A stretch of 64,000 bases of DNA. Source: Patescibacteria group bacterium (GTDB lineage Bacteria; Patescibacteriota; Minisyncoccia; UBA6257; GWB1-50-10). Of the stretch, positions 1 to 64,000 are shown one piece after another. Below the pieces are notes generated by a model. That model saw nothing but the letters and a program-made list of their open reading frames with translations. It was not told the DNA's origin and searched no databases. The stretch spans positions 16,739 through 80,738 of the forward strand of contig JAMCYI010000011.1 of the NCBI GenBank assembly GCA_023474215.1, read 5' to 3'. How positions within the stretch are numbered: the first letter of the stretch is position 1; each line of letters begins with the position of its first letter. The translations under genes and the position numbers were made by a program.

Positions 1-202
1 ACCCCCTGCGGTACGTCGACGAAAGTGCAACACCGCGGGGCGAACAAAGAGCCGCAACCCGAAGGGGATACGGCAGATTTCCCCGCTGCCTTTGTCGCAT
101 TCGTCTCAGCGGATCGCTACGGATACGCCATCGGCTCCGCTTCGCGGCACTCGGTGAAATCTGCCAGTATCGCGGCTCGTGGTATTTTCGAGGTGGGTTC
201 TT

Positions 203-958
203 ATGAGGGGATTTTGCGAACTCATCGATGCGATCTTTGATGTCGTTTTCCCGCCGATCTGCCTTTCGTGCGAAACGATCGTCGGTGAGAATGAAAAAAC
301 ATTGTCGCTCTGCACATCGTGCCGTTCCCGCCTTAAAACAACAAGCGGATTCTTTTGTCCGGCATGTGGCAGGAGACTTCCTGCACCGCATGTTCCTTGC
401 CATGGAGGAGTTCAATTCGTGCTTGCTGCACCGTTTTTTTTCGAAGATCCAGTGATTCGAAAGATTATCCATCTCCTGAAATACAGTCACATCAAGCGAG
501 CGGCTGCTCCGCTTGCCTTTTTCATCGTTTCCTATCTTCAAAGCATCACAAGCATCAAGGATGCGGGCTATGACGACTTCGTGATGATCCCGACTCCCCT
601 CCACTCCTCGCGAGAAAGAAGAAGAGGCTTCAATCAATCGCTCCTCATTGCGCAAGAAATGGAAAAATTTTCAAAGATACTCGATGGCGAGCACCGGCTG
701 CCGAATTTCCGCATTGAAGCCGGCGTTCTTGCAAGAGTGCGAAAAACGGCACCGCAGATCAAGCAATCCTCGCGCGCAGCGAGGGCCGAGAACGTCCGCG
801 GATGTTTTGCCATCCGAGACGCCTCGAAGATAGCAGGGAGGAACATATTCCTCGTCGACGACGTTTTTACTTCAGGCGCCACCATGGGAGAGCTTGCAAG
901 ACTCCTCAAAACAAACGGAGCAAAGAAGATCATCGCCATCGTTGCCGCAAAAGCGTAA
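203..958 (+). CDS. comF: ComF family protein (phosphoribosyltransferase domain; competence protein ComFC-like)
   Basis: N-terminal CxxC...CxxC zinc-finger-like motifs. C-terminal PRTase signature LVDDVFTSGATM. ATG at 203 is in frame inside ORF 179..958. Confidence 0.7.
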   Translation: MRGFCELIDAIFDVVFPPICLSCETIVGENEKTLSLCTSCRSRLKTTSGFFCPACGRRLPAPHVPCHGGVQFVLAAPFFFEDPVIRKIIHLLKYSHIKRAAAPLAFFIVSYLQSITSIKDAGYDDFVMIPTPLHSSRERRRGFNQSLLIAQEMEKFSKILDGEHRLPNFRIEAGVLARVRKTAPQIKQSSRAARAENVRGCFAIRDASKIAGRNIFLVDDVFTSGATMGELARLLKTNGAKKIIAIVAAKA

Positions 959-969
959 GTTCCCTTGAT

Positions 970-3153
970 TTACTTTTCTTGGAAGAGGTTGTTCACGCGG
1001 CCGACATTGATGCAGTCGGCATTCGTAAGGCACTGCCCTTCGGATTTTTCAACTTGCGATCCGCTTTGCTGCGGCTGAAGGCCGAAGCCGCTCAAGTCGG
1101 ATGATTGCGCACCAGTGATGCTTTGATTACAAACGCTGTTCGCGGTGCAAATGGGTACCGGCGTGCCCGTCGAGCTTGCGCCGGAAACGAGCGTCTTGAC
1201 CGCAGCCCACGTTGACCACGCGCTGTCCGGGTTCGCTCTTCCGTCCGTATAGTGCACCTTCACGCGGTACGCATAGATCGTGTCCGGCGAAAGACCGCTG
1301 TCTATAACCACGGGATTCGTCGTCGTTGTAACGGATATGAAGTATGGATCATATGGCGTCGTTTGCCCTTCCGCGGTCGAAGGGGTTGTGAAGAGGGCGA
1401 TCACCTTTCCGAAGCCGGAAGCTATGCCTTGCACCGCATTGGAAACCGCCGACGCAACGCTCTTCGCCACACCGTCAAAAAACCCGGCGACCGACGACAT
1501 GATCGCATGAAGAGCGATCTTCCCGCTCACGCCGGGGGTGAAACTGCCATAGGCGCTCGAAACAAAGGTCGATGTCACGGTGGCCGTTCCGCTCAAGTGA
1601 TACTGAGGGCCGTAACTGCTCCCGCAATTGCCGGAACACGACCATGAACCAAAGACATAGTTGACCGCAGGGCTCGCATTCAAGGCGACCTGCGTGCCGT
1701 TCAAAAAGCTCGCTGAACAACTGTTCTTGCCGCCGCCGCAATCGATGCCCGAAGGATTGCTCGCCACCGATCCTCCTCCAGTAGGGCTTATTTTCACGCT
1801 GACAATAAAGTTGGTCGTTGCAGACGATGCATTGCTCTGATTCGAACATGCCGTGACCCTGTTCCCCTTCACGGCATCGTATCCGATATAGCATGCCCGC
1901 ACGGTGTAGGAATGCGTCGTATCGGATGATAGGCCGGTATCCGCGTATGACGTCGTCGAAGACGACATCGTAGACAAAAGCGATCCGTCCCGCCAAACCT
2001 CGATATATGAGGCCCGCCCTGAGTTATTGGTCCAGCTCAAATCGATCTCAGACGTGCCGTTTGCCGAAACCGTGAGATTCGTCGGCGCATAAGGCGGCGT
2101 GGTCACTGAAAAGGCGGTGGACGGCCACGTGCATGCGATGTTCGGTTGACCATCGGGTCCAGCATTCAAAACGGCATTTCCGGTGCTTGAAGCATAGAGA
2201 CCGCTAAGTCCCAATGTCGAACATTCGCGGACACGGTAATAGTAGGTTGTCGCCTCGCTCAAAGATCCGTTTGTCACCCCGTCGGTCTTACTGAAACTCT
2301 TCGTGGGATTCATGGAATCGGGAATCCACGGCGTATCGGTTATTTTCGAAAGCACGGGTACTTGGGAATTGTTCTCGTAGTGAAATTGATTCGTCGTCAC
2401 AAAATATGTCGAAGTGCTTCGTTCGATCAAGCCATAGTAGGTTGTCGAAGTCGTGTTATCTTTCCAACTCACTGTGGTAAAGACGTCGGTCGGTGTATCT
2501 TCGGTCGCACTCGCCGAAGTCGACGTCGGATTGTTCGGTGTTACTTTCATCCGCTGCACGACGAACTGGTACGATCCGGCGGTCGATGTTGAATTGTCTT
2601 TCCAATTCAAGTAGACCGTCGAGGGGCTGTTTGCGAACGCTTGCACCAGGGTCGGCGCATCGCTCGTTGTCGGACCCTGCGACCCACCAATCGAGCACGT
2701 CGTCTGATTGCTGTAGCTGAAGTTACGAGGACCTTGAACTAACCGAAGAACGTAGGTATAACTTCCCGGTGCCGGCGGATAATCGCTATACGTATAACTC
2801 CCCCCCTGCGATTGTGGAGCATACCATATGGAACTTGTCGTTACGGAACCCGTGATGTAACCGGAGGGGGTTATGGGAACATAGTTGCCGGAAACTCTTA
2901 AAAGGTCCACCTCTTGCACTGCGGAATTCGAGCCGGTCCACGTCGTAAAGATGGCACTGTTGTAAGACTGGCAACTAACGGTATATGGCACCGGCGGTTT
3001 AGGCGGAGGTGTCGGGGATGTCTGGACGGTTATCGTATCGGAATCGCAATAGCTACTATTGCACATGCCGGCCCAAACCTTCACGGCAACAAAGCCGGTC
3101 AGGATAACGAGCACTCCAACGAAAACGATTGAAGAAATTTTCTTCCCCGTCAT
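970..3153 (-). CDS. large exported Ser/Thr-rich surface protein with repeated beta-sandwich (FN3-like) segments
   Basis: ORF 970..3219. Internal Met at 3153 gives a signal/anchor peptide MTGKKISSIVFVGVLVILTGFVAV, and an aaggaa RBS precedes it. Composition is S/T/N/G-rich throughout. Confidence 0.5.
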   Translation of the reverse strand: MTGKKISSIVFVGVLVILTGFVAVKVWAGMCNSSYCDSDTITVQTSPTPPPKPPVPYTVSCQSYNSAIFTTWTGSNSAVQEVDLLRVSGNYVPITPSGYITGSVTTSSIWYAPQSQGGSYTYSDYPPAPGSYTYVLRLVQGPRNFSYSNQTTCSIGGSQGPTTSDAPTLVQAFANSPSTVYLNWKDNSTSTAGSYQFVVQRMKVTPNNPTSTSASATEDTPTDVFTTVSWKDNTTSTTYYGLIERSTSTYFVTTNQFHYENNSQVPVLSKITDTPWIPDSMNPTKSFSKTDGVTNGSLSEATTYYYRVRECSTLGLSGLYASSTGNAVLNAGPDGQPNIACTWPSTAFSVTTPPYAPTNLTVSANGTSEIDLSWTNNSGRASYIEVWRDGSLLSTMSSSTTSYADTGLSSDTTHSYTVRACYIGYDAVKGNRVTACSNQSNASSATTNFIVSVKISPTGGGSVASNPSGIDCGGGKNSCSASFLNGTQVALNASPAVNYVFGSWSCSGNCGSSYGPQYHLSGTATVTSTFVSSAYGSFTPGVSGKIALHAIMSSVAGFFDGVAKSVASAVSNAVQGIASGFGKVIALFTTPSTAEGQTTPYDPYFISVTTTTNPVVIDSGLSPDTIYAYRVKVHYTDGRANPDSAWSTWAAVKTLVSGASSTGTPVPICTANSVCNQSITGAQSSDLSGFGLQPQQSGSQVEKSEGQCLTNADCINVGRVNNLFQEK

Positions 3154-3234
3154 TTCCTTTATTATAGCAAATCGATACGCCGAGAAACATGAAACCCCAT
3201 GAGGTAGATACACACTCATGGGGTTTGCTTGTTG

Positions 3235-4539
3235 CTAGTGAACGAGATAGACCGGCGACTGGCTCGCGGTCACGGTGCATTGCCCGTTTTGAACGGTTAC
3301 GGTTTGGCTGCTCCCGGTAAGCGTCGTGAGCGTTGCGCTTGATCCCGCGATGTTCCCGACCGTTACCGTCTGTGGAGTATTTGCCGTAGTCCAAATGGCA
3401 TCTATCGTCTTCTGATTCCCAGAAAAACGGTATTCGAAGATCCCGTTTCCGAAGCTATTGCTCTCGAAAGTCGCTCCACCGAGGATTCCCGTAAGAGTCT
3501 GGTAGGCATCGTAGTCCTCTTTTGAAGACAGCGCCCGATCGCGATGAACGAGACCGAAGTTATCCTCGTAAGGATCGCCCGTCCCGTCATCCCGGAAATC
3601 GTACCAAAATACCTTTTGGACTTCCGGCAGAGCGAGCAGTTGGACATATGCGCGGACCAGGTAGTCGGCTTGCTGGCTTTCTGATACGTAAGACACTCCC
3701 GTCGTCCATCCTATCTCGGTAATCCATAGGGGCTTATCCGGAAACAAGTCGTGGAAACCGGCGATCTGTCCGACGAGCATGCTGGGATAGGTGGTGTCGC
3801 CGCGCACCGTGATATCGGGTGCCACGCCGGGATACAAATCGACCGCAAGGATATCGAAATAGCTCGACCCGCCTGCGGCGTATACCTGGCTCACAAAAGA
3901 TGTGTCGGTTCCGACAACGCCTCCCATAAGAATATGGCTTTCCGGCGCAACGCTCATGATTGCTTCGTAACTTGCCCTCAAGAGCCGTACATAATCGTTC
4001 GCGTTGGGGGTTGGATGCCAGAACATCGAGAAATCTTCTTCGCTCCAGATTTCCCAGTAGTGAATCTGGTTTTTGTACCGACCCACAACTGTTTCCACAT
4101 AGCTGCTCCATTCAGCGAGCATGGTATCGGTCAAGGAAGACATATCCTTGTGATTGTTGGCTGCGCCCCACCATGACGCTCCATAGCAGAGCATCCCCAA
4201 CACGTTGATCTTCGCCTTCAGTTCCCCATTTACCGCCTTGTCGAACGGTGACCAATTGAATTGGTTCTTCTTCGGCTCGAGAACCGTCCACTCGAAAGAT
4301 TCCCGCTGCCATCGAATTCCGGCATCTGCCATCTTCGCGATAGCGGTACCAATGAGCGCGGTGTCGCTCCCCTGGTAACGGGTTGCAAGACAAGTAGTGG
4401 CGCCAAAAGGCCAACTTTCATATTCCGAGGCGAAGGTTGGGGAATCGGGAGGGTTCGGATTTGGATTCGGAGACGGAGCATCCGGCGGCTTGCATCCTGC
4501 AAGGGTAGCCACCAAGAGCATAAAAACTAATCGATTCAT
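3235..4539 (-). CDS. lipoprotein glycoside hydrolase (TIM-barrel, clan GH-A-like)
   Basis: Lipobox LVATLAGC followed by a PNPNPNPP linker. NQIHYWEIWSEED and LWITEIGWT motifs are typical of retaining GH-A nucleophile and acid/base regions. Confidence 0.55.
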   Translation of the reverse strand: MNRLVFMLLVATLAGCKPPDAPSPNPNPNPPDSPTFASEYESWPFGATTCLATRYQGSDTALIGTAIAKMADAGIRWQRESFEWTVLEPKKNQFNWSPFDKAVNGELKAKINVLGMLCYGASWWGAANNHKDMSSLTDTMLAEWSSYVETVVGRYKNQIHYWEIWSEEDFSMFWHPTPNANDYVRLLRASYEAIMSVAPESHILMGGVVGTDTSFVSQVYAAGGSSYFDILAVDLYPGVAPDITVRGDTTYPSMLVGQIAGFHDLFPDKPLWITEIGWTTGVSYVSESQQADYLVRAYVQLLALPEVQKVFWYDFRDDGTGDPYEDNFGLVHRDRALSSKEDYDAYQTLTGILGGATFESNSFGNGIFEYRFSGNQKTIDAIWTTANTPQTVTVGNIAGSSATLTTLTGSSQTVTVQNGQCTVTASQSPVYLVH

Positions 4540-4699
4540 GAATTACCTCCTGTTCAAGAAATTCTTTTTCGTTATAAATATATGTAAATGTTCTTTTATC
4601 TCAGGCAAAACTTCTGTAAAAATCATACAATAAATGCGTCATGTTGTCAAAAACGGAAAAGAGGTTCAACTTTTTAAGCTGAACCTCTTTAAACAATGA

Positions 4700-6082
4700 T
4701 CACTTGAGAAGAACCATCTTCTTGGTTTGAGTGTAGTTTCCTGCACTCAAGCGATAGAAGTAGGTGCCGCTGGGAAGTGTTCCAGCAGCGAAGGATATTT
4801 CATGAACTCCTAGGTTCATTTCATCCTCGACAAGAGTTTTAACTTCTTGACCGAGAACATTGTAAACCTTGAGTGTCACGAAAGTCCTTTTCGGAATTTC
4901 GAATCGAATCGTGGTCGTCGGATTGAAGGGGTTCGGGTAGTTCTGAGACAGGGCAAAGGTGCTCGGGTTGTGAGTTGGCTCGTCAACAGCAGTCACGGTT
5001 GTTGACGACACGACGTACACGCCATCATCGGTACCGACGAGAACGCTGTCTTTCCCGTAAGGATACAGACAACTTACGTTTTTCCCGATGAAGTCGACGT
5101 CCTGCCACGTGGTACCCGAATCGGATGAATAGTAAAGACCTCCGTCTCCAGCGATACCGGTTCCGATATCGTTATGGAAGGCGGCCCATACTTTTCCATC
5201 TACAGCAAGAACGGCAGAGGCATACATGGGCATGGGAGTTTTTCCCGTCACCTGTGCCCAACTTATGCCGTCATCCGTCGAACGGAAAACACCTTCTCCA
5301 TCGGTCGCCGCGAAGACGAAACCAGTCGAAGAATCTGAGGTAAGACCCCAAATGTTATAGCCGTTGGCTTTCATCGTTCCGTCGGGATTCGTGCTACCGT
5401 CTCCGATAGTACCGATCTCGCCGATTAAACCGCTGTCGGATTTTATCCAACTACCGCTATCACCATTGGCGGTGGAACGATAGATGCCCTCGACATAACC
5501 TTGAGGGTCACCATTACCGGTACCCGCAATGACTGTTCCTTTTGGCGTGACAGTTACGGCACGGAATCCCCCGATTGGAGGATTGAGCACATCGGACCAA
5601 CTTGAACCATTATCGCTCGAACGATAAATGGAACCGCCAAAGCTCGTTCCTACAAATATGTTGGAATCCTTCACCGCTATTGCTAACGGGCTCGGAGAAC
5701 TCATTTTAGAAACGGAGTTCCAAGAATTACCATTGTCAGTGGAATTAAAAAGATCTCCTCCCGTTCCCAAAAACAAGGTTCCGTTTGAACTCGCCTCGAT
5801 CGCATACGCAGAGGCAAACGGCATATTGGCGCCCTTCAGACCATTCATTAAATGGACCCAGGTGCTCCCCCCATTTGAGGAACGATAAAGATAATCGGTT
5901 CCGGTACCCACGAAAATAGTTCCTGTTCTGTCCACAAAAAGACATTGGGCAGCGGCATTGACCTTCACTCCGTCCAATACCCGATCCACGCCGAAATTCG
6001 TCGTAGCACTTTGCTGTGCCACGGCATCTACCGGCATCATGCTCGCAAGGAGCACAAAAGCCGAAAGAATGATTGCTTTCAT
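4700..6082 (-). CDS. exported BNR/Asp-box repeat protein with T9SS-type C-terminal sorting domain
   Basis: Signal peptide present. At least five SxDxGxTW Asp-box repeats (SSNGGSTW, STDNGNSW, SSDNGSSW, STDDGISW, SSDSGTTW). C-terminus NYPNPFNPTTTIRF...VYNVLGQEV...GTYFYRL...KKMVLLK matches the Por secretion system CTD consensus. Confidence 0.7.
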   Translation of the reverse strand: MKAIILSAFVLLASMMPVDAVAQQSATTNFGVDRVLDGVKVNAAAQCLFVDRTGTIFVGTGTDYLYRSSNGGSTWVHLMNGLKGANMPFASAYAIEASSNGTLFLGTGGDLFNSTDNGNSWNSVSKMSSPSPLAIAVKDSNIFVGTSFGGSIYRSSDNGSSWSDVLNPPIGGFRAVTVTPKGTVIAGTGNGDPQGYVEGIYRSTANGDSGSWIKSDSGLIGEIGTIGDGSTNPDGTMKANGYNIWGLTSDSSTGFVFAATDGEGVFRSTDDGISWAQVTGKTPMPMYASAVLAVDGKVWAAFHNDIGTGIAGDGGLYYSSDSGTTWQDVDFIGKNVSCLYPYGKDSVLVGTDDGVYVVSSTTVTAVDEPTHNPSTFALSQNYPNPFNPTTTIRFEIPKRTFVTLKVYNVLGQEVKTLVEDEMNLGVHEISFAAGTLPSGTYFYRLSAGNYTQTKKMVLLK

Positions 6083-6216
6083 TTTGAATCGCTCCTTTCG
6101 AGCTTTTATCCAGTTAAAATCAGTTAATTAAAATTTTTTCACAAGGATTAAAAGCTACTTAATCCTTGACTATCAAGTATTATACCATAAATCTCGAAAA
6201 AAAGGAAGGGGTCGAT

Positions 6217-8475
6217 TTAGTGCAGTAATCCTCGCACTTTTACGTAGTAGGTGGTGTTGGCGTTAAGATTGGTTATGGGCTGCACGTAAGTGCCTGTCGC
6301 CGTAGAGTTTAGCACGTTGAGAGTATTCCATATCGACGGATTACTTGAAGTTGCATAGAGCACTTGGTCGTCTTTTGCATAGCTCTGCGGATTGGTCCAC
6401 TGCACCGTGAAGCTGTTCGATGTCACGCTTCCCGGCTGAATGGTGACGTTCGTCGGCCACGTGTTCGATGCCACAGGAGTGGTGGACGACGTCTGTACGC
6501 AGTAAAGCCCGTTTTGCGGATCGCTCACGTGGCTCGGATCGCAGAAAGAAATTTGCCCTATGACGTTCGCGGGAGTCGTCGCTCCCGAAAACGTGCCGGA
6601 AGCGAGAGCAAGCGATACGCCGGAAAGATTGACGTAGCCGTCAGCCGATCCAAGCGAGGGATCGGAAGTCAAAAATCTTGCATAGCCGGAAAGGGCGCCC
6701 GTACTCATGTTCACCGTCGGAAGATTGAAGCCCGGATACGTCGGATCCATGTCCCCTTCGTTGAACGAGAGCCAGCCGTAGCCGCAGCTCGGACGCGTGT
6801 CGCCTGAGAGGCATGAATTGCCGCTCCATGCATATCCCATTAGCCTCCCGGTATCGGGATTCAGGTAAACGCCGTAAGAAATCGGGCTCGTGCCGCTCAA
6901 GTTCGGCGAAACGGTATCGGAACTGAACTTCACCCAGCCGACGGCATTTGCCGCCGATGAGGGGATTGTGGAGCTGCCGGCCCACGCCCAGCCCTTCACG
7001 GGCGACATTTTGCTCAAATCGAGCGTTATCGAAGACCGGGGAACGATGATGACCGGCGTTGCATCGCCCGGGTTCAATTGATAGCTCGTTATACGGTACT
7101 GAACCGTCTGGCCGATGGTTGGCGAATCGATGTAGCAGTTGAGGGACTGAGCACCGGGACACTGCACGGTGAGTAATTGCCATGTCTGGCCGTTATCGGT
7201 GCTCTTTTGCGGATTGAACGATTGGAACTGGCCGGCCGAACTCCACAAGACCGGCACCGTGACGGTATTGTTCGAATTCACGTTTTGCACGACGGCCCGG
7301 AAGTTGCCGATCACATAGGCAGTTGTGATCGAGGTTTGTCCCGCAAATGAGCAGCCGTTCATGCTGCACGCCGATATGGAGTACGTGTAACCGGTCCCGT
7401 AGCTTGCCTGGTTATCCGTGAAACTCCTTGCGCTGCCGGAAACTGTTGCTAAAGGAACAAAACTTCCTTGGCCCGTTGCACGCTGCAAGACAAAGTGATC
7501 CACGTAGCTCGAGGGGCTCGCATCGCTCCACGTGAGCTTCACGGCAACCTGGCCCTGGTCGGGATGAAGGCCCGTACCGGTCGTCGTCGCGGAAAGTCCC
7601 GTCGGCGTGCGCGGTACGATGACGGTCGATACGCCGGACGCAATGGTCACCTGGTTCGAATCTTTCACCGTCACGCTGTTTCCGGAAACCGTATCGTCGG
7701 AAAACGGATGACAGTACAAATCCGTTTGGTAGTAGTTGATCGAGTAAATGCTGTCGCCGTTGAAAGAAACATTGCTGTCGGGAACGATGAGCGAGCCGCC
7801 GCTGAATATGCTGGATGCGCTGTATCTCGTGAGCCCCCATTGATTGGGGCCGCTTTTGCTGATCATGATGCCGAAGGTCTTGAGGTCCCGTCCGCCGAAT
7901 TCCGGATCGATCGGGATGTTGATACTGACCGAACTCCCGCCGGTCGTCGAAAACGTGGCGCCTTGCGGCCCGTTTTGATTGATCGACGGCAGGGCAGGCG
8001 TCGTTGCCGACGCTGAAACTTTGACGCCCGTTTGATAGCTGACCGGTTGCGATGAATCGACCGGCCATATCGAATAATTAATCTGCATATTGGGGTCGAG
8101 GCCGACGTAATTCGAGAGATTCGACGAACCCGGGGCGCACTGCTGGATATTAGTGAGGCCCGTGGCCGCCGTGCCATTCACGCTCGCTCCCAAAGCATCG
8201 TCGATGCAAACTTTCGGCGAGGTGTTTTGGGGATCATTCCCCAAATTGAACCCTTGCGAGGTATTGATGCTCCCCGATCGCGAAAACCAAAATGAAACGC
8301 TTGGTTGATTGGGGTTGCTTTGCCAGCCAAGTTCGATGGCGCAGGCCGAAACGGGAGTTGCCGTGAAATTGGAGATCGACGGCGTCGTTTGAGCTTTCAC
8401 CTCTGTGTGCAACCACAAGCCGGCCGCGAAGACGACGGCAAGGAGTATAAAAAATGAAATTTTTAACTTGCTCAT
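6217..8475 (-). CDS. large exported protein, S/T/N-rich (possible FN3-like repeats)
   Basis: ORF 6217..8499. Start at 8475 (MSKLKISFFILLAVVFAAG signal peptide) gives an ATGA stop/start overlap with the upstream gene. Last gene of a four-gene exported-protein operon. Confidence 0.5.
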   Translation of the reverse strand: MSKLKISFFILLAVVFAAGLWLHTEVKAQTTPSISNFTATPVSACAIELGWQSNPNQPSVSFWFSRSGSINTSQGFNLGNDPQNTSPKVCIDDALGASVNGTAATGLTNIQQCAPGSSNLSNYVGLDPNMQINYSIWPVDSSQPVSYQTGVKVSASATTPALPSINQNGPQGATFSTTGGSSVSINIPIDPEFGGRDLKTFGIMISKSGPNQWGLTRYSASSIFSGGSLIVPDSNVSFNGDSIYSINYYQTDLYCHPFSDDTVSGNSVTVKDSNQVTIASGVSTVIVPRTPTGLSATTTGTGLHPDQGQVAVKLTWSDASPSSYVDHFVLQRATGQGSFVPLATVSGSARSFTDNQASYGTGYTYSISACSMNGCSFAGQTSITTAYVIGNFRAVVQNVNSNNTVTVPVLWSSAGQFQSFNPQKSTDNGQTWQLLTVQCPGAQSLNCYIDSPTIGQTVQYRITSYQLNPGDATPVIIVPRSSITLDLSKMSPVKGWAWAGSSTIPSSAANAVGWVKFSSDTVSPNLSGTSPISYGVYLNPDTGRLMGYAWSGNSCLSGDTRPSCGYGWLSFNEGDMDPTYPGFNLPTVNMSTGALSGYARFLTSDPSLGSADGYVNLSGVSLALASGTFSGATTPANVIGQISFCDPSHVSDPQNGLYCVQTSSTTPVASNTWPTNVTIQPGSVTSNSFTVQWTNPQSYAKDDQVLYATSSNPSIWNTLNVLNSTATGTYVQPITNLNANTTYYVKVRGLLH

Positions 8476-9113
8476 TGTTTTACACATGTATAAACCCAAC
8501 CGTTCGGCGCATCATAATTGCTATGGGAACCCATGAAACCTTCCAATATTTTTACCATGGTATAACCAGCAGCACAGCCGTTAGCACTCGAAAATTGATT
8601 GGAGACGCCAACAGCGGAATCGTTGAAGCCGCCGTTATTGTCGCATTGACTTATTGTAGCTTGACCCGTTCCAGCGATACCGCAAACATCACCCTGCGGT
8701 GGAAGGACAAGCGACCCAACCGTTACATTACCGCTCATTTTGAAAAGTCCGCCGCTTAAAACCAAATTACCGGTCTGCCCGTCTTCATACGAAGAAAAAT
8801 GCGTTTGGCCGTTCGCGACGGAAAGCATCGACTGCTGGGGAAAATTGATGAACGTATTGCTACCAAAAGAAAGGGTTCCGGGAACTTGAAGTCCAAAAGA
8901 GTTGCCACCCAATACGCTGACCGACCCAACAGAGAAATTTCCGGTTTTTACTTGAGCCGAAGGACCTTCGTCGACGGGAATGACGCCCCCGCCGCCGGCT
9001 ACATACGGAGGAACGGTCGGTTCGATAAAGGAAGCTCTCACCAAACCGAAGTAGGCCACTTGAACCGCAAGGAAGATCGCAACGATGATCAAATAGCTCG
9101 TTTGTTTTTTCAT
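8472..9113 (-). CDS. exported protein, paralog family member (Cys-rich C-terminal domain ...CAAGY...CVKQ)
   Basis: Signal/anchor MKKQTSYLIIVAIFLAVQVAYFG. C-terminal motif is shared with the two upstream genes. Confidence 0.5.
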   Translation of the reverse strand: MKKQTSYLIIVAIFLAVQVAYFGLVRASFIEPTVPPYVAGGGGVIPVDEGPSAQVKTGNFSVGSVSVLGGNSFGLQVPGTLSFGSNTFINFPQQSMLSVANGQTHFSSYEDGQTGNLVLSGGLFKMSGNVTVGSLVLPPQGDVCGIAGTGQATISQCDNNGGFNDSAVGVSNQFSSANGCAAGYTMVKILEGFMGSHSNYDAPNGWVYTCVKQ

Positions 9114-9117
9114 AATT

Positions 9118-10047
9118 TTATGTTTTCACGCAAACATGGATATCGTTAGTGCCACCGTCGATCACATACTTACCGAAGTCGACACGCTGGTATCCGGCGG
9201 GGCAGCTTTGATAAGCACCGTTGGGGTTATAGCCGCCGCAATCGTAGACCAAGTGGTCGGTATAGAGCCCGCACCATTCACCCTTAATCGGGAAATCGTT
9301 TTTGTTCACCATGACCGTACCCGCCTGAATGTTCACTCCCCCACCCATCGGCTGATAGACGAGCTCCGCATAATTATCATATTGAATTATCTGACCGATC
9401 ACTCTGCCGTACTGATCAACGCAATTTCCGCTTCCATCGGAACTGGCCCCCGAACCGTAGAGAGTTTGGCAATCCAAAAATATTTTTTCATAATCATACC
9501 CGTAACTTCCTATCGGCGGAGGCGTCGATTGACCCTTGTATGGAGCATTCACGGCACCGCTGCAATCGATGTTGTCGGTCGTGTCACAAGAAAGTATCTC
9601 GGACTGCTGCGCCGCCGTCATGGAAGAGGTCGATACGTACACCCCATCCTCTTGCCAAACACCGAAACCGGAGATCGCTTGGCTTATCAAGGTACTCACG
9701 CTGCCGTCGGTCCCAATGGTAAACCCAATGTCTTGTCCGGTCACCGGCGCCGGGAAGAAAACGTTCAATTCGTTGTTCCCGAAACCTATCCGATTGCTCC
9801 CGCCGTTCGGGGCACAGCCTTGATTGCCGTTGCCGCTGAATATGATGCATCCCCCGTTCGCCTTGAAGGTGACGCTGTCTTGGGGCGTCTGGAAGGAAGA
9901 TTGGCTCATCGATAGATCGCCTGATTTCGTTTGTCCCGAAGAATTGGTCGTAACGGGCATCGGCGATTGCTGCGCGCTCGCCAAAAGAGTCGCCCCCTCA
10001 ACGAGAATGATGGCGATAAAGAGTGCGATGAGCGATTTTTGTTTCAT
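9118..10047 (-). CDS. exported protein, paralog family member (C-terminal WCG...CPAGY...CVKT domain)
   Basis: ORF 9118..10275 trimmed to the Met at 10047 (MKQKSLIALFIAIILVEGATLLASAQ signal peptide). The longer ORF would overlap the upstream gene by about 200 nt. Confidence 0.5.
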   Translation of the reverse strand: MKQKSLIALFIAIILVEGATLLASAQQSPMPVTTNSSGQTKSGDLSMSQSSFQTPQDSVTFKANGGCIIFSGNGNQGCAPNGGSNRIGFGNNELNVFFPAPVTGQDIGFTIGTDGSVSTLISQAISGFGVWQEDGVYVSTSSMTAAQQSEILSCDTTDNIDCSGAVNAPYKGQSTPPPIGSYGYDYEKIFLDCQTLYGSGASSDGSGNCVDQYGRVIGQIIQYDNYAELVYQPMGGGVNIQAGTVMVNKNDFPIKGEWCGLYTDHLVYDCGGYNPNGAYQSCPAGYQRVDFGKYVIDGGTNDIHVCVKT

Positions 10048-10057
10048 AAGTTCCGGT

Positions 10058-11416
10058 TTACTTCTTAAAGCAGGTATCGACGGTATCTGGCCCATACGTC
10101 CACTGTTTATGCTCATACCCCGCGGGGCAGCCGTTTGACGGCAATATCCCTTGGCACGCTTCGGATCCGAATATTTTACTCCCCGTGCTTGCCAAATTAC
10201 CGTTACTGTCGTGGGCGTAGGCATCTTGAGATACGAATCCGCACCACGTTCCGCGCATCGGAACCGGGATTCCATTCACCGTCAAAGCGCTGCCTCCGGG
10301 GACCGATAAGACGGTTCCGGTCGGTTCCCATTTCTTGACAAGATAGGTCGTAGCAGCGTTGTTCGGCGTCGGATAACATCCGGCAGGATAGCCGATCTTG
10401 TACGGCCCGCTGGGGCAATAGCTGCACGATCCGGCTCCGTTATTGCCGCCCGAGGAATTATAGTAGTAGGTACAGCTTGCCACGTACTGCGGAACATATT
10501 CGGTATCTCCGAAAGCCGGGCAGCCCCCTCCTCCGAATGCGTTATTACCGACATAGCTTTGTGTGCTTACTTGAACCCATTGCCCCACGGCGCTCGTAAT
10601 GTCTATATTCCCCGCGCTGTCGAACGACATTCCGCATCCCCATTCCGGAGATCCGGAGAAGCTGTCGGTTGTAGCGGTAATGTAGAAATTTTTCCCGTAG
10701 CTGTCATAGTACATTCCTCCCTTCGGGTTGTAGCTCAAGGGGTCGATCAAATCGACCGCTCCACTGGGAAGTAAACTGATGCCGATACTGCTCAACGAAC
10801 TGTTCGCAATGCTCAATGTCCCCGACTTGACCTGCGTCGTCGAACCAATATCAAGGAAGTTCCCGACTTGGTTCTTCGGTGCGTAGTTCGGATTGTTGAT
10901 CGTCGGGCCGGTTGGGCCGGTTCCGGTACTCAAGTTGAAGCTGACGACTTTCACGCTCGAGAGATTGGTGGTAGGGCCAAGATATATTCCGTATGCTTCG
11001 ATTTGGCTGGCGTTCGCCACGGTGTCGGAAAAGGAAACGATCATGTTGGCATTACTCTGATAGGGATTAATACTGCCGCTTCCCACAAGTGTTGCGTTCG
11101 ATTTCGAGAACTGATTTTCGGAGCGATAGATCCAGTACGGCTGGATCGTCGAGTTGGGATTGTAAAACTTTATGGTAAGGGTAACGGTCGATGCATAGAG
11201 AGACGTGTTCGTCGCTACCGTGACCACCGCCGATTGCGGGTGCGTCGTCTTATTGCCGCCATTCCCATTATTATTGCAATTGGGGTTCGTTGGGGGGCAC
11301 GGCTCTTGAGGGACAACGGGTGCGCCGAAAACTCCTCTCGGCGCCGACACCAACACGCCGATTCCCAAAACCAAGAGGAGCGTCACGGCAAAAATTTTAA
11401 AGTTTCTTGGAAACAT
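10058..11416 (-). CDS. exported protein, paralog family member (C-terminal WCG...CPAGY...CFKK domain)
   Basis: Signal peptide MFPRNFKIFAVTLLLVLGIGVLVSA. C-terminal about 70 aa share the GTWCG / CPAGY / C-x-K pattern with the two downstream genes. Confidence 0.5.
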   Translation of the reverse strand: MFPRNFKIFAVTLLLVLGIGVLVSAPRGVFGAPVVPQEPCPPTNPNCNNNGNGGNKTTHPQSAVVTVATNTSLYASTVTLTIKFYNPNSTIQPYWIYRSENQFSKSNATLVGSGSINPYQSNANMIVSFSDTVANASQIEAYGIYLGPTTNLSSVKVVSFNLSTGTGPTGPTINNPNYAPKNQVGNFLDIGSTTQVKSGTLSIANSSLSSIGISLLPSGAVDLIDPLSYNPKGGMYYDSYGKNFYITATTDSFSGSPEWGCGMSFDSAGNIDITSAVGQWVQVSTQSYVGNNAFGGGGCPAFGDTEYVPQYVASCTYYYNSSGGNNGAGSCSYCPSGPYKIGYPAGCYPTPNNAATTYLVKKWEPTGTVLSVPGGSALTVNGIPVPMRGTWCGFVSQDAYAHDSNGNLASTGSKIFGSEACQGILPSNGCPAGYEHKQWTYGPDTVDTCFKK

Positions 11417-11451
11417 TTTTAAACTTGAATATGATATAATGATTATACCAT

Positions 11452-11946
11452 ATGCAACAGAATAAATTTAAGGTGATCATATACGTCTTAGCCGGCATCT
11501 TGATTTTAGTCGTCGGATTCATTGTTGGTTTTTACGCCGGCAGGCAAAACGGGCAAGCGATCGGCGAAGCGGCCGGCCAATCGCAGTACAAAGCATTGGT
11601 TGACTTTGCCTACCCTGCTCCAGCTCAAGAAATTCACGAAATATCCGGCGCCGTCAAATCGATCACCGCGAATTCGGTCACCTTTGTGGCAAGAGATCCG
11701 AACGATTACTTGCCGCACACCGACGGCTCTCCCTTCAGGCAAATCACCCTTACGGCAAATACGACCGCAAGCACCACGATCATGTCGGTCGACTATTCCA
11801 CGCTTGACAAGAATGGCAATCCGAAGACCGCCATCATCAGCTTGAACGACCTGAAGATCGGACAGATCATCACCGTCGACAGCAACGCCAATATACGCGA
11901 CGTTTCAAGCTTCGACGCGACCGTGATACGGGTGGTCAACCATTAA
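11452..11946 (+). CDS. membrane-anchored hypothetical protein
   Basis: N-terminal TM helix KVIIYVLAGILILVVGFIVGFYAG. No recognisable catalytic motif. Confidence 0.4.
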   Translation: MQQNKFKVIIYVLAGILILVVGFIVGFYAGRQNGQAIGEAAGQSQYKALVDFAYPAPAQEIHEISGAVKSITANSVTFVARDPNDYLPHTDGSPFRQITLTANTTASTTIMSVDYSTLDKNGNPKTAIISLNDLKIGQIITVDSNANIRDVSSFDATVIRVVNH

Positions 11947-11955
11947 TAAAGGAAC

Positions 11956-12552
11956 ATGAACTTAATACCAACGGTTATTGAAAAATCGTCGTACGGTGAA
12001 CGCGCCTACGATATCTATTCCCGCCTCCTTATGGAGCGGATCATCTTTCTCGGCGGACCCATCATGGACGATGTCGCAAACAGCGTTATCGCCCAGCTTC
12101 TCTTCTTGGACCACGAGGACCAAAAGAAGGACATCAAATTGTATTTGAATACGCCGGGTGGATCCGTGACGGCAGGTCTTGCCATTTACGACACGATGCA
12201 GCATGTAAAGGCGCCGGTCTCGACGATTTGTGTCGGCATGGCTGCTTCCATGGGCGCGGTGCTCCTCGGCTCCGGGCAAAAAGGAAAGCGGTTTGCGCTC
12301 CCCAATTCCGAGATCTTGCTTCACCAGGTAATGGGCGGCGCGGAAGGCCAAGCCATCGAAATCGAGATCACTGCACGGCAAATCGTAAAAATGAAGGATA
12401 AACTGAACCAAATCCTCGTCAAGCACACCGGACAGAAGGTGGACAAGATCGAGCGCGATACCGACCGCGATTTCTATCTCACGCCCCAAGAAGCAAGAGA
12501 TTACGGATTGATCGATGAGATCATCAAGACGAAAAATAATTTTAAGGCATAG
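11956..12552 (+). CDS. clpP: ATP-dependent Clp protease proteolytic subunit ClpP
   Basis: Near full-length match to the ClpP pattern: [10 protein letters not shown]...[20 protein letters not shown]...[11 protein letters not shown]...LHQVMGG. Confidence 0.9.
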
Positions 12553-12587
12553 GGATTAGGGTATAGGGTATAGGGTATAGGGTATAG
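12550..12587 (+). repeat. tandem heptamer repeat TAGGG(A/T)T-A, about 5 units, G-quadruplex-prone
   Basis: tagggat tagggta tagggta tagggta tagggta tag begins at the clpP stop codon. It contains four or more GGG tracts spaced by 4 nt. Confidence 0.7.
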
Positions 12588-12596
12588 AAAATAGAT

Positions 12597-12628
12597 GGAG
12601 CCGCCGCAAGGCGGCTTTTGGTTTTACC
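12597..12628 (+). terminator. Rho-independent terminator after clpP
   Basis: Hairpin gccgcc-gcaa-ggcggc followed by ttttggtttt. Confidence 0.6.
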
Positions 12629-12677
12629 TCAACCTCTTCCTTCGAACTTTCTCTTTTTCTGTGATAAAATTTTAATC

Positions 12678-13841
12678 ATGCGAAACAAAGAAGAACTGAT
12701 CCGGAGGATTCTGAACCGGGGCGTTGAAGAAATCATCGAAAAGGAGAGTTTAACAAAGAAACTCGATTCCGGAAAGAAGCTGCGAGTCAAGTTCGGCATC
12801 GATCCCACAAAGCCGGATATTCATCTCGGCCACACTGTTCCCCTCTTGAAGCTCCGTGAATTCCAGGAACTGGGGCATAAAGCTGTGCTCATAATCGGTG
12901 ATTTCACGGCTCAAATCGGCGACCCATCCGGCCAGTCAGCTGAACGGAAGCCGCTGACCGAAAAAGAAGTGAAGATGAACATGAAGCACTACCTCGAGCA
13001 GGCGGGGAAAGTTATCGACATCAAGAAAGCGGAGGTGCGGTACAACAGCGAATGGCACAAGAAAGAGGGTCTTATGTCCATGTTGACTATGGCGAGAGCC
13101 GCCAGTATCCAACAAGTCATGAAACGGAGAGAATTCAAAGAAAGGATCAACGCTGGCGGCGACATAACACTTCTTGAATTCTTATATCCCCTCTTCCAAG
13201 GGTATGACTCGGTGAAAATAAAATCCGATGTCGAAATCGGCGGCACTGATCAGAAATTCAATCTCCTGATGGGCCGACGGGTGCAGCGCCACTTCGGCGT
13301 TCCGGAACAAGATATCATAACCGTACCGCTCATCGAGGGTACGGACGGTATTCGCAAAATGAGCAAGAGTTTTGGAAATTATATAGGCATAGCCGAGGCG
13401 CCCAATGATATATTCAGTAAGGTCATGTCCGTACCGGACGCCTTGCTCGCAAAGTATTTCGAAAATCTTACGGAAACAAAACCGACGAGCAACGATCCTT
13501 ACCAATCAAAAATGCTCCTTGGGGAAACAATTGTCCGGATGTACCACGGCCAAAAAGCCGCGGAAAAGGCGAAGGAGAACTTCGTAAAAACGTTCTCAAA
13601 AAAAGAAATGCCGGACGAGATCGAAATAAAGACGGTTTCTTCTGATGCCCTTTCAAGCGGCACCACCGCGATGCTCGTCGCTATTGGAGCAGCGAAGAGC
13701 AATAGTGAAGCCCGAAGGTTAATTGATCAAGGCGCGGTGAAAGTTGACGGAAGGACGGTTAGCGACCCCAATGAAAAAAGAAAAGATGGCGAGGTCTTAA
13801 AAGTGGGTAAGCACCGTTTCTTTAAACTAAGGAAGAAATAA
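12678..13841 (+). CDS. tyrS: tyrosyl-tRNA synthetase (class I, with C-terminal S4 domain)
   Basis: HLGH-type motif (PDIHLGHTVPL), KMSKS motif, C-terminal S4-like RRLIDQGAVKVDGRTV. ATG at 12678 is inside ORF 12618..13841. Confidence 0.85.
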   Translation: MRNKEELIRRILNRGVEEIIEKESLTKKLDSGKKLRVKFGIDPTKPDIHLGHTVPLLKLREFQELGHKAVLIIGDFTAQIGDPSGQSAERKPLTEKEVKMNMKHYLEQAGKVIDIKKAEVRYNSEWHKKEGLMSMLTMARAASIQQVMKRREFKERINAGGDITLLEFLYPLFQGYDSVKIKSDVEIGGTDQKFNLLMGRRVQRHFGVPEQDIITVPLIEGTDGIRKMSKSFGNYIGIAEAPNDIFSKVMSVPDALLAKYFENLTETKPTSNDPYQSKMLLGETIVRMYHGQKAAEKAKENFVKTFSKKEMPDEIEIKTVSSDALSSGTTAMLVAIGAAKSNSEARRLIDQGAVKVDGRTVSDPNEKRKDGEVLKVGKHRFFKLRKK

Positions 13842-13842
13842 A

Positions 13843-14520
13843 TCAGTTCAAGATGAGCTTGCCGACGACGCCGGCTTGAGCACGTCCCGGTACGTCGTCA
13901 TGAAATCCGTAAATACCCGGCTTCATAATGACAAACGTGAGGAGCCGCGCACTCGAAGGCCCCACGCCGACGCTGATTGAAGAAAGGCTTGGATTGTCGA
14001 ACTTGAAGACGTGCGTATTATCATCGCTTGAAATGATCGCAAGCGTAATAATGCCACCCGCTTGGCCTGTAATGACGACCGGCGAAAAGCCGGTCGAGCT
14101 CACAGTGAGCTTCACCGCATTCGATGGTATTTGATCCTGCCCGATTTGACCCGATTGGCTGATCAGCCTGTAATCGCCGGAGGACAAACTCGGACCCGTG
14201 ATGCTCGCCCCCGCCGACGATCCGCCGGATGACGGGGTTTGCTCGCTGGGGGTTTGATTTCCGGTACTTGTGGCCGGTGCGGTCTCCGCGGGCTGACTCG
14301 GCGTTTCCACGGGAGGAGTTGTTCCTTGGCCTTGATTCCCGTTCGGAGTTTGCTGGTTCAAAGGAGGCAGAGTTACGGTTTCAGTCGATGTCGACTTGCC
14401 CCCCAAAAGACCCCCGACGTTTCCGAGCGGGGCAAGAAAGAAGATACCAAAGAAGACGATCGCGACGACAATGAGACCGATAAAAAGAAGGATGATGATG
14501 AGACGAATGGCATCTTCCAT
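13843..14520 (-). CDS. membrane-anchored hypothetical protein, Pro/Thr/Ser-rich linker, cupredoxin-like C-terminal fold without copper ligands
   Basis: N-terminal TM helix. C-terminus KPGIYGFHDDVPGRAQAGVVGKLILN resembles plastocyanin-like strand topology but has no Cys. Confidence 0.35.
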   Translation of the reverse strand: MEDAIRLIIILLFIGLIVVAIVFFGIFFLAPLGNVGGLLGGKSTSTETVTLPPLNQQTPNGNQGQGTTPPVETPSQPAETAPATSTGNQTPSEQTPSSGGSSAGASITGPSLSSGDYRLISQSGQIGQDQIPSNAVKLTVSSTGFSPVVITGQAGGIITLAIISSDDNTHVFKFDNPSLSSISVGVGPSSARLLTFVIMKPGIYGFHDDVPGRAQAGVVGKLILN

Positions 14521-14633
14521 GGGAAGGTTGCGTTCAATTTAACTTTATCAGATTTGCAAGGAAATAGGAACGGAAGTTTTCCCGACCCATTTCCCGAGTT
14601 CGATTCTCACTGACATTAAGGAATATAGAAGAC

Positions 14634-14683
14634 CCACTACAAGAGTGGGCTTTGTATTTTGTGCGGCCAGGGAGAATCGGCTT
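14634..14683 (-). repeat. about 50-bp direct repeat copy 1 (hairpin cccact/agtggg plus the tRNA-Gly 3'-terminal 18 nt); the second copy is 14812..14861
   Basis: acccactacaagagtgggctttgtattttgtgcggccagggagaatcg occurs twice. The second copy overlaps the 3' end of the intact tRNA-Gly. Confidence 0.8.
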
Positions 14684-14811
14684 CGCCTCTCGCTGCGCTC
14701 GGGCTAGCCACCGCCTCGCGTCCCTCGACAAGCTCGGGGCATGCTCCGGCGTTCGATTCCCCACGTGAGCCAAGCAGTTAGCTCACTCTGGCCAGGCATA
14801 GAAAATACAAA
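14684..14811 (-). repeat. tRNA-attached GC-rich element, copy A (T-type family)
   Basis: Reverse complement contains the conserved core GGGGAATCGAACGCCGGAGCATGCCCCGAGCTTGTCGAGGGACGCGAGGCGGTGGCTAGCCCGAGCGCAGCGAGAGGCGAAG. It lies between tRNA-Gly and the duplicated tRNA-Gly 3' end. Confidence 0.7.
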
Positions 14812-14841
14812 ACCCACTACAAGAGTGGGCTTTGTATTTTG

Positions 14842-14912
14842 TGCGGCCAGGGAGAATCGAACTCCCGTCTCATCCTTGGCAAGGACGTGTTCTACCACTA
14901 AACCATGACCGC
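14842..14912 (-). tRNA. tRNA-Gly (anticodon GCC)
   Basis: Manual cloverleaf: GCGGTCA acceptor, anticodon loop TTGCCAA, T-arm GGGAGTTCGATTCTCCC, 3' TGGCCGC-A. CCA is not encoded. Confidence 0.8.
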
Positions 14913-14920
14913 ATCCGCTT

Positions 14921-15124
14921 CTATTGCAATGTTCCCGGCGGAGGTAACGTTGGTCCCTTGACATAGGGTACCGATCCTGCCGGTGGCCCGACAAAATTTG
15001 TCGAAGTTGCCGCGTTGCCGCTCTTTTCGGAAGAATTACTCGTTCCAATATACGATAAAACGACAAGTAAGGCAATGAGAAAGAGAAGGATGCCTAAAAG
15101 ATAAAATATGATTTTTCTCTGCAT
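14921..15124 (-). CDS. possible small membrane protein (67 aa)
   Basis: Single TM helix IIFYLLGILLFLIALLVVLSYI. Short ORF between tRNA-Gly and tRNA-Leu, weak support. Confidence 0.2.
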   Translation of the reverse strand: MQRKIIFYLLGILLFLIALLVVLSYIGTSNSSEKSGNAATSTNFVGPPAGSVPYVKGPTLPPPGTLQ

Positions 15125-15152
15125 TTTGTGTTTACACTGAGCTTGTCGAAGT

Positions 15153-15236
15153 GTGCCCGGAGTCGGACTCGGACCGACACGCCCTTGCGGGCAACAGATC
15201 TTAAGTCTGTCGCGGCTGCCAATTACGCCATCCGGG
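15153..15236 (-). tRNA. tRNA-Leu (anticodon TAA), class II with long variable arm
   Basis: GCCCGGA acceptor, anticodon stem ACAGA/TCTGT with loop CTTAAGA, variable arm GCCC-GCAA-GGGC, T-arm GTCGG-TCCGAGT-CCGAC (C at position 55, unusual). Confidence 0.7.
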
Positions 15237-15273
15237 CAGTTTCAATTCAGTTTAACGGGTTACCGACTAAGTT

Positions 15274-16002
15274 TCAATGTTGTTTACTATTATGCGACTT
15301 ATGAATTTGATAGTCGGGTATCCTAGAAAGGAATATGGCTTTGCGCTCCAGTCCTATTGGGAACCCAGGATAATACATATAGCGCAATAACTCATCGGAA
15401 TCTTTCATCCCATACCCCAACTTCAAAGAGGCGCCATTATTAAACACACCCAGCGCTTTCAATGGGAGATTGATTTCTTTCTTAAGGATGAACATAAGCT
15501 CTTCGAGAAACTTTCTGCTACCTGACGTAAAATTGGTCCTTAATTCACGAGCAGGTCGACCGTCCTTTGTTCTAATATACTCAACGAAGAAAACACTACC
15601 GTCGCCATCAAAATAGCCCCTTATAAAATCTCTTAAATATTTTCTTGGCACACGAGGAAAGGTAATGGTTTTACTTTTACGCCTGAATCCACCAAGTTTA
15701 GTTAAAGATCCATAGAGATGTTTCGAGTGAAAACTAACATGCCAAGCATCGTCCCCCTTGCTCCTCCTCACTGGATTAGTAGAGCTCATCGCAGACCTTA
15801 TATCCATCAGAATGTGCTTATCATTAGAGCACAACACCACCCTATATGATCGCTCCTTCCTCATATAACCGTCCGCAAACCAGAAACCAAGAATGTAAGC
15901 CATGGACGATGACCACTTATCAAAGAACTTCTCATTGAGGGTATACTTTCTACTGTGATATTTGCCTTGGGTTAATATCTTCACAAAAATATTATATCTC
16001 AA
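15274..16002 (-). CDS. LAGLIDADG homing endonuclease (double-motif)
   Basis: Two LAGLIDADG motifs, ILGFWFADGY and RGYFDGDGSV, about 100 aa apart. The longest ORF starts at TTG. MAYILGFWFADGY (Met at about 15904) is an alternative start. Confidence 0.8.
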   Translation of the reverse strand: MRYNIFVKILTQGKYHSRKYTLNEKFFDKWSSSMAYILGFWFADGYMRKERSYRVVLCSNDKHILMDIRSAMSSTNPVRRSKGDDAWHVSFHSKHLYGSLTKLGGFRRKSKTITFPRVPRKYLRDFIRGYFDGDGSVFFVEYIRTKDGRPARELRTNFTSGSRKFLEELMFILKKEINLPLKALGVFNNGASLKLGYGMKDSDELLRYMYYPGFPIGLERKAIFLSRIPDYQIHKSHNSKQH

Positions 16003-16063
16003 TGAGGCTTAAATAGGAATCGAACCTAACAACTAATAAAAAGGTTTTCATCGTTGTCTTTTG

Positions 16064-16135
16064 AGGCGGCAGCCGGAGTCGGACCGGCGCATAGTGGTTT
16101 TGCAGACCACCGCGTTACCGTTTCGCCATGCCGCC
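16064..16135 (-). tRNA. tRNA-Cys (anticodon GCA)
   Basis: GGCGGCA acceptor, anticodon loop CTGCAAA, discriminator U73 as expected for Cys, T-arm GCCGG-TCCGACT-CCGGC (C55, as in the neighbouring tRNA-Leu). Confidence 0.7.
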
Positions 16136-16139
16136 AGTT

Positions 16140-16430
16140 TTATTTCGCTTGGTCGATGGAGAATTCGAGCTTCGGCATCGGCTTTATGTTCATTTTCCGA
16201 AGAAGCCTGCCTTGGATCTCGCGCCTCCGTCCTTCGATTATTTTATACACTTCTATCTCTTTTTCAAAGGGGAGGACGGAAACCTTGACCCTCGCGGCCG
16301 ACATGTCTTCCGCGACCTCGACCGACGTGATCGTTGCGAGCGCACCTCCGAAATCGAAATCGCTCTGGAAGATCTTATTCAGTTCTCCTTGGATGACGCT
16401 CCCCACTTTCAAATTTCGGTACGGCCTCAT
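16140..16430 (-). CDS. rbfA: ribosome-binding factor A
   Basis: 96-aa KH-like RbfA pattern (ELNKIF...VTSVEVAEDMSAARV). Classic position directly downstream of infB. Confidence 0.75.
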   Translation of the reverse strand: MRPYRNLKVGSVIQGELNKIFQSDFDFGGALATITSVEVAEDMSAARVKVSVLPFEKEIEVYKIIEGRRREIQGRLLRKMNIKPMPKLEFSIDQAK

Positions 16431-17842
16431 AACAAGAAGAGTAAAAGATAACCTGCTTTGATCGGCGCATCGCTTTGAACCAAAAGGCCGACTTCCGTAT
16501 CCGTAGAAGCTTCCGCGGCATCTTTCCGCCCTGATTGCAAATTCAAGATTTTCCCCTCGCCGAGTTTCCGCTTATCGCTCCATACCTCAAATGACTCCTG
16601 ATTCTTGACCGGCCCTAAAACGATCTTCCCTCCGACGACCTGTTCCTTGCCTTTTGCCGCACCGAACGTTTTCAAAATTTCGATCCTTCGCATTTCCCGC
16701 GGGGTCGATTTTTCGATGTATTCCTTGATGCTCTTTTCGAGTTCATACACGATCGGCGACTCGATGATATTCACCTTTTGCGTCTTTGCGAGATTTTCCG
16801 CCGACTTATCCGTCTTTGTCTTGAATCCAAGAACCAAAGCGTTGAAAGCGGCGGCATCCTTCACATCGTTTTCAGTGATGTTGCCGACTCCCTCTTGAAT
16901 GATCCTGACTGGAACCTGAAAATTCGTGTTTTGAATGATCGTTTTCAAGGCCTCAAGTGACGCCATTTCGTCGGACTTCAAAACGAGATTCAAATGTTCA
17001 CGGCTGTCTGATTCGACGGCTTCTTTTTCTTCGATCTTTTCCACTCCAGCGCTCTTGACCTCGAGATTGAACGACGCATGGAATTCTTCGCCGACGACCG
17101 GCATTTTTTCAAATCCAATAATGACAACTGGGGAACTCGGCGACGCCGACGGAACATTTTTCCCCAAAAAATCGTTGATTTGCCGCACCTTGCCGCTCGC
17201 ACTCTCCGCTTTGATGATTTGGCCGGTTTGGAGCGTCCCGTCCTTCAAAATGCCGCTTGCAACCACCCCTTTCCGGGGATCCTTCGTACTCCGAAGGATG
17301 ATGCCGGACGCATCATGCGACGGATCGTACTCCAAATCTTCCATTTCGGCCGCAAGAGCAATGAGATCAAGGAGCTCCGGAACGCCTTCGCCCGTCTTCG
17401 CCGATATTTCTTGCCACGAAACATTCCCGCCGTATCCTTCGAGCAGCACGCCCGCTTGCGCTAGATCCTTTTTTGTTTTCTCGATGTTGGCGTTCGATTT
17501 ATCGATCTTGTTCACGGCAACGACAAAGGGGGTTTTTGTGTTTAATGCGATTTGAATCGCTTCTTTCGTCTGCGGCTGAACGCCGTCATCCGCCGCAACG
17601 ATCAAGACCGCAATGTCCGCGACCCGCGCTCCATATTGCCGCATGTTCGAAAAAGCCTGATGGCCCGGCGTGTCGATGAACGTCATCTTCGTTCCCTTAT
17701 GTTCGATCTCGTAAGCACCGATCGATTGCGTAATGCCGCCGGCTTCCCGCGCAGCGAGGTTCGTTTTCCGAATATAATCAAGGAGCGTGGTTTTTCCGTG
17801 ATCCACGTGACCCATGATGACGATGATAGGAGGCCTCCTCAT
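16427..17842 (-). CDS. infB: translation initiation factor IF-2 (minimal form lacking N-terminal domains)
   Basis: G-domain IVIMGHVDHGKTTLLD, DTPGHQAF, NKID. Start trimmed to MRRPPIIVIMGH inside ORF 16427..17881. Confidence 0.9.
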   Translation of the reverse strand: MRRPPIIVIMGHVDHGKTTLLDYIRKTNLAAREAGGITQSIGAYEIEHKGTKMTFIDTPGHQAFSNMRQYGARVADIAVLIVAADDGVQPQTKEAIQIALNTKTPFVVAVNKIDKSNANIEKTKKDLAQAGVLLEGYGGNVSWQEISAKTGEGVPELLDLIALAAEMEDLEYDPSHDASGIILRSTKDPRKGVVASGILKDGTLQTGQIIKAESASGKVRQINDFLGKNVPSASPSSPVVIIGFEKMPVVGEEFHASFNLEVKSAGVEKIEEKEAVESDSREHLNLVLKSDEMASLEALKTIIQNTNFQVPVRIIQEGVGNITENDVKDAAAFNALVLGFKTKTDKSAENLAKTQKVNIIESPIVYELEKSIKEYIEKSTPREMRRIEILKTFGAAKGKEQVVGGKIVLGPVKNQESFEVWSDKRKLGEGKILNLQSGRKDAAEASTDTEVGLLVQSDAPIKAGYLLLFLL

Positions 17843-17907
17843 AACACTGGTAAAATTACCAGATAAATGATATAAATACAAGCAGTTCGCGGATTTTTTC
17901 GGAGTGT

Positions 17908-17994
17908 GGAGGCGTGGCCGAGTGGCTTAAGGCAGCATCCTGCTAAGATGTTAGGGGAGCAATCCCCTCGAAGGTTCGAATCCTTCCGCCTCCG
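17908..17994 (+). tRNA. tRNA-Ser (anticodon GCT), class II
   Basis: GGAGGCG acceptor, anticodon loop CTGCTAA, long variable arm GGGGAGCAATCCCCTC, T-arm GAAGGTTCGAATCCTTC, 3' CGCCTCC-G. Confidence 0.8.
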
Positions 17995-17996
17995 CA

Positions 17997-18136
17997 GGAG
18001 CGCATGCACGTGAACCGCTTCACGTGCATGAAGATTCGAACGCCGGAGCGTGTCCCGAGCTTGTCGAGGGACGCGAGGCGGTGCCCAGCCCGAGGCGCAA
18101 AGCCGAGAGGCGAGGGAGAATCCTTCCGCCTCCGCA
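17997..18136 (+). repeat. tRNA-attached GC-rich element, copy B (T-type), ending in an 18-nt duplicate of the tRNA-Ser 3' end
   Basis: 12-bp palindromic hairpin catgcacgtgaa-ccgc-ttcacgtgcatg. Conserved core AAGATTCGAACGCCGGAGCGTGTCCCGAGCTTGTCGAGGGACGCGAGGCGGTGCCCAGCCCGAGGCGCAAAGCCGAGAGGCGAGGGAG. Then aatccttccgcctccgca at 18119..18136, identical to the tRNA-Ser 3' terminus. Confidence 0.75.
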
Positions 18137-18141
18137 TTGAT

Positions 18142-18213
18142 GGCCTTATCGTCTAACGGCTAGGACAACGCCCTTTCACGGCGTAAATCCGGGTTCGATT
18201 CCCGGTGAGGCTA
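18142..18213 (+). tRNA. tRNA-Glu (anticodon TTC)
   Basis: TCGTCTAACGGCTAGGACA D-region, anticodon stem ACGCC/GGCGT with loop CTTTCAC, T-arm CCGGGTTCGATTCCCGG. The acceptor stem needs G1:U72 and U6:G67 wobble pairs. Confidence 0.7.
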
Positions 18214-18233
18214 CAAAAAGTTATAATTGACTT

Positions 18234-18713
18234 ATGGACGACGAAAAGAAAATAACGTGGGAGGCGCCGGAATTCGATTATGTCGAGAAGAGCGTCGGAT
18301 GGTATTTCATTTTCGGCGTTGTGTTCTTTGCCATGATCGTCTTCGGATGGTTCAGCCGCAATTTTTTCTTTATGATCTTCCTCTTGATCGCCGGCATTCT
18401 CGTTGTTGCATTGAGCAACCGGAAACCGGAAAAGGTGAAATTCATCCTCGGAGAGGAAGCGTGTACCATCGGAGCTTCAAAGACGCCCTACCGCTATTCC
18501 GAAATGAAGGGATTCGCCATTGTGGAACGCGAACACCGGAATAACCTTCTTGTTTTCCGGCGAAACGTCGCGGTGAACCAATATTTGAAATTGCCGCTCG
18601 AGAAGGGTATAACAAGCGAGGTACGCAGCTTCTTAAAAGAGAAGCTCGCCGAAGGAAGTTACGAAGAAGGCCTCTTGGACGTTCTCATCGATCGAGTAGG
18701 TCTGGGGTCATAA
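18234..18713 (+). CDS. hypothetical membrane protein
   Basis: Two TM helices (WYFIFGVVFFAMIVFGWF, FFMIFLLIAGILVVAL). No recognisable domain. Confidence 0.4.
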   Translation: MDDEKKITWEAPEFDYVEKSVGWYFIFGVVFFAMIVFGWFSRNFFFMIFLLIAGILVVALSNRKPEKVKFILGEEACTIGASKTPYRYSEMKGFAIVEREHRNNLLVFRRNVAVNQYLKLPLEKGITSEVRSFLKEKLAEGSYEEGLLDVLIDRVGLGS

Positions 18714-18716
18714 TTT

Positions 18717-18788
18717 GCCCTCGTCGTCCAACGGACAGGACGCGAGATTGCGGATCTCGAAATAGAGGTTCGATTCCTCTCGAGGGCA
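18717..18788 (+). tRNA. tRNA-Arg (anticodon reads GCG, unusual)
   Basis: GCCCTCG acceptor (same as the tRNA-Arg CCT at 35709), anticodon stem CGAGA/TCTCG with loop TTGCGGA, T-arm AGAGGTTCGATTCCTCT, discriminator A. Confidence 0.65.
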
Positions 18789-18937
18789 CAATAAAGTAAA
18801 TTGAGAAGCGCGCAAACTGCTTTGCGCGCGTTTGGAATCGAACGCCGGAGCATGTCCCGACCTCGCCGAGGGACGCGAGGCGGTGCCCAGCCCGAGGCGC
18901 GAGCCGAGAGGCGAGGGAGATTCCTCTCGAGGGCACA
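18789..18937 (+). repeat. tRNA-attached GC-rich element, copy C (T-type), ending in an 18-nt duplicate of the tRNA-Arg 3' end
   Basis: Hairpin gcgcgcaaa-ctgc-tttgcgcgc. Core GGAATCGAACGCCGGAGCATGTCCCGACCTCGCCGAGGGACGCGAGGCGGTGCCCAGCCCGAGGCGCGAGCCGAGAGGCGAGGGAG. Then attcctctcgagggcaca at 18920..18937, which equals the tRNA-Arg 3' end. Confidence 0.75.
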
Positions 18938-18940
18938 AAA

Positions 18941-18980
18941 ATCCCGCCGGTCCATTGACCGGCGGGATCTTTTTGTATTC
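18941..18980 (+). terminator. Rho-independent terminator
   Basis: atcccgccggtc-cattg-accggcgggat followed by ctttttgtattc. Confidence 0.65.
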
Positions 18981-18995
18981 GCTGTTTTTTCTATC

Positions 18996-19403
18996 CTATT
19001 GTCCTTGCCCGAATGTTTGCGGTCCGCCTGACGTTTGGCGCAACTGGATCGAATTTGCAGTCACGCTGCCATCCGCATTCGGCGTGCCGACCACAACGAC
19101 TCCCTCGCCCGCGGTAAGATCGGACGACGAAGCCGCAACCGATTTCATGATCGGCGTCGATGTCGAATAGAAGACAATTTCCGACCCTCCGTTCGGAAGC
19201 GACACAGTAATGCTGTTCGTCGCGACCTCACTCACGGTCCCCACAACACCCGATCCGTTTTGGCCGTTCCTTGTGAACTGCCGCGTGCCGTTCGAAGACA
19301 ACGTTTTGTTGCCGGCCGATCCGCCGCGGATCAAGATGCCGAGACCGAGACCGACGACCAGACAAATGACGCCGACAATGATGGCTGTTTTATTTTTTTG
19401 CAT
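18996..19403 (-). CDS. membrane-anchored exported hypothetical protein (paralog of 23063..23575)
   Basis: N-terminal anchor [19 protein letters not shown]. Gly/Ser/Thr-rich beta-strand-like C-terminal region similar to the gene flanking the other side of the efflux cluster. Confidence 0.4.
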
Positions 19404-19434
19404 AGTCTCTTGTTATCATTCTGCGACCTTTTCC

Positions 19435-20658
19435 CTATTCATATCGCAGCGCTTCGATTGGATTCAACTGCGAGGCCCTGCGGGCTGGATAGTAGCCAAA
19501 GAGAATGCCGATGCCTGCCGAAACGCCGAATGCGAGAATGATCGAGAAAAGCGAGACTTGTGTCGTAATGCCGGCGAGAAGAGAGAGGAGAAGCGCAAGG
19601 ATCCATCCGAGAAGGATGCCGACAAACCCCCCGGAGAACGTGATGGCCACGGATTCGACGAGAAACTGATAAATAATGTCCTTCCGCTGGGCGCCGATCG
19701 CTTTCCGAAGGCCGATTTCCCGCGTCCGTTCGGTGACCGTCGTCAGCATCATATTCATGATGCCGATGCCGCCGACAAGGAGCGAGATGCCGGCAATCGA
19801 CGCAAGAAGCATGGTAAACGTGTTTGTGATGGTCGATGCCGTTGCGACGATCTGCGCTTGGTTATAGACGCTGAAGTCCGCCAAGGCTGGGTTTGAAATT
19901 TTGTGCCGCTGGAGCAAGAGATTCGTGATGCCCTGCTGCACGGCATCCATAACTTGGGAGTTCGCCGCCTCGACGCTCACCTGGCTGATGTACGTATCTC
20001 CCGCAAGATATTGCTGGGCGGTCGTCAAAGGTACATACACCATGTCGTCGGGACTGTTGAATCCGCTGCCTCCTTGCGAAACCGTGATGCCGATGATGCG
20101 GAACGGCACCTCGTTGATCTTGATGCTTTTTCCGACGGGATCCGTTCCCGTGGCAAAAAGGTCGCTCTCGACGGTCGGTCCAATGACCGCAACGCGCTCG
20201 AAGGATTGAAGATTGGCGTTCGAAATGAACGACCCTTCGGCAATCTGGACATTCCTTACGTTTGCGTAATCCGGCGTGGTTCCGACGATCTGCGTGTTGG
20301 TGTTGGTTCCTGGCGCGGTTATTTGAAATCTCAAGTTAAGGGCCGGTGCAACGGCCGCGACCGAGGGCACTTGAGAAGCGATCGCGTCCGCATCGGCCTG
20401 TGTCAGAGTTTGTGCGCTCCCCCGCCCGCCTGACACTTGGATGCCGACGCCTTTTTGAGTGCCCGGCACGACAAAGAGCAAATTGGAGCCAGCCGACTGG
20501 ATGCTCGCTTGGATACTCGCCTGAGTGCCCTCACCGATCGCGATCATTGCGATGACCGATGCGATGCCGATCACGATGCCAAGCATCGTGAGAAACGTCC
20601 GCGCTTTATTCGCGGTCAGGGCCCAATAGGTTTCTTCCAAAAGATCAATGGTTTTCAT
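19435..20658 (-). CDS. ABC transporter permease, MacB/FtsX family
   Basis: N-terminal TM helix, large periplasmic domain, C-terminal FtsX-like three-TM bundle (LLVGGIGIMNMMLTTVTERTREIGLRKAIGA). Confidence 0.8.
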   Translation of the reverse strand: MKTIDLLEETYWALTANKARTFLTMLGIVIGIASVIAMIAIGEGTQASIQASIQSAGSNLLFVVPGTQKGVGIQVSGGRGSAQTLTQADADAIASQVPSVAAVAPALNLRFQITAPGTNTNTQIVGTTPDYANVRNVQIAEGSFISNANLQSFERVAVIGPTVESDLFATGTDPVGKSIKINEVPFRIIGITVSQGGSGFNSPDDMVYVPLTTAQQYLAGDTYISQVSVEAANSQVMDAVQQGITNLLLQRHKISNPALADFSVYNQAQIVATASTITNTFTMLLASIAGISLLVGGIGIMNMMLTTVTERTREIGLRKAIGAQRKDIIYQFLVESVAITFSGGFVGILLGWILALLLSLLAGITTQVSLFSIILAFGVSAGIGILFGYYPARRASQLNPIEALRYE

Positions 20659-21340
20659 GGCGTTTGACTAATTCATCGCTCAATATTTTTCCATCCTTGA
20701 TATGAATGATGCGCTTCGCGTGCATTGCGACGTCGGGTTCGTGCGTAATAAGGACGATCGTCCTCCCCTCGTCGTTCAATTTCTTGAATGTACCGAGGAC
20801 GATCTCGCCGGTCTGCGTGTCGAGATTGCCGGTCGGCTCGTCCGCAAGCACGATGGTTGGGTTATTCACGAGAGCGCGCGCGATCGCAACGCGCTGCATT
20901 TGGCCGCCGGACAATTGGTTCGACCGGTATGAGAAATGCGCTTCATCAAGGCCTGCGGCGAGGATCGCCCGTTCTGCGCGCTTGTTCCGCTCTTCTTTCG
21001 GTACGCCGGCATAAATGAGCGGAAGGGAAACGTTCCGGACGACGGTCGCGCGCGGCAGGAGGTTGAACGCCTGAAAAACGAAACCGATGCGCTCCTTTCG
21101 GATATTCGCAAGTTCTTCTTCGGAGAAGGATGAGATATCTTTGCCGTCCAAAAGATACTGCCCTGCCGTCGGCGTATCGAGCGCTCCCAAGATATGCATC
21201 AAGGTCGACTTGCCGGACCCCGAAGGCCCCATGATCGCGACATACTCGCCATCTTTGATGGTGAAAGAGACACCCTTCAAAGCGTAGGTCGAAATGTCGC
21301 CATTGCTGTAGACCTTCGTAATGTCGCGGCATTCTATCAT
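20645..21340 (-). CDS. ABC transporter ATP-binding protein (MacB/LolD-type)
   Basis: Walker [13 protein letters not shown] signature [15 protein letters not shown], Walker [12 protein letters not shown]. Confidence 0.9.
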
Positions 21341-21345
21341 ATTGA

Positions 21346-23055
21346 TTATCCGCCGATGCGGAATATACCGCCGCCGGGGCCGCCGAACCGTCCCGCACCT
21401 CCCGCTTGAGTCGCCGAGACGGTGCTTGCAGAAGAACTGTTGGTTTGCGTTACGACGATGTCCCCCTCCGAAAGTCCATTTGTCACTTCGGTGTTTGAAT
21501 CATCAGCCGCACCAGTTTGCACGACCGTTTCTTTCGGGGCAGCCGAAGAAACAACGAGAGAGCTTTCCGCAGCGGCCGGCGTTATCGTCGACTTGTCGAG
21601 CGTTTCCACATAACTTATGGAGCCTTGCGACTTCACTGCGGCATTGGGGACGACGAGGACGTTTTGATGGACGCCGGTCACGATATTCGCCGTCACGCTC
21701 ATGCCGGCGCGAATGGAAGGATCCTGCGTTTCAAGCGATATTTTTACGTTGTAATTCACGACGCCTTGCGTGACGGTTCCCACGTTGTCGATCTCCGCGA
21801 CTTTCCCGACGACAGTGAGATCGGGCAATGCATCGAACGTCACGGTCGCAAGGTCGCCGATCTTAATGTTCGCCACATCGGCTTCATTCAGCGTCACTTC
21901 GGCGATCTTTTGATTTGCGACGATCGTCCCGATCTCCGTGGAACCGGTGGTTCCCGCGACCGTCGATCCGGTGATGAGGTCGCCGACTTGAATGTTCAAG
22001 ATAGCGACCTCACCGGAAAAGGGCGCCGTAATGATGTTGTTGTTGTAATTGGTTTGGGCATTCTGCACCGACGCTTCCGCATTCAAAACGGAGGCTTGAG
22101 CCGCTTTGATGTCGGCATCCGTTGGCGGCGCCGTCAGTTGCGCAAGCGAGTTTTCCGCCGACGCGAGCGAATTTTTGCCGCTTTGAATGCTTTGCATGTC
22201 AGAAATGACGGTCGAAATGTTCCCTTCGACGCTCGTGACGGCAGATGCAACGCTCGACCGATCGGATGCGATGGTCGTTGCACTGAACGAAGGAGAAGCA
22301 ATCGCATTCACGAGCGAATTTTCCAAATCGAGGAAAAATGTTTTGATCGCCGAGAGATGGTTCAGCGACGCTTGGGCTTCCGCATCGAATGCACTCGAGG
22401 TCGCCGTCGGACTGAGCGCCTGGAGTTCGCTCTGCCATGCGGCAAGGTCGCTGTTCACCGCAGCCCGGTCGTTTTGGGCGTTGATCTGGGACTGCATGTC
22501 GTTCGTCGAGTAAATGAGCGTTGGAAGGGATGTGTTGGGATTGTTGAAAAGGCTGTCCGTCGTATTGTGAACAGAGCTCCAAACGGTCGTATACACGGAG
22601 TTCAAGTCGTTATACAAGCTTACGTATTCGTGGTTCAGCGAGTTTTCCGCCGAATCGACGGAAAGCTGCGACGCCTGAACCTGCAAACTGGTCGGTCCTG
22701 CAATGAGTTTTTCATAGTTCGCCTCTGCGCTTGCAAGAGCTGCCTTTGCTTGGCCAACGGAAGACGACGCTGCCGATTCGTCGAGAACGGCGATCACTTG
22801 TCCGGCTTTTACATAATCCCCTTGCTTGACCTCGACGGCCGTCACTTTTCCGGACGCCAAGGGCGTGATATTCACCTGATTCTCCCCCGAAACCTGCCCC
22901 GTACCGCTCACATATGAAACGATGGTTCCCCGCGAGGCCGTCGCGATCGCGTACGTCGTGACGGTGCTCTTCTTCAAGAACAAGAAGTAACCGGCGACTA
23001 AAACGACGACAATGACGACTGCAAGAGCCCACTTCTTTTTGAAAATTTTCAACAT
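21346..23055 (-). CDS. HlyD-family periplasmic adaptor (membrane fusion protein) with long coiled-coil
   Basis: N-terminal anchor ALAVVIVVVLVAGYFLF, biotinyl/lipoyl-like and beta-barrel segments (VKQGDYVKAGQVIAVLD; VLVVPNAAV), very long Ala/Ser/Asn-rich helical hairpin region. Confidence 0.7.
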   Translation of the reverse strand: MLKIFKKKWALAVVIVVVLVAGYFLFLKKSTVTTYAIATASRGTIVSYVSGTGQVSGENQVNITPLASGKVTAVEVKQGDYVKAGQVIAVLDESAASSSVGQAKAALASAEANYEKLIAGPTSLQVQASQLSVDSAENSLNHEYVSLYNDLNSVYTTVWSSVHNTTDSLFNNPNTSLPTLIYSTNDMQSQINAQNDRAAVNSDLAAWQSELQALSPTATSSAFDAEAQASLNHLSAIKTFFLDLENSLVNAIASPSFSATTIASDRSSVASAVTSVEGNISTVISDMQSIQSGKNSLASAENSLAQLTAPPTDADIKAAQASVLNAEASVQNAQTNYNNNIITAPFSGEVAILNIQVGDLITGSTVAGTTGSTEIGTIVANQKIAEVTLNEADVANIKIGDLATVTFDALPDLTVVGKVAEIDNVGTVTQGVVNYNVKISLETQDPSIRAGMSVTANIVTGVHQNVLVVPNAAVKSQGSISYVETLDKSTITPAAAESSLVVSSAAPKETVVQTGAADDSNTEVTNGLSEGDIVVTQTNSSSASTVSATQAGGAGRFGGPGGGIFRIGG

Positions 23056-23062
23056 TTTATTT

Positions 23063-23575
23063 TTATTGACTGGTCCCCGTTGCGCGATAGAGCATCACGG
23101 GACCGCTTCCACCGGACGGCAACGTCGCGTCTGTCGGAAAGATCCGGATAAGTTTCGCTTCGATCTCGCCCGTCGAACTCGGCTCGCCGATCACGACCAG
23201 CGGGTCTCCCACGTGGATATCTCCGATGGCGGCATTCGACGCACCGGCCCGGATTACGGTACTCGTATCGACGGCGATGGTTTTTTCGTTATTGTCGTTC
23301 GATTTGATGACGATCGTGCTCGATCCGACGGAAATCACCGTTCCGGCATTCCCGAAAGCACTCCGCAAACCGCTTCCCCCGCCGGACGAAACGAAGAAGC
23401 CCGGTCTCGGCTCACCGAAGAAGCGCCCGTAATTTCTTCCCCAATTCTCATTGAAATTCGCCTTTCGGATCCCCATAACGACGCCGAATCGGAAAACCAA
23501 AAGAAGGAGGATGATCTCGAGAATCCCTCCGACAACGACCCAAAACCACTTCATTTTAAGAATGTCGTGATGCAT
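23063..23575 (-). CDS. membrane-anchored exported hypothetical protein (paralog of 18996..19403)
   Basis: TM anchor WFWVVVGGILEIILLLLVF. C-terminal GTVISVGSSTIVIKS...VDTSTVI region resembles the 18996 gene. Confidence 0.4.
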   Translation of the reverse strand: MHHDILKMKWFWVVVGGILEIILLLLVFRFGVVMGIRKANFNENWGRNYGRFFGEPRPGFFVSSGGGSGLRSAFGNAGTVISVGSSTIVIKSNDNNEKTIAVDTSTVIRAGASNAAIGDIHVGDPLVVIGEPSSTGEIEAKLIRIFPTDATLPSGGSGPVMLYRATGTSQ

Positions 23576-23990
23576 ACGTTAATTTTGTCTTGACGGCCTT
23601 CTTGAAATTTTTGATTGCAAAAATCAAAGAAATGAAAAGGACGAGCGCAAGGGCAAGAAAACCGATGACGGGGAGGATGGGAAGCGATTCCGCGAGAGAC
23701 GCAAAATAATCGCCGAAATTTGCTATGACGGTCCCGAAATCCGAAAAGAGAAGTGGAAAGATCTGCGATGTTCCCGCCGTTGAAAATGCCGCCCCTGCCG
23801 ACTGGATCACAAAGTAAAGCCCCGCAATCGATCCGGCCGCAAAGATGCCGAAAATCGTCGCTTTTCTTTCCGCAAGCTGCTTTCTCTTCTTTTCCAAAGC
23901 AAAAATGATCCGATCGGCAAGGCCGGAAACGGTCCGATAATCCAAATCAGAGAGTATTTTCCCCAAGCGATCGGTATACCTTTCCATCAA
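23556..23990 (-). CDS. putative anti-sigma factor / membrane protein downstream of the ECF sigma gene
   Basis: Cytoplasmic N-terminal helix followed by several TM helices. Position immediately after the ECF sigma gene, 4-nt spacing. Confidence 0.35.
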   Translation of the reverse strand: MMERYTDRLGKILSDLDYRTVSGLADRIIFALEKKRKQLAERKATIFGIFAAGSIAGLYFVIQSAGAAFSTAGTSQIFPLLFSDFGTVIANFGDYFASLAESLPILPVIGFLALALVLFISLIFAIKNFKKAVKTKLTYASRHS

Positions 23991-24008
23991 AGATGGATAC
24001 GAGAAACC

Positions 24009-24578
24009 CTAAGGTTTCGGTGCATCCCCTGCCTCCAGTTTCTTTTTGAGCTCCTGGAGAGCCCTTCGATGTCTGCTCCGCACCGTGTTTTCGGAGATAC
24101 CCGTCGCTTCGGCGATCTCCCGGAAATTCATTTGATTCTCATAGTAGAGCACGAGGACCGACCGGTACGCCGGCGAAAGTTCTTCGAGCATCTTCCCAAT
24201 CATTATTTTCACCTCCTTCCGTTCCAGAACCTCGCTCGGGCTTTCGTTGTCATCCTCGACATTCTCCACGATGCTTTCGTTGTCTTCGGCCTCGATATCT
24301 GAGAATTTGAGTTCTCTTCGTTTCCGGAGATGGTCGATAATGGCATTCCGCGCGATTTGGAAAATCCACACCTTGAATTTCCGTTTCGTATCGAATTTCG
24401 TGAGGTTCTTCCAAACGCGGAAGAAAACATCCTGCGTCAGATCTTCCGCTTTTCCTTCGTCTTTGATGTATTGATGGATGAAGTTGAAAATATGGTCGGC
24501 ATACCGCTTGACGAGCACATCGAAAAGATGCTCCTCTCCCTGAAGGCAGAGTTCCACCAATTTTTCATCCGACCCCAT
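24009..24578 (-). CDS. RNA polymerase sigma factor, ECF (sigma-70 family, regions 2 and 4)
   Basis: Region 2 LTQDVFFRVWKNL...IARNAIIDHLRKRR. Region 4 YRSVLVLYYENQMNFREIAEATGISENTVRSRHRRALQEL. Start trimmed to MGSDEKLVE at 24578, since ORF 24009..24830 extends over the upstream gene. Confidence 0.8.
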   Translation of the reverse strand: MGSDEKLVELCLQGEEHLFDVLVKRYADHIFNFIHQYIKDEGKAEDLTQDVFFRVWKNLTKFDTKRKFKVWIFQIARNAIIDHLRKRRELKFSDIEAEDNESIVENVEDDNESPSEVLERKEVKIMIGKMLEELSPAYRSVLVLYYENQMNFREIAEATGISENTVRSRHRRALQELKKKLEAGDAPKP

Positions 24579-24586
24579 GGAGGAGA

Positions 24587-25447
24587 TTATCGCACGAACC
24601 GGAGATAAATGCCCGACGGAACGATCCGGTCGGATGTTCTTTCGCGAATCGCGATCTCGCCGAATTCTGCGTTCTTCGCTTCGGGAAATGATCCTCCGAC
24701 TGCTTGGAGGAACGACTGCGGCGAGTACCCGGCAGCATACCCATTCAAAAGAAAAAATGATCCTGGCTTCTTCGCGAGAAGTTTCGCAAGAACACCGAGA
24801 AGTTTTTGAATATCCTCTTCGATGCGCCACACTTCATTTTCCGGCCCGCGGCCGAATGCCGGCGGATCAAGAACGATTCCTTCATAAACGTGGCTGCGCC
24901 TCACTTCCCGCTCGGCGAATCTCAAGGCATCATCGAGAAGGACCCGCATCGCGCCCTCCGGGACATCGGAAAGCTTTGCGTTTTCCTTCGCCCACAAATT
25001 GCTCTGTTTCGACGCGTCGATGTGCGTGACCGTCGCGCCGTTTTTTGCCGCAACGATCGATGCGATCCCCGTGTACCCGAAGAGATTCAAGACCTGCGGC
25101 TCTTTGAGCGCGGCGACGCGCGCGGCAAGCCATTCCCAGTTCACCGATTGTTCGGGGAAAATTCCCGTGTGCTTGAAGGACGTCAAGCGCGCCGTGAAGC
25201 GAACATCGCCCCATGACATTTCCCACGATTCGGGAACGCCTTTGTTCTTCCACGCTCCTTTCCCGCCATTCCAGGCAAATTCCGCTTGCGCTTCCTTCCA
25301 TTCCGCGGGCCGGCTTGGTTTCCAGATCGCCTGCGTTTCCGGCCGTATCACGATATATTTGCCGTACCGCTCGAGTTTTTTATTGTCTCCCGAATCGATG
25401 AGCTCGTAATCACTCCACGGTTCCGCCATAAGATCAACATTTTTCAT
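24587..25447 (-). CDS. class I SAM-dependent RNA methyltransferase (RlmI/RlmK-like)
   Basis: LNLFGYTGIASIVAAKNGATVTHIDASK (SAM-binding fold), DPPAFGRG motif typical of RNA m5C/m2G methyltransferases. Confidence 0.6.
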   Translation of the reverse strand: MKNVDLMAEPWSDYELIDSGDNKKLERYGKYIVIRPETQAIWKPSRPAEWKEAQAEFAWNGGKGAWKNKGVPESWEMSWGDVRFTARLTSFKHTGIFPEQSVNWEWLAARVAALKEPQVLNLFGYTGIASIVAAKNGATVTHIDASKQSNLWAKENAKLSDVPEGAMRVLLDDALRFAEREVRRSHVYEGIVLDPPAFGRGPENEVWRIEEDIQKLLGVLAKLLAKKPGSFFLLNGYAAGYSPQSFLQAVGGSFPEAKNAEFGEIAIRERTSDRIVPSGIYLRFVR

Positions 25448-25577
25448 AATAAATTCTAAATTCAAAATCTTAAATCCTAAATAAATCCAAATGTCCTAAA
25501 TCTAAAAATACTAAACACGTGTTTTGGTCATTGTTATTTTGAATTTCGGTCATTGTTTAGGATTTAGTGCTTAGAGC

Positions 25578-26390
25578 TTAGGATTTCGAAGCACCAAGAT
25601 GCTTCGCGCTCCACGCATAGAGAACGACGGCCGCGGAGACCGAGGCGTTCAGCGATTCGCATACGGGGTCCATTGGGATCCGAAGTCGTACGTCGCAAAG
25701 TTCCAGGGTCTTCTCGCGAATCCCCCGCCCCTCGTTCCCGACAATGAAAAGCGCAGGCGCATCGAATGGTTCGTCCGCAATGTTCGTGGAACCGTTCATC
25801 ACAAGACCGTAGGTTTTGAATCCCATCTCCTTGAGATCCTGAATCGCATAGTTCACGTTCCCGATCGAGACCAAGGGCACCGAAAAAACCATGCCGGCCG
25901 AGACCTTCACGACGGCGCCCGTGACCGGAGCCTGCCGGTGCTCGGGAATCAAGACGCCCGACGCGCCGAACGCGGCCGCCGACCGGATAACGGCTCCCAC
26001 ATTGTGCGGATCGGTCAGTTCATCTAAGAGGACGAGGATTGTTTCTTCCGTTGGTTTGAGATTCTTTTTAAAAACGCTGAAATCAACGACAAGCGACGTG
26101 GGATCCACAACGGCGATGACGCCTTGGTGTGACGCGTCTTTCCCCACGAGGTGCGCGGCGTCGTTCGATTTCATAATCGAGAACGGAATCCCCCGCTTCG
26201 AGAGGTTCTCCCGGAGATCCCGCTCGCTCGCTTCGGGTGAGAGGAATACCTTCTTGACCGTGTGCGGAGCTTTTGCGAGCGCTTCCTCCAAGGCATGCCG
26301 GCCGTACATATAGATCTTCTCCTGATTATGGGAGGTGCGTCCGTTGAACTTCTCCCGCCTCTCGAACTTCCTTGACCTGAATTTCTTCAT
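25578..26390 (-). CDS. rlmB: TrmH/SpoU-family RNA 2'-O-methyltransferase (RlmB-like)
   Basis: N-terminal L30e-like substrate-binding domain (YGRHALEEAL), SpoU motifs LLDELTDPHNVGAVIRSAAAFGA, IVGNEGRGI, ESLNASVSAAVVLY. The true start may be an internal Met. Confidence 0.75.
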   Translation of the reverse strand: MKKFRSRKFERREKFNGRTSHNQEKIYMYGRHALEEALAKAPHTVKKVFLSPEASERDLRENLSKRGIPFSIMKSNDAAHLVGKDASHQGVIAVVDPTSLVVDFSVFKKNLKPTEETILVLLDELTDPHNVGAVIRSAAAFGASGVLIPEHRQAPVTGAVVKVSAGMVFSVPLVSIGNVNYAIQDLKEMGFKTYGLVMNGSTNIADEPFDAPALFIVGNEGRGIREKTLELCDVRLRIPMDPVCESLNASVSAAVVLYAWSAKHLGASKS

Positions 26391-26604
26391 ATATGCTCAA
26401 GCATACCCTACGCCCACTGGATTTGACAACGTCTTCTCTGTATATAATAGTTAAATCAATGAAATTGACTATTGTAATAGATTCTTGGCATTACCATCAC
26501 CTTTTCTGGCGAAAGGGTGCATAATGCACTTGTTCTCGATAAACGATTTTCCATTATTGAACACCCTCTCGCGAAGCAGGGTGTTTTTATAATTTTCTTC
26601 TTCC

Positions 26605-27258
26605 ATGAAAATAAAACTTATACTTTTCGACATAGACAATACCCTCATATACGGCGAATCCGCTTCCCGGTATTATCGGCAATATTCCCCGCTCCTTGAG
26701 AAAACTCTCGCTTCTTGTCTCGGCATTTCCGTTCCTGAAGCAAAACGAATAGCCGACGAGCACCGGCGGATGTTTCATGGGCGTGGAGAAAAATCATTTG
26801 AGACCTACGGCGTCGGCTTGTCGGAATGGTACGAGTCAATATGCAGCTTAGACCCCCGTCCATTCATAGGCGAAATGCCGCGGGTTCGATCACTCCTCCG
26901 CTCTTTGAGAGAAGCGGGATACGAATTGGGAGCAATAACTGACGGTCCAATCAGCCAAGCGGACAGGATTTTGTCGTGCGCCGGCATTGACAAGAACACC
27001 TTCTCTCTCTTTACCGGCTGGATAAAAGGCAGAGCGATGCCAAAAGGAGGCGAGGAACAAATCTTCAGGAAAATCATAACTAAAAAGAAATTGAAGCCGG
27101 AGGAGATCCTCATGATCGGAGATTCCGTCAATACGGACATTCTTCCGGCACAAAAGTGCGGGATGAATATTCTCCACGTGAAAGGAAATGGCGCGAGCGA
27201 ATTTCCGAGCATATCATCAATCGAGGAATTGTTACAATATTTAAAGACATATGAATAA
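26605..27258 (+). CDS. HAD-superfamily hydrolase
   Basis: Motif I FDIDNTL. C-terminal GDSVNTDI (motif IV). Confidence 0.7.
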   Translation: MKIKLILFDIDNTLIYGESASRYYRQYSPLLEKTLASCLGISVPEAKRIADEHRRMFHGRGEKSFETYGVGLSEWYESICSLDPRPFIGEMPRVRSLLRSLREAGYELGAITDGPISQADRILSCAGIDKNTFSLFTGWIKGRAMPKGGEEQIFRKIITKKKLKPEEILMIGDSVNTDILPAQKCGMNILHVKGNGASEFPSISSIEELLQYLKTYE

Positions 27259-28174
27259 AAGGAAGATCAAAATACCAATCATCATCGACACCGACCCGGG
27301 GCACGACGACGCCCTCGCCATCATGCTCCTTGAAAAATCCGGTGTGGCGGATATTAAAGCCGTTACCACAGTTGCCGGAAACAGTACGATTCAGAATGTG
27401 ACCAATAATGCCCGGTACATACTCGATCTCTTGGGCGTTTCTACTCCTCTCTTTTCGGGATCTTCAAAACCGATTAAACGAAAACTAGTACAGGCCGTCG
27501 TACATGGTAAGAGCGGCCTCGATGGCGCAAAGATCAAAAAACGCGAAAAACTGACGGGTGATGCTGTGGAGAAAATCATATCGATAGTCCGAGAAAATCC
27601 CAGGGAGATTTCGATTGTTGCCATCGGCCCGGAAACCAATCTGGCAAAAGCTTTCATTCGTGATCCGAAACTTCCTTCACTCATCAAACAACTCGTGATC
27701 ATGGGCGGGGCAATTAGTGCTCCGGGAAACAAGAACAGAGTTGCTGAATTCAACGTCTTTGTTGACCCGGAAGCCGCAGACATTGTGTTCAAGACAGCAG
27801 TAAAGAAAGTATTGATACCCCTCGACGTTTGCAACGACATTGTCCTCCGAAAAACCGATTTTGAGAAGTTGAAAAAAACTCTTCTCACTGAATCCGTTTT
27901 AAGAATGATGGATAAGTACATCTACGGTTTGTCGGTCAATGAGAAAGCGAACGGTGCGTTGATGTATGATCCTCTCGCTGCTTACTACCTCATAAATCCT
28001 TCGGCATATAAACTCCAACCTATGGATATTCGGATAGAAACGGCAGGTGAGATCACAAGAGGAATGACGGTTGTGGAACGACGAACATGGGCTCAAAAGA
28101 ACCCCAATGTATTGGTAGCAACCAAAATAGATGGGGGTGTGTTCAAGAAGGATTTCTTAAGGACCCTTCAATGA
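27251..28174 (+). CDS. ribonucleoside hydrolase (inosine-uridine preferring family)
   Basis: N-terminal IIIDTDPGHDDALAIMLL aspartate cluster. Overlaps the HAD gene stop by 8 nt. Confidence 0.8.
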   Translation: MNKRKIKIPIIIDTDPGHDDALAIMLLEKSGVADIKAVTTVAGNSTIQNVTNNARYILDLLGVSTPLFSGSSKPIKRKLVQAVVHGKSGLDGAKIKKREKLTGDAVEKIISIVRENPREISIVAIGPETNLAKAFIRDPKLPSLIKQLVIMGGAISAPGNKNRVAEFNVFVDPEAADIVFKTAVKKVLIPLDVCNDIVLRKTDFEKLKKTLLTESVLRMMDKYIYGLSVNEKANGALMYDPLAAYYLINPSAYKLQPMDIRIETAGEITRGMTVVERRTWAQKNPNVLVATKIDGGVFKKDFLRTLQ

Positions 28175-28191
28175 TCCTCCGAACGGATGCG
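28164..28191 (+). repeat. 28-bp exact direct repeat, copy 1 (copy 2 at 31205..31232)
   Basis: cccttcaatgatcctccgaacggatgcg is identical at both sites. It overlaps the stop codon of the nucleoside hydrolase here, and the last codons of dus at the other site. Confidence 0.85.
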
Positions 28192-28246
28192 CTTTGCGCC
28201 CGCTTTCTCCGTTCTCGCTGCAGCGAGGTGGGATATCCAGGAAAAG

Positions 28247-28285
28247 CACCATAAAAATAACGCGGGGGTTGATCCCGCGTTATTT
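28247..28285. terminator. bidirectional Rho-independent terminator
   Basis: aaaaataacgcggg-ggttgat-cccgcgttattttt, with A-run and T-run on either side. Confidence 0.65.
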
Positions 28286-28311
28286 TTCAGAATCGATTCT
28301 TTCTACCCTTT

Positions 28312-28623
28312 CTACTCGGCGCCGTTAAACTCGTGATTGACGTTTATGCCGTTTGGATCTTGGTGACCAATGCCGGGCACGTCTTTCTCTTTCACTTCAC
28401 CGTTTACCGACCCTTTCTCTCCTTCAATATTCGCCGATTCTTGGGTGGGTTGCCCCTCGCTAACCCCGAGGTTCGCTTGACTGCTCGTCTTTTCTATAAC
28501 CGGCGATTGATTCGCGTTTACCGACGAAGTTTGGGCGAATGACTGAGCCGCTATTGAACCGAGCGATCCCAAACCGGCAAGGGCGACGGCGAGGAGGAGG
28601 GCTGTTTTTTTATTGAATTTCAT
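28312..28623 (-). CDS. small exported hypothetical protein
   Basis: Trimmed to MKFNKKTALLLAVALAGLGSLGSIAAQSFA signal peptide inside ORF 28312..28725. Confidence 0.35.
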   Translation of the reverse strand: MKFNKKTALLLAVALAGLGSLGSIAAQSFAQTSSVNANQSPVIEKTSSQANLGVSEGQPTQESANIEGEKGSVNGEVKEKDVPGIGHQDPNGINVNHEFNGAE

Positions 28624-28714
28624 ACCATAAAACTGATAGTTCTGACATCTCACGCCGACCTTTATATCATGAGATGGTATCAGTTTAACCGACCATTGAT
28701 GAAATCTTTGTGAA

Positions 28715-29737
28715 TCACGTCTCATCCATCAAAGGAAGGGTGATGGTCACAATCGTTCCCTTACCTACTTCGCTTTCTAAAGCAATCGCACCTCCGCATT
28801 TCTCAATAATCTCTCGAGTTATGGAGAGACCCAGGCCGGCTCCCTCCCTCTCGGAATGCGACTCATCAACTCTAAAAAATGGATCAAAGACGCGGGAAAG
28901 CTGCTCGGGTGGTATGCCAATACCGGAATCTTTTACTATCACTTTTCCAACTGCATGCTCCTTCAGGAGAGTAACGGCGACACTTCCGCCGTTTGGCGTA
29001 TATTGAATAGCATTGTGGATGATGTTCGACAACGCCCGCTCAAAGGAAATGGCATCGCCCATGACGAAAATTTCATTGTCCGCGTTTTCATTGACCGCAA
29101 GGGCAATGTGTTTCGCTCGAGCAAGTGGTAATAACTTTTTTACAACCCCCAAAGAACTCTCCGTCACCGAAAAACGTGCCGCGTTCACCTTTGCACCCCC
29201 ACCCTTTATCATTTCCAAGAGATTGTTTGCCAACGCGGTCAATCCATTGATTTCCTCGATGGCACTCTGCACAGTCTTTTTAACCGGCGAGGAAATTTCC
29301 GGCTGACCGCGGAGGGTCACCTCCATCTCCGTTTTCATAACCGCGAGGGGGGTACGGAGTTCATGGGCCGCATCGGCAATAAATCGCCGTTCTCGGTTTG
29401 TTGCTTTCTTGATCGGACGGAGTGTGATACTCGTAACAAAAAAGCCAAAAATGAGCACCAACGCTAGGACAACAATATCGGCAAAGATGATTCTCGCCTC
29501 GAGGGCTCCCGCCGCGTGATTCAGCGCCGCCTGCTGGATAGCATCGGTCGGGAAATCACCGTTCAGCGAGTCATTGAGTTCCTTGAAAAGAGTTCCATAG
29601 AGGAGGTAGCTGAAGATGCCAAGCATCACTGCCGCCGTTCCCACATAAACCGCGGTTAATTTAACGCGGGCAGTGAAAAATTCATCACGCCGCCATTTTG
29701 TAACCAACGCCGCGAATGGTTTGAATAATTTTCCCAT
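28715..29737 (-). CDS. sensor histidine kinase
   Basis: H-box FIADAAHELRTPL, HATPase N/G boxes (IIHNAIQYTPNGG, VKDSGIGI, GAGLGLSI), N-terminal TM helices. The start may be an internal Met (overlap with RR). Confidence 0.8.
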   Translation of the reverse strand: MGKLFKPFAALVTKWRRDEFFTARVKLTAVYVGTAAVMLGIFSYLLYGTLFKELNDSLNGDFPTDAIQQAALNHAAGALEARIIFADIVVLALVLIFGFFVTSITLRPIKKATNRERRFIADAAHELRTPLAVMKTEMEVTLRGQPEISSPVKKTVQSAIEEINGLTALANNLLEMIKGGGAKVNAARFSVTESSLGVVKKLLPLARAKHIALAVNENADNEIFVMGDAISFERALSNIIHNAIQYTPNGGSVAVTLLKEHAVGKVIVKDSGIGIPPEQLSRVFDPFFRVDESHSEREGAGLGLSITREIIEKCGGAIALESEVGKGTIVTITLPLMDET

Positions 29738-30353
29738 TGTCTTTCAATTTTTTGCGGATATTTTTTACGTGGACATCTACCGTATTGCTGAGCGATGAAT
29801 CGGCAAAATCCCAGGCATGATCGTACAGATCATCCCGCGTGATAACTTGGTTCTTGTTTCTCATGAGATACTCAAGTACCATAAATTCCTTCAGCGTGAG
29901 CGCAATTTCTCTCCCTGAAGAGTGCACGCGACGGGTCTGGGGATCAAGGGTGATGTTGCCGGCAGTAAGAAGCATATGCGGTTTACCTTGTGGTCTCCGG
30001 AGAAGCGCACGGACTCTCGCTACAAGCTCATCAAACGAGAAGGGTTTGGCTAGATAATCATCGGCACCTGCATTCAATCCGGAAACCTTGTCGCCAGTAG
30101 CATCGCGCGCAGTAAGCATTAGGATGGGCGTTGTAATGCCTTCGCCGCGCCACGCGCGACAAACCGCGACTCCATCCTTGCCGGGGAGCATCAAATCAAG
30201 CACGATCGTATCATAACTGTCGCGGTTCACCAACACCCTCCTTTCAGCGATCAGTCCGTCAAAAAGACAATCGACCGCGAAGCCTTCCTGCTCGAGGCCA
30301 ATCCGAAGACTCCTCGCGAGTTTTTCATTATCTTCAACAATCAATATTTTCAT
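29685..30353 (-). CDS. response regulator, OmpR/PhoB family
   Basis: Receiver MKILIVEDNEKL...DLMLPGKDG, winged-helix C-terminus (RVDVHVKNIRKKL...IQTIRGVGY). Confidence 0.85.
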   Translation of the reverse strand: MKILIVEDNEKLARSLRIGLEQEGFAVDCLFDGLIAERRVLVNRDSYDTIVLDLMLPGKDGVAVCRAWRGEGITTPILMLTARDATGDKVSGLNAGADDYLAKPFSFDELVARVRALLRRPQGKPHMLLTAGNITLDPQTRRVHSSGREIALTLKEFMVLEYLMRNKNQVITRDDLYDHAWDFADSSLSNTVDVHVKNIRKKLKDNGKIIQTIRGVGYKMAA

Positions 30354-30401
30354 CTCTTTGTACCCTTCTCCATTATAGGTGAAAGTTTTATGAAGCAGTA
30401 T

Positions 30402-31154
30402 CTACAGCTTCCGGGCAAGGAAGTAAACGCTCGGCCCAAAAAAGAACTTAGCGAGCGGCCTTTGAAAATGGTTTTCCATAAGCAATAAAAGTGAAAGAGG
30501 TATTGCCTTCTTCATAAGCGGCGAACGGAAATTCGAAACGCTCAGCGTTGTTTCAATTATGAAGTCATTCCATTCGAGGAGAGAGGCAATGGTACGAGGA
30601 TGGTGATTGACGAAAGGAATATCATCATATGATGAATGGTCGACTGATTCGCGGGACAAGAGATTCCAAAAAAGAGAGGGGGCGTACAAGAGCGCCATAA
30701 GGGCGCGAAGGCGGTTTTTAAAGTGTACCTTGTTGGGAATTTCTAAGATAAGGTATCCGCCCGGCTTCACGACGCGTGAAATTTCAGCTATTGTCTTCCG
30801 CGGATTGTCTATATAGTGAAACATTCTGACGCAGAGGGCGGCATCGCATGAGCCGTTTGGAAGAGGCATATCCCACGAGGAGGCAATAAGGAAACGCACG
30901 TTCTTTCCCTCGGTTACTCTTTCTCTCGCGGCAATCAGTTGTTCTTTTGAAGAATCAAGCAGGATAAATTTTTTCCAATCGTTCTCATAAAGAGAAACCA
31001 TGCGTCCATTGCCAGCCCCGATATCGAGGAGAAGGCCTTTCTGGGACGGCATTGCGGAAAAAAGCTTTTTCACTGCCATGAAATCGGCCTCTTTTTCGTA
31101 GTCGCGGCCGCGCCAAAACTCATCATAGCGATAGTCATCGTACGCAGATGGCAT
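30402..31154 (-). CDS. class I SAM-dependent methyltransferase
   Basis: LLDIGAGNGRM motif I, LLDSS motif II, VKPGGYLILE. Confidence 0.65.
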   Translation of the reverse strand: MPSAYDDYRYDEFWRGRDYEKEADFMAVKKLFSAMPSQKGLLLDIGAGNGRMVSLYENDWKKFILLDSSKEQLIAARERVTEGKNVRFLIASSWDMPLPNGSCDAALCVRMFHYIDNPRKTIAEISRVVKPGGYLILEIPNKVHFKNRLRALMALLYAPSLFWNLLSRESVDHSSYDDIPFVNHHPRTIASLLEWNDFIIETTLSVSNFRSPLMKKAIPLSLLLLMENHFQRPLAKFFFGPSVYFLARKL

Positions 31155-31198
31155 CCTAAAAACATACCAAGAATTTATGAAGATAGCATGAAAGCGTT

Positions 31199-32215
31199 TT
31201 ACCGCCCTTCAATGATCCTCCGAACGGATGCGGCATCTTCCGCTTCCATGAGCTTTATGCGCAATTCTTTCGCGTCGTCGAAACCGGAAACATATGCCTT
31301 GAAATGCTTTTTCATGACCTCGAAATTCTTGATGCGAGCTTCCGTGTTGCTCTTGTAGAGTTTCTCGAAAAGTTCCGTGTGCGTTACTAATCTTTCCAGC
31401 TTCTCGCGGAGATCGGGCACGCGGCCCGAGAAAAACCATGGATTTCCGAAAACGCCGCGCCCCACCATGACGCCATCGAGGCCGGTTTCTTTCGCGCGCC
31501 GCTTCGCTTCGTCGAGCGATGAAATATCGCCGTTCCCCAAGAGGAGCGTCCGAGGCGCGATCTGATTTCTCATTTCCACTATCTTTGGCGCCAAGTCCCA
31601 GTGCGCCGGAACTTTCGACATTTCATTCCGCGTCCGGAAGTGGATAGTAAGCGCGGCAATATGTTCTTTAAGAAGCGCCGGCATCCAGGTTTCGATCTCG
31701 TTTTTCCGGTATCCGATGCGCGTTTTAACCGAGACCGGAAGTTTCCCCGCGCCGCGCTTTGCGGCCCGGATAATTTCCTTTGCGAGTGCGGGGTTCTTCA
31801 TGAGCGCGGCTCCCCCGCCGGATTTTTCAACACTCTTGTCGGGACACCCCATGTTGATGTCGATGCCGTCGAATCCGAGTTTTTGTATCAATGCTCCTAT
31901 TCGCTCAAATTGTTCCGGCTTGCCGCCGAAGAGCTGCGCGACAATCGGGTACTCTCGCTTGTCGTACCAAAGGTCAGGCAAGAGTTTTTGGCGCCCTTTC
32001 GAGAGGAGCCCTTCAACCGAAACGAATTCCGTCCAGAAAACGTCGGGCTTTTTGATTTCCACGAACATCCGCCGGAACGCGGCGTCCGTCACGTTCGCCA
32101 TGGGCGCCATCGCCATGATCGGTTTTTTGAGCTTTGCCCAAAACCCGAGGTTCGGTTCAGTGTCTCGCTTCATATATATGAAGACAGCGTACCATTTCTG
32201 ATACGCTGAGTTCAA
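31199..32215 (-). CDS. dus: tRNA-dihydrouridine synthase
   Basis: MAPMANVTDAAFR, GFDGIDINMGCPDK catalytic Cys motif, TIM-barrel FMN pattern. The start may be the internal Met MKRDTEP. Confidence 0.8.
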   Translation of the reverse strand: MNSAYQKWYAVFIYMKRDTEPNLGFWAKLKKPIMAMAPMANVTDAAFRRMFVEIKKPDVFWTEFVSVEGLLSKGRQKLLPDLWYDKREYPIVAQLFGGKPEQFERIGALIQKLGFDGIDINMGCPDKSVEKSGGGAALMKNPALAKEIIRAAKRGAGKLPVSVKTRIGYRKNEIETWMPALLKEHIAALTIHFRTRNEMSKVPAHWDLAPKIVEMRNQIAPRTLLLGNGDISSLDEAKRRAKETGLDGVMVGRGVFGNPWFFSGRVPDLREKLERLVTHTELFEKLYKSNTEARIKNFEVMKKHFKAYVSGFDDAKELRIKLMEAEDAASVRRIIEGR

Positions 32216-32319
32216 TGAGATACTACCTCACCTAGTGCTCCCTCTCGGCGTCGCGGAGAAGGATCAAGTATCCTTTCTTCCCAATCTTACCAATCTTACG
32301 AAGTCCAACTTCGTAAGAT

Positions 32320-32853
32320 TTACGATACTGCACCGACACCGGCGCGTTGTAAGAGCTTCTCCATGAACTCATCTTTGTGCTTTCGATAGGAGGTGTAGTC
32401 ATTGGGGTATTGGGCATAGAGGTCATTTTTAAAATCGGAGTATGCCCTCACTTCTTCCGGATGCGAACGCAGGTAGTCGCGCAAGGCGAGGATCTCCTGC
32501 ACCTCCGGATTGCCTTTTTCGAAAACATGAACGTTCGACAGGAGAACGTGGTCCTTCATCCGACGGAAGAGATGAGAATCGGACACCACGTACTCCGGCA
32601 GATGTTCATAGCCAAGACGCTTCATTTCCGCCGTATGCCGGTCGGCGGATGTAAGGTCGTCGACCACAATCAAAATATCAATCGTCGGCTTCCCGCTCAT
32701 GCCCGGCACCGAGGTGCTTCCGACGTGCTCAATGGCGAGAACATCACTCCCGAAGATTTTCTTTAATTCTTCCGCCTCTGCCGCAAATCGCTTCGGCCAC
32801 TCCGGGTTGTACGGCCCCACACTGTACCTGCGATTTTGATATTCTGCGTTCAT
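32320..32853 (-). CDS. GrpB-family protein (nucleotidyltransferase fold)
   Basis: HVGSTSVPGMSGKPTIDILIVV pattern typical of the GrpB/UPF0157 family. Confidence 0.55.
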   Translation of the reverse strand: MNAEYQNRRYSVGPYNPEWPKRFAAEAEELKKIFGSDVLAIEHVGSTSVPGMSGKPTIDILIVVDDLTSADRHTAEMKRLGYEHLPEYVVSDSHLFRRMKDHVLLSNVHVFEKGNPEVQEILALRDYLRSHPEEVRAYSDFKNDLYAQYPNDYTSYRKHKDEFMEKLLQRAGVGAVS

Positions 32854-33299
32854 TTACCTAAATACATTCGCACTCCTTCCAGGATGCCGGATGTGAAATA
32901 CTCTGACGGATCGATCACCGCTAAGTCCAACCATTGATAGCCGGCGTGCTCGCTGCTGATCTTCAATTCCCCGCTTAAGTATTTTGCCTCAAAGAAAAGA
33001 TACAACACGTGGACGTCTTTCCCCGAACCGGTCATCGAGGCTGGGATCAAATGCCTGCCCGCGGCAACCGGCTTTTGCCGGAGCTGGAACTCAACATTTC
33101 CGATCTCTTCGGCCACTTCCCTCGCGATGATCTCGGAGAAATCTTTCCCGAACTCGTCCATATCGATCCTGCCGCCCGGCAAATCGTAGAAACCGGCATA
33201 GCTGCCGTCATCGACGGCTTTCAGCGCTAAAATCTTGCCGTCGTTCCTCTTCAGAAAGAGTTTCAGCGAAATTTGGTAGAGATCTTTTTCTTTTCCCAT
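32850..33299 (-). CDS. NUDIX hydrolase
   Basis: Nudix box GGRIDMDEFGKDFSEIIAREVAEEIG. ORF 32850..33716 trimmed to MGKEKD at 33299 because the upstream extension runs through tRNA-Ser. Confidence 0.65.
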   Translation of the reverse strand: MGKEKDLYQISLKLFLKRNDGKILALKAVDDGSYAGFYDLPGGRIDMDEFGKDFSEIIAREVAEEIGNVEFQLRQKPVAAGRHLIPASMTGSGKDVHVLYLFFEAKYLSGELKISSEHAGYQWLDLAVIDPSEYFTSGILEGVRMYLGK

Positions 33300-33305
33300 A
33301 CGAGG

Positions 33306-33392
33306 CGGAAGGTGGAGGATTCGAACCTCCGAGAGGATTGCTCCTCTACCGCATTTCAAGTGCGGCGCGTTAGACCGCTCTGCCAACCTTCC
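33306..33392 (-). tRNA. tRNA-Ser (anticodon TGA), class II
   Basis: GGAAGGT acceptor, anticodon stem CCGCA/TGCGG with loop CTTGAAA, long variable arm, T-arm GGAGGTTCGAATCCTCC. Confidence 0.8.
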
Positions 33393-33436
33393 CAGTGCTG
33401 GTATCATAAACCAGCACGAAGTCCTATGGCAAGAAA

Positions 33437-33820
33437 TTAGTACGGCCGGTGGATTCTGCTGAAAGCGCCGAAGCCGAAGAAGCTTCCCGCAATGCCCGCA
33501 ACACTCAAGATGGCGAAGACGAGGAGTACGATCACTGCAACCACGACGAGGATCTTTCCAGCATAATCGAACACCTTGAAGAATCCGTCGTACTCGGCTT
33601 GATGGTTGAACTGCGGGCTCTTTGCCGCGAGATCGTGGCCTTTCACGCCGAGGTATACCATGAAAACGATAAAGAAAGCAATGTTCACGAGCGGAATGAA
33701 GGCGAGGATGTACCACCAGAGCATCTTGTATTTTTTAATGCCGACCAAAAAGGGCAATGCGAAGAGGAACGCTCCCCACGACCACCCCGACGACGCAACG
33801 ATATGTTTGTTTTCTTCCAT
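33437..33820 (-). CDS. hypothetical integral membrane protein
   Basis: Three or four predicted TM helices. No motif recognised. Confidence 0.4.
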   Translation of the reverse strand: MEENKHIVASSGWSWGAFLFALPFLVGIKKYKMLWWYILAFIPLVNIAFFIVFMVYLGVKGHDLAAKSPQFNHQAEYDGFFKVFDYAGKILVVVAVIVLLVFAILSVAGIAGSFFGFGAFSRIHRPY

Positions 33821-33858
33821 AGAGTTGATTATAGCAGATAAAGATGAATAATTGAGTT

Positions 33859-34476
33859 ATGCTGAAAATCTACCTCGCGCGGCATGGGCAGGATAAAGAC
33901 AATGCCGCGGGCATCTTGAACGGCCGAAGAGACGAATTATTGACCGAACTTGGCTGGGAGCAGGCCCGGACGCTTGCAGCGGAAATCAAAAGTGCCAATC
34001 TTTCATTTGATGCGGTTTATACCTCTCCGCTCAAGCGTGCGGAGACGACTGCCCGGACCGTGACCGACGCACTCGGCGTCGCGCCGCCCATTGTTATGCC
34101 AAATCTCATCGAGCGGAACTTTGGAATCATGACGGGGAAACTTGTAAAAGATATTGCGGCACTTTGCGCACCAAATATTATCCAAGCCGATATCATCACC
34201 TACTTCCTCTCGCCCAAGGGGGCGGAAACATTCCCCGATCTCATCGAGCGAGGAAAGAAAGTAATTGAGGAGGTGCAACACCGGCACAAGGATGGGAACA
34301 TTCTCCTTGTTGGTCACGGCGACATGGGAAAAATGATCTATGCCGCCTACTATCATTTGGATTGGCGGTCGGTTCTCACGATGTTCCATTTCGGCAATTC
34401 GGAACTGCTCCTCCTTTCGGAGGATTCACCATCCGATGCCGCGCACGTTTTTACATTTAAGCAATTCAATCACTAA
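33859..34476 (+). CDS. histidine phosphatase family protein (phosphoglycerate mutase-like)
   Basis: RHG motif LARHGQ, catalytic His in LLVGHGDM, SPLKRAETTA. Confidence 0.75.
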   Translation: MLKIYLARHGQDKDNAAGILNGRRDELLTELGWEQARTLAAEIKSANLSFDAVYTSPLKRAETTARTVTDALGVAPPIVMPNLIERNFGIMTGKLVKDIAALCAPNIIQADIITYFLSPKGAETFPDLIERGKKVIEEVQHRHKDGNILLVGHGDMGKMIYAAYYHLDWRSVLTMFHFGNSELLLLSEDSPSDAAHVFTFKQFNH

Positions 34477-34512
34477 ACAAACACCCATCATAAAGATGGA
34501 TGTTTGTATTTG

Positions 34513-34583
34513 TGGACCTACGGGGAATCGAACCCCGACCTCCTCCATGCCATGGAGGCGTAATACCATTTTACTATAAGCCC
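34513..34583 (-). tRNA. tRNA-Ala (anticodon GGC)
   Basis: GGGCTTA acceptor with G3:U70 Ala identity pair, anticodon loop ATGGCAT, T-arm CGGGGTTCGATTCCCCG. Confidence 0.75.
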
Positions 34584-34611
34584 TTCTTGCCTGCACGCCG
34601 AGCAGGGTCGA

Positions 34612-34683
34612 AATGTGCACCCTGTAGGGATCGAACCTACGGTCTTTACAATGTCAATGTAACGCTTTACCACTAAGCTAAGG
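34612..34683 (-). tRNA. tRNA-Val (anticodon GAC)
   Basis: GCACCCT acceptor, D-region AGCTTAGTGGTAAAGC, anticodon loop TTGACAT, T-arm GTAGGTTCGATCCCTAC. Confidence 0.8.
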
Positions 34684-34690
34684 GTGCAGC

Positions 34691-35005
34691 TTATTTCTTT
34701 TCCTTCAATTTCCTAACAGCTATATTAATGTCATCTTCGGGATAGCGCAAGGAGGCCTCGATGAAATCCTCGATGTTGTATTGGTCGTTTCCGATCGGGA
34801 GCGTCCCGCCGAGTTTCATAATGTAGGTGCTTTTGAAGCTTCCGTCTTTTCTCTTCGTCGTCACGGTGTACACGTCGGGGTTCTCGGTCATCTCGAAATC
34901 GAAACCTTCCGCCTTGAGGCGCGCGACGGTTTTTTTCACTTCTTCCGCAACTTCGTCGGAGATTTTCAATCCTTCCCGCTCCGGCATTTCCCGCTTGATG
35001 GCCAT
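34691..35005 (-). CDS. hypothetical protein
   Basis: 104-aa charged ORF with a clean stop. No motif recognised. Confidence 0.35.
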   Translation of the reverse strand: MAIKREMPEREGLKISDEVAEEVKKTVARLKAEGFDFEMTENPDVYTVTTKRKDGSFKSTYIMKLGGTLPIGNDQYNIEDFIEASLRYPEDDINIAVRKLKEKK

Positions 35006-35085
35006 GGGGCTATGGTATCACAAAGTCCATTGATATATCAAAATAGTACTTGGACGATACTATTTATTCTATACTTAAGGTATAT

Positions 35086-35718
35086 ATGAAATCCATAGAT
35101 GATGAAGTAATACAAAAAATAAAGAAGCTGCGCGCGACGGGCCACAGTATTTCAGAGATTAGTAAGGAATGTAGGATTTCTCCCGCAACAGCATCCCGCT
35201 ACATTAGAGGCGTCACTATAAAGAAACAACATCTAAAAAGATGGTTAGAGCGCCGTAATGCCAGTAAAATTATGTCCGAAAGAAACTGGGAGAAAGCCAG
35301 AGAAACCGCCGATGCCTTGGTGAATAAGCTCACAAGAAAAGAACTGTCACTTATTGGAGTTTCTCTCTACTGGGCAGAGGGCGCCAAACGGGATTTTACA
35401 TTCTCAAATACCGATCCCCGAATGGTTCGGGTTTTTATTACCATCTTGAAAGATATTTTTCAGATTTCAAACGATGACTTTAAAATATCGCTCCGCATAT
35501 ATGAGGATTTGAATAAAAAGGCTTGCCTCACCTATTGGTCGCAAATAACCGGTGTTAACCTAACAACGAGAAAAACGAGTGTAGATGTTCTCAAGGGATC
35601 CAAAAGGGGGAAACTAAAGTACGGGATGTGCCGGATTCGTGTTCGCAAAAGCGGCTTGCTTCTTAAGAAATTTTCTGCAATTATTGATAAAATAGTGGAA
35701 GAAACAAGGCCCTCGTAG
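35086..35718 (+). CDS. HTH-domain protein with I-DmoI-like (LAGLIDADG-family) endonuclease core
   Basis: N-terminal HTH (SISEISKECRISPATASRYIRG). IGVSLYWAEGAKRD closely resembles the second LAGLIDADG motif of I-DmoI (KGLYVAEGDKT). The 3' end overlaps the first 10 nt of tRNA-Arg (CCT). Confidence 0.45.
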   Translation: MKSIDDEVIQKIKKLRATGHSISEISKECRISPATASRYIRGVTIKKQHLKRWLERRNASKIMSERNWEKARETADALVNKLTRKELSLIGVSLYWAEGAKRDFTFSNTDPRMVRVFITILKDIFQISNDDFKISLRIYEDLNKKACLTYWSQITGVNLTTRKTSVDVLKGSKRGKLKYGMCRIRVRKSGLLLKKFSAIIDKIVEETRPS

Positions 35719-35780
35719 CTCAATGGATAGAGTTGCTCACTCCTAACGAGCCGATCGAGGTTCGATTCCTCGCGAGGGCA
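35709..35780 (+). tRNA. tRNA-Arg (anticodon CCT)
   Basis: GCCCTCG acceptor, anticodon loop CTCCTAA, T-arm CGAGGTTCGATTCCTCG, discriminator A. A31:C39 is non-Watson-Crick. Confidence 0.75.
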
Positions 35781-35819
35781 CACTTCAATCCCCTCGTCGG
35801 GGAAAGAAGGGAGATAAAC

Positions 35820-35912
35820 GGAGGAGTACCAAAGCGGTCATAATGGCACCGACTCGAAATCGGCTGGCGGGTCAAAAGCCCCACGTGGGTTCGAATCCCA
35901 CCTCCTCCGCCA
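35820..35912 (+). tRNA. tRNA-Ser (anticodon CGA), class II, CCA encoded
   Basis: GGAGGAG acceptor, anticodon loop CTCGAAA, long variable arm, T-arm GTGGGTTCGAATCCCAC, 3' CTCCTCC-G-CCA. Confidence 0.7.
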
Positions 35913-35978
35913 ATAGAAACTTCGCGACTTGGAAGAGCGGAGCGACATTCAATTTCTGTACCCTCCGCCAATCAAATT

Positions 35979-37391
35979 TTATTGATACGTCGCCTGGATC
36001 CACGAGAGCATGCTTTTTGCATCTTTCGCATAGTCGTCCGATCCCAAAACGATAATCACATACGGCCGCTCTTCGGTTGGAACGGTCGAGGTTACGGTTG
36101 ATATTGTTGGGGTGGACGACGTTGCATCGAGGACTGGGAATTCACCGTTGAATATCGAAACGATGGTTCCGCTCGCCGCTCCATTTTGCCCAATCTTTCC
36201 ACCCACAAAATCCGGGTTGTCGGCGAAGACGTTGAAATTCTGAAGGTGCGAAAAAACGCTCGGGCCGTACGCGTTTGGAGCATTGTTATCCGTCGTCATT
36301 TTCAGGATGAAACTCCGGTTGTTGTAGAGATACCGCGCGAAGAGATAGAGATCGTGCGCCGTCGAGACATCACCCCAGTCGCTCCCCGACACATCCACGA
36401 AATGGGTTTGAGTCATGCCGATCGATTGCGCAGTCTGGTTCATGAGGTTCACGAAATATTTCGGCCCGAGGAAATACGAGATGGCGACGGCCGCTTCGTT
36501 CGATGATTCCCTAAGGAGGGGCTGCAAAAGATCGTAAAGGGAGAGCGTTTCGCCGGGCTTGAGGCGCGGAACGGATGTCGGAACAATCATCTCGGGCGTT
36601 ATCGTGATCGTACGCTCGATATTCACGTATTCCACCGCGACGAGCGCAGTCATGAGCTTCGTTAAGGACGCGACGGAAAGCACTTCGTCGGGATTCTTCT
36701 CCGACATCACGAAATTGCTTTCGAGATCGGCCGCGAGATAGCTCTTCGCGCCGATGCCGGGCCCCTGCACCGTTTCCTGAAAATTATCGCTCTTAAAATC
36801 ATCGCTCACGACCAAAACCGGCGTCCCGACGGAAACCGAATCGTACAGCGCTTTTGCATCGGAAGTCGACAGGCGGATGCATCCGCCGGAATACGTGGAC
36901 CCGACCGGCGTACCGTCCGGATAGTACGGCCAGCCGTGGATTAGGAAGTTCCCCTGAAAATCGAGCGCCCATGGACTATAGACATGGGCGATGCTTGAGT
37001 AGTCGCTTGGGATCTTTGATTCGACTTTATAAAGACCGGTCGGCGTTTCCCACCACGATCCCGGCTTCCCCTTTGAGAGGACGGTCACGTCCTCGGCGAT
37101 GGTGCCGTCTTTGTAATATTCCAGCCGCATCGTCGAGAGGTTGACGTAAATGAAGGTCGCTTTCTCGCCGACGAACGTTCCTAAGATCTGCTCATAAAAG
37201 TTTGCGTTCGAAAGAGCCGGCCAGGCGCCATACTGAAACACAATGCCGCCGGGCGTTCCCGCTGGAAGATTAATCTCATAGTTGTAGACGATCTCGCGGT
37301 AGAACACGAAGGCGCCGACCAAGATTCCCGCGACGATCACGAGCGAGACGATGGCAGCCCACAAAGGAACGCGATAGCGAAATACCCCCAT
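35979..37391 (-). CDS. bifunctional peptidoglycan enzyme: N-terminal L,D-transpeptidase (YkuD) domain fused to C-terminal D-alanyl-D-alanine carboxypeptidase (S11-like)
   Basis: LDT motif HGWPYYPDGTPVGSTYSGGCIRL. Serine-peptidase SxxK motif ASLTKLMT and SxN (SSN) downstream. N-terminal TM anchor. Confidence 0.7.
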   Translation of the reverse strand: MGVFRYRVPLWAAIVSLVIVAGILVGAFVFYREIVYNYEINLPAGTPGGIVFQYGAWPALSNANFYEQILGTFVGEKATFIYVNLSTMRLEYYKDGTIAEDVTVLSKGKPGSWWETPTGLYKVESKIPSDYSSIAHVYSPWALDFQGNFLIHGWPYYPDGTPVGSTYSGGCIRLSTSDAKALYDSVSVGTPVLVVSDDFKSDNFQETVQGPGIGAKSYLAADLESNFVMSEKNPDEVLSVASLTKLMTALVAVEYVNIERTITITPEMIVPTSVPRLKPGETLSLYDLLQPLLRESSNEAAVAISYFLGPKYFVNLMNQTAQSIGMTQTHFVDVSGSDWGDVSTAHDLYLFARYLYNNRSFILKMTTDNNAPNAYGPSVFSHLQNFNVFADNPDFVGGKIGQNGAASGTIVSIFNGEFPVLDATSSTPTISTVTSTVPTEERPYVIIVLGSDDYAKDAKSMLSWIQATYQ

Positions 37392-37411
37392 AGGGATTAT
37401 TATAGAGGAAT

Positions 37412-37780
37412 ATGTGGAATCTCATCAAAAGTTACGGGATTTATTTCCTGACGGGCGGTATCTTTACCGCACTCATCGTTGCACTCGAGGAAAACGGCGA
37501 GCGGCTCCTCTCGGGCTTCGCCACGTTGGTGCCGGTTTTCACCCTCGTTGCCTACTTCTTCATCGGCGAATCGAAGGGTGGCGCAGCTGTGGGGCAGCAT
37601 GCGTGGTTCGTTCTCGTGGGAACGATCATCTCGTGGGTCCCTTATATGATCGTGGTTGCAACGCTCGCGCCAAAGATCGGATCGAAAGCCGCCATCGGCG
37701 TCGGCCTCCTGACGTTCTTCATTTGTGCATTCGCGTATCTCGAGATCGTCCATCACTATCATTTCTTCGGCGAGCCATAA
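37412..37780 (+). CDS. hypothetical membrane protein
   Basis: Four hydrophobic segments. Preferred over the overlapping antisense ORF 37400..37981, which is low-complexity. Confidence 0.35.
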   Translation: MWNLIKSYGIYFLTGGIFTALIVALEENGERLLSGFATLVPVFTLVAYFFIGESKGGAAVGQHAWFVLVGTIISWVPYMIVVATLAPKIGSKAAIGVGLLTFFICAFAYLEIVHHYHFFGEP

Positions 37781-38043
37781 TTCTTCCTCTCCAATCCCAT
37801 AAGCATTTCTCGATTGCTTGCGAGTGAAACTTGTTGAGAACGTCAGAAAAATTCCCAAGCTCGCCGCGGCGCCGAGCCAGGCCCCCCGCCGAACGGCGAG
37901 TTGGGTGGCGAGGAGCGTGCGAGCGCGGAGAATTTTTACGTTCAAAATATTTTTGAATGAACAAGCAGTCGGGAAATGCACCTTTTAAAAGTTATCCACA
38001 GATTTTCTCCGCGAAAAACTCTATAATTAAAGAAGAAGAGGAA

Positions 38044-38072
38044 TTTACTGCGATTGAGGAGTCGACAGTCCA
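38044..38072 (+). promoter_or_regulatory. putative sigma-70-like promoter (TTGAGG-17-TAAATT)
   Basis: ttgagg agtcgacagtccaacgg taaatt lies about 35 nt upstream of the small Lys-rich ORF. Confidence 0.35.
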
Positions 38073-38107
38073 ACGGTAAATTTCGTAAACGAAAAATAAA
38101 AAAACCA

Positions 38108-38176
38108 ATGGCAGCAAAGAAAAAGGCGAAGAAGTCTTCAAAGAAAGCCAAGAAGAGCGGCAAAAAGAAAAGATAA
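38108..38176 (+). CDS. tiny lysine-rich peptide (22 aa, MAAKKKAKKSSKKAKKSGKKKR)
   Basis: ATG..TAA ORF absent from the 60-aa track. A strong terminator follows immediately. Confidence 0.35.
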   Translation: MAAKKKAKKSSKKAKKSGKKKR

Positions 38177-38188
38177 ATTGCTCTTATA

Positions 38189-38226
38189 ATCACCCCTCAT
38201 GAGCGAGGGGTGATTATTTTTATGCC
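38189..38226 (+). terminator. Rho-independent terminator
   Basis: atcacccctc-atgagc-gaggggtgat followed by tatttttat. Confidence 0.7.
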
Positions 38227-38247
38227 TGCTATAATAAGTGAAACCCC

Positions 38248-39282
38248 ATGAGTGACCTTAAAACCGTACGCATCATCAAGAAAACCATGCCGGCAGTCGT
38301 TTCGATCGTCCTTTCGAAGGACGTCGACGATTTAAAAGCGGAACTCCAAAAGGAAGGAAAACGGGGGAAGGTTATAAAAATTCCGGAAGACAAAATATCG
38401 CCGGAAGGCACGGTTGAAATCGGTGGCGGTTCGGGATTTTTTGTCGACAAGAGCGGCATCATTCTCACGAACAAGCACGTCATCGCCGAATCGAACGTGC
38501 GCTACAAGATCACAACCGACGACGAACGGACGTTCGACGCGGAACTCTTGGCGCGCGACCCGATCAACGATATTGCCATATTGAAAACAAAGGGCAGTGA
38601 AGGAAAAACGTTCTCCTTTTTGAAACTCGGCGATTCTTCGAGCCTCGATTTGGGCCAAATGGTCCTCGCCATCGGGAACGCACTCGGCATTTTTAAAAAT
38701 ACGGTTTCCATGGGGATCATTTCCGGCCTCTCGCGTTCCGTAAAAGCAAAACCCGATCCGGAAAAACCGATTCAAGAGCTCCGGGGACTCATTCAAACCG
38801 ACGCCGCCATCAATCCCGGAAATTCCGGAGGTCCTTTGGTCGACATGTCGGGGCGCGTCATCGGCATCAACGCCGCCGTCGTCGCCGGAGCGCAAAATAT
38901 CAACTTTGCGATTCCCGTGAATGCGGCGAAACGCGATATCCATGACCTCAAAAAATTCGGAAGGATCCGCCGGCCGCTCCTCGGCATCCGGTACGTAATC
39001 TTGGACAGTGAACTTTCCCGATCGATGCACACCGCCCTCGGCCACGGCGCGTACGTAACGAAAGAACATCCGCTGGACGACGCCGTCATCGCCGGAAGCC
39101 CTGCTGCAAAAGCAGGTATTAAAGAAAAAGATATCATCACGGAATGGAACGGCAAGCCGATCATGGACGGATCTATCCAAGAACTCTTGGAAAATTCGAA
39201 TGTCGGCGACGAGATCAAATTAAAAGTGGTGAGGAACGGCAAGACGTTCGAGACAAGCGTCGTTCTCGCCGAGCGGAAATAA
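38248..39282 (+). CDS. htrA: HtrA/DegP-family serine protease with C-terminal PDZ domain
   Basis: Catalytic triad context TNKHVI, D(IAIL), GNSGGPLVD. C-terminal PDZ (GAYVTKEHPLDDAVIAGSPAAKAGIKEKDII). Confidence 0.85.
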   Translation: MSDLKTVRIIKKTMPAVVSIVLSKDVDDLKAELQKEGKRGKVIKIPEDKISPEGTVEIGGGSGFFVDKSGIILTNKHVIAESNVRYKITTDDERTFDAELLARDPINDIAILKTKGSEGKTFSFLKLGDSSSLDLGQMVLAIGNALGIFKNTVSMGIISGLSRSVKAKPDPEKPIQELRGLIQTDAAINPGNSGGPLVDMSGRVIGINAAVVAGAQNINFAIPVNAAKRDIHDLKKFGRIRRPLLGIRYVILDSELSRSMHTALGHGAYVTKEHPLDDAVIAGSPAAKAGIKEKDIITEWNGKPIMDGSIQELLENSNVGDEIKLKVVRNGKTFETSVVLAERK

Positions 39283-39286
39283 AGGA

Positions 39287-40225
39287 CTAGTACGTATATT
39301 CGTTCACTAAGAGCCCGTTTTGATCGAGTAAGAGAACTCGGTCGTGTTTCGAATCGAACGACCACATGCCGGGGATCCAAGCGATCCATTGATTCGTCAA
39401 AAATCCGGCGGTATCGACGTTCATGTTATAGCACGATGCATAATTGAACCGGTTGAGGAATTGGACGCAGGCCGGTTCGTTGGAAAAAGAATTGAGCGAT
39501 GAGGCACTCGGCGACTTGCACGATCCCAACGAAAGGATGTAGCTTTGGCAATTGCCCGATAAGGCCGAAATGTCCGACCGATTATACATGGGGATGTAGC
39601 TGCACTGAAGCTGCGGCGAAAACGTGTACGTGTTATTGAGATATCCCATGCACTTGTTGATGCGCAAGTTCTTTGCGATGGGACTTGCCGTATTGTAAAC
39701 ATCCAAACGCCCGCCGCTCGGGAGCACGATGTCCGTCGATGGACTCAAACCCGACGGATTGTAATCATTGACTGCCTGCGGAATTTGCATCGAACCTTCG
39801 TTCGATTTGATGGTCCAGCCGCTCACGTCGATCGGCGACGCTGAACCGTACGCCGAAAGCGAAAGGTGGCTGTTATACCAAACGTACGTATAGAGGGATG
39901 TTATCCTTACGTTGCCGTAGAAGGGAGAAAGGTCCGCTGCCGTGAACCCTGGCGGAGGCGTGACCGTCGGCTTCGCGGGCGCACTTGTTGCGGGGTGCGA
40001 TGGCGAGGACGATCCTCCGCTCGTTGCGCCTCCGTTCTTTACCGTGCTCGTTCCGACGGACACCGATGGCGTTCCGTTGTTTGCGGCCGACGGTGCTTGA
40101 TAATTCAGTTTCAAGAGCGAACCGATGTTTTCGAACTTCATCGACCCCTTGAGCTCAGTCACCACATTCACGACGGCGACCGCAATCACGATGAGGACGA
40201 TGATAAGAAAGATGTATTTTCCCAT
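39287..40225 (-). CDS. exported hypothetical protein (Ser/Thr/Pro-rich linker, Cys-containing C-terminal domain)
   Basis: Signal/anchor YIFLIIVLIVIAVAVVNVV. No recognisable domain. Confidence 0.4.
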   Translation of the reverse strand: MGKYIFLIIVLIVIAVAVVNVVTELKGSMKFENIGSLLKLNYQAPSAANNGTPSVSVGTSTVKNGGATSGGSSSPSHPATSAPAKPTVTPPPGFTAADLSPFYGNVRITSLYTYVWYNSHLSLSAYGSASPIDVSGWTIKSNEGSMQIPQAVNDYNPSGLSPSTDIVLPSGGRLDVYNTASPIAKNLRINKCMGYLNNTYTFSPQLQCSYIPMYNRSDISALSGNCQSYILSLGSCKSPSASSLNSFSNEPACVQFLNRFNYASCYNMNVDTAGFLTNQWIAWIPGMWSFDSKHDRVLLLDQNGLLVNEYTY

Positions 40226-40228
40226 AGA

Positions 40229-42616
40229 TTAGACGACGAGGTTAATGATCCTCCCTTTCACATATACCACTTTTTTGATCTTTGCGCTTCCGAGAGCGGC
40301 GGAAACGGTTTCGAGCTTCATTGCGGCTCCTTTCACTGCTTCTTCTTCCGCATCGTGAGGAACCATAACGCTCCCTCGCCGCTTGCCGTTCACCTGAACG
40401 ACGACTTCCACGGCTTCTTCTTTCAAAAGTTCGGGATCGTATGCTGGCCACGACTCGAAATGCACCGATTTCTTGTTCTTCAAGAGATGCCACAATTCGT
40501 CCGCGAGGTGCGGCGCGAACGGCGCGAGAATTTTCAAAAAATCGCTCCAAACGCCCGCCGGAACGGCCGCTTCGTCGCTTGTAGCATTTATAAAGACCAT
40601 CATGGAGCTTATGGCCGTATGGAACGCCATCTTTTCAATGTCGCCGCCGACCTTCTTCACCGTCGCAGCGAGAAGACGCTCGAGCTTTTCATTCCTCGCT
40701 TTTCCGATCTCTTTTTCGTGCGCAATATCCCACGTGCGCCACAAGAACCGCTTCACCCCTTCGATCCCTTTTGCGTCCCAAGCGATCGCCCGATCGAAAG
40801 GCCCCATGAACATTTCATAGACCCGCGCAACATCGGCGCCGTACGCCTCGACGATGGTATCGGGATTCACGACGTTGCCGCGCGATTTTGACATCTTGAC
40901 GCCCCCTTCCCCAAGGATCATTCCTTGCGCCGTCCGCTTTCGGTATGGTTCGCTCGTCGGGACAAGCCCTTGATCGTGGAGGAAAATGTTCCAGAAGCGT
41001 GAATAGAGCAAATGGAGCGTTACGTGTTCCATGCCGCCGTTGTACCAGTCGATCGGCATCCAGTATTTCAGCTTCTTCATCGAAGCAAATTCTTTCGCGT
41101 TCTTCGGATCGGCATATCGCAAAAAATACCAGCTCGATCCAGCCCAATTCGGCATCGTGTCCGTCTCGCGCTTCGCCTTTCCCATACATTTCGGACATCG
41201 GACGTTCACGAAACTCGCGACGGATGCCAAGGGTGATTCACCGTCATCGCGCGGTTGATAATTTTTGACGGGCGGCAGGACGACCGGCAAATCTTTGTCG
41301 GGGACCGGCACGTAGCCGCACGTTTCACAGTGAATGATCGGGATCGGCTCGCCCCAGTATCTTTGGCGCGAAAAGACCCAGTCGCGCAGATGGTAGTTCA
41401 CCGTCTTTTTTCCGCCGACAAATCTCGTGATCTCCGCTTTCGCCTGCTCGGAATCCATCCCGTCGAACTTCCCCGAATTCATAAGACTCCCCTTTCCCTC
41501 CCAAAGCTCGCCCGGCATTCCTCCCGAAACGACACGGACGACCGGCAGATTGAACTTCTTTGCAAACGCGAAATCGCGCACGTCGTGCGCGGGGACTGCC
41601 ATGATCGCACCCGTACCGTACTCGGCAAGGACATAGTCGGCGATCCATACCGGAATTTCCTTTCCATTCGCCGGATTCACCGCCGTGACGCCCTTGAGCT
41701 CGACGCCCGTTTTTTCCTTGTTCTCTGCGGTCCGCTCTTCTTCCGTTTCTTTCCGTGCGGCCTTCACGTATGATTCAACTTCCTTGAAGTTTGAAATTTT
41801 ATCCTTCAATTTCTCAACGAGTTCGTGTTCCGGCGCGAGGACCATATAGGTCGCGCCAAATAAGGTGTCGGGCCTGGTCGTAAATACCTTCATTCGGAGT
41901 GCGGAGTTCGAAATTCGAAATTCCAGTTCCGCCCCTTCGGATCGTCCAATCCAGTTCATCTGCTGCGCCTTGATCTCATCCAAATAATCGACGTGTTCCA
42001 AACCTTTCAGGAGCTTGTCGGCATACGCGGTGATCTTGAGCATCCATTGCGCCTTTTTCCGCTTCTCGACTTCCGCACCGCACCGCTCGCAATGCCCTGC
42101 GATCACTTCTTCGTTCGCGAGGCCGATCTTGTCATTTGGGCACCAATTGATATCGATTTCCGCTTTGTATGCCAAACCTTTTTTGAAAAATTGAAGGAAA
42201 AGCCACTGCGTCCATTTGTAATACTTCGGGTCGGTGGTGTTCACCTCGCGGCTCCAATCGAACGAAAATCCCAAGCTTTTGAGCTGTTTTCGGAAGGTCT
42301 CGGTGTTCTTTTTCGTCGCGACGCGCGGATCGACGCCCGTTTTGATGGCATAGTTCTCGGTGGGGAGTCCAAAAGCATCCCATCCGATCGGATAGAGCAC
42401 GTTATACCCCTCCATCCGCCGCTTGCGGGATACGATGTCCATGGCCGTAAGGCTCCGGATATGGCCGGTGTGGAGCCCTTGGCCGGACGGGTACGGGAAC
42501 TCGATGAGTGAATACCACTTTTTCTTTTTGGAAAAATCGACGGCCTTCCCGATGCCCAGTTTTTCCCATTCTTTCTGCCACTTCTTCTCGATCTTCTTGA
42601 AGTCGTACTTCGCCAT
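40229..42616 (-). CDS. leuS: leucyl-tRNA synthetase
   Basis: N-terminus KYDFKKIEKKWQKEWEK, HIGH-type PYPSGQGLHTGHIRS, KMSKS (VKMSKSRGN), CP1 editing-domain length. Confidence 0.9.
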   Translation of the reverse strand: MAKYDFKKIEKKWQKEWEKLGIGKAVDFSKKKKWYSLIEFPYPSGQGLHTGHIRSLTAMDIVSRKRRMEGYNVLYPIGWDAFGLPTENYAIKTGVDPRVATKKNTETFRKQLKSLGFSFDWSREVNTTDPKYYKWTQWLFLQFFKKGLAYKAEIDINWCPNDKIGLANEEVIAGHCERCGAEVEKRKKAQWMLKITAYADKLLKGLEHVDYLDEIKAQQMNWIGRSEGAELEFRISNSALRMKVFTTRPDTLFGATYMVLAPEHELVEKLKDKISNFKEVESYVKAARKETEEERTAENKEKTGVELKGVTAVNPANGKEIPVWIADYVLAEYGTGAIMAVPAHDVRDFAFAKKFNLPVVRVVSGGMPGELWEGKGSLMNSGKFDGMDSEQAKAEITRFVGGKKTVNYHLRDWVFSRQRYWGEPIPIIHCETCGYVPVPDKDLPVVLPPVKNYQPRDDGESPLASVASFVNVRCPKCMGKAKRETDTMPNWAGSSWYFLRYADPKNAKEFASMKKLKYWMPIDWYNGGMEHVTLHLLYSRFWNIFLHDQGLVPTSEPYRKRTAQGMILGEGGVKMSKSRGNVVNPDTIVEAYGADVARVYEMFMGPFDRAIAWDAKGIEGVKRFLWRTWDIAHEKEIGKARNEKLERLLAATVKKVGGDIEKMAFHTAISSMMVFINATSDEAAVPAGVWSDFLKILAPFAPHLADELWHLLKNKKSVHFESWPAYDPELLKEEAVEVVVQVNGKRRGSVMVPHDAEEEAVKGAAMKLETVSAALGSAKIKKVVYVKGRIINLVV

Positions 42617-42685
42617 TATCCAACTATTCTAACCAAAAAGGGTCTCTTTTCAAAGCCTTACTCTCAATGCCCCAATAATAAAAAA

Positions 42686-42828
42686 GGAAGGGGGATTGTT
42701 TTCGAGGAAGCTCTCGGAGCTCCGATTCGCTCGGTCCGCCGCAGAGGGGAACCGGAGCGAGAGCGCAGGGCGGCACTTGCCGCCGGAGCAAGTGAACGCC
42801 CGGTCCCGAGAAGACAATCTCCCTTCCG
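42686..42828 (-). ncRNA. structured GC-rich element, copy 1 (C-type family), closing stem plus U-run, upstream of leuS
   Basis: Outer stem ggaagggggattgttttcg / cgagaagacaatctcccttcc. Conserved internal blocks GAGGAAGCTCTCGGAG and GAGAGCGCAGGGCGGC...GGAGCAAGTGAACGCCCGGTCCCGAGAAG. On the minus strand the stem is followed by UUUUUUAUUAUU. Strand inferred. Confidence 0.55.
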
Positions 42829-42829
42829 A

Positions 42830-43501
42830 CTAAAACGTGAGGTCTTCCGGCGCGCTCACTTTTTTCCACCACGTCGCCTTCACGATCTTCACACTCTTCC
42901 CATCCCGCACCATTTGCGCCATGGTTTGCGGCAAACCGAATTCTTTCGAGCCCGGGTCCGCCTGGCGCAAGGGATAATCGAAATAGCTCATATCAAGGAC
43001 GTACGCGGCGGCGTTTTCAAGCATATCCTTTCGCGCTTCCGCTTGTTCGTCGATATCAAGCACGTTCCCCGATGCATCTGTTTTGATCTCCGCCCGATGC
43101 TCGCCCGGCGAGAAACGTTCGAGTTCGGCCGCGAGGATCGAAAGCGGGTATCGGACGAGCTCTTCAAGATCTTCTTTTGCGTACAAATCATCGCCCATCA
43201 AAACGAGAAATCGATCTTTTAAAACCGGCCGGCAAAGTCCGAGCGCGTGGCCCGTACCCTTGAGCTCTTTTTGTTCGATGTACGTTATTTTTTTGCCGGC
43301 ATATATTCCGTCAAAGGTCGCCTTAATCTGGTCGCCGAGGTATCCGATCACCATAACGACCTCCTCGACGGCGTCCGGGAGATTGTTCAACTTATATTCC
43401 AAAAGTGTTTTGTCACCGATCTTCAAAAGCGGCTTCGGCGTCCCTTTCGTGAGCTCCTTCATTCTTGTGCCGAGACCGGCCGCCAGTATGACTGCTTGCA
43501 T
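42830..43501 (-). CDS. sugar-phosphate nucleotidyltransferase
   Basis: N-terminal AVILAAGLGTRM...PKPLL signature. Confidence 0.75.
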   Translation of the reverse strand: MQAVILAAGLGTRMKELTKGTPKPLLKIGDKTLLEYKLNNLPDAVEEVVMVIGYLGDQIKATFDGIYAGKKITYIEQKELKGTGHALGLCRPVLKDRFLVLMGDDLYAKEDLEELVRYPLSILAAELERFSPGEHRAEIKTDASGNVLDIDEQAEARKDMLENAAAYVLDMSYFDYPLRQADPGSKEFGLPQTMAQMVRDGKSVKIVKATWWKKVSAPEDLTF

Positions 43502-43506
43502 GATAA

Positions 43507-44370
43507 TTATTGTATACGAAAAATCCTCGCCGCGTTTGCAACTGTCGCTTCCGCCATCTCGCCGGCAGAAATCCCCTTTATTTCCGCAAGCTTCTTCACG
43601 GTTTCGATGACATATACGGGTTCGTTCCGATGTCCGCGGTACGGAACCGGTGCCACGTACGGCGCATCGGTTTCCGAGAGTATCCGGTCAAGGGGGAGAT
43701 ATTTCACGAGCGTCGCATAATCGGGCATACCGGCCTTCGGCGGATAGGTAACGGTGCCACCGAATGTGAAACTAAAGCCCATCTCAAGGAGCTTTTTCGC
43801 ATCGTCTTCGGTGCCGGTAAAGAAATGGATGATGCCCGGAATGGTATTTAGTATTTTGTAGTTAGCATTAAGTATATGAATTAAATCATTGAAAGCATCG
43901 CGGCAGTGGATCATCAATGGCTTTCCGACATCGTGCGCCAATTTTATCTGCCCGAGAAATGCCTCTTTCTGCCGGTGTTTCATTTCAGCTTCATCTCCTT
44001 CGATATGATAATAGTCGAGACCGCATTCGCCGATCGCGACCGTCTTCTGGTCGAGCGCCAGTTCTTTGTAATATTCGTAATCGAATTCCTCGCCGCGGCT
44101 CGTGAATGCTTTCGCCGCATCTCCCCCGCCCAGCTCATTCTCGTCGTGATGCGATTTTGCGGTATGGACGGGGTGGAGGCCGATCGCAGCATAGACCGGA
44201 TCGCTTTCAAATTCGTTGGCAACTTCCACGGCCCGGCGCGAGGTATCTTTTTGCGTCCCGACGTTCACCAAGCCGACCCCGGCATCAAGCGCCCGTCGAA
44301 TCGTGTCGCGGTAATCGTCTTTGAACGCCGAAAAGTGAGCGTGGGTATGAGCGTCGAAAAATTGATTCAT
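43507..44370 (-). CDS. tatD: TatD-family metal-dependent hydrolase
   Basis: FDAHTHAHF, AIGECGLDYY, HCRDAF, SETDAPY motifs. Start trimmed to MNQFFDAH. Confidence 0.8.
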   Translation of the reverse strand: MNQFFDAHTHAHFSAFKDDYRDTIRRALDAGVGLVNVGTQKDTSRRAVEVANEFESDPVYAAIGLHPVHTAKSHHDENELGGGDAAKAFTSRGEEFDYEYYKELALDQKTVAIGECGLDYYHIEGDEAEMKHRQKEAFLGQIKLAHDVGKPLMIHCRDAFNDLIHILNANYKILNTIPGIIHFFTGTEDDAKKLLEMGFSFTFGGTVTYPPKAGMPDYATLVKYLPLDRILSETDAPYVAPVPYRGHRNEPVYVIETVKKLAEIKGISAGEMAEATVANAARIFRIQ

Positions 44371-44441
44371 GTATTGAATTATAGACGAAATAATTCTACT
44401 ATAGGAACCAGTTTGTTTCACAATATATAAGGACCTTCATC

Positions 44442-45074
44442 ATGTTCAAAATAGTAATCTCCGACCTCGACGGCACCCTCGTGGATTCCGCCGGCTTCTA
44501 CTACCGATCATCGGTAAGCATCTTCAAGACCTTCGGCATTCACCCTCCAAGCTTCCAAACCTTCCGCGGAGAAATAACGGGGAATATACCCGGTTTTTTC
44601 TACCGGCACGGTATGAGCCATTCGGTTGCCCCTGAAACCATAGATAAAATGACTCTTTCCTATGTCCGTGAACATTGGCAGGAATACACCATACACCCCG
44701 GCGCACGAACTGCGCTTGCACTTTGCCGAGGGCTCAATATCCCCTTCTTCATCGTGAGCCATAACCTCGACGGCGTGATCAAGAAGGCTATTAAGAAGTT
44801 CGAGTTAGGGCTTTTCGTCACCGGAGCCATTTCTTCCGGCAATAAGAGCGAGTCTCTCTTTGCCATCGTGCGGAAGTATGGTGTTTCACCTCAAGATGTT
44901 TTGTTTATGGATGACACGGCAAGCGGAATACGGGATGGCAAGAATGCTGGCGTCGCAACGTTGGGTTTCCTCGGTGGGTATGAATCAAAATGGAAGATCA
45001 GCCGGGCCCGACCCGATTTTAAAACCGCCAGTTTTCAGGACGTCATGAAGGTGATCGTCCGGCGTCGGATTTAG
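44442..45074 (+). CDS. HAD-superfamily hydrolase (phosphatase)
   Basis: Motif I ISDLDGTL. C-terminal MDDTASGIRDGKNAG (motifs III/IV). Confidence 0.7.
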   Translation: MFKIVISDLDGTLVDSAGFYYRSSVSIFKTFGIHPPSFQTFRGEITGNIPGFFYRHGMSHSVAPETIDKMTLSYVREHWQEYTIHPGARTALALCRGLNIPFFIVSHNLDGVIKKAIKKFELGLFVTGAISSGNKSESLFAIVRKYGVSPQDVLFMDDTASGIRDGKNAGVATLGFLGGYESKWKISRARPDFKTASFQDVMKVIVRRRI

Positions 45075-46549
45075 CGGAGGCGAGTAAACAACAACTCGCC
45101 TCTTTTCGTTTTTACGCTGCCCTCTTTCCAAACGATACTCTTCGTTATCTTTTCCGCGGTACCAGGTAGAAACGGCCCGATCATGGCGGCAACGTTGTCC
45201 AAGATGGCGATGAGATCGAAAACCGCTTTCTCCTTTTCCCCGTGATCGGAAGCGGCCCATGGCTTTTTATCGTTCACATATCCGTCTCCGAACCCGATGA
45301 GACTCCAAACGGCGCCGAGTGCTTCATGGAATTTGAATTCGTCGAGAGCTGCCGTCATTTTTTTCTTCGTTTCGTCGATCTTTTCCGCAACATCTTCTGA
45401 AACTTCGCGGCTTTTCATTTCACCGAGCCCTTCGCCGAGCGCGAGAACGCGCGCTGCAAAGTTGCCGAGACCGTTCGCCAAATTCGCGTGATAACTTTTA
45501 TCGAACTTGTCCCACGTAAAATCACCGTCTTCAAAGGGAACTAGATCGTGAAGGAGCCAAAAGCGGAGCGCGTCCGTGCCGTATTTTTCGACGACATCGA
45601 ACGGGCCCACGACGTTCCCCAGGCTTTTCGACATTTTTTGGCCGTTTGAATTCACAAACCCGTGGATCAGTATTTGCCGCGACGTCGGGAGACCGGCCGA
45701 CATGAGCATTGCCTGCCACATGGCAGATTGCTGGCGGAGATTGTCCTTGCCGGCGACCTGCAAAGCATTCGGGTGCTCATTCGTCCCCCAAAAGCGTCTG
45801 AAATTTTCTTGATCCTCCGGCCAGCCGAGCGTTGAAACATAGTTCACCAGAGCGTCGAACCAAACGTACATCACATGTTCATCGTCTCCCGGGACCGGCA
45901 CGCCCCACGGCATTTTCGACTTGAGCCGCGAGATGCTGAAATCTTGGAGCCCCGCAGAAACGAAATTCCTTATTTCCGTAAGGCGGTGGGGAGGTAAAAC
46001 GAAATCGGGGTATTTTTCATAGAGATCGAGGAGCGGCTTTTGATATTTCGAGAAACGGAAGAAATAATTTTCTTCTTCAATGACTTCGATCTTCAAATTG
46101 GGATGAATGGGACACATGCCGTCCACGAGCTCCGACTCCGTCTTCTCCAATTCGCAGCCGACGCAGTATTTGATCTGATAATTTTTTTTGTAAATATCGC
46201 CTCTCGCATCACACCGCTTCCAAAACTCCTCGACGGCGGCGACGTGGTGCGGATCCGTCGTCCGAATGAAGTTCGTGTAACTCAAGTCGAGCGCCGAACG
46301 GAGCTTGTCGAATTCAGCCGCTTTTTCGTCGACATACGCCGTTACGTCTTTCCCCGCTTCCTTGGCATTCCGATATATCTTTTGCCCGTGCTCATCCGTG
46401 CCGGTATTGAAAACGACGTTTTCGCCCAAAAAGCCGCGGTGGTAGCGCGCAATGGCGTCCGCTTGGACGATTTCCAAAGCGAAGCCGATGTGCGGTGACG
46501 CATTCACATACGGCAAGGTGGTCGTGATGTAAAAATCTTTCTTTTCCAT
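45071..46549 (-). CDS. metG: methionyl-tRNA synthetase (minimal form)
   Basis: PYVNASPHIGFAL HIGH-type motif, zinc knuckle CVGCELE...CPIHP, KMSKSLGN. Confidence 0.9.
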   Translation of the reverse strand: MEKKDFYITTTLPYVNASPHIGFALEIVQADAIARYHRGFLGENVVFNTGTDEHGQKIYRNAKEAGKDVTAYVDEKAAEFDKLRSALDLSYTNFIRTTDPHHVAAVEEFWKRCDARGDIYKKNYQIKYCVGCELEKTESELVDGMCPIHPNLKIEVIEEENYFFRFSKYQKPLLDLYEKYPDFVLPPHRLTEIRNFVSAGLQDFSISRLKSKMPWGVPVPGDDEHVMYVWFDALVNYVSTLGWPEDQENFRRFWGTNEHPNALQVAGKDNLRQQSAMWQAMLMSAGLPTSRQILIHGFVNSNGQKMSKSLGNVVGPFDVVEKYGTDALRFWLLHDLVPFEDGDFTWDKFDKSYHANLANGLGNFAARVLALGEGLGEMKSREVSEDVAEKIDETKKKMTAALDEFKFHEALGAVWSLIGFGDGYVNDKKPWAASDHGEKEKAVFDLIAILDNVAAMIGPFLPGTAEKITKSIVWKEGSVKTKRGELLFTRLR

Positions 46550-46560
46550 CCTCTTCGAAC

Positions 46561-47592
46561 CTATTCGAAATCAAGTTCCAGACGTTTCGATTTCTTCTCC
46601 GCCAGGTAGTCGAAAATTTCTTGAACAAGGACCGCCACCGGCACGGAAAGGATGATGCCCGTGAATCCCGCAATTTCACCTCCCGCGAGGACCGAAACGA
46701 GAACGATCACCGGGTGCACCCGCATGCTCTTTCCGACGAAAATCGGTATCAAGACGTGGTTTTCAACCTGCTGAATGACAATGAAGAAAATAACCGCGTA
46801 AATCGCCAAGCTCACGGAATACGAGGCTGCGACAACAAACGCAATGAGCCCGGTGACGATCGGCCCGATGACGGGAACGATCTCGAGAATCCCAGCGATG
46901 ACGCCGAGAAGGATCGGGTACTTGACGCCGATCAAGAACATCCCGACGAAAACCGCCATGCCGACGAAAAGAGAAAGTGCGAGCTGCGTCGCAAACCACC
47001 GGCGCATTTTCCGTTCGTAATTTTTGAAGACGGTCATAACCGACCGTTCGTAGGAACCGGGCAAAATAACCTCGAGCATCCGTTCTGCCCCATGGCGCTC
47101 CACCGAAAGATAAAGCGTTACGATGACGGCCGAGAAGACGAGAACAATGTCTGTGATAAGGGACCAAAACGTCGCCGTGATCGAAAAGTTGATGGTGGAA
47201 AGGAACGTCGAAATTTGATCCAGGCCTGATTGGGCGCTTTGAATGGAAGGAAGTACGAACTTGATGCCCGGCAGCGTCGGAATGATCTCATTCAGCCGGC
47301 CGACGAAACCGGAAAATTCGACTATAAGGACGGGGATGACGAGATACAAGAAAAGTCCGACGACCGCGACCGAAAGGATAAAAATGGTGATCGTCGCAAG
47401 GATCCTCCCGAATTTCAATTTCTCGCTCAAAAATCCGACGACCGGTTCAACGCCGAGAGACAAGACGACGCCGACCAAAAGCACCGCGAAAGCGTCCCGC
47501 GCAAAATACAAAAGGAGGGCGAATCCGATGAATATGAAGATGCGCCACAGCGCCGTCCACCCTACTTCCAACTTTTGAGATGATTGGCTCAC
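46561..47592 (-). CDS. AI-2E family transporter (PerM-like)
   Basis: About 8 TM helices with the AI-2E pattern (RKMRRWFATQLALSLFVG...IPILGVIAGILEIVPVIGP). Confidence 0.7.
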   Translation of the reverse strand: MSQSSQKLEVGWTALWRIFIFIGFALLLYFARDAFAVLLVGVVLSLGVEPVVGFLSEKLKFGRILATITIFILSVAVVGLFLYLVIPVLIVEFSGFVGRLNEIIPTLPGIKFVLPSIQSAQSGLDQISTFLSTINFSITATFWSLITDIVLVFSAVIVTLYLSVERHGAERMLEVILPGSYERSVMTVFKNYERKMRRWFATQLALSLFVGMAVFVGMFLIGVKYPILLGVIAGILEIVPVIGPIVTGLIAFVVAASYSVSLAIYAVIFFIVIQQVENHVLIPIFVGKSMRVHPVIVLVSVLAGGEIAGFTGIILSVPVAVLVQEIFDYLAEKKSKRLELDFE

Positions 47593-48899
47593 ACCTTCAA
47601 TATATCAAGAAAGCTTCGTTTCTTGAAGGGGCCGATAACGGCCAAGTTCAACCGATCGTTCCGGATGATCTGCCCCATGACGCTCCGGATCTGGTCCGCC
47701 GTCACGGCATTGATGCTTTTCGCAACTTCCTGGGGGGTCGAAAGCTTCAAACCGAAGATCTCTTGCGCCGCATAAAAAGACGCCAGCTCATCGGATCCCT
47801 CGAGCGCCATGAATAAATTCCCGATGAGGTGCTCTTTGGCGCGCTTCAATTCTTGAACTCCCACCGGTTCTTTCGCTATTCGGTCGAATTCCTTGAGAGC
47901 TGCCTTCAATACCATATCGATCTTTTCATGTTCGACGCCGGCCGACATTTCGAGGAGTCCGTGATCGACATATAAGTCCGCGTCGGTACGCACATAGTAC
48001 GCCGCACCGAGTTCCTCGCGTACTTTTTGAAACAAGCGCGAGCTCATTCCCCCGCCCATGATATCGGCGGCGACTTGAAGGGGGTATCGCCGCTTGTCGA
48101 ACACGTCGAACGCCCGGAATCCCACAATCAAGTGCGATTGATCGACGTCTTTGAATGAAACGAGCTCTTTCGGCCTCCTTTGTGATTCTTTCGTTTTTGG
48201 TTTTGCGCCTTTCTTGCCCGCCGGTAACTCCTTGAAATAACCTTCGGTCTTCTTCAATAAGTCGCGCGTTGCATGCCCGCCGGAGATTGTCACGATCGTC
48301 GATTGCGGTAAGTAATGCCGTCCGCGGTAATCGACGAAGTCGTCACGCGTGAGGCGCCTGATGATCTCTTTCTTTCCGCCGATATCCCAACCAGCTGGCT
48401 GATCGCCATACACCAGATTCATAAAGAGCTCTGCGACCCGCCGCATCGGCGTGTCTTCGTACATATTGAGCTCTTGAATGATGACGCCCCGCTCTTTTTC
48501 GATTTCTTGATGCTCGAACGTCGGATCCAAATACATGTCTGCGACGACGTCCAAGATTTCTGCGGCGTTTTCATTCTTCGCTTTTGCGTAATAACTCGTT
48601 GATTCCTGCGACGTGAAAGCGTTGTATTGCGCGCCGAGCCCGTCGAGTTCGGCTGCAATATCCATTGCCGTGGGGCGCTTGTGCGTTCCCTTGAAGCACA
48701 TGTGCTCTAAGAAATGCGAAAGGCCGTTGATGTTCTTCGTTTCGTATTCCGATCCAGCTTCGACGGAAACCATGACGGTCGTCGTCAAATTTTGCGACTC
48801 CGGCACCAGGATCACCCGGAGGCCGTTTTTCAGTTTGAATCGTTGCGGTTTTGTCATGTGTTCATTATAACTGCTCAAAAAAGAAAACGACAAGCGCAC
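47589..48899 (-). CDS. M16-family zinc metallopeptidase (pitrilysin-like)
   Basis: Inverted zinc motif HFLEHMCFKGT with downstream E residues (EYETKNINGLSHFLEH). Confidence 0.8.
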   Translation of the reverse strand: MRLSFSFLSSYNEHMTKPQRFKLKNGLRVILVPESQNLTTTVMVSVEAGSEYETKNINGLSHFLEHMCFKGTHKRPTAMDIAAELDGLGAQYNAFTSQESTSYYAKAKNENAAEILDVVADMYLDPTFEHQEIEKERGVIIQELNMYEDTPMRRVAELFMNLVYGDQPAGWDIGGKKEIIRRLTRDDFVDYRGRHYLPQSTIVTISGGHATRDLLKKTEGYFKELPAGKKGAKPKTKESQRRPKELVSFKDVDQSHLIVGFRAFDVFDKRRYPLQVAADIMGGGMSSRLFQKVREELGAAYYVRTDADLYVDHGLLEMSAGVEHEKIDMVLKAALKEFDRIAKEPVGVQELKRAKEHLIGNLFMALEGSDELASFYAAQEIFGLKLSTPQEVAKSINAVTADQIRSVMGQIIRNDRLNLAVIGPFKKRSFLDILKV

Positions 48900-48931
48900 G
48901 CTTGTCGTTTCCTCCGTCGAACCAATTGAAT

Positions 48932-49852
48932 TTATTGGAGAGTGAAGACGCTGCTTATGGCCGGCGTTCCGCCCTTCCCGTCGATACCGATGGATATCTT
49001 ATAGCTCCCGCTTGGAATGGAAGGGTCATATCCCCAAGCATAACTTCCCGTATCAGGAATATCGTCCGCAATGACCTTGACGATGTTGCCGCTTGTATTC
49101 AACAGGGTTATGCCGACCGTTTGGCCGGCTACCCCCTTGTCCATCCACTGGATGGTCATGATGACGTCCTTTCCGCCATTGGACCACACGCTGCCCGCCT
49201 GCGGACTTTTAATGACTACCGGCGAAGTAGAAGGCGCCACCCCAAGACTAATCCCCTCTTTGTCGCTACCCAAGACATTCCCGGTTGAGTTATAAGCAAC
49301 GAGACCAAGGGTCACTGTTGCGGGAACGTCCGAGTTATTGATGGCCGGTATGGTGAGTGCAAGATAATCCTGGGTGGGATCGTACATATCGACTGTACTG
49401 AATTTCAGCGTCGTCCCGCAGATATTTTCTCCGTTCTTCCCGGAAACCGTTACCTCTTCGGGGCAGCTGATAGAAAGGTTCCAGTAAGAGACTGCTTTAT
49501 TTTGAGGATATCCGGCAATCGAGACATTCGCGAATGCGCCGTTGGAAGACTGACCCTGGATATTTATCTTGAGAGTCACCGGGACTTGGACTACCGGGGA
49601 CGCCGAGGTGATCGGCGCCGGAATTGGAGCTTGAGGATTCGTCGAATTTACCGCAGTGGCCGTACTGCCCCCCAAAGCAACCTGAACCTTCGCTATCGTA
49701 CTGACATCTGCCCCGAAAGCCTGCAAGAGATTAACGATCGCTTGAATTTGCGACGAGGTGAGGCCGCTCGCGTACGTCTTCCCGCCTACAAAAACGACGC
49801 CGAGAATTATGATGAACGAAAAAACTGCAACGATAAATTTGTTGTGTTTCAT
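48932..49852 (-). CDS. exported hypothetical protein
   Basis: Signal/anchor FIVAVFSFIIILGVVFVGG. Ig-like beta-rich composition. Confidence 0.4.
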   Translation of the reverse strand: MKHNKFIVAVFSFIIILGVVFVGGKTYASGLTSSQIQAIVNLLQAFGADVSTIAKVQVALGGSTATAVNSTNPQAPIPAPITSASPVVQVPVTLKINIQGQSSNGAFANVSIAGYPQNKAVSYWNLSISCPEEVTVSGKNGENICGTTLKFSTVDMYDPTQDYLALTIPAINNSDVPATVTLGLVAYNSTGNVLGSDKEGISLGVAPSTSPVVIKSPQAGSVWSNGGKDVIMTIQWMDKGVAGQTVGITLLNTSGNIVKVIADDIPDTGSYAWGYDPSIPSGSYKISIGIDGKGGTPAISSVFTLQ

Positions 49853-49910
49853 ATTTTGATTTTTAATGTTTTTACTTTTTAACTATCCTTCCCCCGACCT
49901 TTCTTAAGGA

Positions 49911-51248
49911 TCACCTCAAGTGCTCTTTGAGATATGCCTCCAATTCTCCGATCTTCACCCGCTCCTGCCGCATGGTATCGCGGTCGCGGACGGTCACGTC
50001 GTCCTGTTCCAGACTGTCGAAATCGACGGTGACGCAGAAGGGCGTCCCCGCTTCGTCCTGCGTGCGGTATCGCTTGCCGATATTCCCCCGGTCGTCCCAC
50101 GCAACCATCATGTCTTTTTTCAAATCGTCGTAGATCTTCTTCGCGGTTTTCACGAGATCGGGCTTATTCGCGAGGAGCGGAAAGACCGCCGCCTTGTACG
50201 GCGCGAGACGCGGATGCACATGAAGCACCGTCCTCGTTTCTCCCTCTTTCACCTTTTCTTCCTCATATGCATTCATAAGGAAAAAGAGCGTCGCCCGATC
50301 CACGCCGCCGGATGTTTCAATGATGTGCGGCAGGAATTTTTCTTTCGTTTCTTCGTCAAAGTACGCCATATCTTCGCCCGAAAATTCCTGGTGCCTTCTC
50401 ACGTCCCAATCGCCGCGGTGATGGATGCCCTCCATCTCTTTCCACTCGCCCTCCGCGTTATACTCAATATCGAATGCCGCCTTCGCATAGTGTGCAAGCT
50501 CGTCTTTTGCGTGTTCCTTGAGCCGCAAATTCTCCTCCTTCATGCCGAGCGAAACATACCAATCCATCCGTTTTTTCTTCCAGTACTCAAAAACTTCCAT
50601 CGACTGCTTGAGATCGGGACGGACATAATACTGAAGTTCCATCTGTTCGAATTCGCGCGAACGGAACGTGAAGCCGCCGGGCGTGATCTCGTTCCGGAAG
50701 GCTTTGCCGATCTGCGCGACGCCGAACGGGATTTTCACGCGCGTCGAGCTCAAAACATTTTTGAAATTCACGTGGACGCCCTGCGTGATCTCGCCCCGCA
50801 AGTATGTCTTTTGCTTTTCGCCTTCGATGACGCCGAGGTACGTTTCAACCATCAAATTGAACTGCTTCGGTTCCGTCCAGTCACTCGCGCCGCACGTTGG
50901 GCACTTGACGTCTTTCGAAATTCGAAATTCGCCATTCGGAATTCCGATTTCGTCCTCGCGAAATCGGGCATGGCATTTTTTGCACTCGACGAGCGGATCG
51001 GAAAAGGACGTCAAATGCCCCGAGGCTTCCCACACCTTCGGGTTCATGATGATCGCGGCATCGAGGCCAACGACATCGCTTCGTTCCTGGACCATCGATC
51101 TCCAAAATTCGTTCTTGATATTGCGCTTCAGTTCCGCTCCGAGGGGGCCGTAATCCCACGTGCCCGCGAGACCGCCGTAGATCTCGCTCCCGGGAAAAAT
51201 GAACCCGCGGCGCTTGGCCAAACTCGCCACTTTTTCCCAAATGTCCAT
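49911..51248 (-). CDS. glyQS: glycyl-tRNA synthetase (alpha2 dimeric type)
   Basis: RRGFIFPGSEIYGGLAGTWDYGPLG N-terminus, class II motifs. Start trimmed to MDIWEKVASLAKRRGF inside ORF 49911..51317. Confidence 0.9.
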   Translation of the reverse strand: MDIWEKVASLAKRRGFIFPGSEIYGGLAGTWDYGPLGAELKRNIKNEFWRSMVQERSDVVGLDAAIIMNPKVWEASGHLTSFSDPLVECKKCHARFREDEIGIPNGEFRISKDVKCPTCGASDWTEPKQFNLMVETYLGVIEGEKQKTYLRGEITQGVHVNFKNVLSSTRVKIPFGVAQIGKAFRNEITPGGFTFRSREFEQMELQYYVRPDLKQSMEVFEYWKKKRMDWYVSLGMKEENLRLKEHAKDELAHYAKAAFDIEYNAEGEWKEMEGIHHRGDWDVRRHQEFSGEDMAYFDEETKEKFLPHIIETSGGVDRATLFFLMNAYEEEKVKEGETRTVLHVHPRLAPYKAAVFPLLANKPDLVKTAKKIYDDLKKDMMVAWDDRGNIGKRYRTQDEAGTPFCVTVDFDSLEQDDVTVRDRDTMRQERVKIGELEAYLKEHLR

Positions 51249-51577
51249 GTACTCAATTGTAAATGAAAAACTATTCTCTTGCCAAACCGAGGAGACGGAT
51301 TTCCAATGCTCCGGCAATATTCACTCGGGGGGTATTGGAAATCTCAAAAGTAATGGCAACGCCCCCCGAACGAGTATTGCTGGAATGAGCGTCAAAATCA
51401 CCGAAGCTTTGAGGAAGGAGCAGGAAAAGAGGACTGTTTGAATCCCGAAGCGGAGCGAGGTTGAGTTCCGCATTTTCCGTTACGCATGACGATAAGCGAG
51501 GATGATTTTAGCGAATGGAGGCCTATGAGAGAGGAGGGTGTTGCCATTCCCTCTTGAGGAGAAAAATGAAGAAAGTC
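51249..51577 (-). promoter_or_regulatory. about 330-nt untranslated leader upstream of glyQS with long-range pairing potential
   Basis: A 7-bp G/C stem (cgggggg...ccccccg) encloses about 30 nt. The distal aatggcaac segment is complementary to the gttgccatt segment inside that hairpin. No T-box consensus. Confidence 0.3.
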
Positions 51578-53371
51578 CTACTGAGTAACGACGCCGGAAC
51601 CCGGCGCAACGCTCGAGTCGTCCGGCAAAGCCGTCGTCACCGGCCCCGCGGAGATGTTCACGGTCGCGCCCGTAAAGTTATCCGTTGCCTGAAGATTGCT
51701 CGCGCCCAGAAGACCTTCATACGAACCGATAAAATCTGAGCTCGGCGTCGCCGAAACTTGAAACACGGCTTCTGCCGGACCGCCGAGGAACCCGCTTCCG
51801 GCAAAGATATTCCCGATGTTCCACACCATGCTTTCGGTCGACGTGTCGTATGAAATCGAAGATGATGCAACCGTCGTCGTCGCAAAACCAGTCCAGGTAA
51901 CGCCCGTCGGAAGCGGAGCCGACACGACGGCATTGCTCAAGTCGTTCCCAAAATCGCTGATCTTCCAGTGAATCGAGTACTCCGTGGCACTCCCGACGTG
52001 GGGCGGGAAAGGACCCGAGTTTTGCACGGCGGACGACGGATCGTTTGTATAACCTTTTGCGCTGAAGTAAACCAAACTCGAGATCTTCGTTTCTTCCGTC
52101 GTTTCAGCGAACGTTTGATTGCCGGACACGTAGTACGGCACCGACGGCGATGAAAGTACGACATCTGCTTTGACATACAAATTCTTATTCGAAAGTCCCT
52201 GCAGGGAAACGGGCGCGGAGAGCGTCGTCGAAAGGGTAAGGTTCAAACTTCCGACCGTGCTGGGTTCGACGAACGCGAGGGCCGGCGTCGTCGATGAATT
52301 CCACGTCACGGTTCTTGTCGAAGGATTGAAAATTCCGTCCGTCTTCACGCTCGACCAGTCCGCAAAACCGGAAAGGATCGCTTTCACGACGACATCCTTC
52401 AAAGCGATCCCGCTTTGATTGTTGTACTGGATCGAATAGTTCAACGTATCCACCGGCTTTGCGACGTAATTGTCCGATCCGTTCACGGTGACACTCACGC
52501 CGATCGGCGAAGGTGAAAGGGAAAACGTGGCTTGGTAGTCGGCAATGTCGTAGTTTTGGCCGTTCAAAACGGCGTACAGCTTCAAGGGTATCGTAAATGA
52601 AGAGGCGCTTGAGTCGGTGAATACCCCCTTGATGGTTACGGTTCCGGTCGCGTTCGCCGCAGCCGAACCGAGCGCGAAGGTGTTGGCGAGGGTCGCAGCC
52701 GGAGCGCTCGCCGACTTGAATTGAAACGAACTCGGGAAGTCCGCTTCGAGGATCATCGCGGGAAAATTAAAATCGGAACTGTTGGCATAATTGACATCGA
52801 ACGAAAGGGCGGAGCCGTTCAATATTTGATCCGGCTTTGTAACGCTCATTGCGACGGCCGAATTGGATAAAAGAACTTTCACTTCTTGCTTCACCTCGAA
52901 GCGGCTTCCCGTTTGATTGAAATAAAAGAACGAAACGTCCAATGTTTGGCTGGAATTCAAATCGCCGACCGGGATCACTTGATAGCTCTTTTTCACGAGA
53001 TCTCCAACCCCTACGTCGCCTGTATTTTCCGAGTAAACGCTTCCGCTCGTCGTCGAGTTCCAAATCAAAAGTCCGTTCGAGAGGGTTACGGCGATCGACG
53101 AGTTCGTGATCGGATTGCCGGACACGTTCGTTATGTTGAGATCCAGTTCGAAAGGAACCCCGCGCGAGACGTCGGTCGGCGCCGTGACTTCCAAATCGAC
53201 CCCCTTCGGCTGATTCAAGTAGTACGTAATGAACGCAACGCCGGCGATGATCACGGCGAGGCCGACGAAGATCATTCCCCAAAGGACTTTGGGGATCCAA
53301 GCCGAAACCGTCCTCTTGGCGGAGGACTTTCTGAATTTTTTCAATCTTTTTTCTATATCCGAGATTGCCAT
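51578..53371 (-). CDS. large membrane-anchored surface protein with repeated beta-sandwich domains
   Basis: N-terminal anchor VLWGMIFVGLAVIIAGVAFITYYL. S/T/N-rich repeated segments. No catalytic motif. Confidence 0.45.
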   Translation of the reverse strand: MAISDIEKRLKKFRKSSAKRTVSAWIPKVLWGMIFVGLAVIIAGVAFITYYLNQPKGVDLEVTAPTDVSRGVPFELDLNITNVSGNPITNSSIAVTLSNGLLIWNSTTSGSVYSENTGDVGVGDLVKKSYQVIPVGDLNSSQTLDVSFFYFNQTGSRFEVKQEVKVLLSNSAVAMSVTKPDQILNGSALSFDVNYANSSDFNFPAMILEADFPSSFQFKSASAPAATLANTFALGSAAANATGTVTIKGVFTDSSASSFTIPLKLYAVLNGQNYDIADYQATFSLSPSPIGVSVTVNGSDNYVAKPVDTLNYSIQYNNQSGIALKDVVVKAILSGFADWSSVKTDGIFNPSTRTVTWNSSTTPALAFVEPSTVGSLNLTLSTTLSAPVSLQGLSNKNLYVKADVVLSSPSVPYYVSGNQTFAETTEETKISSLVYFSAKGYTNDPSSAVQNSGPFPPHVGSATEYSIHWKISDFGNDLSNAVVSAPLPTGVTWTGFATTTVASSSISYDTSTESMVWNIGNIFAGSGFLGGPAEAVFQVSATPSSDFIGSYEGLLGASNLQATDNFTGATVNISAGPVTTALPDDSSVAPGSGVVTQ

Positions 53372-53384
53372 ATAAGTGCAGCGG

Positions 53385-53921
53385 TCACTTCAAATATAGT
53401 AAATTATTTTCATTTATTTTTGAACCGCAGGATTCGCACAGAAACTCTTGGCTTCCTTCGTTGAAGAACGCGATGTCCGATGCGCCGCACCACGTGCACG
53501 ATGCATGGCGCGGGTCATATCCCAAAACGGAGATGAGGGCGACGAGGTCGAAAGCGCCGGATCGGAGCGAATGAACGAGAAGGTTCCACAACGCGGGATC
53601 AGGAACCGCTTCCGGGGAAATCGTCCGAAGGACGCTTGCCGCCCGCAAAGCTTTTGCAAGAAACTCCTCCTTCCCCTTCGACGCCCTAAAATCATCCTCC
53701 ACGACCGCGTCGGTCAAGGTGAGCGCGTTCTTTTCCACGATCTTCACCGTTGCGAGATTGCATGTGTCCAAATGGGGGGAAAGCTTCGAGACGATTTTTT
53801 TTCCTCCCGGCGCCCGTACGCGAACCCTACCGAGATCCTCCGTATAGAAATCGAAGATCTTGTCGTGCTCCTTGCTGTTTTTGAAGCCGAGAACGATGGC
53901 TCTCGTGACGTATTCGGACAT
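53385..53921 (-). CDS. recO: RecO-like DNA repair protein (short form)
   Basis: N-terminal OB-fold-like region. C-terminal four-Cys zinc motif CTWCG...CESCGS. Confidence 0.5.
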   Translation of the reverse strand: MSEYVTRAIVLGFKNSKEHDKIFDFYTEDLGRVRVRAPGGKKIVSKLSPHLDTCNLATVKIVEKNALTLTDAVVEDDFRASKGKEEFLAKALRAASVLRTISPEAVPDPALWNLLVHSLRSGAFDLVALISVLGYDPRHASCTWCGASDIAFFNEGSQEFLCESCGSKINENNLLYLK

Positions 53922-53927
53922 ATTCGC

Positions 53928-55409
53928 CTAATTGCCTTGCCCCGCCGCTTTCGGCGTCCGCCAATAGCCGAGGCGCGCTTTTCCTCCGATCATGAGCCTT
54001 GTTTGAGCATCGAGTGCCGGAATGGCGCCGAAGAAAATGAAGACGAGCGGCATAAGCGCCCACTCGACGAAATAATAGAAATAATATCTTTTCTTGAAAC
54101 CTTTGATCCGGGGCGCCATAAGAATGAGGCTCAAGACGGCCGAGACGATGATGCCGATCGTCGAAAGATTTAAAATGACGCCCGTCATCCGCGGCAGGTT
54201 ATACGACAAGATCGAGCTTTTGAAATTCTCGTTTCCAAGGATATTCGGGAGGATGCCGAACAAAAAAATGATAAACGAGCTCGTTGACCACGAAAAGAAG
54301 CCGTCGAATTCCGTCCACAGCCAAAATCGCCTGACTCTTTTCGGAATGCCACTCTCTCTTTTTAAATCCCTTGCAAGATACACGAAGTTTTCCGCCCCCC
54401 ACGCCCATCGTCGCTGTTGCTTGTAGAGATTCTTCATGGCCTCGAAAAAATTCTTTCCGACCACTGCGTCCATGTATACCGGATAGAGAAGAGGGACCGT
54501 CCGCCAATCGCCTTTGTAGCGCGCCAAGCATTGGAAGAATATCCGCGCATCCTCCGAAACGAGGTCGGTTTCCCAAAAACCCACATCGACGAGGGCTTTT
54601 AAAGGAAGGCTGTGCGAAGAAAAAGTGACCAGCTGTTCGGGGCGCGAAGATTGCATCAAATGCCAAAAGCTCGACGAAAACCCGACGAGCCGCGCAAAAA
54701 ATTTTGCATCCCCAAGATTGTTCGTGAAAAGCGGAATGGGCTGATAACTCGATCGGAGAGGATTGGGCGCTTTGAGGAAATGATACGCCAAGATGCCGAA
54801 GTAATCGCTCTCCGTTCTCGTGTCGCTGTCGAAAACGGAAACCAAAACATCCTCGTACGGAATGTGGCGTTCGTCGACGAGGACGGGTAAGGCGTGTTTG
54901 ATGGCCCACGTTTCATTGGATCCCTTCCCGGGCAGCTCGCCGGGCAAACCAGCCGGATGGAACGTTGTGGCAAACCCGCCGAATACCGATCTGAACTTTT
55001 TCTCTATCTTTTCCGCCGTCTCGCGATCCGCTTCCCCTCCCCGTTCTTCGCAGGCGAGAAGAACGAATATTTTTTCCTTCGGATAGTTCGCCTCAACCAA
55101 GCTTTCCAAACTTTGATCGACAACGCCGTATGGTTCCTTGTACATCGGCAATATAACGAGGTGGCGGATCCTTTCCCAATCCAACTTTTCCGCTTTCAGT
55201 CTTTCAAGCCAATCGATCTTGAGGTTCTTTCTCATACGCGAGAGGGCGAATCTGAGATGCAAAAACAAATAAAAAAGCTTGAGGAGCCAATAAAGATCGT
55301 AAAGTAAAATAAAAATAACGACCACTTGGGGCAACTTCCACGAAAGAAACGTAAGACCGAGGAGAGTAACCCAAGCAGCCGTGCCGGGAATCAGTTCATA
55401 AATCCGCAT
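53928..55409 (-). CDS. membrane glycosyltransferase family 2 (processive, cellulose-synthase-like)
   Basis: D,D,D motifs with QQRRWAWG (QxxRW) motif, multiple TM helices at both ends. Confidence 0.7.
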   Translation of the reverse strand: MRIYELIPGTAAWVTLLGLTFLSWKLPQVVVIFILLYDLYWLLKLFYLFLHLRFALSRMRKNLKIDWLERLKAEKLDWERIRHLVILPMYKEPYGVVDQSLESLVEANYPKEKIFVLLACEERGGEADRETAEKIEKKFRSVFGGFATTFHPAGLPGELPGKGSNETWAIKHALPVLVDERHIPYEDVLVSVFDSDTRTESDYFGILAYHFLKAPNPLRSSYQPIPLFTNNLGDAKFFARLVGFSSSFWHLMQSSRPEQLVTFSSHSLPLKALVDVGFWETDLVSEDARIFFQCLARYKGDWRTVPLLYPVYMDAVVGKNFFEAMKNLYKQQRRWAWGAENFVYLARDLKRESGIPKRVRRFWLWTEFDGFFSWSTSSFIIFLFGILPNILGNENFKSSILSYNLPRMTGVILNLSTIGIIVSAVLSLILMAPRIKGFKKRYYFYYFVEWALMPLVFIFFGAIPALDAQTRLMIGGKARLGYWRTPKAAGQGN

Positions 55410-55415
55410 GATGAT

Positions 55416-55820
55416 TTACCAAAGAAGAATGCCGAGCAAGCGATCGATGCTCAAAGACCCGCCGCTCAAAAACACGAGAAGCACGGCCGACGCGAGGATC
55501 AAAAGATCGAATTCATAGCCGCCGACGAAACCGCTTTTCCGTTTCACGGCCGCGATGATCACGATGAATTCAATGACGAAGAGTGCCGCGACGATTTGCG
55601 TGAAAAATCCCGCTATCAATGCCAAACCGCCGATGACCTCGAGGATCGCAACAAGCGTCCCCCACAAGCGCCCCGGTTTGAACCCCATGCTGGCAAAGCT
55701 CTCGCCCGTCGCTTTCAAATCCTTCATTTTGGGCAAACCGTGGCGAATGAAAATGAGCCCCAAGACAACCCTCAAGAACAAAATCCCCCAATCGCTCCAA
55801 ATCAACAGCAGTTGAATCAT
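55416..55820 (-). CDS. DoxX-family membrane protein
   Basis: WGILFLRVVLGLIFIRHGLPK pattern and four TM helices. Confidence 0.65.
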   Translation of the reverse strand: MIQLLLIWSDWGILFLRVVLGLIFIRHGLPKMKDLKATGESFASMGFKPGRLWGTLVAILEVIGGLALIAGFFTQIVAALFVIEFIVIIAAVKRKSGFVGGYEFDLLILASAVLLVFLSGGSLSIDRLLGILLW

Positions 55821-55888
55821 AGGGATAGTATACCCCTCCCCTTGAGCGATTTCCAGTTCCTTGATACCTTCTATACTACTGGCTTGCT

Positions 55889-56938
55889 ATGAAAATCCTA
55901 TCGATAGAAACAAGCTGCGACGAAACGTCGATCGCCTTCGTGGAAGCGTCCGGTGGGATCAAGGCCCCCCGCTTTACAGTGCTGCAGAACGTCGTTTCGT
56001 CTCAAATAGCGCTTCACGCCCCTTTTGGCGGCGTCGTTCCGAACATCGCGAAAAGGGAGCATCTGAAAAATTTACCTTTGGTTTTCAATACCATCTACTC
56101 CAAACCCTATTCCCTATCCCCTGATGTCATTGCCGTCACCGTTGGTCCCGGCCTTGAACCGGCGCTCTGGACCGGCGTCAACTTTGCAAAGGAGATCCGC
56201 AAGAAATATTTCCCGAAAGCGAAGCTTGTCGGCGTAAATCACATGGAAGGACACCTGTATTCTTTTTTGCTCGAGCAAAAAAAAATCAAATCCAAAGCTC
56301 AAATGACAAATGCCAAAACCTATCCAGCGGTGGGACTGGTGGTGAGTGGAGGGCACACGATACTCCTCTTACTCAAATCGCTCACGGAATGGAAAAAGCT
56401 CGGCGAAACGAGGGACGATGCGGTCGGCGAAGCCTTCGATAAAGTGGCTCGGATGCTCGGCCTCCCGTATCCCGGCGGGCCCGAAATCCAAAAGGCGGCA
56501 GCACAAGGCGATGCCGGGTCCATAAATTTTCCGCGACCGATGATGAAAGACAAGAACTACGATTTCAGCTTTTCCGGCCTCAAGACGTCGGTACTCTACT
56601 ATATAAGAGACCATAAAGAGCAATCACGAAACAAACATTTCGTCGAAGATGTCGCGGCGAGCTTCCAGGCGGCTGCCGTCGAAACACTCGCCCATAAAAC
56701 GGCCCGCGCCGTGCAAGAATTCAAGGCACAATCGATCATTCTTGCCGGCGGCGTCGCTGCAAACCGATCGCTCCGTGAAACGCTCGAGAGAACAAGCAAG
56801 AAACTCGGCGTGCACTTTTTTGCGCCGCCCATGGCATACAACACCGACAACGCCGCAATGATAGCCGCTGCTGCTTATATCCAAACGCTCAAAAAGAAGA
56901 ACCATCGCATTACAGCACAAGCAAATTTGACCCTTTGA
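55889..56938 (+). CDS. tsaD: tRNA N6-adenosine threonylcarbamoyltransferase TsaD (Kae1/OSGEP family)
   Basis: MKILSIETSCDETSIAF start, HMEGHLY metal-binding His pair, ASKHD-fold motifs GGVAAN. Confidence 0.9.
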   Translation: MKILSIETSCDETSIAFVEASGGIKAPRFTVLQNVVSSQIALHAPFGGVVPNIAKREHLKNLPLVFNTIYSKPYSLSPDVIAVTVGPGLEPALWTGVNFAKEIRKKYFPKAKLVGVNHMEGHLYSFLLEQKKIKSKAQMTNAKTYPAVGLVVSGGHTILLLLKSLTEWKKLGETRDDAVGEAFDKVARMLGLPYPGGPEIQKAAAQGDAGSINFPRPMMKDKNYDFSFSGLKTSVLYYIRDHKEQSRNKHFVEDVAASFQAAAVETLAHKTARAVQEFKAQSIILAGGVAANRSLRETLERTSKKLGVHFFAPPMAYNTDNAAMIAAAAYIQTLKKKNHRITAQANLTL

Positions 56939-56978
56939 AAGCTTTATTTTAGGCGGAAAATCGACCATAATAAGGTAC

Positions 56979-59171
56979 ATGAATGCCGACTTTTCGAAGC
57001 CGTACGATCCAAAGGAAACCGAATCTGGCATTTACCAAATGTGGCTCGATTCCGGGTACTTCAACCCCGATAACCTCCCAGCCGCTAAACCCCATACCCC
57101 ACACCCTAAGCCCTACGTAATCTACATGCCCCTCCCGAACGTGACGGGAACGCTCCATATGGGGCATGCCTTGGATAATACCGGATCGGATATTTTGATC
57201 CGGTATTACCGCATGAAGGGTTTCCGGACGCTCTGGCTTCCCGGAACCGATCATGCCGGTATCGCAACGCAGTACAAAGTTGAAAAAGAATTGCGTAAAG
57301 AGGGCGTTTCCCGGTTCGAGCTCGGTCGGGAAAAATTCATTGAACGCGTCTGGAAATGGAAAGAAGAGTATGGCGGCATCATCATCGATCAGCTCAAAAA
57401 ACTAGGCGCCTCAGCCGACTGGTCGCGCCTCCGGTTCACCATGGACCCGGATTACGCGAAGGACGTCCTCCAAGCCTTCGTCCATTACTACAAAAAAGAT
57501 CTTATCTATCGCGGCCTCCGTACGGTCAACTGGTGCCCGCGATGCGGTACGAGCTTATCGGAGCTTGAATTGGAACACCAGGAAGAAAAGGGGGCACTGT
57601 GGTACATCCGGTATCCAATCTCGAATGAAGGATTTCAAATTTCGAATTACGTGGTGGTTGCCACGACGAGGCCTGAAACGATGCTCGGCGACACGGCCGT
57701 TGCCGTGAATCCGAACGATAAGCGGTATGCGAAGCTCGTCGGGAAAACCGTACGGCTTCCTCTCGCCGACCGCACGATACCGATCGTCGCGGATATGAAA
57801 ATAGATCCCGGATTCGGGACGGGGGCCGTGAAGGTCACGCCGGCGCACGACATTCTCGATTTTGAGATCGGCCAGCGACATAAGCTCCCATCGATCCAAA
57901 TCATCGACGAACGGGGGAAAATGAATGCGAACGCCGGATCATATGCCGGCATGAAAACGGAAGAGGCGCGGAAAGCAATCGTCGAACGACTGGCATCCGA
58001 GGGATTGCTCGAAAAAGAGGAACCTTACGTGCACAACGTTACGATCTGCTATCGCTGTGGACACGTCATCGAGCCGATCCCTTCGATGCAATGGTTCCTC
58101 AAGATGGACAAGCTCGCCCATAGCGCCTTGAAGACGGTTCGATCCGGCACCGTGAACATTCAGCCGGAAAATTTTCAAAAGATTTATTTCGACTGGCTCG
58201 AGAACATACGCGATTGGACGATCTCGCGCCAGCTCTGGTGGGGACACCAACTGCCCGTTTACTTCTGTAAACAGGCAGCGAATGACAAATTCCAAGTTCC
58301 AAGTTCCAAAAACGGAAATAATTTTGTTGTCGCTTCGGAAAAACCGAAAACCTGCCCCTTCTGCGGGGCATGCGACATGGAGCAATCACCGGACGTGCTC
58401 GACACGTGGTTCTCGTCGGCCCTGTGGCCCTTTGCCGGCCTTTCAGAATCCGACCGGAAGAATTATTACCCCGGCAATTTCGTTTCAAATGCACGTGACA
58501 TCTTGAATTTGTGGGATGCCCGCATGATATTTTCCGGACTTGAATTCATGGGGAAGCCGCCTTTTCAAAACGTTTTCGTCCACGGCACCATCCTTACAAA
58601 GGACGGCAAACGCATGTCGAAAAGCTTGGGAACCGGCATCGATCCCCTGAAATACATCGATCAATACGGGGCAGACGCAACCCGCTTTGCTGTCGTTTGG
58701 CAGGCGAACGGACAGGATATCCGCTGGGACGAAGCGGCGGTCATGGCCGGCAGAAAATTTTGCAACAAGATATGGAACGCGAGCCGGTTTGTTCTGGAAC
58801 AAACCGCAACTTCAAAATTCGAGATTCGAAATTCGAAGTTGGCTCCACAAACCGAAGCAGACAAGGAAATCTTAAGCAAGTTGGCTGAAACCAAAAAGCA
58901 AACCGAGCAATACATCGAAACGTTCGAATTTGCGAAGGCTCTTCAAAATCTTTACGACTTCTTTTGGCACAACTTTTGCGACACCTACCTCGAAGAATCG
59001 AAGAAGCAGGTCACTGACGAGAAGATGAGACCTTCCACCCAAACGATCTTGCGGAATACCCTCATCGAATCTCTTAAAATGCTCCATCCGTTCATGCCTT
59101 TTATAACCGAGGCTGTCTATCAAAACCTCAACGAGCAAAGCGATCGATTTCTCATGACAACCGAATGGTGA
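56979..59171 (+). CDS. valS: valyl-tRNA synthetase (lacking C-terminal coiled-coil extension)
   Basis: PNVTGTLHMGHAL HIGH-type motif, editing domain, KMSKSLGT. Confidence 0.9.
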   Translation: MNADFSKPYDPKETESGIYQMWLDSGYFNPDNLPAAKPHTPHPKPYVIYMPLPNVTGTLHMGHALDNTGSDILIRYYRMKGFRTLWLPGTDHAGIATQYKVEKELRKEGVSRFELGREKFIERVWKWKEEYGGIIIDQLKKLGASADWSRLRFTMDPDYAKDVLQAFVHYYKKDLIYRGLRTVNWCPRCGTSLSELELEHQEEKGALWYIRYPISNEGFQISNYVVVATTRPETMLGDTAVAVNPNDKRYAKLVGKTVRLPLADRTIPIVADMKIDPGFGTGAVKVTPAHDILDFEIGQRHKLPSIQIIDERGKMNANAGSYAGMKTEEARKAIVERLASEGLLEKEEPYVHNVTICYRCGHVIEPIPSMQWFLKMDKLAHSALKTVRSGTVNIQPENFQKIYFDWLENIRDWTISRQLWWGHQLPVYFCKQAANDKFQVPSSKNGNNFVVASEKPKTCPFCGACDMEQSPDVLDTWFSSALWPFAGLSESDRKNYYPGNFVSNARDILNLWDARMIFSGLEFMGKPPFQNVFVHGTILTKDGKRMSKSLGTGIDPLKYIDQYGADATRFAVVWQANGQDIRWDEAAVMAGRKFCNKIWNASRFVLEQTATSKFEIRNSKLAPQTEADKEILSKLAETKKQTEQYIETFEFAKALQNLYDFFWHNFCDTYLEESKKQVTDEKMRPSTQTILRNTLIESLKMLHPFMPFITEAVYQNLNEQSDRFLMTTEW

Positions 59172-59866
59172 CCGACTACCTCAATTTGATCCCGGTATTT
59201 GTGATTGCCGCCATCCCGGCTCTCGTCTGGCTTCTTTTTTTCCTCAAAGAGGATCTGCATCCGGAGCCAAAAAAGATGCTCGCTATAACGTTCCTTGCGG
59301 GCATGGCGTCAAGTATCCCCGTCCTCTTCATTGAGCTCGTATTCCAAAAAATAGCGATAAGCCCGCTCCACAGCATCCTTCTCTTCATCGTTGGCATCGC
59401 TATTATCGAAGAGGTTTTTAAATTTTTCGCGACCTATCTCGCGAATGCCGAAAGTAAGTACCTCGACGAGCCCGTCGATGCCATGATCTACATGATCACG
59501 GCCGCTCTTGGATTTGCGACAATAGAAAATTTCTTCGTTGTGAGAAATAGCCTCGATATCGTGAACTTGAAGACCATCTTCGACATGCTGAATGCGGTCT
59601 CCCTCCGCTTCGTCGGTGCCACGCTTCTCCATGCGCTCGCTTCCGGTATCGTCGGTTATTACTGGGCACTCGATCGTTTCAAAAAAAAGCGCGGGGCGGT
59701 TTGGATCGGCCTTCTCATAGCAGCTGCAGTTCACGCCATTTTCAATTTCTTCGTCGTGCAATTCCAATCGAGCGATATTTTTTACCCGACGTTTTTCCTC
59801 GTTTTCATCGCATTTTGGGTTCTTGCCGACTTTGAGCGTACCAAAAGAATAAGCAACGGTGTATAA
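59165..59866 (+). CDS. PrsW-family intramembrane protease-like protein
   Basis: Conserved EExxK (FFLKEDLHPEPKK), IEEVFKF, and AALGFATIENFF motifs across about 7 TM helices. Confidence 0.55.
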   Translation: MVTDYLNLIPVFVIAAIPALVWLLFFLKEDLHPEPKKMLAITFLAGMASSIPVLFIELVFQKIAISPLHSILLFIVGIAIIEEVFKFFATYLANAESKYLDEPVDAMIYMITAALGFATIENFFVVRNSLDIVNLKTIFDMLNAVSLRFVGATLLHALASGIVGYYWALDRFKKKRGAVWIGLLIAAAVHAIFNFFVVQFQSSDIFYPTFFLVFIAFWVLADFERTKRISNGV

Positions 59867-60320
59867 TGGAAATATGGACGAAGAAAATAAGGGCAGTGAT
59901 ATCTTTGTGGAACTCGCCAAGGTGAAGAGCGATCCAGTTCCCATTAAAATCGAGGATGATAAAACTTCCATCTCTTCCGACGAAGGCGAAGGGACGCTGA
60001 CGGTTGACGTGTATGATGACGGCGACGATATCGTGGTTCAATCGACCGTTGCGGGCGTCGATGATGACGATCTCGAGATCAACATCACGACCGAATCAGT
60101 GACTGTGAAAGGCACCCGGAAGCAAGAAAAGAAAATCGAAGAAAAGAATTATTTCTATCAGGAACTTTTTTGGGGATCGTTTTCACGGTCCATCATCCTT
60201 CCTCAGGAAGTCGATCCGGACCACTCGACGGCGAATCTCTCGAAAGGCGTTCTGACCATCCGCATGCCGAAACTCACCCGCTCGAAGACAAAAAAATTGA
60301 AGGTGAAGGCAGCAGACTAG
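59859..60320 (+). CDS. Hsp20/alpha-crystallin small heat-shock protein
   Basis: ACD pattern DVYDDGDDIVVQSTVAGV...ITTESVTVKGTRK...GVLTIRMPK. The start may be MDEENKG at 59874. Confidence 0.75.
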   Translation: MYNGNMDEENKGSDIFVELAKVKSDPVPIKIEDDKTSISSDEGEGTLTVDVYDDGDDIVVQSTVAGVDDDDLEINITTESVTVKGTRKQEKKIEEKNYFYQELFWGSFSRSIILPQEVDPDHSTANLSKGVLTIRMPKLTRSKTKKLKVKAAD

Positions 60321-60379
60321 GGCGGATACGGAGCGGAGATACATGGAGATGAGGAGATACTATCCACAAGTATCAGTTT

Positions 60380-61828
60380 TTATCCATTTGTATCCAACCA
60401 CCTTTTTACGTATCCGTTAAATTTCTCTCCTCTGTCAAACTCGTTTTTGAATTTTTCGAAGCTCGCAGCGCCGGGAGAGAAGAGAACAACCACAGGGTTT
60501 AGGGGATAGGGTTTAGGGGATAGGGTTTTTACCCTTTCCACAATCGATTCGAGATCTTCAAATAGTTGGGGTCCCCCTTTTTTGAAGTAATTCTGCTTCT
60601 TCAGTTCGGCAATAAGCCTTTTCGTCGCGCTGCCGTTCAAGAAAAAAACATCTCCCGACGGAAGCGCGCTCCGTATCTCCTTCGCGAGCGGTTTAAAATC
60701 GAGATTTTTGTCCGTCCCGCCGGTTATTAAGATCAGCCGGCCGTTACCATGGAACCTCCGAATGGCAGCCATCACGGCATCGGGTGACGTTGCCGCCGAG
60801 TCGTTGACCACCCGCAAGCCTTCCTTTTCGAGGATTATCTCCTCCCGGTACTTTATCTCCGGCAAACTCCTCACTGCCGCCGCGATCTCGAACCAAGAAA
60901 TGCCGGCGAGGTGCGCAGCAAGGGCTGCGGCCATGAGATTTATCACATTATGTTCTCCCCTCTTTCGAGTCAACGAAACCGCACCCTCCGATATCACTTC
61001 TTCACTCCGTCCATTTTCTTGGAAAAACAAAGAGCCGTTCTTCAGGAAAATCCCGTTCTTGCTTTTCGATAAGCGTCTCAGGGAAAAGAAATAGATCTTT
61101 GCCTTCGGATGTAGTTTCAGGAAAAATGCGGTCCATCGGCTGTCGCCATTCAAAACCAGCTTTTGATCCTTCTTTTGCCCCTTGAAGATGTTCGCTTTCG
61201 CGCGCGCGTAATCTTCCATTTCTCTATAACGATTCAAATGGTCCGAAGAAAGGTTCGTTATGACGGCGATTTCCGGTGCATACTTCGACCCCGGCAAGCG
61301 TTCCAGATGCCACGACGAAAGTTCAACGACCACCGGCGTTTTCGTGCTTTTCAGCCGATCCGCCAAATCAAGAAGTGCAAGATTTGATGAATTTCCCGCA
61401 GCAGCGACATTTTTATTTCTTGTCCGCAAAAAATGAGCTACCCAATTTGTCGTGGTCGTTTTTCCCCGAGTTCCCGTGACAGCGATCACCGGATTTTCCA
61501 CGACATCAAAGAATATTCGCGCATCATTCACCAAAAGCCGCTTCCGCTTCTTTGCAACGGCGAGGTATTCGCTTTCGCGCCGCACGGCTGGATTCACGAC
61601 AATGATGTCGTTCCATTCAAAATCTTCCTTCCGATGTTCGCCAAGAATGAACTTTATTTTTTTCGCCGCGCTTCCGAGCGATCGGATCGAAGCCTCGAGC
61701 TCGCTTTTCGTCCGCATATCGGTCACCGTGACACGGGCGCCGTGGCGCACGAGCCATTTGGCCGTCGCAACGCCGCCGCCCAGGACCCCGAGTCCCATCA
61801 CTAAAACTTTTTTATCCTTAAGATTCAT
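60380..61828 (-). CDS. murD: UDP-N-acetylmuramoyl-L-alanine--D-glutamate ligase
   Basis: Rossmann N-terminus KKVLVMGLGVLGGGVA, Mur ligase P-loop VTGTRGKTTT, C-terminal LFSPGAASFEKFKNEFDRG. A 36-nt G-rich repeat is embedded in frame near the 3' end (60495..60530). Confidence 0.85.
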   Translation of the reverse strand: MNLKDKKVLVMGLGVLGGGVATAKWLVRHGARVTVTDMRTKSELEASIRSLGSAAKKIKFILGEHRKEDFEWNDIIVVNPAVRRESEYLAVAKKRKRLLVNDARIFFDVVENPVIAVTGTRGKTTTTNWVAHFLRTRNKNVAAAGNSSNLALLDLADRLKSTKTPVVVELSSWHLERLPGSKYAPEIAVITNLSSDHLNRYREMEDYARAKANIFKGQKKDQKLVLNGDSRWTAFFLKLHPKAKIYFFSLRRLSKSKNGIFLKNGSLFFQENGRSEEVISEGAVSLTRKRGEHNVINLMAAALAAHLAGISWFEIAAAVRSLPEIKYREEIILEKEGLRVVNDSAATSPDAVMAAIRRFHGNGRLILITGGTDKNLDFKPLAKEIRSALPSGDVFFLNGSATKRLIAELKKQNYFKKGGPQLFEDLESIVERVKTLSPKPYPLNPVVVLFSPGAASFEKFKNEFDRGEKFNGYVKRWLDTNG

Positions 61829-61846
61829 ACCTTCTATTAATTATAA

Positions 61847-61986
61847 GAAAAACCATGTTATTTTGAGGCAGCTCTCGGAGGCGAGCAAGCTTGGTTCCCC
61901 GGAAGGGATTGCGAGCCGAGAGCGCAGGGCGGCCTTGGCCGCTGGAGCCAAGGAACGTCCGGTGCCGAAAAGTAACATGGTTTTTT
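61847..61986 (-). ncRNA. structured GC-rich element, copy 2 (C-type family), closing stem plus U-run, between the H+-PPase gene and murD
   Basis: Outer stem aaaaccatgttattttg / cgaaaagtaacatggtttt. Same conserved blocks as copy 1 (GAGGCAGCTCTCGGAG; GAGAGCGCAGGGCGGCCTTGGCCGCTGGAGCCAAGGAACGTCCGGTGCCGAAAAG). Minus-strand reading ends in UUUUUCUU just before the murD RBS. Strand inferred. Confidence 0.55.
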
Positions 61987-61988
61987 GC

Positions 61989-63956
61989 TTAAAGGAACGG
62001 AACGATGAGGAGAGCCACAATGTTGATAACCTTGATAAGCGGGTTAATCGCGGGACCTGCGGTATCCTTATACGGATCGCCGACGGTGTCTCCCGTAACG
62101 GCAGCCTTATGAGCATCCGACCCCTTGCCGCCGAAGTTGCCCGATTCGATGTATTTCTTTGCATTATCCCACGCGGCTCCACCAGAAGTCATGGAAATCG
62201 CGATGAAAAGTCCCGAGACGATCGTGCCGATCAAGAACCCGCCGAGGGCCTCCTTTCCCAAAACGAATCCAACGAGGAGCACCATCGCGACCGGCAAAAG
62301 CGCCGGAACAATCATTTCTCGGAGCGCCGACTTCGTCACGATGTCGACGGCCTTCTTATAATCGGGTTTCGCCGAACCCTCGAGAAGTCCCTTGATTTCC
62401 CGAAACTGCCTCCGGATTTCTTCGACAATCGAGCCGGCCGCCTTACCGACCGATTTCATGGCCATCGATCCGAATAGATAGGGAATCGAAGCTCCTAAAA
62501 TGAGGCCGATTAAGACGTATGGGTTTTGAATATCGAACGTGACATTCGAAGAGATTTTTTGAACCGCGTCTGTGTATGCACTAAAAAGCACAAGTGCGGC
62601 GAGCCCGGCCGATGCGATGGCATATCCTTTCGTTACCGCTTTCGTGGTGTTCCCGACGGCATCCAAGGCATCTGTGATCTTCCGGACCTCTTCCGGAGCA
62701 CCGCTCATTTCGGCGATACCGCCGGCATTATCCGTGATCGGCCCAAATGAATCAATGGAAACGATGATGCCGGCAACGGAAAGCATCGAAACAGCGGCGA
62801 TGGCGATGCCATAGATGCCCGCAAGCAAGTATGATCCAATGATGCCGGCAACGATGACAAGAATCGGCAGGAAGGTCGCTTCCATACCAACCGAAAGGCC
62901 AATAATGATGTTTGTTCCATGCCCCGACTTCGAAGCGTCGGCGATGTTCTTCACCGGCTTGTACTTTTTCGAAGTGTAATAATCCGTGATGACGACCATG
63001 AGAGCCGTTACGAGAAGACCGATAAGGCTCGAAAGAAATATATTCATGGCATTCCCTCCCATGAATGACTGAGCGGCAAAATAGAATAAGATCGCTGCCA
63101 CAATCAAGGCGACAGCGAGCCCTTTGTAGAGTGCACCCATAATTGATTCGCTTGTACCGAGCTTCACAAAGAAACTTCCGATGATTGAAGCAATAATCGC
63201 AAGGCCGCCCATGACGAGCGGAAAGATGAGTTGGGCACCGGAAAGCGCAAGTGCGCTTCCGATCAAAATCGAAGCGGTCAAGGTCACCGCGTACGTCTCA
63301 AAAAGATCGGCGGCCATGCCGGCGCAGTCGCCGACATTGTCGCCGACATTGTCGGCGATCACGCCCGGATTCCGCGGATCATCTTCCGGAATGCCGGCTT
63401 CAACTTTCCCGACTAAATCGGTTCCGACATCCGCCGCTTTCGTAAAGATGCCACCGCCGAGGCGGGCAAAAACAGAGATTAAGCTCGCGCCGAATCCAAG
63501 ACCGATCAAACTCCGGACATCATGCGTCAAAAGGAAGAATCCTGAAACCGCAAGAAGACCAAGACCGACGACAAGGAGTCCCGTGACCGATCCGGCCTTG
63601 AAGGCGAGCGAGAGCGCCGATTTCAACCCTCGGCTCGCTGCGTCCGTCGTTTTCGAGTTCGATCGGACGGCGACGCTCATGCCGAGAAATCCCGCGAGAG
63701 CCGAAGCGATCGAGCCGACCAAAAATCCCACGGCCGTCAGCCAGCCGAGCGCGAGGTAAATTGCGACGAAAAGAATGACCGCAACGACCCCAACCGTTTT
63801 GTACTGCCGCCCAAGATATGCGGATGACCCTTCTTGGATCGCTCTCGAAATCTCTTTCATTTTATCGCTCCCCGAACCCTGCTTTTTGAGCCAGAACGCA
63901 AGGTATCCGGTATAGAGAACTGCAAGAATGACGGGGCCGAAAATCAAATAATTCAT
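61989..63956 (-). CDS. hppA: membrane-bound proton/sodium-translocating pyrophosphatase
   Basis: [55 protein letters not shown] is the hallmark cytoplasmic loop. About 16 TM helices. Confidence 0.9.
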
Positions 63957-64000
63957 GATTTTTGATTAATTATTGATAGTATTATTCGACTTCTTTTTTA

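Follow-up and report, generated by a model that had tools for sequence, protein, structure and literature searches.

A family of small structured RNAs behind tRNA genes of Patescibacteria, likely mobile or formerly mobile

Described elements associated with tRNA genes

Phages, ICEs and genomic islands that integrate into tRNA genes share an architecture in which an intact tRNA is followed, in fixed orientation, by the insert and in which a direct repeat begins in the T-loop and ends slightly past the tRNA 3′ end. The same architecture, with exact repeats of 17–48 nt, is displayed by an element found in the stretch of DNA analyzed here (64,000 nucleotides in all, hereafter “the window”), belonging to a genome that we take to be Saccharibacteria-like. 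Unlike the integrative elements, however, this element is only about 125–155 nt long, encodes neither an integrase nor any other protein, occurs as a single family behind at least 13 tRNAs instead of at one cognate target, and consists of a conserved RNA fold in which the repeat forms one strand of the closing helices.

A second comparison is offered by the tRNA-like structures, namely the tmRNA domain, the 3′ TLS of plant viruses, mascRNA and the YrlA module. These have in common with the element an acceptor-like helix, present in most of the extended copies, on a T-stem-like helix, a tRNA discriminator and, probably, handling by the enzymes that process tRNA ends, the latter being an inference. 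On the other hand, the element has neither T-loop nor elbow, their place being taken by a two-arm core, its acceptor strand duplicates that of the upstream tRNA, whatever the identity of the latter, and the Rfam models of the tRNA-like structures give no match to it.

With the non-LTR retroposons and SINEs (TPRT) the element shares a duplication that is fixed at the 3′ junction but of variable extent at the 5′ one, 3′-junction microhomology and one-base irregularities, the occurrence of 5′-truncated and tandem copies, and the lack of coding capacity; it differs from them in having a bacterial host, no A-tail and no partner reverse transcriptase that could be found in the window or as a recurrent neighbor of the copies. 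Group II introns are reported to be absent from Patescibacteria (PMC13011429), and a retro-mechanism is thereby weakened. The only tRNA-linked RNA elements dealt with in the same study are group I introns of the anticodon loop, which resemble our element in belonging to the same host clade, in being RNA elements tied to tRNA genes and in having, at some loci, homing-endonuclease-like genes nearby. Yet these introns are spliced and interrupt the anticodon loop, whereas the element follows an intact tRNA, is much smaller and gives no Intron_gpI match.

Finally, HDV-like “theta” ribozymes and other tRNA-downstream RNAs are, like the element, structured RNAs located directly behind a tRNA on the same strand, but the fold of the element is different, no Rfam ribozyme family matches it and, unlike those RNAs, it includes a duplicate of the tRNA 3′ end and is often separated from the tRNA by a terminator. 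A local similarity to the HDV-like ribozyme (GCCGG..CAUGGUCCC) was rejected, GUCCC/GGGAC being a local hairpin and no Rfam match being obtained. Likeness to 5S rRNA rests on a three-way junction, a CGAAC motif and a GAGAG..GGGA motif; this identification was also rejected, there being no RF00001 match even at E-values up to 10.

When the window was searched against Rfam 15 at the gathering threshold only tRNAs passed, the E-value mode applied to the copy behind tRNA-Ser yielded just two chance matches (E above 6), and five further loci gave tRNAs only. Neither the core sequence nor tRNA-linked CPR RNAs led, in the literature searched, to a description of the element. With no Rfam match and no match of the core sequence in that literature, the family has in all likelihood not been described before.

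Copies in the window and in other CPR genomes

The window contains three copies, located after tRNA-Gly(GCC) on the minus strand (copy A), tRNA-Ser(GCT) (copy B) and tRNA-Arg(GCG) (copy C), and in each a variable hairpin is followed by a GC-rich, conserved core and then by an exact 19–48-nt repeat of the host tRNA sequence that starts in the T-loop and includes the 3′ end. These three tRNA-linked copies had been pointed out by the initial annotation, made from the sequence alone, and all its statements concerning the sequence were confirmed. With filters off, a covariance model of the element detects exactly three copies in the window, with scores of 132–142 bits, the next match scoring 13 bits; furthermore, a 31-nt core segment (GGGACGCGAGGCGGTGCCCAGCCCGAGGCGC) occurs twice in exact form, and has no match in 100 shuffles.

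Copy A, of the “GGCU..AGCC” sub-type, occupies positions 14661..14799 of the minus strand (136 bits, with the full model covered and the fold present) and its host tRNA-Gly(GCC) lies at 14841/2..14912 of the same strand (ARAGORN; Rfam tRNA, 68.3 bits). In terms of the helices discussed in the next section, it comprises the P1 5′ strand (~14797..14787), the P2 hairpin (14786..14765), the P3 5′ strand (14762..14754) and the core (14753..14680), all on the minus strand, its 3′ end being the tRNA-derived strand. The first direct repeat (14812..14859, minus; 48 nt exact) starts at C56 of the tRNA-Gly T-loop, passes through the end of the tRNA and takes in most of the terminator hairpin, i.e., the 5′ arm, the loop and the 3′ arm as far as GTGGGT; the second (14632..14679, minus) contains the repeated tRNA-Gly 3′ end and the 5′ part of the terminator.

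Copy B, of the “GCCC..GGGA” sub-type, extends from 17993 to 18135 on the plus strand (132 bits, with its repeat) behind tRNA-Ser(GCT) (17908..17994/5, plus; ARAGORN, Rfam), with P2 at 18003..18030, the P3 5′ strand at 18031..18038 and the core at 18039..18117, and its direct repeat corresponds to 19 exact nt of the tRNA-Ser 3′ end (17978..17996 and 18118..18136, plus). A tRNA-Glu begins at 18142, only 6 nt past this repeat, so that copy B lies within a tRNA operon, and no terminator is found around it between tRNA-Ser and tRNA-Glu. Copy C (18795..18936, plus; 141.6 bits) follows tRNA-Arg(GCG) (18717..18788/9, plus; ARAGORN, Rfam) and is made of P2 (18808..18829), the P3 5′ strand (18834..18840) and the core (18841..18918); the repeat consists of 20 exact nt of the tRNA-Arg 3′ end (18772..18791 and 18919..18938, plus).

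Pattern scans yielded 31 further copies in 27 loci, bringing the collection to 34 copies from 28 sources, window included, and all the further copies derive from Patescibacteria/CPR or from unclassified MAGs. As to whether every copy abuts a tRNA, a same-strand tRNA was found 25–176 nt upstream of 27 of the 34 copies, at least 13 tRNA identities being represented. Sub-families are common to different phyla, in which they lie behind different tRNAs, and tandem and truncated copies occur in three loci (L001, L020 and L024). A search of viral contigs with one exact pattern gave no match, and the single partial match obtained with a looser pattern (L028, 11 bits) was rejected as due to chance.

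The exact tRNA repeats are mostly 17–25 nt long, the 48 nt of copy A being the longest; they start at T-loop positions 55–61, whereas their ends are variable, with a downstream limit ranging from +0 to +29 nt beyond the tRNA end. Both element and repeat are decayed in L016, and in L020 the 3′ repeat has drifted away from its tRNA although the element retains a score of 123 bits, which indicates that identity between repeat and tRNA is not strictly required. One-base irregularities at the right junction, seen in L002, L015, L016, L026 and L027, are consistent with microhomology joins. The presence of CCA after the repeat was considered as a possible sign of an RNA intermediate and discarded, since it is found only in L019 and, arguably, in L024, i.e., no more often than expected by chance.

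Fold and covariation of the element

According to the covariance model, the tRNA-sense strand folds into an RNA of seven helices. Paired cells amount to 95.7%, as compared to 74.1% in shuffles and 35–51% with slid partners, and both sides have changed in 32 of 39 pairs; it should be borne in mind that covariation was counted on an alignment fitted to the model, a procedure that favors the model. On the tRNA-sense strand, G·U pairs outnumber A·C oppositions 96 to 17.

The P2 hairpin has a perfect or near-perfect stem whose sequence differs from copy to copy, as the initial annotation had observed for the palindrome following each tRNA; this observation held and can be refined, since the hairpin belongs to the family and is not arbitrary, its loop C(U/C)GC and closing AA/UU pairs being conserved. 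The three-way core is made of P4/P5 and P6/P7 and contains tandem G·A motifs, a bulged A and two near-invariant G·U pairs, and GNRA-like loops are also present in the fold. Across phyla, purifying selection on the core is strong. A kissing interaction between the P2 loop (CUGC) and the GCAG of P5 loops was rejected, only some copies having it, and so was a hairpin upstream of GAAUCGAAC which, as judged by eye, is not kept among the three window copies.

The element is closed by P3 and, in most copies, also by P1, the 3′ strand of both helices being the copy of the host tRNA, which begins in the T-loop, at position 56–58, and extends a few bases past the discriminator. Within P3 the 3′ half of the T-loop is engaged in pairing, so that the T-loop and elbow are missing and the P4–P7 core is found instead. 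The model thus predicts that the element RNA would terminate in a minihelix resembling the acceptor and T-stem, with the core in place of the T-loop and P2 in place of the D and anticodon arms. In P1, indels prevent a single register and this helix was left out of the covariance model and tested separately by comparing cognate and non-cognate duplex energies: its 5′ strand pairs best with the 3′ strand of its own tRNA in 11 of 21 cases, with mean energies of −10.9 and −5.8 kcal/mol for cognate and non-cognate duplexes, respectively. Most extended copies have a P1 that is specific for the cognate tRNA; in the compact copies (L010, L024, L027 and window copy C) P1 is absent or weak, and a full acceptor mimic is therefore not universal.

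The 5′ nucleotides of the element that vary with the type of T-loop constitute the P3 5′ strand, whose pairing partner is the beginning of the repeated tRNA sequence. Even a normally invariant position co-varies, the element having AAUUGAA, and not AAUCGAA, where the tRNA T-loop is UUCAAUU. The earlier statement that the element ends track the target thus held as far as the sequence is concerned, but is explained by the pairing of P3 with the repeat and not necessarily by the chemistry of insertion. Altogether, the element is a conserved structured RNA of the tRNA-sense strand, and the conserved fold supports the structured RNA that was one of the two candidates originally put forward.

The possibility that these blocks are assembly artefacts or protein-coding regions, in favor of which it can be said that ORFs can be drawn over the copies, is all but excluded. 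The same architecture is found in the 27 further loci, all from independent assemblies, which rules out the assembly artefact; as to coding, base pairs are preserved by substitutions and helix lengths differ by steps not limited to multiples of three (as read from the alignments, without a tally). These compensatory changes and variable-length helices fit the earlier view that the ORFs are artefacts, although coding was not directly tested.

Likewise, there is very little to recommend a DNA-level non-autonomous transposon (MITE, REPIN or IS200/IS605-type) moving through single-stranded DNA hairpins with a transposase encoded elsewhere. The element is indeed short, non-coding and multi-copy, and has a hairpin of variable stem and conserved loop as well as ends resembling inverted repeats. 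Against this view, its repeats vary in length from 17 to 48 nt, whereas DDE transposons generate fixed short duplications and IS200/IS605 elements none; the apparent inverted repeats (P3/P1 and the tRNA copy) are specific for the target and not for the family; and the near-invariant G·U pairs, the one-strand G·U excess, the GNRA-like loops and the tandem G·A motifs point to RNA. No transposase was found in the window, and the 35 loci (whole genomes not included) contain no autonomous relative of the element.

Gain, inheritance and possible mode of spread

The terminator that in the window follows the repeat of copy C (18941..18968, plus; detected by a terminator scan) has a homologue that, in L033 and L035, directly follows tRNA-Arg(GCG). 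Copy C is absent from this orthologous site, which constitutes a presence/absence polymorphism and an empty site in relatives, albeit the only clean one found. This polymorphism with its target-derived repeat, along with the at least 13 tRNA identities used in several CPR lineages, supports the mobile element that was the other candidate of the initial annotation.

On the other hand, an orthologous tRNA-Ser copy is shared by five genomes (that of the window, L003, L005, L029 and L033), among which compensatory changes are seen in P2, P5 and P7. In L005, divergence affects the terminator part of the repeat, its tRNA part being identical at 19 of 19 positions. In window copy A all 48 nt agree and the second terminator is a chimera; its 3′ half resembles the second terminator of L005, and the repeat tract of copy A therefore looks like the result of gene conversion.

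These data bear on a static alternative, according to which the element is a host-beneficial small RNA gene or a tRNA-operon processing module that does not transpose, local gene conversion homogenizing the tRNA and its tRNA-like tail and ordinary duplication or rearrangement of tRNA clusters accounting for the spread. In its favor are the vertical inheritance of the tRNA-Ser copy with compensatory changes in five genomes, the conversion-like tract of copy A as compared to L005, the absence of a mobility gene within the window and the strong purifying selection on the core. We nevertheless regard it as unlikely: the tRNA-Arg insertion is clean with respect to the empty allele and its repeat resembles a target duplication, different genomes use different tRNAs, tandem and truncated copies exist, sub-families span phyla behind different tRNAs, and gene conversion would need an initial homology longer than the 6–8 nt common to unrelated tRNA tails.

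Even less probable is a classical integrase footprint, i.e., the degenerate remnant of a phage or genomic island with a tRNA 3′ end in its attP. The repeats do run from the T-loop to the tRNA 3′ end and little beyond, a shape that is usual for attL/attR identity blocks at tRNA genes, and in L004 two copies of terminator, element and repeat flank a 2.6-kb island with a retron-type RT. Yet no integrase is present in or near any copy, the block is a covarying, conserved RNA fold and not decaying DNA, and a single attP cannot match many tRNAs without destroying the tRNA; the RT is retron-like and unique to L004, and was rejected as a general partner, being limited to that genome. Genes for a reverse transcriptase, integrase or transposase are missing from the window and do not recur near the element copies, so that the search for a cognate recombinase or transposase in the window leaves an integrative element of the classical integrase type unsupported. 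Among non-syntenic neighbors, the only recurrent family is an HTH + LAGLIDADG-like protein found beside tRNAs; in the absence of a control set no association is claimed. LAGLIDADG-like proteins are encoded in the window at 15274..16002 and 35050..35718.

The window also contains a truncated remnant of a second family, “F”, whose core is unrelated to that of the main element (14577..14616, minus). In this remnant the complement of the 3′ side of the tRNA-Gly T-arm is followed by the core, the remainder being deleted, while full copies of family F are found in L005 and L002. Like the main element, family F starts with a tRNA complement and ends with a tRNA copy.

The family, its fold and strand, its linkage to tRNAs, the repeat and the existence of empty and filled sites are shown. 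The explanation that we favor, and consider likely, is that of a new tRNA-cotranscribed structured RNA which moves, or until recently moved, among tRNA genes; the two original candidates, a mobile element and a cotranscribed RNA, are thus both supported at once, with cotranscription, processing, insertion mechanism and cellular function being inferred. The element would be a small structured RNA gene transcribed co-directionally from the transcript of the preceding tRNA, and RNase P, 3′ trimming and CCA addition could provide its RNA with defined, stable ends. An intrinsic terminator separates tRNA and element in many copies, whose transcription would therefore require read-through; no convincing promoter of its own was found.

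Each insertion would leave the tRNA intact and create a direct repeat with its upstream boundary fixed in the T-loop and its downstream boundary variable, after which selection or gene conversion would hold the repeat identical to the tRNA and the partner strands P1 and P3 would adjust through compensatory change. The geometry of the repeat would fit a target-primed or staggered-break reaction, anchored in the T-loop via GAWUCC microhomology, with the nuclease or polymerase supplied in trans. A bolder reading, which we put forward only as a possibility, is that the element and family F constitute a novel class of mobile RNA genes that encode no protein in the ultra-small CPR bacteria. The RNA would recognize a tRNA, or its gene, by base-pairing with the T-arm and the 3′ strand and would be joined to the tRNA 3′ fragment either through an attack upon the T-loop at the RNA level or through target-primed copying from a nick in the T-loop; the resulting copy would be fixed behind the tRNA, bearing a tRNA-derived “tag” for tRNA-like processing and, perhaps, for replication. 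If this were true, the element would be an equivalent, in bacteria, of tRNA-tagged retro-replicons and SINEs.

Irrespective of this bolder reading, a widespread and strongly constrained RNA family of the candidate phyla radiation is missing from the current RNA libraries, and its blocks are a source of false ORFs and of pseudo-tRNA fragments in the genome bins of CPR bacteria. Its design, whereby a small RNA makes its closing helices from a copy of whatever tRNA tail precedes it, is unrecorded, and this mimicry of the tRNA tail could bear on tRNA processing, on decoy functions or on integration hot-spots; in L004, two copies flank the retron island. Provided that it is mobile, which the existence of empty and filled sites suggests, the element would be a protein-less entity specialized on tRNA 3′ ends in extremely reduced genomes.

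Three tRNA-linked elements and a wider family

The three copies of the element in the window lie behind tRNA-Gly(GCC) (copy A; 14841..14912, minus strand), tRNA-Ser(GCT) (copy B; 17908..17995, plus) and tRNA-Arg(GCG) (copy C; 18717..18789, plus), all called with ARAGORN and Rfam. In each case the order on the strand of the host tRNA is tRNA, hairpin, GC-rich block and exact copy of the 3′ part of the tRNA (hereafter the “repeat”), the latter measuring 48 nt in copy A (14859..14812 and 14679..14632, minus), 19 nt in copy B (17978..17996 and 18118..18136, plus) and 20 nt in copy C (18772..18791 and 18919..18938, plus). Direct reading, the ARAGORN and Rfam calls and the repeats thus bear out the architecture described in the initial annotation, whose interpretation, a small non-coding mobile element or a structured RNA co-transcribed with the tRNA, is supported. 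Copies B and C share a 31-nt core string, of which shuffled sequences contain no instance. The window holds members of two sub-families, “GGCU..AGCC” and “GCCC..GGGA”, and both are also seen in other phyla, behind different tRNAs. A covariance model built from 21 copies yields exactly three matches in the window, even with filters off.

The tRNA genes of the window do not encode CCA, and most have C-A-(A) straight after the discriminator (e.g., at 14840, 18214 and 18790). Probably due to chance is a weak covariance-model match at 39916..40043 (plus; 13.4 bits, E about 0.02, filters off), located within an ORF (39287..40225) without Pfam match.

Beyond the window, a scan of one-genome-per-species bacterial and archaeal genomes with the pattern TCGAACGCCGGAG-N15-35-GACGCGAGGCGG returned 9 loci, all from Patescibacteria/CPR MAGs (Paceibacterota, Microgenomates, Saccharibacteria, Parcubacteria) or unclassified “bacterium” bins, and a metagenome scan added 18 further loci. 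With a looser regular expression 34 copies from 28 sources, those of the window included, were counted. The initial annotation had proposed to see whether every copy abuts a tRNA; in 27 of the 34 a same-strand tRNA (Trp, Gly, Ser, Leu, Lys, Val, Arg, Tyr, Pro, Ile, Ala, His or Cys) is present 25–176 nt upstream, and placement behind tRNAs is regarded as obligatory. Among the copies lacking such a tRNA, three are near contig ends (collected loci L001, L008 and L012), and in the group formed by L004, L011 and L025 the element follows a T-arm and acceptor strand not called as a tRNA by any tool. The sequence upstream of the L004 element, U-AA-CCAGG-AGGUC-T-arm-acceptor, may represent a 3′ exon, the tRNA being interrupted at 35/36 by a group I intron; intron-split tRNAs of this kind, missed by standard tools, are reported in Patescibacteria (PMC13011429).

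An exact tRNA repeat, mostly of 17–25 nt, terminates the element in nearly all cases; it starts at T-loop/T-stem position 55–61 and ends, in nearly all copies, 0–5 nt beyond the tRNA end called by ARAGORN. Tandem and truncated copies are found in L001, L020 and L024. The L008 copy (310..463, plus) is full-scoring (117 bits), with a P1 strand (see below) and a tRNA-like 3′ tail, and no tRNA was found in the 309 nt upstream or elsewhere in the 8-kb locus; it could be an orphan, or its tRNA could lie beyond the contig end. A divergent variant behind tRNA-Ala in L010 (7582..7745, minus) has a P2-like hairpin with CUGC loop which, having A and U runs on either side, also serves as an intrinsic terminator; two tandem short cores (AAAGCCGGAG..CGAGGCGGGGUC) follow, with neither the GAAUCGAAC start nor the tRNA-end repeat.

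A conserved RNA fold that borrows a strand from the tRNA

Single-sequence folds repeatedly converge on one architecture, whose helices were spelled out by the alignment. P1 forms between a segment preceding the hairpin and the acceptor 3′ strand within the repeat; P2 is the hairpin itself, with variable stem, CUGC loop and AA/UU closing pairs; P3 joins GGGAWUCG to CGAWUCCC, which in the repeat spans T-loop positions 57–60 and the 3′ strand of the T-stem. P4 (CGCCG × CGGUG) encloses P5 (GUCCC × GGGAC), often lengthened through a CGAG/CGAG tandem G·A, while P6 (GSCY-A-GCCC × G-A-GGC..RGS) contains a bulged A and a second tandem G·A, and P7 often terminates in GAGCGACGGCGA or a GNRA-like loop. 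The model matches 39 times in the collected loci, at 28–155 bits save for one match at 11.6 bits (E = 0.3).

Standard pairs occupy 95.7% of the paired cells as opposed to 74.1% in column shuffles, and only 35–51% when the 3′ partner is slid by 1–3 columns; pairs changed on both sides number 32 of 39, compared with 20.9 in shuffles, a value reached in none of 500. It should be borne in mind that the alignment was fitted to the model and is biased in its favor. Since G·U combinations outnumber A·C by 96 to 17 and two pairs are nearly always G·U, the folded strand is that of the tRNA, which points to RNA. A conserved seven-helix fold on the tRNA-sense strand is thus shown.

The premise that the first bases of the element track the T-loop variant of the host, put forward in the initial annotation, also held and is accounted for by the pairing of P3 with the repeat. 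Even a normally invariant position co-varies, in that an upstream tRNA-like 3′ end having the T-loop UUCAAUU is followed by an element with AAUUGAA in place of AAUCGAA. P1 resists alignment in a single register and was assessed instead by comparing cognate and non-cognate duplex energies: out of 21 distinct cases there are 11 in which the P1 5′ strand finds its most stable partner in the 3′ strand of its own tRNA, and energies average −10.9 kcal/mol for cognate and −5.8 kcal/mol for non-cognate duplexes. P1 is absent in the compact copies located directly after the tRNA (L010, L024, L027) and is weak in copy C. The repeat is shown to be target-derived and to supply one strand of P3 and P1.

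Gain, inheritance and homogenization

Syntenic relatives of the window are L003, L005, L029–L032 and L033–L035, the last two groups having been retrieved through the 159-aa protein encoded at 18234..18713. The tRNA-Ser copy, present in all five lineages compared, displays compensatory changes in P2 and P5 and a longer P7 in L033; it is vertically inherited under structural constraint. The tRNA-Arg copy is found in the window and in L029–L031, and the tRNA-Arg of L033 and L035 directly abuts the terminator that in the window comes after the repeat. The filled allele equals the empty one plus the element and a ~20-nt duplication (positions 57/58 to 73+2), so that this orthologous site, at which gain and loss are shown, offers a clean empty/filled pair and one of the empty sites sought by the initial annotation. 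A third state of the tRNA-Arg(GCG) site occurs in L003, where the element is replaced by a chimera (3820..3890, minus) in which an element-like 5′ piece (GCGGGGCATGTGCCGTA) is joined to parts of a diverged tRNA-Arg, namely the anticodon arm (with the same loop, UUGCGGA), the T-arm and the acceptor 3′ strand; the usual terminator comes next.

In the decayed copy of L016 the repeat has decayed too, so that the exact match seen in intact copies is maintained rather than trivial. At the tRNA-Gly locus of L005 the tRNA part is identical at 19 of 19 positions, while the second terminator, a copy of the first, has diverged from it with compensated changes; at that of the window the identity extends over 48 nt, and the chimeric second terminator resembles the first terminator in its 5′ half and the second terminator of L005 in its 3′ half. 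Homogenization of the repeat with the tRNA is shown, and the chimeric terminator together with the 48-nt identity is the likely mark of gene conversion that extended out of the tRNA into the repeat.

In L019 CCA comes after the repeated tRNA-Ser 3′ end and TTC after the gene itself, and in L024 the repeat reads ..CCTCCC-CA, the gene ..CCTCCC-AA; these cases are too few to separate an RNA intermediate from chance.

Possible origin and a second family of the same design

The repeat has a fixed upstream boundary, within the T-loop, and a downstream one that ranges from +0 to +29; one-base irregularities occur at the GAWUCC junction (L002, L015, L016, L026, L027). From this geometry a target-primed or staggered-break insertion can be inferred: a first break or nick would be anchored by the T-loop, the element would then be copied with priming by microhomology, and another, imprecise break would arise downstream. 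Campbell-type recombination, involving a small circle with a tRNA 3′ fragment already on it, remains possible and would yield the same product, and a retro-mechanism is weakened by the reported absence of group II introns from Patescibacteria (PMC13011429). Once the element is inserted, a single compensatory change could be enough for P3 (AUU vs AAU T-loops), and P1 would adapt or be dispensed with.

The window is an ordinary chromosomal stretch (aminoacyl-tRNA synthetases, IF-2, ClpP, MacB/ABC transporter, TsaD, MurD-like ligase, H+-pyrophosphatase) encoding no reverse transcriptase, integrase or transposase, so that the cognate recombinase or transposase envisaged by the initial annotation is not found there. 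Its sole mobility-type genes are two LAGLIDADG-like ORFs with an HTH in the N-terminal part, one between tRNA-Cys and tRNA-Leu (15274..16002, minus; Pfam LAGLIDADG_3, 1.5e-10), the other (35050..35718, plus) with its stop codon overlapping the start of tRNA-Arg(CCT). Relatives of the protein adjoin tRNA genes, mostly just upstream (L004, L005, L009, L015, L016, L029, L033), and the ORF is missing between tRNA-Cys and tRNA-Leu in L003 and L005, which indicates that these genes are themselves mobile. They may be akin to free-standing homing-endonuclease genes colonizing tRNA clusters and could be sources of breaks therein; in the absence of a control set no association is claimed. In L004 (3871..6857; same organism in L011 and L025) two 99%-identical copies of terminator, element and repeat flank 2.6 kb encoding a retron-type reverse transcriptase (PADLOC RT_II-A, 2e-35), a PNPOx-like protein and a serine hydrolase; this reverse transcriptase has no other occurrence across the locus set.

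The element is presumably transcribed together with its tRNA; copy B lies between two tRNAs without a terminator, and read-through would be required where a terminator separates tRNA and element. The stack of P1 and P3 on the copied tRNA strand would mimic an acceptor/T-stem minihelix, and RNase P, 3′ trimming and the CCA enzyme could set and stabilize the RNA ends.

Integrase-borne islands at tRNA genes have a similar T-loop-to-3′-end repeat, but the element lacks an integrase and single-target specificity. SINE-type retroposons share variable duplications and lack of coding capacity, but neither reverse transcriptase nor A-tail was found for the element; tRNA-like structures share the acceptor/T-stem mimicry, but the element has no T-loop and borrows its 3′ strand from the neighboring tRNA. 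No Rfam family matches the element, those of group I introns, HDV-like ribozymes and 5S rRNA included. The core sequence was not found in the literature searched. The element is a real RNA family, undescribed as far as Rfam and this literature show, and its design could be assigned to none of the known kinds, mobility mechanism and function being inferred.

Downstream of copy A lies a truncated remnant (14616..14577, minus; GTCAGTGAGAATCGAAC-TCGGGAAATGGGTCGG-hairpin) of a second family, F, full versions of which occur in L005 (3881..4031, minus) and L002 (985..1136, plus). The start of F is complementary to the T-loop and the T-stem 3′ strand of the host tRNA; a core unrelated to that of the element comes next (..GGGAWnGGGUCGG plus hairpins), and F ends by copying the tRNA 3′ end with slight degeneration, followed by a terminator. 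Loci in two phyla, headed by two different tRNAs, are ordered tRNA, terminator, element, repeat, terminator, F, repeat, terminator. Since the cores are unrelated and the ends alike, a tRNA-complement start and a tRNA-copy end are not tied to one core, and the design that both families have in common speaks for a shared process or a shared use of the tRNA tail. As to the cellular role, the element might be a decoy or mimic of the tRNA tail, a processing module or a purely selfish entity, each of these being possible.

Follow-up and report, generated by a model that had tools for sequence, protein, structure and literature searches.

Known endonucleases at RNA genes

LAGLIDADG homing endonuclease genes are normally encoded in introns or inteins. 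This had also been stated in an earlier note on the DNA analyzed here, and it is true in general; the member described below is of the free-standing, tRNA-flanking type.

Intronless homing is an established route (PMC3984707). SegB of phage T4, a free-standing GIY-YIG endonuclease encoded in a tRNA cluster, spreads itself and the surrounding tRNA genes in this way, and its 27-bp site, which includes the T-psi-C motif, has been mapped experimentally (PMC2330249). The cassette reported here also lies free-standing among tRNA genes, has relatives without the gene at the homologous tRNA region, and is proposed to spread by intronless homing that carries the neighboring tRNA genes along. A tRNA-co-spreading free-standing endonuclease is thus already known from phage T4, and on our best reading the present gene would work like SegB with another nuclease family (LAGLIDADG instead of GIY-YIG). 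The setting of SegB is phage co-infection, whereas the present cassette resides in the chromosome of an ultrasmall bacterium of the Patescibacteria (CPR). Unlike SegB, the genes considered here form deep clades that are tied to particular tRNA sites across a bacterial phylum.

CPR bacteria carry LAGLIDADG genes in rRNA insertion sequences and group I introns (PMC11270868). These have in common with the present genes the phylum, the nuclease family, and sites next to or within conserved RNA genes, and their insertion has been explained by target-specific homing (PMC11270868), as is proposed here. They are, however, found within 16S and 23S rRNA genes, often in introns, whereas the genes described here are at a tRNA boundary and leave the tRNA intact; the word "tRNA" is absent from the main text of that report. 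Our literature search retrieved these CPR rRNA-intron genes and SegB, and in it neither tRNA-flanking LAGLIDADG genes nor a phylum-wide bacterial LAGLIDADG radiation at specific tRNA boundaries were found to be described.

The tRNA-Cys/tRNA-Leu locus

The analyzed DNA (the window, a stretch of 64 kb) carries the conserved array infB-rbfA-tRNA-Cys-tRNA-Leu(UAA), with an endonuclease gene lodged within it (Table 1). The tRNA-Cys gene begins 4 nt downstream of the stop codon of rbfA, and the rbfA-Cys-Leu position holds the same tRNA genes in about 40 relatives. Identical tRNA alleles and the same endonuclease gene are present in the assembly of another strain (L085; rbfA 96.9% identical).

Table 1. 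Features of the tRNA-Cys/endonuclease/tRNA-Leu locus, in the direction of transcription
Feature	Position	Strand	Basis or remark
tRNA-Cys(GCA), complete	16063..16135	-	ARAGORN; Rfam tRNA 62.2 bits; T-arm parsing
Relic of tRNA 3' end (probable)	16003..16029	-	Sequence; conservation in other loci
TATAAT, -10-like box	15991..15996	-	Sequence
LAGLIDADG homing endonuclease gene (putative), free-standing, single-chain	15274..16002	-	ORF; Pfam; AlphaFold2 model
36-nt spacer, endonuclease stop codon to tRNA-Leu	15238..15273	-	Contains imperfect leader repeat
tRNA-Leu(UAA), complete, 85 nt	15153..15237	-	ARAGORN; Rfam tRNA 49.7 bits; T-arm parsing

That the gene is free-standing and flanked by complete tRNAs, as had been noted before, is borne out. 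ARAGORN and Rfam accept both tRNAs, which are uninterrupted and high-scoring (the Rfam tRNA gathering score is 29 bits), and no Rfam intron match was obtained at E<=10; tRNA-Leu(UAA) is continuous through its anticodon loop. The tRNA-Cys has the acceptor stem GGCGGCA/TGCCGCC, U73, and the T-loop TCCGACT (C55), with 7/7 pairs in the acceptor stem and 5/5 in the T stem. The tRNA-Leu has a long variable arm, A73, and the T-loop TCCGAGT (C55). All stems of both tRNAs are fully paired, and G18-G19, T54, C56, and A58 are present.

The endonuclease

The ORF codes for 242 aa when read from TTG 16002 and for 236 aa from the alternative start GTG 15984; the stop codon TGA is at 15276..15274, and the database gene call begins at M34. 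The length and the two LAGLIDADG motifs given in the earlier note were confirmed, namely ILGFWFADGY and RGYFDGDGSV, with the catalytic residues D44 and D134, respectively. The protein matches the Pfam family LAGLIDADG_3 (PF14528; 41.6 bits vs. a cut-off of 22.5, E 1.5e-10), and no specific NCBIfam model matches it. Its catalytic domain is of the LAGLIDADG type and not the GIY-YIG domain of the T4 Seg family.

A total of 2434 homologs were found, in which the N-terminal YHSRKYxLNExFFDxWS is kept. Among 28 homologs compared, D44 and D134 are invariant, as is expected of a working nuclease. No donor-like copy was found, the best protein match beyond the identical copy being about 71% identical.

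The AlphaFold2 model (pLDDT 88, pTM 0.84) has two alpha-beta-beta-alpha-beta-beta-alpha units with helices and strands in the expected order. The best Foldseek match in the PDB is I-Tsp061I (2DCH; E 9e-11, TM 0.72 on target), followed by inteins, E-DreI, I-AniI, and the I-OnuI family. Enzymes of the I-Tsp061I/I-DmoI type (PDB 2DCH, 5AK9) are monomers with two motifs and two such units, and the same is predicted here. They provide the best sequence-profile and fold matches, yet with only about 16% sequence identity, and they are encoded in archaeal rRNA introns and target rDNA, whereas the present gene is free-standing between tRNA genes. As judged from motifs and model, the product is an intact two-motif single-chain LAGLIDADG protein and a putative nuclease.

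Upstream region of the endonuclease gene

A T-arm-like motif had been pointed out at the 5' end of the ORF. We find it as GGTTCGATTCC on the minus strand (16025..16015), and it belongs to a longer stretch that resembles a tRNA 3' end, TTAGGTTCGATTCCTATTTAAGCCTCA, and reads TTAGG-TTCGATT-CCTAT, then TTAAGCC-T-CA. L001 and L194 share this stretch in the corresponding position, and L006 has a G55-type variant of it; in the window, its end resembles the GGCC-type tRNA-Cys of L086 (..CCTAGGCCTCA). When a CPR tRNA-Cys HMM was compared to it by nhmmer, the matches, to HMM positions 52-74, were weak (E=4.8 for the window, 0.93 for L001). Because of its position, its conservation in three or four loci, and its ending ..GCCTCA, we assign the stretch to tRNA-Cys; it is probably a decayed T arm followed by the 3' acceptor strand and U73. 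The spacer from tRNA-Cys to the ORF has no significant fold (z -1.1 in the window, +1.5 in L001).

The TATAAT box is 6 nt upstream of GTG 15984, and L001, L004, and L194 likewise have (T/C)ATAAT 5-7 nt ahead of the start codon. We infer that a nearly leaderless mRNA of the endonuclease could be transcribed from this box; a consensus promoter scan did not list the hexamer pair of the window.

Comparison to a close relative with an empty site

The site is empty in the close relative L086 (IF-2 90%, RbfA 90.5% identical), where just 8 nt and no endonuclease gene separate tRNA-Cys from tRNA-Leu. At the nucleotide level, the window and L086 are 98.9% identical in tRNA-Ser, 100% in tRNA-Gly, and 80-85% in the protein genes, whereas identity is about 66-71% in tRNA-Cys and 76% in tRNA-Leu. 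No other feature of the locus has diverged as much as these two flanking tRNA genes. As tRNA-Ser and tRNA-Gly are near-identical and tRNA-Cys and tRNA-Leu are diverged, it is the whole tRNA-Cys/endonuclease/tRNA-Leu block which differs between the window and L086. The polarity of this difference (gain here or loss there) was judged from the outgroups L087 and L001 only.

The tRNA-Cys of the window is 91% identical to that of L001, a locus with an endonuclease gene of clade A (see below), and the closest allele to its tRNA-Leu is that of L089 (89%). A tRNA-Cys acceptor of the GGCGGC type occurs in 6/12 clade-A loci and in 0/40 others (Fisher 4.5e-5, without phylogeny correction). Because this acceptor is found only together with clade A, and the nearest host relatives without the endonuclease gene have GGCC-type tRNA-Cys acceptors, this tRNA-Cys allele appears to be linked to the gene. 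The tRNA-Cys/tRNA-Leu pattern is consistent with co-conversion of flanking markers.

Distribution across Patescibacteria

By its genomic neighborhoods, the endonuclease family turns out to be a large tRNA-flanking, free-standing LAGLIDADG radiation, with a same-strand tRNA at most 150 nt away in 68/79 genome loci. The gene of the window belongs to clade A. In all 16 clade-A loci for which the upstream flank is covered, a tRNA-Cys is found there, in inverted orientation in L194 and at a distance of 493 nt in L006. Downstream, tRNA-Leu(UAA) is found in 13 of these 16 loci, one of which (L196) has a different upstream neighbor. Other clade-A genes start 1-17 nt past tRNA-Cys and end 8-12 nt ahead of tRNA-Leu. 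Sister clades are placed immediately 5' of tRNA-Cys or tRNA-Asp; their ORFs terminate within the downstream tRNA, which might make their expression depend on how the 5' end of that tRNA is processed. In most loci, the endonuclease gene is on the strand of the tRNA genes and tightly packed; tRNA-Cys is inverted in L013, L017, and L194.

Among the nearest relatives of the clade that do not adjoin tRNAs, one gene (L014) is next to a group I intron on a phage-like contig. Carriage of the cassette by phages was considered and rejected, since relatives from IMG/VR are at most 38% identical and a tRNA (either strand, at most 250 nt away) adjoins the homolog at only 1/80 loci on phage contigs.

On the IF-2 tree, the states clade A, clade B, and no gene are intermingled, the sister pairs being window/L086, L001/L087, L101/L093, and L009/L043. 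The majority of the loci sampled through infB are without any such endonuclease gene. The clade-A protein is more conserved than IF-2 in 53/55 pairs (mean 58.5% vs. 47.4%). It is because of these mixed states, the mostly empty loci, and the conservation above that of IF-2 that we regard the gene as mobile.

A candidate mobile cassette

The locus is probably a mobile cassette about 1 kb long, whose free-standing LAGLIDADG gene would move by intronless homing and co-convert the tRNA genes that flank it. In chromosomes without the gene, the enzyme would cleave a long target located at the tRNA-Cys/tRNA-Leu junction or next to it, and a gene-carrying copy would serve as the recombination template for repair of the break. 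Repair would copy the gene in and convert the neighboring tRNA genes to the donor alleles. The tRNA-Cys (GGCGGCA acceptor, C55) and the tRNA-Leu (C55) would thus be functional alleles which arrived with the endonuclease gene or were kept linked to it, and the T-arm-like stretch may be what decay has left of the 3' end of a former tRNA-Cys copy, now in the 5' flank of the gene beside the -10-like box. It is by inference that we assign nuclease activity and a target position to the protein, take homing for the route of transfer, and propose how the gene is expressed. A mobile tRNA-endonuclease unit, one of two origins that had been suggested in the earlier note, fits the empty site in L086, the diverged flanking tRNAs, the site-tied clade, and its patchy occurrence on the host tree.

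If this is true, it would explain why CPR tRNA-Cys and tRNA-Leu alleles are at odds with host relationships, and tRNA genes would join rRNA genes as homing targets in reduced genomes. The family would also be a source of many natural meganucleases with conserved targets, and the question of whether near-invariant tRNA positions such as U55 can change under pressure from selfish nucleases could be put to a concrete test.

We consider it rather improbable that the gene codes instead for a domesticated LAGLIDADG protein, inherited vertically and with a host role in the tRNA operon (as a DNA-binding regulator or as an RNA chaperone or maturase). Such a protein might well be more conserved than IF-2, as is the case, and share the strand and the tight packing of the tRNA genes in most loci. 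In addition, the divergence of the endonuclease is positively correlated with that of IF-2 (r = 0.5), so that a good part of its history may be vertical, and domesticated LAGLIDADG folds are known, e.g., WhiA (PMC3984707). WhiA (DUF199) resembles the present gene in being a LAGLIDADG fold fixed in bacterial chromosomes, but it is a domesticated transcription factor which has lost the catalytic residues and is universal in its clade. Here, neither catalytic Asp varies, and occupancy is patchy: the closest relative L086 and most relatives sampled through infB lack the gene, and in related hosts, genes of different clades occupy opposite sides of tRNA-Cys. The apparent replacement of the flanking tRNA alleles along with the gene also argues against domestication and for the mobile cassette.

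The T-loops with C55

U55 is nearly universal in tRNAs. That both flanking tRNAs deviate from it had been recognized as unusual, and T-arm parsing agrees (GTCGG-TCCGAGT-CCGAC in tRNA-Leu, GCCGG-TCCGACT-CCGGC in tRNA-Cys), C55 being the sole T-loop deviation seen in the two. They are the only 2 of the 11 tRNAs of the window with C55, the other nine being of the U55 type with GTTCGA(A/T)T. Among 265 distinct CPR tRNAs sampled, 39 (about 15%) are non-U55, mostly with G55 in tRNA-Cys and tRNA-Met; this includes 24 of the 57 tRNA-Cys sampled. The idea that C55 marks lineage-specific variants thus holds in part: non-U55 tRNAs are common enough in CPR bacteria, but C55 in tRNA-Leu(UAA) is rare and allele-specific (2 of about 16 clade-A loci vs. 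0 of about 30 others; p about 0.1, not significant). In tRNA-Cys, G55 is found about as often at clade-A as at clade-B loci, and some loci without a LAGLIDADG gene have it, too. G55 or C55 as a general mark of endonuclease-flanked tRNAs was rejected. The GxLDPxAxG motif of truB was not found within the 64-kb window, and nothing relevant was found when the literature was searched for TruB and for modification of tRNAs in CPR bacteria.

The C55 T-loops and the swapped GGCGGCA acceptor could conceivably be immunity substitutions, selected because the endonucleases, as T4 SegB does, read part of the tRNA gene; we regard this as a speculative and rather unlikely addition to the cassette model. If it were true, phylum-wide selfish nucleases would drive change at near-universal tRNA positions in Patescibacteria and cause repeated replacement of tRNA alleles there.

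It is very unlikely that the C55 tRNAs are pseudogenes or relics, as had also been considered, with canonical tRNA-Cys and tRNA-Leu(UAA) genes elsewhere in the genome. The near-universality of U55 speaks for such a reading, and other copies may exist outside the 64-kb window in which tRNAs were surveyed, on a contig of at least 465 kb. However, neither tRNA has a low covariance-model score (62.2 and 49.7 bits), broken stems, or lost identity elements (U73 in tRNA-Cys and A73 in tRNA-Leu are kept). Both genes hold the conserved syntenic position, their alleles are identical in the second strain, and T-loops without U55 are found in many CPR tRNAs, above all tRNA-Cys. The C55 tRNAs look functional, and they should not be discarded as pseudogenes upon annotation.

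In cyanobacteria and plastids, tRNA-Leu(UAA) is a classical host of group I introns. With this precedent, with the tRNA-like fragment just upstream of the ORF, and with the L014 gene next to a group I intron among its near relatives, the ORF might be taken for what is left of a group I intron formerly within tRNA-Leu(UAA) or some other tRNA (the "degenerated tRNA intron" of the earlier note), but the chance of this is close to nil. An Rfam E-value scan of 14700-16500 returned three tRNAs and noise, and neither group I nor any other intron family matched at E<=10. No interruption is seen in either tRNA, the intergenic RNA is without a significant fold, the empty allele spaces the two tRNAs by 8 nt, and the narrow margins of other clade-A genes leave no room for a ribozyme. 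A group I intron or another structured RNA at the locus was rejected on the basis of the Rfam scan and of folding.

Other observations

Where loci without the endonuclease gene have enlarged spacers, these contain partial tRNA-Cys copies and GIY-YIG genes. A tblastn search of these spacers for decayed endonuclease remnants gave nothing convincing (best E 0.019).

A second LAGLIDADG gene (62868-63062) proved to be spurious, being a weak match antisense within the ORF of a 655-aa membrane protein.

The segment common to both tRNAs that had been noticed earlier is the 12-mer GTCCGACTCCGG, which is present exactly twice in the window. It was rejected as a repeat or target, because it is out of register (nt 53-64 in tRNA-Cys, nt 59-70 in tRNA-Leu) and only mildly unexpected (0.43 matches expected; at least two in 6/100 shuffles, one mismatch allowed).

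The 5' leader of tRNA-Leu, TAAACTGAATTGAAACT, is imperfectly repeated over the endonuclease stop codon (15286..15270). The copies (repeat family D3) are 32 nt apart and 14/17 identical, which is marginally above chance according to the repeat search.

The endonuclease gene and its flanking tRNAs

The 242-aa ORF between tRNA-Cys(GCA) and tRNA-Leu(UAA) carries two LAGLIDADG motifs (ILGFWFADGY and RGYFDGDGSV), as reported in the earlier note, and matches Pfam LAGLIDADG_3 with 41.6 bits (cut-off 22.5). It has 2434 relatives in the database searched. When 28 of these were aligned, the motif aspartates D44 and D134 and 46 further positions proved invariant. The N-terminal sequence YHSRKYxLNExFFDxWS is also conserved among them, and the true start is thus upstream of M34, the start used in the database call. 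A PDB profile search matched I-Tsp061I, PI-PkoII, and I-DmoI. In the AlphaFold2 model (pLDDT 88, pTM 0.84), two alpha-beta-beta-alpha-beta-beta-alpha units are present, as expected. With this model, Foldseek ranks I-Tsp061I first (E 9e-11), ahead of inteins, E-DreI, I-AniI, and the I-OnuI family. The protein is an intact single-chain LAGLIDADG enzyme with predicted nuclease activity; judged from the model, I-Tsp061I/I-DmoI-type enzymes would be its structural type.

Both flanking tRNAs are complete, as had been proposed, being called by ARAGORN and accepted by Rfam. Ten of the 11 tRNA genes of the window (all except tRNA-Ser(CGA)) lack an encoded CCA end, and their 3' ends must therefore be completed once processing is done. 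The segment said to be common to both tRNAs is a real 12-mer, but it is out of register and only mildly unexpected. The cassette (tRNA-Cys, endonuclease gene, and tRNA-Leu) is identical in a second strain (L085), which has 96.9% identity in rbfA. All details of the earlier observation proved correct.

Features of the window locus, with nucleotide identity to the close relative L086, and of related loci
Locus	Feature	Position	Strand	Identity to L086 (%)	Remarks
Window	infB	17881..16427	-	83.5	
Window	rbfA	16430..16140	-	85.5	
Window	Gap rbfA to tRNA-Cys	16135-16140			4 nt
Window	..AAACT before tRNA-Cys	16136-16146			
Window	tRNA-Cys(GCA)	16135..16063	-	about 66-71	Rfam 62.2 bits (gathering score 29)
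Window	Spacer tRNA-Cys to ORF		-		60 nt
Window	tRNA-3'-end-like stretch	16029..16003	-		TTAGGTTCGATTCCTATTTAAGCCTCA
Window	Endonuclease ORF	16002..15274	-		
Window	Repeat across stop codon	15270-15286			14/17 nt
Window	Spacer ORF to tRNA-Leu		-		36 nt
Window	Repeat and ..AAACT before tRNA-Leu	15238-15254			
Window	tRNA-Leu(UAA)	15237..15153	-	76	Rfam 49.7 bits (gathering score 29)
Window	Small membrane ORF		-	79.6	next after tRNA-Leu
Window	tRNA-Gly(GCC)		-	100	after small membrane ORF
Window	tRNA-Ser(GCU)			98.9	
Window	Cupredoxin-like ORF			84.8	
L008	Second LAGLIDADG gene	5345-5914	-		
L014	LAGLIDADG locus	3001-3579, 4024-4260			phage-like contig
L194	Opposite-strand tRNA-Cys	2349-2422			
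L013	Opposite-strand tRNA-Cys	2861-2935			
L017	Opposite-strand tRNA-Cys	2814-2888			
L088	Half tRNA-Cys	5195-5503 (with GIY-YIG gene)			
L089	Half tRNA-Cys	3274-3610 (with GIY-YIG gene)			
L088	Double-hairpin core	5231-5255	+		
L006	Double-hairpin core	2529-2553, 2592-2616	-		
Sister clades	ORF ends within tRNA	L035 3733; L039 3700; L030 3712; L041 3645; L021 3666; L032 3709			and others

A probable mobile cassette and an empty site

Relatives were retrieved from metagenomes with the window IF-2 as query, irrespective of the endonuclease. One of them, L086 (IF-2 90% and RbfA 90.5% identical), has the order rbfA, tRNA-Cys, 8 nt, tRNA-Leu, the same small ORF, and tRNA-Gly, and is devoid of the endonuclease gene. 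The two cassette tRNAs, expected among the most conserved features of the locus, are its most diverged; the differing block begins just behind the stop codon of rbfA and ends some 25 nt beyond tRNA-Leu. The tRNA-Cys of L086 resembles that of L087, a relative that also lacks the gene. The window and the related locus L001 have 91% identity in tRNA-Cys and 69% in the endonuclease, yet only 59% in IF-2. A GGCGGC(A/G) acceptor stem of tRNA-Cys occurs in 6/12 loci of the endonuclease clade that includes the window gene (clade A) versus 0/40 others (Fisher 4.5e-5), and in four comparisons of host sisters, a GGCC- or GACC-type acceptor is seen in whichever partner lacks a clade A gene. This allele pattern is as would be expected from co-conversion or a linked resistant allele, and the flanking tRNAs appear to move together with the gene.

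On the IF-2 tree, loci with a clade A gene, a clade B gene, or none are intermingled. Together with the empty site and the diverged alleles, this fits the earlier proposal of a free-standing mobile tRNA-endonuclease unit. Among infB-sampled relatives covering the site, one has a clade B gene, two a GIY-YIG gene, and the rest none. Clade A proteins exceed IF-2 of the same genomes in similarity in 53/55 pairs (58.5% vs. 47.4%), and the two divergences are correlated (r = 0.5). We read the endonuclease as a probable long-lived selfish element, moving mostly among related hosts. The main rival, a domesticated host gene, is improbable: the gene is absent from the closest relative, its catalytic residues are invariant, and the tRNA alleles appear to have been replaced. 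A degenerated tRNA intron, also considered earlier, is dismissed: a permissive Rfam scan of 14700-16500 gave no intron or ribozyme at E<=10, no significant fold was obtained for the spacer RNA, both tRNAs are uninterrupted, and the empty site in L086 is decisive.

By function, T4 SegB is the most similar known system, being free-standing, in a tRNA cluster, and spreading with its tRNA neighbours. SegB is of phage origin and belongs to the GIY-YIG enzymes, so that the window protein would work like SegB but is not a member of its family. From Patescibacteria (CPR), LAGLIDADG genes are known within insertion sequences of rRNA genes (PMC11270868); the word "tRNA" does not occur in the main text of that paper. 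Descriptions of LAGLIDADG genes that flank tRNAs were not found in the literature searched.

Distribution and tRNA sites

A scan with one genome per species gave at least 495 relatives, nearly all in MAGs of Patescibacteria or with no label beyond "bacterium"; a few are labelled otherwise (e.g., Bacilli, Muribaculaceae, Gammaproteobacteria). Among the best 80 loci, gene clades match genomic position: clade A is downstream of tRNA-Cys, usually with tRNA-Leu(UAA) directly after, clade B immediately 5' of tRNA-Cys, and clade C directly 5' of tRNA-Asp, in many cases following tRNA-Met; a single gene is 5' of tRNA-Leu(GAG). In other assemblies there are four further clade A genes, each flanked by tRNA-Cys upstream and by tRNA-Leu(UAA) downstream; the upstream neighbour differs in one, and tRNA-Cys is inverted in another. 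At three loci (L194, L013, L017), the tRNA-Cys directly upstream of the clade A gene is on the other strand, which suggests local inversions.

A same-strand tRNA is within 150 nt in 68/79 genome loci; as most loci were sampled via the endonuclease itself, infB-sampled loci and phage homologs served as bias controls. Of the phage-contig homologs, all <=38% identical, only 1/80 has a tRNA within 250 nt. The outgroup lacks a tRNA neighbour, and one of its genes adjoins a group I intron on a phage-like contig. The closest relatives of clade A that adjoin no tRNA are on a phage-like contig (L014) among structural-looking ORFs, where about 450 nt separate the LAGLIDADG gene from a group I intron core (Rfam 85 bits) downstream of it. 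The L008 genome has, besides its clade A gene, a distantly related second LAGLIDADG gene (33% identical), which precedes a tRNA-Leu(GAG)-Val-Phe-Gly array by 3 nt; this is another tRNA-specific lineage.

Position 55 of the T-loop

U55 and C56 are near-universal in tRNA T-loops. The reported C55 is present in both cassette tRNAs (GCCGG-TCCGACT-CCGGC in tRNA-Cys, GTCGG-TCCGAGT-CCGAC in tRNA-Leu), versus canonical GTTCGA(A/T)T in the other nine of the window. Among 265 distinct tRNAs of CPR loci, 216 have U55, 32 G55, and 7 C55. G55 occurs in 23/57 distinct tRNA-Cys and 8/36 tRNA-Met(CAU) (L004, L007, L008, L010, L018, L020, L026, L090, L094, and others), also at some loci without a LAGLIDADG gene, and A56 is present in the L086 tRNA-Cys (TTAGATT). 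Both near-universal bases seem relaxed in these lineages. Of the two explanations offered earlier for C55, lineage-specific variants agree in part with these tRNAs; pseudogenes are improbable, and we consider both tRNAs to be probable working genes, because they are otherwise flawless and at a syntenic position, with C55 having come with the cassette. In tRNA-Leu(UAA), C55 was found only in the window and L194, both beside clade A genes and on different tRNA alleles, a link that is suggestive but not significant. That position-55 substitutions might protect the carrier from its own enzyme is unlikely; we retain the idea because the target of SegB includes the T-psi-C motif of tRNA genes (PMC2330249).

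The gap between rbfA and tRNA-Cys is short. In E. coli-type operons, truB, the gene for psi-55 synthase, is at this place after rbfA. A TruB-like GxLDPxAxG motif was not found anywhere in the 64-kb window.

Partial tRNA copies and expression

The T-arm-like motif noted at the 5' end of the ORF is part of a longer stretch resembling a T arm, then a 3' acceptor strand, U73, and CA. The window, L001, and L194 have in common the conserved sequence TAGGTTCGATTCCTATTTA(A/G)GCCTCA, then (T/C)ATAAT, then 5-7 nt to the start codon, and a G55-type variant of it occurs in L006. The 3' end is like that of GGCC-type tRNA-Cys genes (..CCTAGGCCTCA in L086). Because of this ending, and because G55 in these lineages is largely limited to tRNA-Cys and tRNA-Met, we take the stretch to be the putative remnant of an earlier tRNA-Cys copy, whose decayed 3' end would now be part of the 5' flank of the gene; the HMM match to tRNA-Cys is weak (E 4.8 in the window, 0.93 in L001).

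Partial tRNA-Cys copies are common around the locus in relatives (L006, L009, L088-L090, L093, L096), which fits repeated break-and-repair at the site. In L088 and L089, rbfA and the functional tRNA-Cys are separated by a 5' half copy, which a 30-nt double hairpin interrupts behind nt 34. Next to this copy comes a small gene of the GIY-YIG type (Pfam 5e-16 and 1.6e-17), which makes two nuclease families at this tRNA. A 25-nt double-hairpin core, CGCTACGCGRGATCTGGCGAAGCCA, is common to partial copies of two unrelated genomes (L088, L006), in opposite orientations, one copy in the anticodon loop and one in the T-loop; it is absent from the window.

The 17 nt ahead of tRNA-Leu are repeated across the endonuclease stop codon, and ..AAACT precedes both cassette tRNAs (GAAATAAAACT and GAATTGAAACT), which could be a leader preference or an insertion-junction trace.

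Since other clade A genes begin 1-17 nt past tRNA-Cys, where space for a promoter is lacking, their mRNAs would be cut out of the tRNA precursor. The window copy may instead be transcribed from a -10 box of its own, giving an mRNA almost without a leader. In the sister clades at tRNA-Cys and tRNA-Asp, the ORF is often without its own stop codon and runs 6-23 nt into the downstream tRNA, stopping at TAG (U8-A9-G10) or a D-loop TAA/TAG, so that RNase P cleavage of the precursor would remove the stop codon.

What the first reader, a model, noticed from the sequence alone, without database searches (positions are those of the whole stretch)
17997..18937. Host-specific covariation: each element's left end carries an inverted copy of its host tRNA T-loop
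This is a separate observation from the integration footprint. The element's conserved 5' segment (GGAAUCGAAC in copies A and C, GAUUCGAAC in copy B) can form a 9-10-bp duplex with the T-arm (GGUUCGAUUCC or GGUUCGAAUCC) of the tRNA immediately upstream. If cotranscribed, the precursor could fold into an alternative structure that competes with T-arm formation, or that presents a tRNA-like end for RNase P or RNase Z. At the DNA level the same segment forms an inverted repeat flanking the tRNA 3' end plus hairpin. A transposase or recombinase acting on palindromic T-arm DNA could recognise that kind of structure.
Basis: partly seen in the sequence, partly recalled or inferred. Interest (0 to 1): 0.6.

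Follow-up and report, generated by a model that had tools for sequence, protein, structure and literature searches.

The report
Structured repeat element anchored on tRNA T-loops
The "inverted T-loop" is real: it is one strand of the closing helix of a previously undescribed ~100-nt structured, protein-less repeat element that sits behind tRNA and tmRNA genes of CPR bacteria, flanked by host-specific inverted and direct copies of that gene's 3' end.

Summary
Observation confirmed and generalised. The window holds three copies: A 14671-14764(-), B 18028-18125(+), C 18830-18926(+). About 85 more were found in CPR MAGs and metagenomes, behind tRNAs of 17 amino-acid families and behind tmRNA genes.

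Every copy has the same order:
- tRNA, then trailer or terminator
- inverted copy of the acceptor 3' strand (b')
- hairpin H1
- inverted copy of T-loop and T-stem G53..~64 (a', the finding)
- conserved three-way-junction core
- direct copy of the tRNA 3' end, from G57 to 1-3 nt past N73

a' matches its own host far better than shuffled hosts (0/10000 shuffles reach it; position 59 matches 91% vs 33%). It pairs with the duplicated T-loop half as helix P1 of a fold with strong covariation (33/36 pairs). The tRNA-sense strand is the one that folds.

No Rfam family, no neighbouring protein and no paper matches. A relative has an empty tRNA-Arg site where the window has copy C, so the element inserts or is lost precisely.

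Best reading: a non-autonomous copy-and-paste element entering at C56|G57. The mechanism (target-primed copying plus snap-back) is inferred, not shown.

The parts
17908..17995 (+). Host of copy B: tRNA-Ser(GCT). T arm 17970-17986; G53 = 17974, C56 = 17977, G57 = 17978.
   Evidence: ARAGORN, Rfam tRNA 56.3 bits, sequence
17978..17996 (+). Copy B, first copy of the direct repeat (G57..G73 + CA), inside the intact tRNA.
   Evidence: Identical 19 nt at 18118-18136
17997..18002 (+). Copy B, b': short inverted copy of the acceptor 3' strand (GGAGCG versus the reverse complement of CGCCTCC). It directly abuts the tRNA end, with GCA at the apex.
   Evidence: Sequence. Family-wide test of this arm. Pairs with 18128-18133 in the MFE fold of the element alone.
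18003..18030 (+). Copy B, hairpin H1 (CATGCACGTGAA-CCGC-TTCACGTGCATG).
   Evidence: The stem changes by compensatory steps among the orthologous copies in L101, L001 and L097. The loop is CTGC in 37 of 63 copies.
18031..18041 (+). Copy B, a': the finding. AAGATTCGAAC; GATTCGAAC is the reverse complement of tRNA G53-C61. It is the 5' strand of helix P1, followed by GAAC.
18042..18117 (+). Copy B, conserved core. Helix Pb (CGCC/GGCG), internal loop, hairpin P2, GUG, helix P4 enclosing the long hairpin P3 with tandem G.A pairs. Ends ...GAGGGA.
   Evidence: Covariance-model hit 18028-18125, 79 bits. Covariation. MFE fold.
18118..18136 (+). Copy B, second copy of the direct repeat (G57..G73 + CA). 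Its first 8 nt are the 3' strand of P1. tRNA-Glu starts 5 nt later (18142).
18717..18789 (+). Host of copy C: tRNA-Arg(GCG). G53 = 18768, G57 = 18772. First repeat copy 18772-18791 (GATTCCTCTCGAGGGCACAA).
18792..18807 (+). Copy C, filler TAAAGTAAATTGAGAA. It contains at most a remnant of the inverted acceptor arm (ATTG...AGAAG).
   Evidence: Sequence. Absent from the empty site in L101/L103.
18808..18829 (+). Copy C, hairpin H1 (GCGCGCAAA-CTGC-TTTGCGCGC).
   Evidence: Identical to the inner H1 of the tRNA-Ser copy of L097/L002
18834..18843 (+). Copy C, a': GGAATCGAAC, the reverse complement of tRNA-Arg G53-C62.
18844..18918 (+). Copy C, conserved core.
   Evidence: Covariance-model hit 18830-18926, 77.8 bits. 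96% identical to the Ser-associated core of L002/L097.
18919..18938 (+). Copy C, second copy of the direct repeat (G57..A73 + CAA), followed by the native terminator at 18941-18968.
   Evidence: The downstream terminator is the one that follows the tRNA directly in the empty site.
14841..14912 (-). Host of copy A: tRNA-Gly(GCC). G53 = 14862, G57 = 14858. Followed by a bidirectional terminator (~14833-14813).
14765..14798 (-). Copy A, b' (TGCCTGGCCAGAG, an imperfect inverted copy of CTCCCTGGCCGCA) and hairpin H1 (GTGAGCTAA-CTGC-TTGGCTCAC).
14751..14762 (-). Copy A, a': GGGGAATCGAAC, the reverse complement of GTTCGATTC(C)CC.
14679..14750 (-). Copy A, conserved core of the ...GGCGAAGCC subfamily.
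   Evidence: Covariance-model hit 14671-14764, 77.9 bits. Inverted-repeat pairs I1/I2 with copies B and C.
14621..14678 (-). Copy A, second copy of the direct repeat. It is unusually long (48 nt exact, ~58 with mismatches) because it includes the trailer and terminator. In the orthologous L002 copy the repeat is only 19 nt.
   Evidence: (family D3)
14571..14610 (-). Truncated copy of a second, unrelated-core family with the same architecture (GAGAATCGAAC-TCGGGAAATGGGTCGGG...). Its inverted arm again matches tRNA-Gly.
   Evidence: Full copy in L002. Further copies in L017 and L022.

Best explanation
What it is (shown).
The inverted T-loop copy (a') is the 5' strand of the closing helix P1 of a previously undescribed, protein-less element. 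The element is about 95-110 nt, or about 130-190 nt with its left arm. It lies directly 3' of tRNA and tmRNA genes in CPR/Patescibacteria, always in the gene's orientation.

Each copy reads, in order:
- the intact tRNA, then its trailer or terminator
- b', the reverse complement of ~61-73 plus trailer
- hairpin H1 (usually a CTGC loop)
- a', the reverse complement of 53..~64, ending in GAAC
- a conserved three-way-junction core
- a direct copy of the tRNA from G57 to 1-3 nt past N73

P1 is a' paired with the first 8 nt of that direct copy. Because that strand is host sequence, a' has to covary with the host T-loop.

How it works (inferred, about 0.35-0.4 for this particular route).
It is a non-autonomous copy-and-paste element that enters between C56 and G57.
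1. The bottom strand of a T-loop is nicked, or a fork breaks there. Its 3' end (...GGAWTC) pairs with the GAWUCC that follows the core in a donor transcript or single strand. It is then extended through the core. This makes the right junction precise and makes the right repeat target-derived.
2. A second cut falls 1-3 nt beyond the tRNA end, or beyond its terminator. This leaves the target's 57-76 as a 3' tail. Filling it in keeps the tRNA intact and creates the direct repeat.
3. That tail snaps back, at the terminator hairpin when one is present, and is copied. This yields the host-specific inverted arm. The arm joins the new element copy through the shared T-stem/TCGAAC microhomology.
4. P1 and the rest of the fold are then retained, because the tRNA-sense RNA or single strand needs them for the next round or for some host-level role.

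No enzyme has been identified for any step.
For: Anatomy is identical in 3 window copies and about 85 others.

Host specificity:
- a' matches its own host, 0/10000 shuffles.
- b' matches its own host, 12.3 vs 9.4 +/- 0.23.

The fold is supported by covariation:
- 31 sequences: 85.7% of cells paired, against 68% when shuffled and 46% or less when slid; 28/36 pairs change on both sides.
- 91 distinct sequences: 87.3% paired; 33/36 pairs covary. The P1 pair at tRNA position 59 reads UA 37, AU 31, CG 9, GC 6. One Pb pair reads CG 88, AU 3.

The tRNA-sense strand is the structured one:
- Core folding energy is -34.1 vs -28.6 kcal/mol, lower in 67/71 copies.
- G.T 87 vs A.C 41, and G.A 281 vs C.T 32.

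Insertion behaviour:
- L101/L103 have tRNA-Arg followed directly by its terminator. The window and L097 carry copy C, flanked by a 20-nt repeat.
- C's H1 and core are nearly identical to a tRNA-Ser copy of the same lineage.
- Tandem and mixed arrays occur in L069, L012, L017, L022, L034 and L054.
- Decayed or truncated copies occur in L001.

The junction pattern fits target-primed copying:
- The right junction is fixed at G57.
- The repeat's far end is variable, mostly +1 to +3 past N73 but up to 60 nt including terminators.
- Copy C has filler at its left junction.

Snap-back signature:
- The palindrome apex sits at the terminator loop (L046, L089, L003, copy A).
- In L006 hairpin H1 is literally the tRNA's own end folded back: GAGCACAAAA-CTGC-TTTTGTGC.
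- A second core family has a contiguous inverted arm covering the reverse complement of 53-72.

No neighbouring protein recurs. No Rfam family matches. No paper was found.
Against: - No reverse transcriptase, nuclease or recombinase was found in the window or near the copies. Every enzymatic step is conjecture.
- In this family a' lies between two element-derived parts, H1 and the core. Either a' is donor-derived and matches only through target choice and retention on the same tRNA type, or extra template switches are needed.
- Left arms (b', H1, a') cluster by host tRNA type, while cores can be near-identical at different hosts within one metagenome. This fits lineages tied to one tRNA plus gene conversion of cores as well as it fits frequent retargeting.
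- Orthologous copies keep the fold through compensatory changes. The right repeat stays identical to the tRNA in 39/55 copies, although cores diverge. That points to selection or gene conversion in place, possibly a host-level function.
- The empty site could also be a precise deletion between the direct repeats.
- The covariance-model alignment is fitted to the structure, and the search patterns fixed parts of the core.
Confidence: 0.5

Rival explanations
1. Host-level cis-acting RNA. The element is a structured RNA module of tRNA operons. Its left arm, the tRNA 3' end and the duplicated 3' end form a three-strand switch. The module either closes on itself or captures the tRNA's T-arm and acceptor strand, and so affects folding, RNase P/Z processing, stability or quality control of the neighbouring tRNA.
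For: - The alternative fold is the predicted MFE of the co-transcripts of B and C.
- B lies between tRNA-Ser and tRNA-Glu with no predicted terminator.
- The B insertion is shared by relatives whose neighbouring protein is only 78% identical. It keeps its fold by compensatory change while the right repeat stays identical to the tRNA.
- The tRNA-sense strand is the structured one.
Against: - Only 3 of the 11 tRNA genes in the window carry the element, and host identity is patchy across lineages.
- Presence/absence differs at tRNA-Arg between relatives.
- Tandem arrays and truncated or decayed copies exist.
- Terminator-like hairpins separate the tRNA from the element in many copies.
- A fold that disrupts the tRNA would be costly.
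Confidence: 0.2
2. Recombination of a unit that carries its own tRNA 3' end. The mobile unit is [G57-N73, trailer, inverted arm, H1, a', core]. As a circle, a folded single strand or incoming transforming DNA, it recombines with the cognate tRNA gene. This could be through the 17-60 nt of shared 3'-end sequence (Campbell-type or homology-facilitated), or through a trans-acting tyrosine recombinase that reads the folded a.a' stem as a mimic of double-stranded T-arm DNA, as in CTX-phi or integron attC sites. New tRNA specificities would arise rarely.
For: - The repeat has a fixed left boundary at G57 and a variable right boundary, as expected if it equals the extent of shared homology.
- Arrays repeat the whole unit (L034 60-nt repeat, L054, L069).
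- Left arms cluster by host tRNA type, for example three tRNA-Ala isoacceptor genes with the same arm.
- In L017 the inner repeat carries a foreign trailer.
- Integrases commonly use the T-loop-to-3'-end sublocation, and tandem arrays at tmRNA genes are known (PMC3146451).
Against: - No integrase lies in the window or recurs near copies.
- The same core occurs behind at least 17 tRNA families plus tmRNA.
- Copy C derives from a tRNA-Ser copy yet has an Arg-specific repeat. A unit carrying a Ser 3' end cannot produce that by recombination alone.
- 17-20 nt is short for RecA-mediated recombination.
Confidence: 0.18
3. Programmable guide. a' and b' are guide segments, in RNA or single-stranded DNA, that base-pair with the target's T-loop and acceptor strand. 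They would direct a trans-acting enzyme to C56|G57. Candidate enzyme types are an HUH transposase of the IS200/IS605 or IS91 kind, an IS110-type recombinase with a bridge-like RNA, or a TnpB/IscB-like nuclease.
For: - Two host-complementary segments flank a scaffold hairpin.
- Host specificity declines gradually from position 57 to 65, as expected for pairing-based target choice.
- The junction lies right after GTTC, the target tetranucleotide of IS801/IS1294 and a frequent target of IS91. Those elements have subterminal palindromes at both ends, and about 170 bp of ends suffices for IS91 transposition.
Against: - No such enzyme was found.
- IS91-family elements make no target duplication and do not carry host-specific ends.
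- Cores 93-96% identical carry entirely different b' arms. Up to ~20 guide positions would have to change while the core stays fixed, which point mutation cannot do.
- An RNA-guided nuclease aimed at 57-73 would also hit the intact tRNA gene next door.
Confidence: 0.08
4. Chance, or decayed antisense tRNA fragments with no common origin.
For: GGTTCGAATCC-like words are common near tRNA genes on both strands (family D2 and pair I3).
Against: - 100 covariance-model hits with one conserved architecture and orientation.
- Permutation tests and covariation.
- The 13 chance pattern hits in GC-rich coding DNA and one in a viral contig lack the architecture. The 13 were excluded by eye, and the viral hit scores nothing with the model.
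Confidence: 0.01

Closest known systems
Integrase-borne islands and prophages that integrate into the T-loop-to-3'-end sublocation of tRNA/tmRNA genes, including tandem arrays such as the Dehalococcoides ssrA islands
   Same: - Targets any gene with a T arm, tmRNA included.
- The insertion boundary lies in the T-loop.
- The gene stays intact, and a direct repeat of its 3' end marks the far side.
- Tandem arrays share that repeat (PMC3146451).
   Different: - 100-190 nt with no integrase or cargo.
- One conserved core behind at least 17 tRNA families.
- Carries host-specific inverted copies of the 3' end and a covarying three-way-junction fold, neither of which att sites have.
Bacterial MITEs and related small repeats (Correia, RUP, REP/REPIN, RPE, IS200/IS605-derived PATEs)
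   Same: Small, non-coding, multi-copy and structured, with inverted repeats at the ends and a flanking direct repeat. Some, such as Rickettsia RPE, sit in RNA genes (own knowledge; review PMC3184786).
   Different: - The terminal inverted repeats here are made of the host gene's own sequence and differ from copy to copy.
- The duplication is 18-20 nt or more, with one fixed boundary.
- The target is a specific position of tRNA genes.
- No parent insertion sequence was found.
IS91 family rolling-circle elements (IS91, IS801, IS1294)
   Same: - Insertion directly 3' of GTTC/CTTG.
- Subterminal palindromes at both ends.
- About 170 bp of ends suffices for transposition.
   Different: - IS91-type elements make no target duplication.
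- They use any GTTC, encode or need an HUH TnpA, and have fixed ends.
- Here all copies lie in T-loops and the ends are host-specific. No HUH gene was seen.
Target-primed reverse transcription elements (LINE/SINE, R2) and hairpin self-priming by reverse transcriptases
   Same: - Precise 3' junction and variable 5' junction with filler.
- Variable-length target duplication with one fixed edge.
- Non-autonomous RNA-derived copies.
- Inverted segments from aberrant priming (own knowledge).
   Different: This type of element is not known in bacteria. No RT was found and there is no poly(A) or 3' tail signal. The inverted segments here are target-derived and systematic.
Folded single-strand recombination sites (integron attC, CTX-phi attP)
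   Same: Two inverted arms fold to mimic a double-stranded target site. Function depends on structure rather than sequence, and only one strand is active (own knowledge).
   Different: Those sites have conserved R/L boxes or dif-like arms and known recombinases (IntI, XerCD). Here the stem is host tRNA sequence and no recombinase is linked to it.
Type I hammerhead and other three-way-junction self-cleaving ribozymes; internal guide sequences of group I introns
   Same: - Same topology: an open helix formed by the 5' and 3' ends, two hairpin arms, and conserved junction nucleotides.
- The junction with the host-derived strand sits where a hammerhead cleaves.
- P1 behaves like a guide-substrate helix.
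   Different: The junction strands are (C)GAA, GUG and (C)GA, not CUGANGA/GAAA/UH. No ribozyme family matched even at E <= 10. Cleavage was not tested.

Membership tests
tRNA-targeting integrative element (tyrosine/serine integrase) | Encodes or neighbours an integrase | tested here: not met
   No integrase among ~50 window ORFs. No protein family recurs in more than 7 of ~83 loci, and those are syntenic housekeeping genes.
tRNA-targeting integrative element (tyrosine/serine integrase) | Direct repeat of the tRNA 3' part at both ends (attL/attR), with the gene left intact | tested here: met
   The repeat starts at G57 and ends 1-3 nt past N73. It is perfect over 57-73 in 39/55 copies.
tRNA-targeting integrative element (tyrosine/serine integrase) | One element lineage uses one cognate tRNA (the attP carries that tRNA's 3' end) | tested here: inconclusive
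   Left arms cluster by host type. But cores 93-96% identical occur behind different tRNAs, and copy C (Arg) derives from a Ser copy.
MITE / non-autonomous DNA transposon | Element-specific terminal inverted repeats shared by all copies | tested here: not met
   The inverted termini are host tRNA sequence and differ with the host.
MITE / non-autonomous DNA transposon | Short target-site duplication of fixed length | tested here: not met
   The duplication is 14-60 nt, mostly 18-21, with only the left boundary fixed.
MITE / non-autonomous DNA transposon | A related autonomous element with the same ends | tested here: not met
   None among 100 hits. The longest spans from GAAC to the repeat are 169 nt, with no ORF. 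Whole genomes were not searched.
IS91 family | Insertion 3' of GTTC/CTTG | tested here: met
   The right repeat starts at G57, directly after G53-T-T-C56.
IS91 family | No target duplication; HUH TnpA | tested here: not met
   An 18-20 nt duplication is present and no HUH gene was found.
IS200/IS605 (and PATE derivatives) | Y1 TnpA and/or TnpB; fixed LE/RE hairpins; no duplication | tested here: not met
   No such ORF was found and no Rfam IS605/HEARO-type RNA matched. A duplication is present.
Known self-cleaving ribozymes (hammerhead, twister, twister-sister, pistol, hatchet, HDV-like, hairpin) | Match to the family's covariance model or conserved core | tested here: not met
   Rfam 15 at the gathering threshold and at E <= 10 gives only tRNAs and noise over 17880-18980.
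Known self-cleaving ribozymes (hammerhead, twister, twister-sister, pistol, hatchet, HDV-like, hairpin) | Site-specific self-cleavage | not testable with these tools
   Needs in vitro transcription and cleavage assays.
Retroelement using target-primed reverse transcription | Reverse transcriptase in cis or in trans | tested here: not met
   No RT domain in the window and none recurring near copies. Genome-wide presence was not testable.
Retroelement using target-primed reverse transcription | Precise 3' junction, variable 5' junction, variable target duplication | tested here: met
Archaeal-type tRNA intron / split or permuted tRNA | The tRNA gene is interrupted and needs splicing (bulge-helix-bulge motif) | tested here: not met
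   The upstream tRNA is complete and scores 56-64 bits without splicing.

The most novel reading that the evidence does not exclude
The core is a catalytic or guide RNA that needs no element-encoded protein. Its internal guides a' and b' pair with the 3' half of a tRNA or tRNA gene. The three-way junction then cuts or joins exactly at C56|G57.

This would make it one of two things:
- the first small ribozyme-type or RNA-templated mobile element that retargets itself by copying its target;
- a device that releases spare tRNA 3' halves (G57-N73) for repair of T-loop-cleaved tRNAs.
Probability: 0.12. Interest if true: 0.95.

Novelty: categorically new. Interest (0 to 1): 0.8.

Why it matters
- If this is a mobile element, it is a new way for selfish DNA or RNA to colonise essential genes without damaging them. 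It lands in the most conserved 10 nt of every tRNA. It rebuilds the gene's 3' end and carries termini that are copied from the target, not fixed.
- That bears on three things: how tRNA genes became universal integration sites, how palindromes and direct-inverted-direct triplications arise in bacteria, and whether RNA-templated or target-primed copying operates in the tiny genomes of CPR bacteria.
- If it is instead a host RNA device, it is a new, widespread structured RNA class of an uncultured radiation, wired to tRNA and tmRNA maturation.
- In practice, the covariance model lets annotators recognise these repeats. It also explains spurious partial tRNA 3' fragments next to tRNA genes in CPR MAGs.

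Tried and rejected
- **Rfam.** The whole window at gathering scores, and 17880-18980 at E <= 10, gave only tRNAs and noise.
- **Cis-encoded protein.** All ORFs of 90 aa or more from about 83 loci were clustered. Nothing recurs beyond local synteny.
- **Enzymes in the window.** Pfam on about 50 ORFs found no integrase, transposase, RT or HUH protein, only one LAGLIDADG ORF.
  - Its 4-nt 3'-overhang geometry would neatly explain why a' ends in GAAC and the repeat starts at G57.
  - But homologues lie in only 3 other loci, so I do not build on it.
- **Phage vector.** The one IMG/VR pattern hit is chance: no covariance-model hit and no tRNA.
- **Literature.** Sequence and concept searches found nothing.
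- **Hammerhead, type I.** The topology fits but the core nucleotides do not.
- **Integron attC.** The GTTRRRY/RYYYAAC boxes do not fit GTTCGAA/TTCGAAC, and the junction is at 56|57, not G|TT.
- **Copy of mature tRNA (retroviral PBS-like, m1A58 stop).** The repeat carries the genomic CA/CAA, not CCA, and starts at 57, not 59.
- **Is H1's stem copied from the host trailer?** The test (9.0 vs 7.7 +/- 0.24) is inflated by short-spacer copies in which H1 overlaps the test window. It is inconclusive, except for L006, where H1 clearly is the tRNA end folded back.
- **Near-identical cores at different hosts as proof of frequent retargeting.** Weakened, because such pairs often come from one metagenome and left arms follow host type. 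Only the Ser-to-Arg case (copy C) stands.
- **Simple tandem-inversion-duplication by snap-back alone.** This does not explain the conserved core or the stop at G53.
Full report
**1. Checking the observation.**
The window has 11 tRNA genes. Three of them are followed by a shared ~85-nt GC-rich sequence: tRNA-Gly(GCC) 14841-14912(-), tRNA-Ser(GCT) 17908-17995(+) and tRNA-Arg(GCG) 18717-18789(+).

- GATTCGAAC at 18033-18041 (copy B)
- GGAATCGAAC at 18834-18843 (copy C)
- GGGGAATCGAAC at 14762-14751 (copy A)

These are the reverse complements of G53-C61/62 of the adjacent tRNA (GTTCGAATC, GTTCGATTCC, GTTCGATTC). So the A/T difference at tRNA position 59 is mirrored.

At the right edge each copy ends in a direct repeat of the tRNA from G57 to 2-3 nt past the discriminator:
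- B: 18118-18136
- C: 18919-18938
- A: 14678 downward, here 48 nt or more because it includes the terminator

Three copies with one informative base are not statistics, so I collected more.

**2. The family.**
A two-anchor pattern from the core found 4 loci in species-representative genomes. These are Saccharibacteria and unclassified MAGs. It found 92 loci in metagenomes. Thirteen of the 92 are chance hits in GC-rich coding DNA.

The true copies always lie 25-225 nt downstream of, and in the same orientation as, a gene with a T arm:
- tRNAs for Gly, Ser, Arg, Lys, Val, Ala, Tyr, Pro, Leu, Glu, Ile, Gln, His, Cys, Thr, Asp and Met
- tmRNA genes

A covariance model built from 31 copies finds exactly three copies in the window: 14671-14764(-), 18028-18125(+) and 18830-18926(+), at 78-79 bits. 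It finds 100 copies in the fetched loci.

**3. The covariation is real.**
I used 75 non-redundant copies.
- The inverted segment matches its own host at 6.84 of the 9 positions 57-65. Shuffled hosts give 5.08 +/- 0.12, and 0 of 10000 shuffles reach the observed value.
- Own host versus other hosts, per position: 57 (G/A) is .85/.56; 59 is .91/.33; 63 is .76/.43; 64 is .56/.27. At 65 the signal is gone.
- Runs of 13-14 exact nucleotides occur, for example L046 Tyr GTTCGAGTCCCTC, L033 Pro GTTCAATTCCCAG and L085 Ile GTTCGAGTCCAAG.

**4.
(a) Just upstream of the hairpin lies a second host-specific inverted segment. It is the reverse complement of ~61-73 plus trailer.
- Its score against its own host is 12.3, against 9.40 +/- 0.23 for shuffled hosts.
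- Examples: L046 ATTTGTGCGCCGA, L089 AAGCTCCCCCG, L054 GCGCAGGGGAG.
- Together with the tRNA end it forms a long palindrome. The apex is the terminator loop, or just 3-7 nt where no terminator is present (copies B and C).

(b) The hairpin H1 has a covarying stem and a CTGC loop in 37/63 copies. In L006, H1 is the tRNA's own end folded back: GAGCACAAAA-CTGC-TTTTGTGC.

(c) The two inverted arms overlap. Both contain the complement of the T-stem 3' strand.

(d) The direct repeat starts at G57 in both core subfamilies (...GAGGGA|GAWTCC and ...GAAGCC|GAWTC).
- It is perfect over 57-73 in 39/55 copies.
- It usually ends 1-3 nt past N73, and occasionally runs up to 60 nt.

(e) Other core families share the architecture. 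One (GGGGTCGGGRAAAC...CCCCGTGG...) follows copy A in truncated form at 14610-14571. It is complete in L002, L017 and L022, with a contiguous inverted arm and no H1. It also occurs inverted, between the tRNA and the first family's arm, in L018, L027 and L054. A third family is in L069.

(f) Tandem and mixed arrays occur in L069, L012, L017, L022, L034 and L054.

**5. A conserved fold, read on the tRNA-sense strand.**
The fold, 5' to 3', is:
- P1: a' paired with the first 8 nt of the right repeat
- (C)GAA
- Pb: CGCC/GGCG, plus an internal loop, plus hairpin P2
- GUG
- P4 enclosing the long hairpin P3
- (C)GA

Covariation support:
- On 31 hand-checked sequences, 85.7% of cells pair. The figure is 68% when shuffled and 46% or less when the partner is slid. 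28/36 pairs change on both sides.
- On 91 distinct model-aligned sequences, 87.3% pair and 33/36 pairs covary.
- The P1 pair at position 59 reads UA 37, AU 31, CG 9, GC 6. One Pb pair reads CG 88, AU 3.

Strand asymmetry:
- The core folds at -34.1 kcal/mol on the tRNA-sense strand and -28.6 on the other, lower in 67/71 copies.
- Non-canonical pairs are G.T 87 vs A.C 41 and G.A 281 vs C.T 32, including conserved tandem G.A in P3.

So the finding is the closing helix of a structured RNA or single strand. One strand of that helix is host sequence, so the other strand must covary with the host.

Caveats: the model alignment leans towards the structure, and my search patterns fixed part of Pb.

**6. 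Is it mobile?**
- The neighbouring 159-aa ORF (18234-18710) has homologues at 99% and 78% identity.
- The 78% relative (L101/L103) has the tRNA-Ser copy. Its tRNA-Arg is followed directly by CAAAGAGAAATCCCGCC and the terminator, so that site is empty.
- The 99% relative (L097) has copy C, as the window does.
- C's H1 is identical to the inner H1 of L097's Ser copy, and the cores differ at 3 of ~80 positions. C's repeat and a' are Arg-type, and its b' is almost absent.
- Decayed copies exist. The L001 Gly copy has lost its repeat, and the L001 Arg locus holds only a core fragment plus a foreign tRNA-Arg 3' piece.

Together with the arrays and the patchy host range, this says the element proliferates by insertion. 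A precise deletion between the repeats cannot be excluded for any single empty site.

Against a purely selfish, neutral repeat:
- The Ser copy has persisted across considerable divergence.
- It kept P2 by compensatory change (GTCCC/GGGAC to GTTCC/GGAAC).
- Its right repeat stayed identical to the tRNA while P3 was remodelled.

**7. No known partner.**
- Rfam 15 has nothing, even at E <= 10.
- No protein recurs next to the copies.
- About 50 window ORFs include no integrase, transposase, RT or HUH protein.
- IMG/VR has no copy.
- Full-text searches for the sequence and the concept found nothing.

**8. Mechanism (inference).**
Any model has to explain the following:
- a precise junction at C56|G57
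- a target duplication with one fixed and one variable edge
- filler at the left junction of a young copy
- host-specific inverted arms whose palindrome turns at the terminator
- an intact tRNA
- a conserved sense-strand fold

I favour target-primed copying plus snap-back:
1. The T-loop's bottom strand, nicked at 56|57, pairs with the GAWUCC that follows the core in a donor RNA or single strand. It then primes a copy of the core.
2. A second cut just past the tRNA, or past its terminator, leaves 57-76 as a 3' tail. Filling it in restores the gene and creates the repeat.
3. The tail's snap-back, easiest at a terminator hairpin, yields the inverted arm.
4. That arm joins the new copy through T-stem/TCGAAC microhomology.

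Support and weaknesses:
- This is the topology of LINE/SINE insertion and of hairpin self-priming (own knowledge). It fits the second family and L006 directly.
- For the main family a' sits between H1 and the core. So a' may be donor-derived and host-matched through pairing-based target choice, which would fit the gradual decline from 57 to 65. Otherwise it must be corrected afterwards.
- No enzyme is known for any step.

I give about 0.5 to "non-autonomous insertional element whose P1 is the finding", and about 0.35-0.4 to this particular route.

Rivals, with my weights:
- host cis-acting RNA switch, 0.2. The alternative fold is the predicted MFE of the co-transcripts, and the element alone gives the consensus fold.
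- recombination of a unit that carries its own tRNA 3' end, 0.18
- programmable guide for an HUH, DEDD or TnpB-type enzyme, 0.08. IS91-family elements do insert after GTTC but make no duplication.
- chance, 0.01

**9. Comparison and novelty.**
The element works most like a cross between two known kinds:
- a tRNA-targeting integrative element: same sublocation, 3'-end repeat and arrays (PMC3146451)
- a MITE/SINE: tiny, non-coding, structured

It fails the defining tests of each family I considered: integrase, fixed terminal repeats, fixed-length duplication, HUH enzyme, ribozyme models, RT.

I know of no described element with termini copied from its target in both orientations around a conserved three-way junction. 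I therefore rate it categorically new, with the caveat that its mechanism and even its molecule (RNA versus single-stranded DNA) are unproven.

Noticed in passing
window 15277-16002 (-), with 16003-16033 (-): A free-standing LAGLIDADG_3 ORF (242 aa, Pfam E = 1.5e-10) sits between tRNA-Cys and tRNA-Leu(TAA). In the relative L001 these two tRNA genes are 9 nt apart, so the ORF is an insertion. It is preceded by a foreign-looking tRNA 3' fragment (AGGTTCGATTCCTATTTAAGCCTCA) that does not match the adjacent tRNA-Cys. Homologues lie in L101/L102 and L041 only.
   Followed up: partly
window 14571-14610 (-); L002 3900-4030 (-); L017, L022; inverted in L018, L027, L054: A second family with an unrelated core (GGGGTCGGGRAAAC...CCCCGTGGMGGARGTC...AACCGYGGGTT) has the same inverted-arm / core / direct-repeat architecture behind tRNAs. 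It sometimes stands in tandem with the first family and sometimes in the opposite orientation. A third family in L069 carries the H1-like hairpin after the inverted T-loop.
   Followed up: partly
window 16063-16135 (-) and 15153-15237 (-): tRNA-Cys and tRNA-Leu(TAA) have T-loops TCCGACT and TCCGAGT, with C instead of T at position 55. The window's tRNA-Cys differs throughout from that of the close relative L001 (acceptor GGCGGCA versus GGCCTAG), as if the gene had been replaced.
   Followed up: no
window, 3' ends of the tRNA genes (e.g. 17994-17996, 18213-18217, 18788-18791, 14842-14838): None of the tRNA genes I looked at encodes CCA. The discriminator is followed by CA, CAA or CAAA in nearly every case, here and in the related loci.
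   Followed up: no
window 42758-42813 and 61917-61972: A 56-nt GC-rich repeat, 82% identical (CGAGAGCGCAGGGCGGCACTTGCCGCCGGAGCAAGTGAACGCCCGGTCCCGAGAAG), lies in two intergenic regions. Both are just upstream of minus-strand genes (LeuRS and a Mur ligase). It has internal hairpin potential and no Rfam match.
   Followed up: no
L001 3790-3975 (-): tRNA-Arg(GCG) of this relative is followed by a 12-nt remnant of an element core (GCATGTGCCGTA). After that comes the 3' two-thirds of a different tRNA-Arg(GCG), with another acceptor and T stem, and then the native terminator. This is a scar of an older or different event at the site that carries copy C in the window.
   Followed up: partly
L006 ~6250-6290 (-): Here the element's hairpin H1 is formed by the tRNA's own last bases plus trailer and their inverted copy (GAGCACAAAA-CTGC-TTTTGTGC). 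This suggests H1 began as a fold-back of a tRNA end capped by CTGC.
   Followed up: partly
L083, L061, L071 (GGATGAGAAC); L053/L060/L095 (TGATTAGAAC); L026, L072, L091 (..GGAGAAC): In a subset of copies the loop-proximal 2-3 bases of the inverted T-loop are replaced (TCG to GAG or TAG). In L083 the T-stem complement remains host-specific, so P1 is shifted outward.
   Followed up: no
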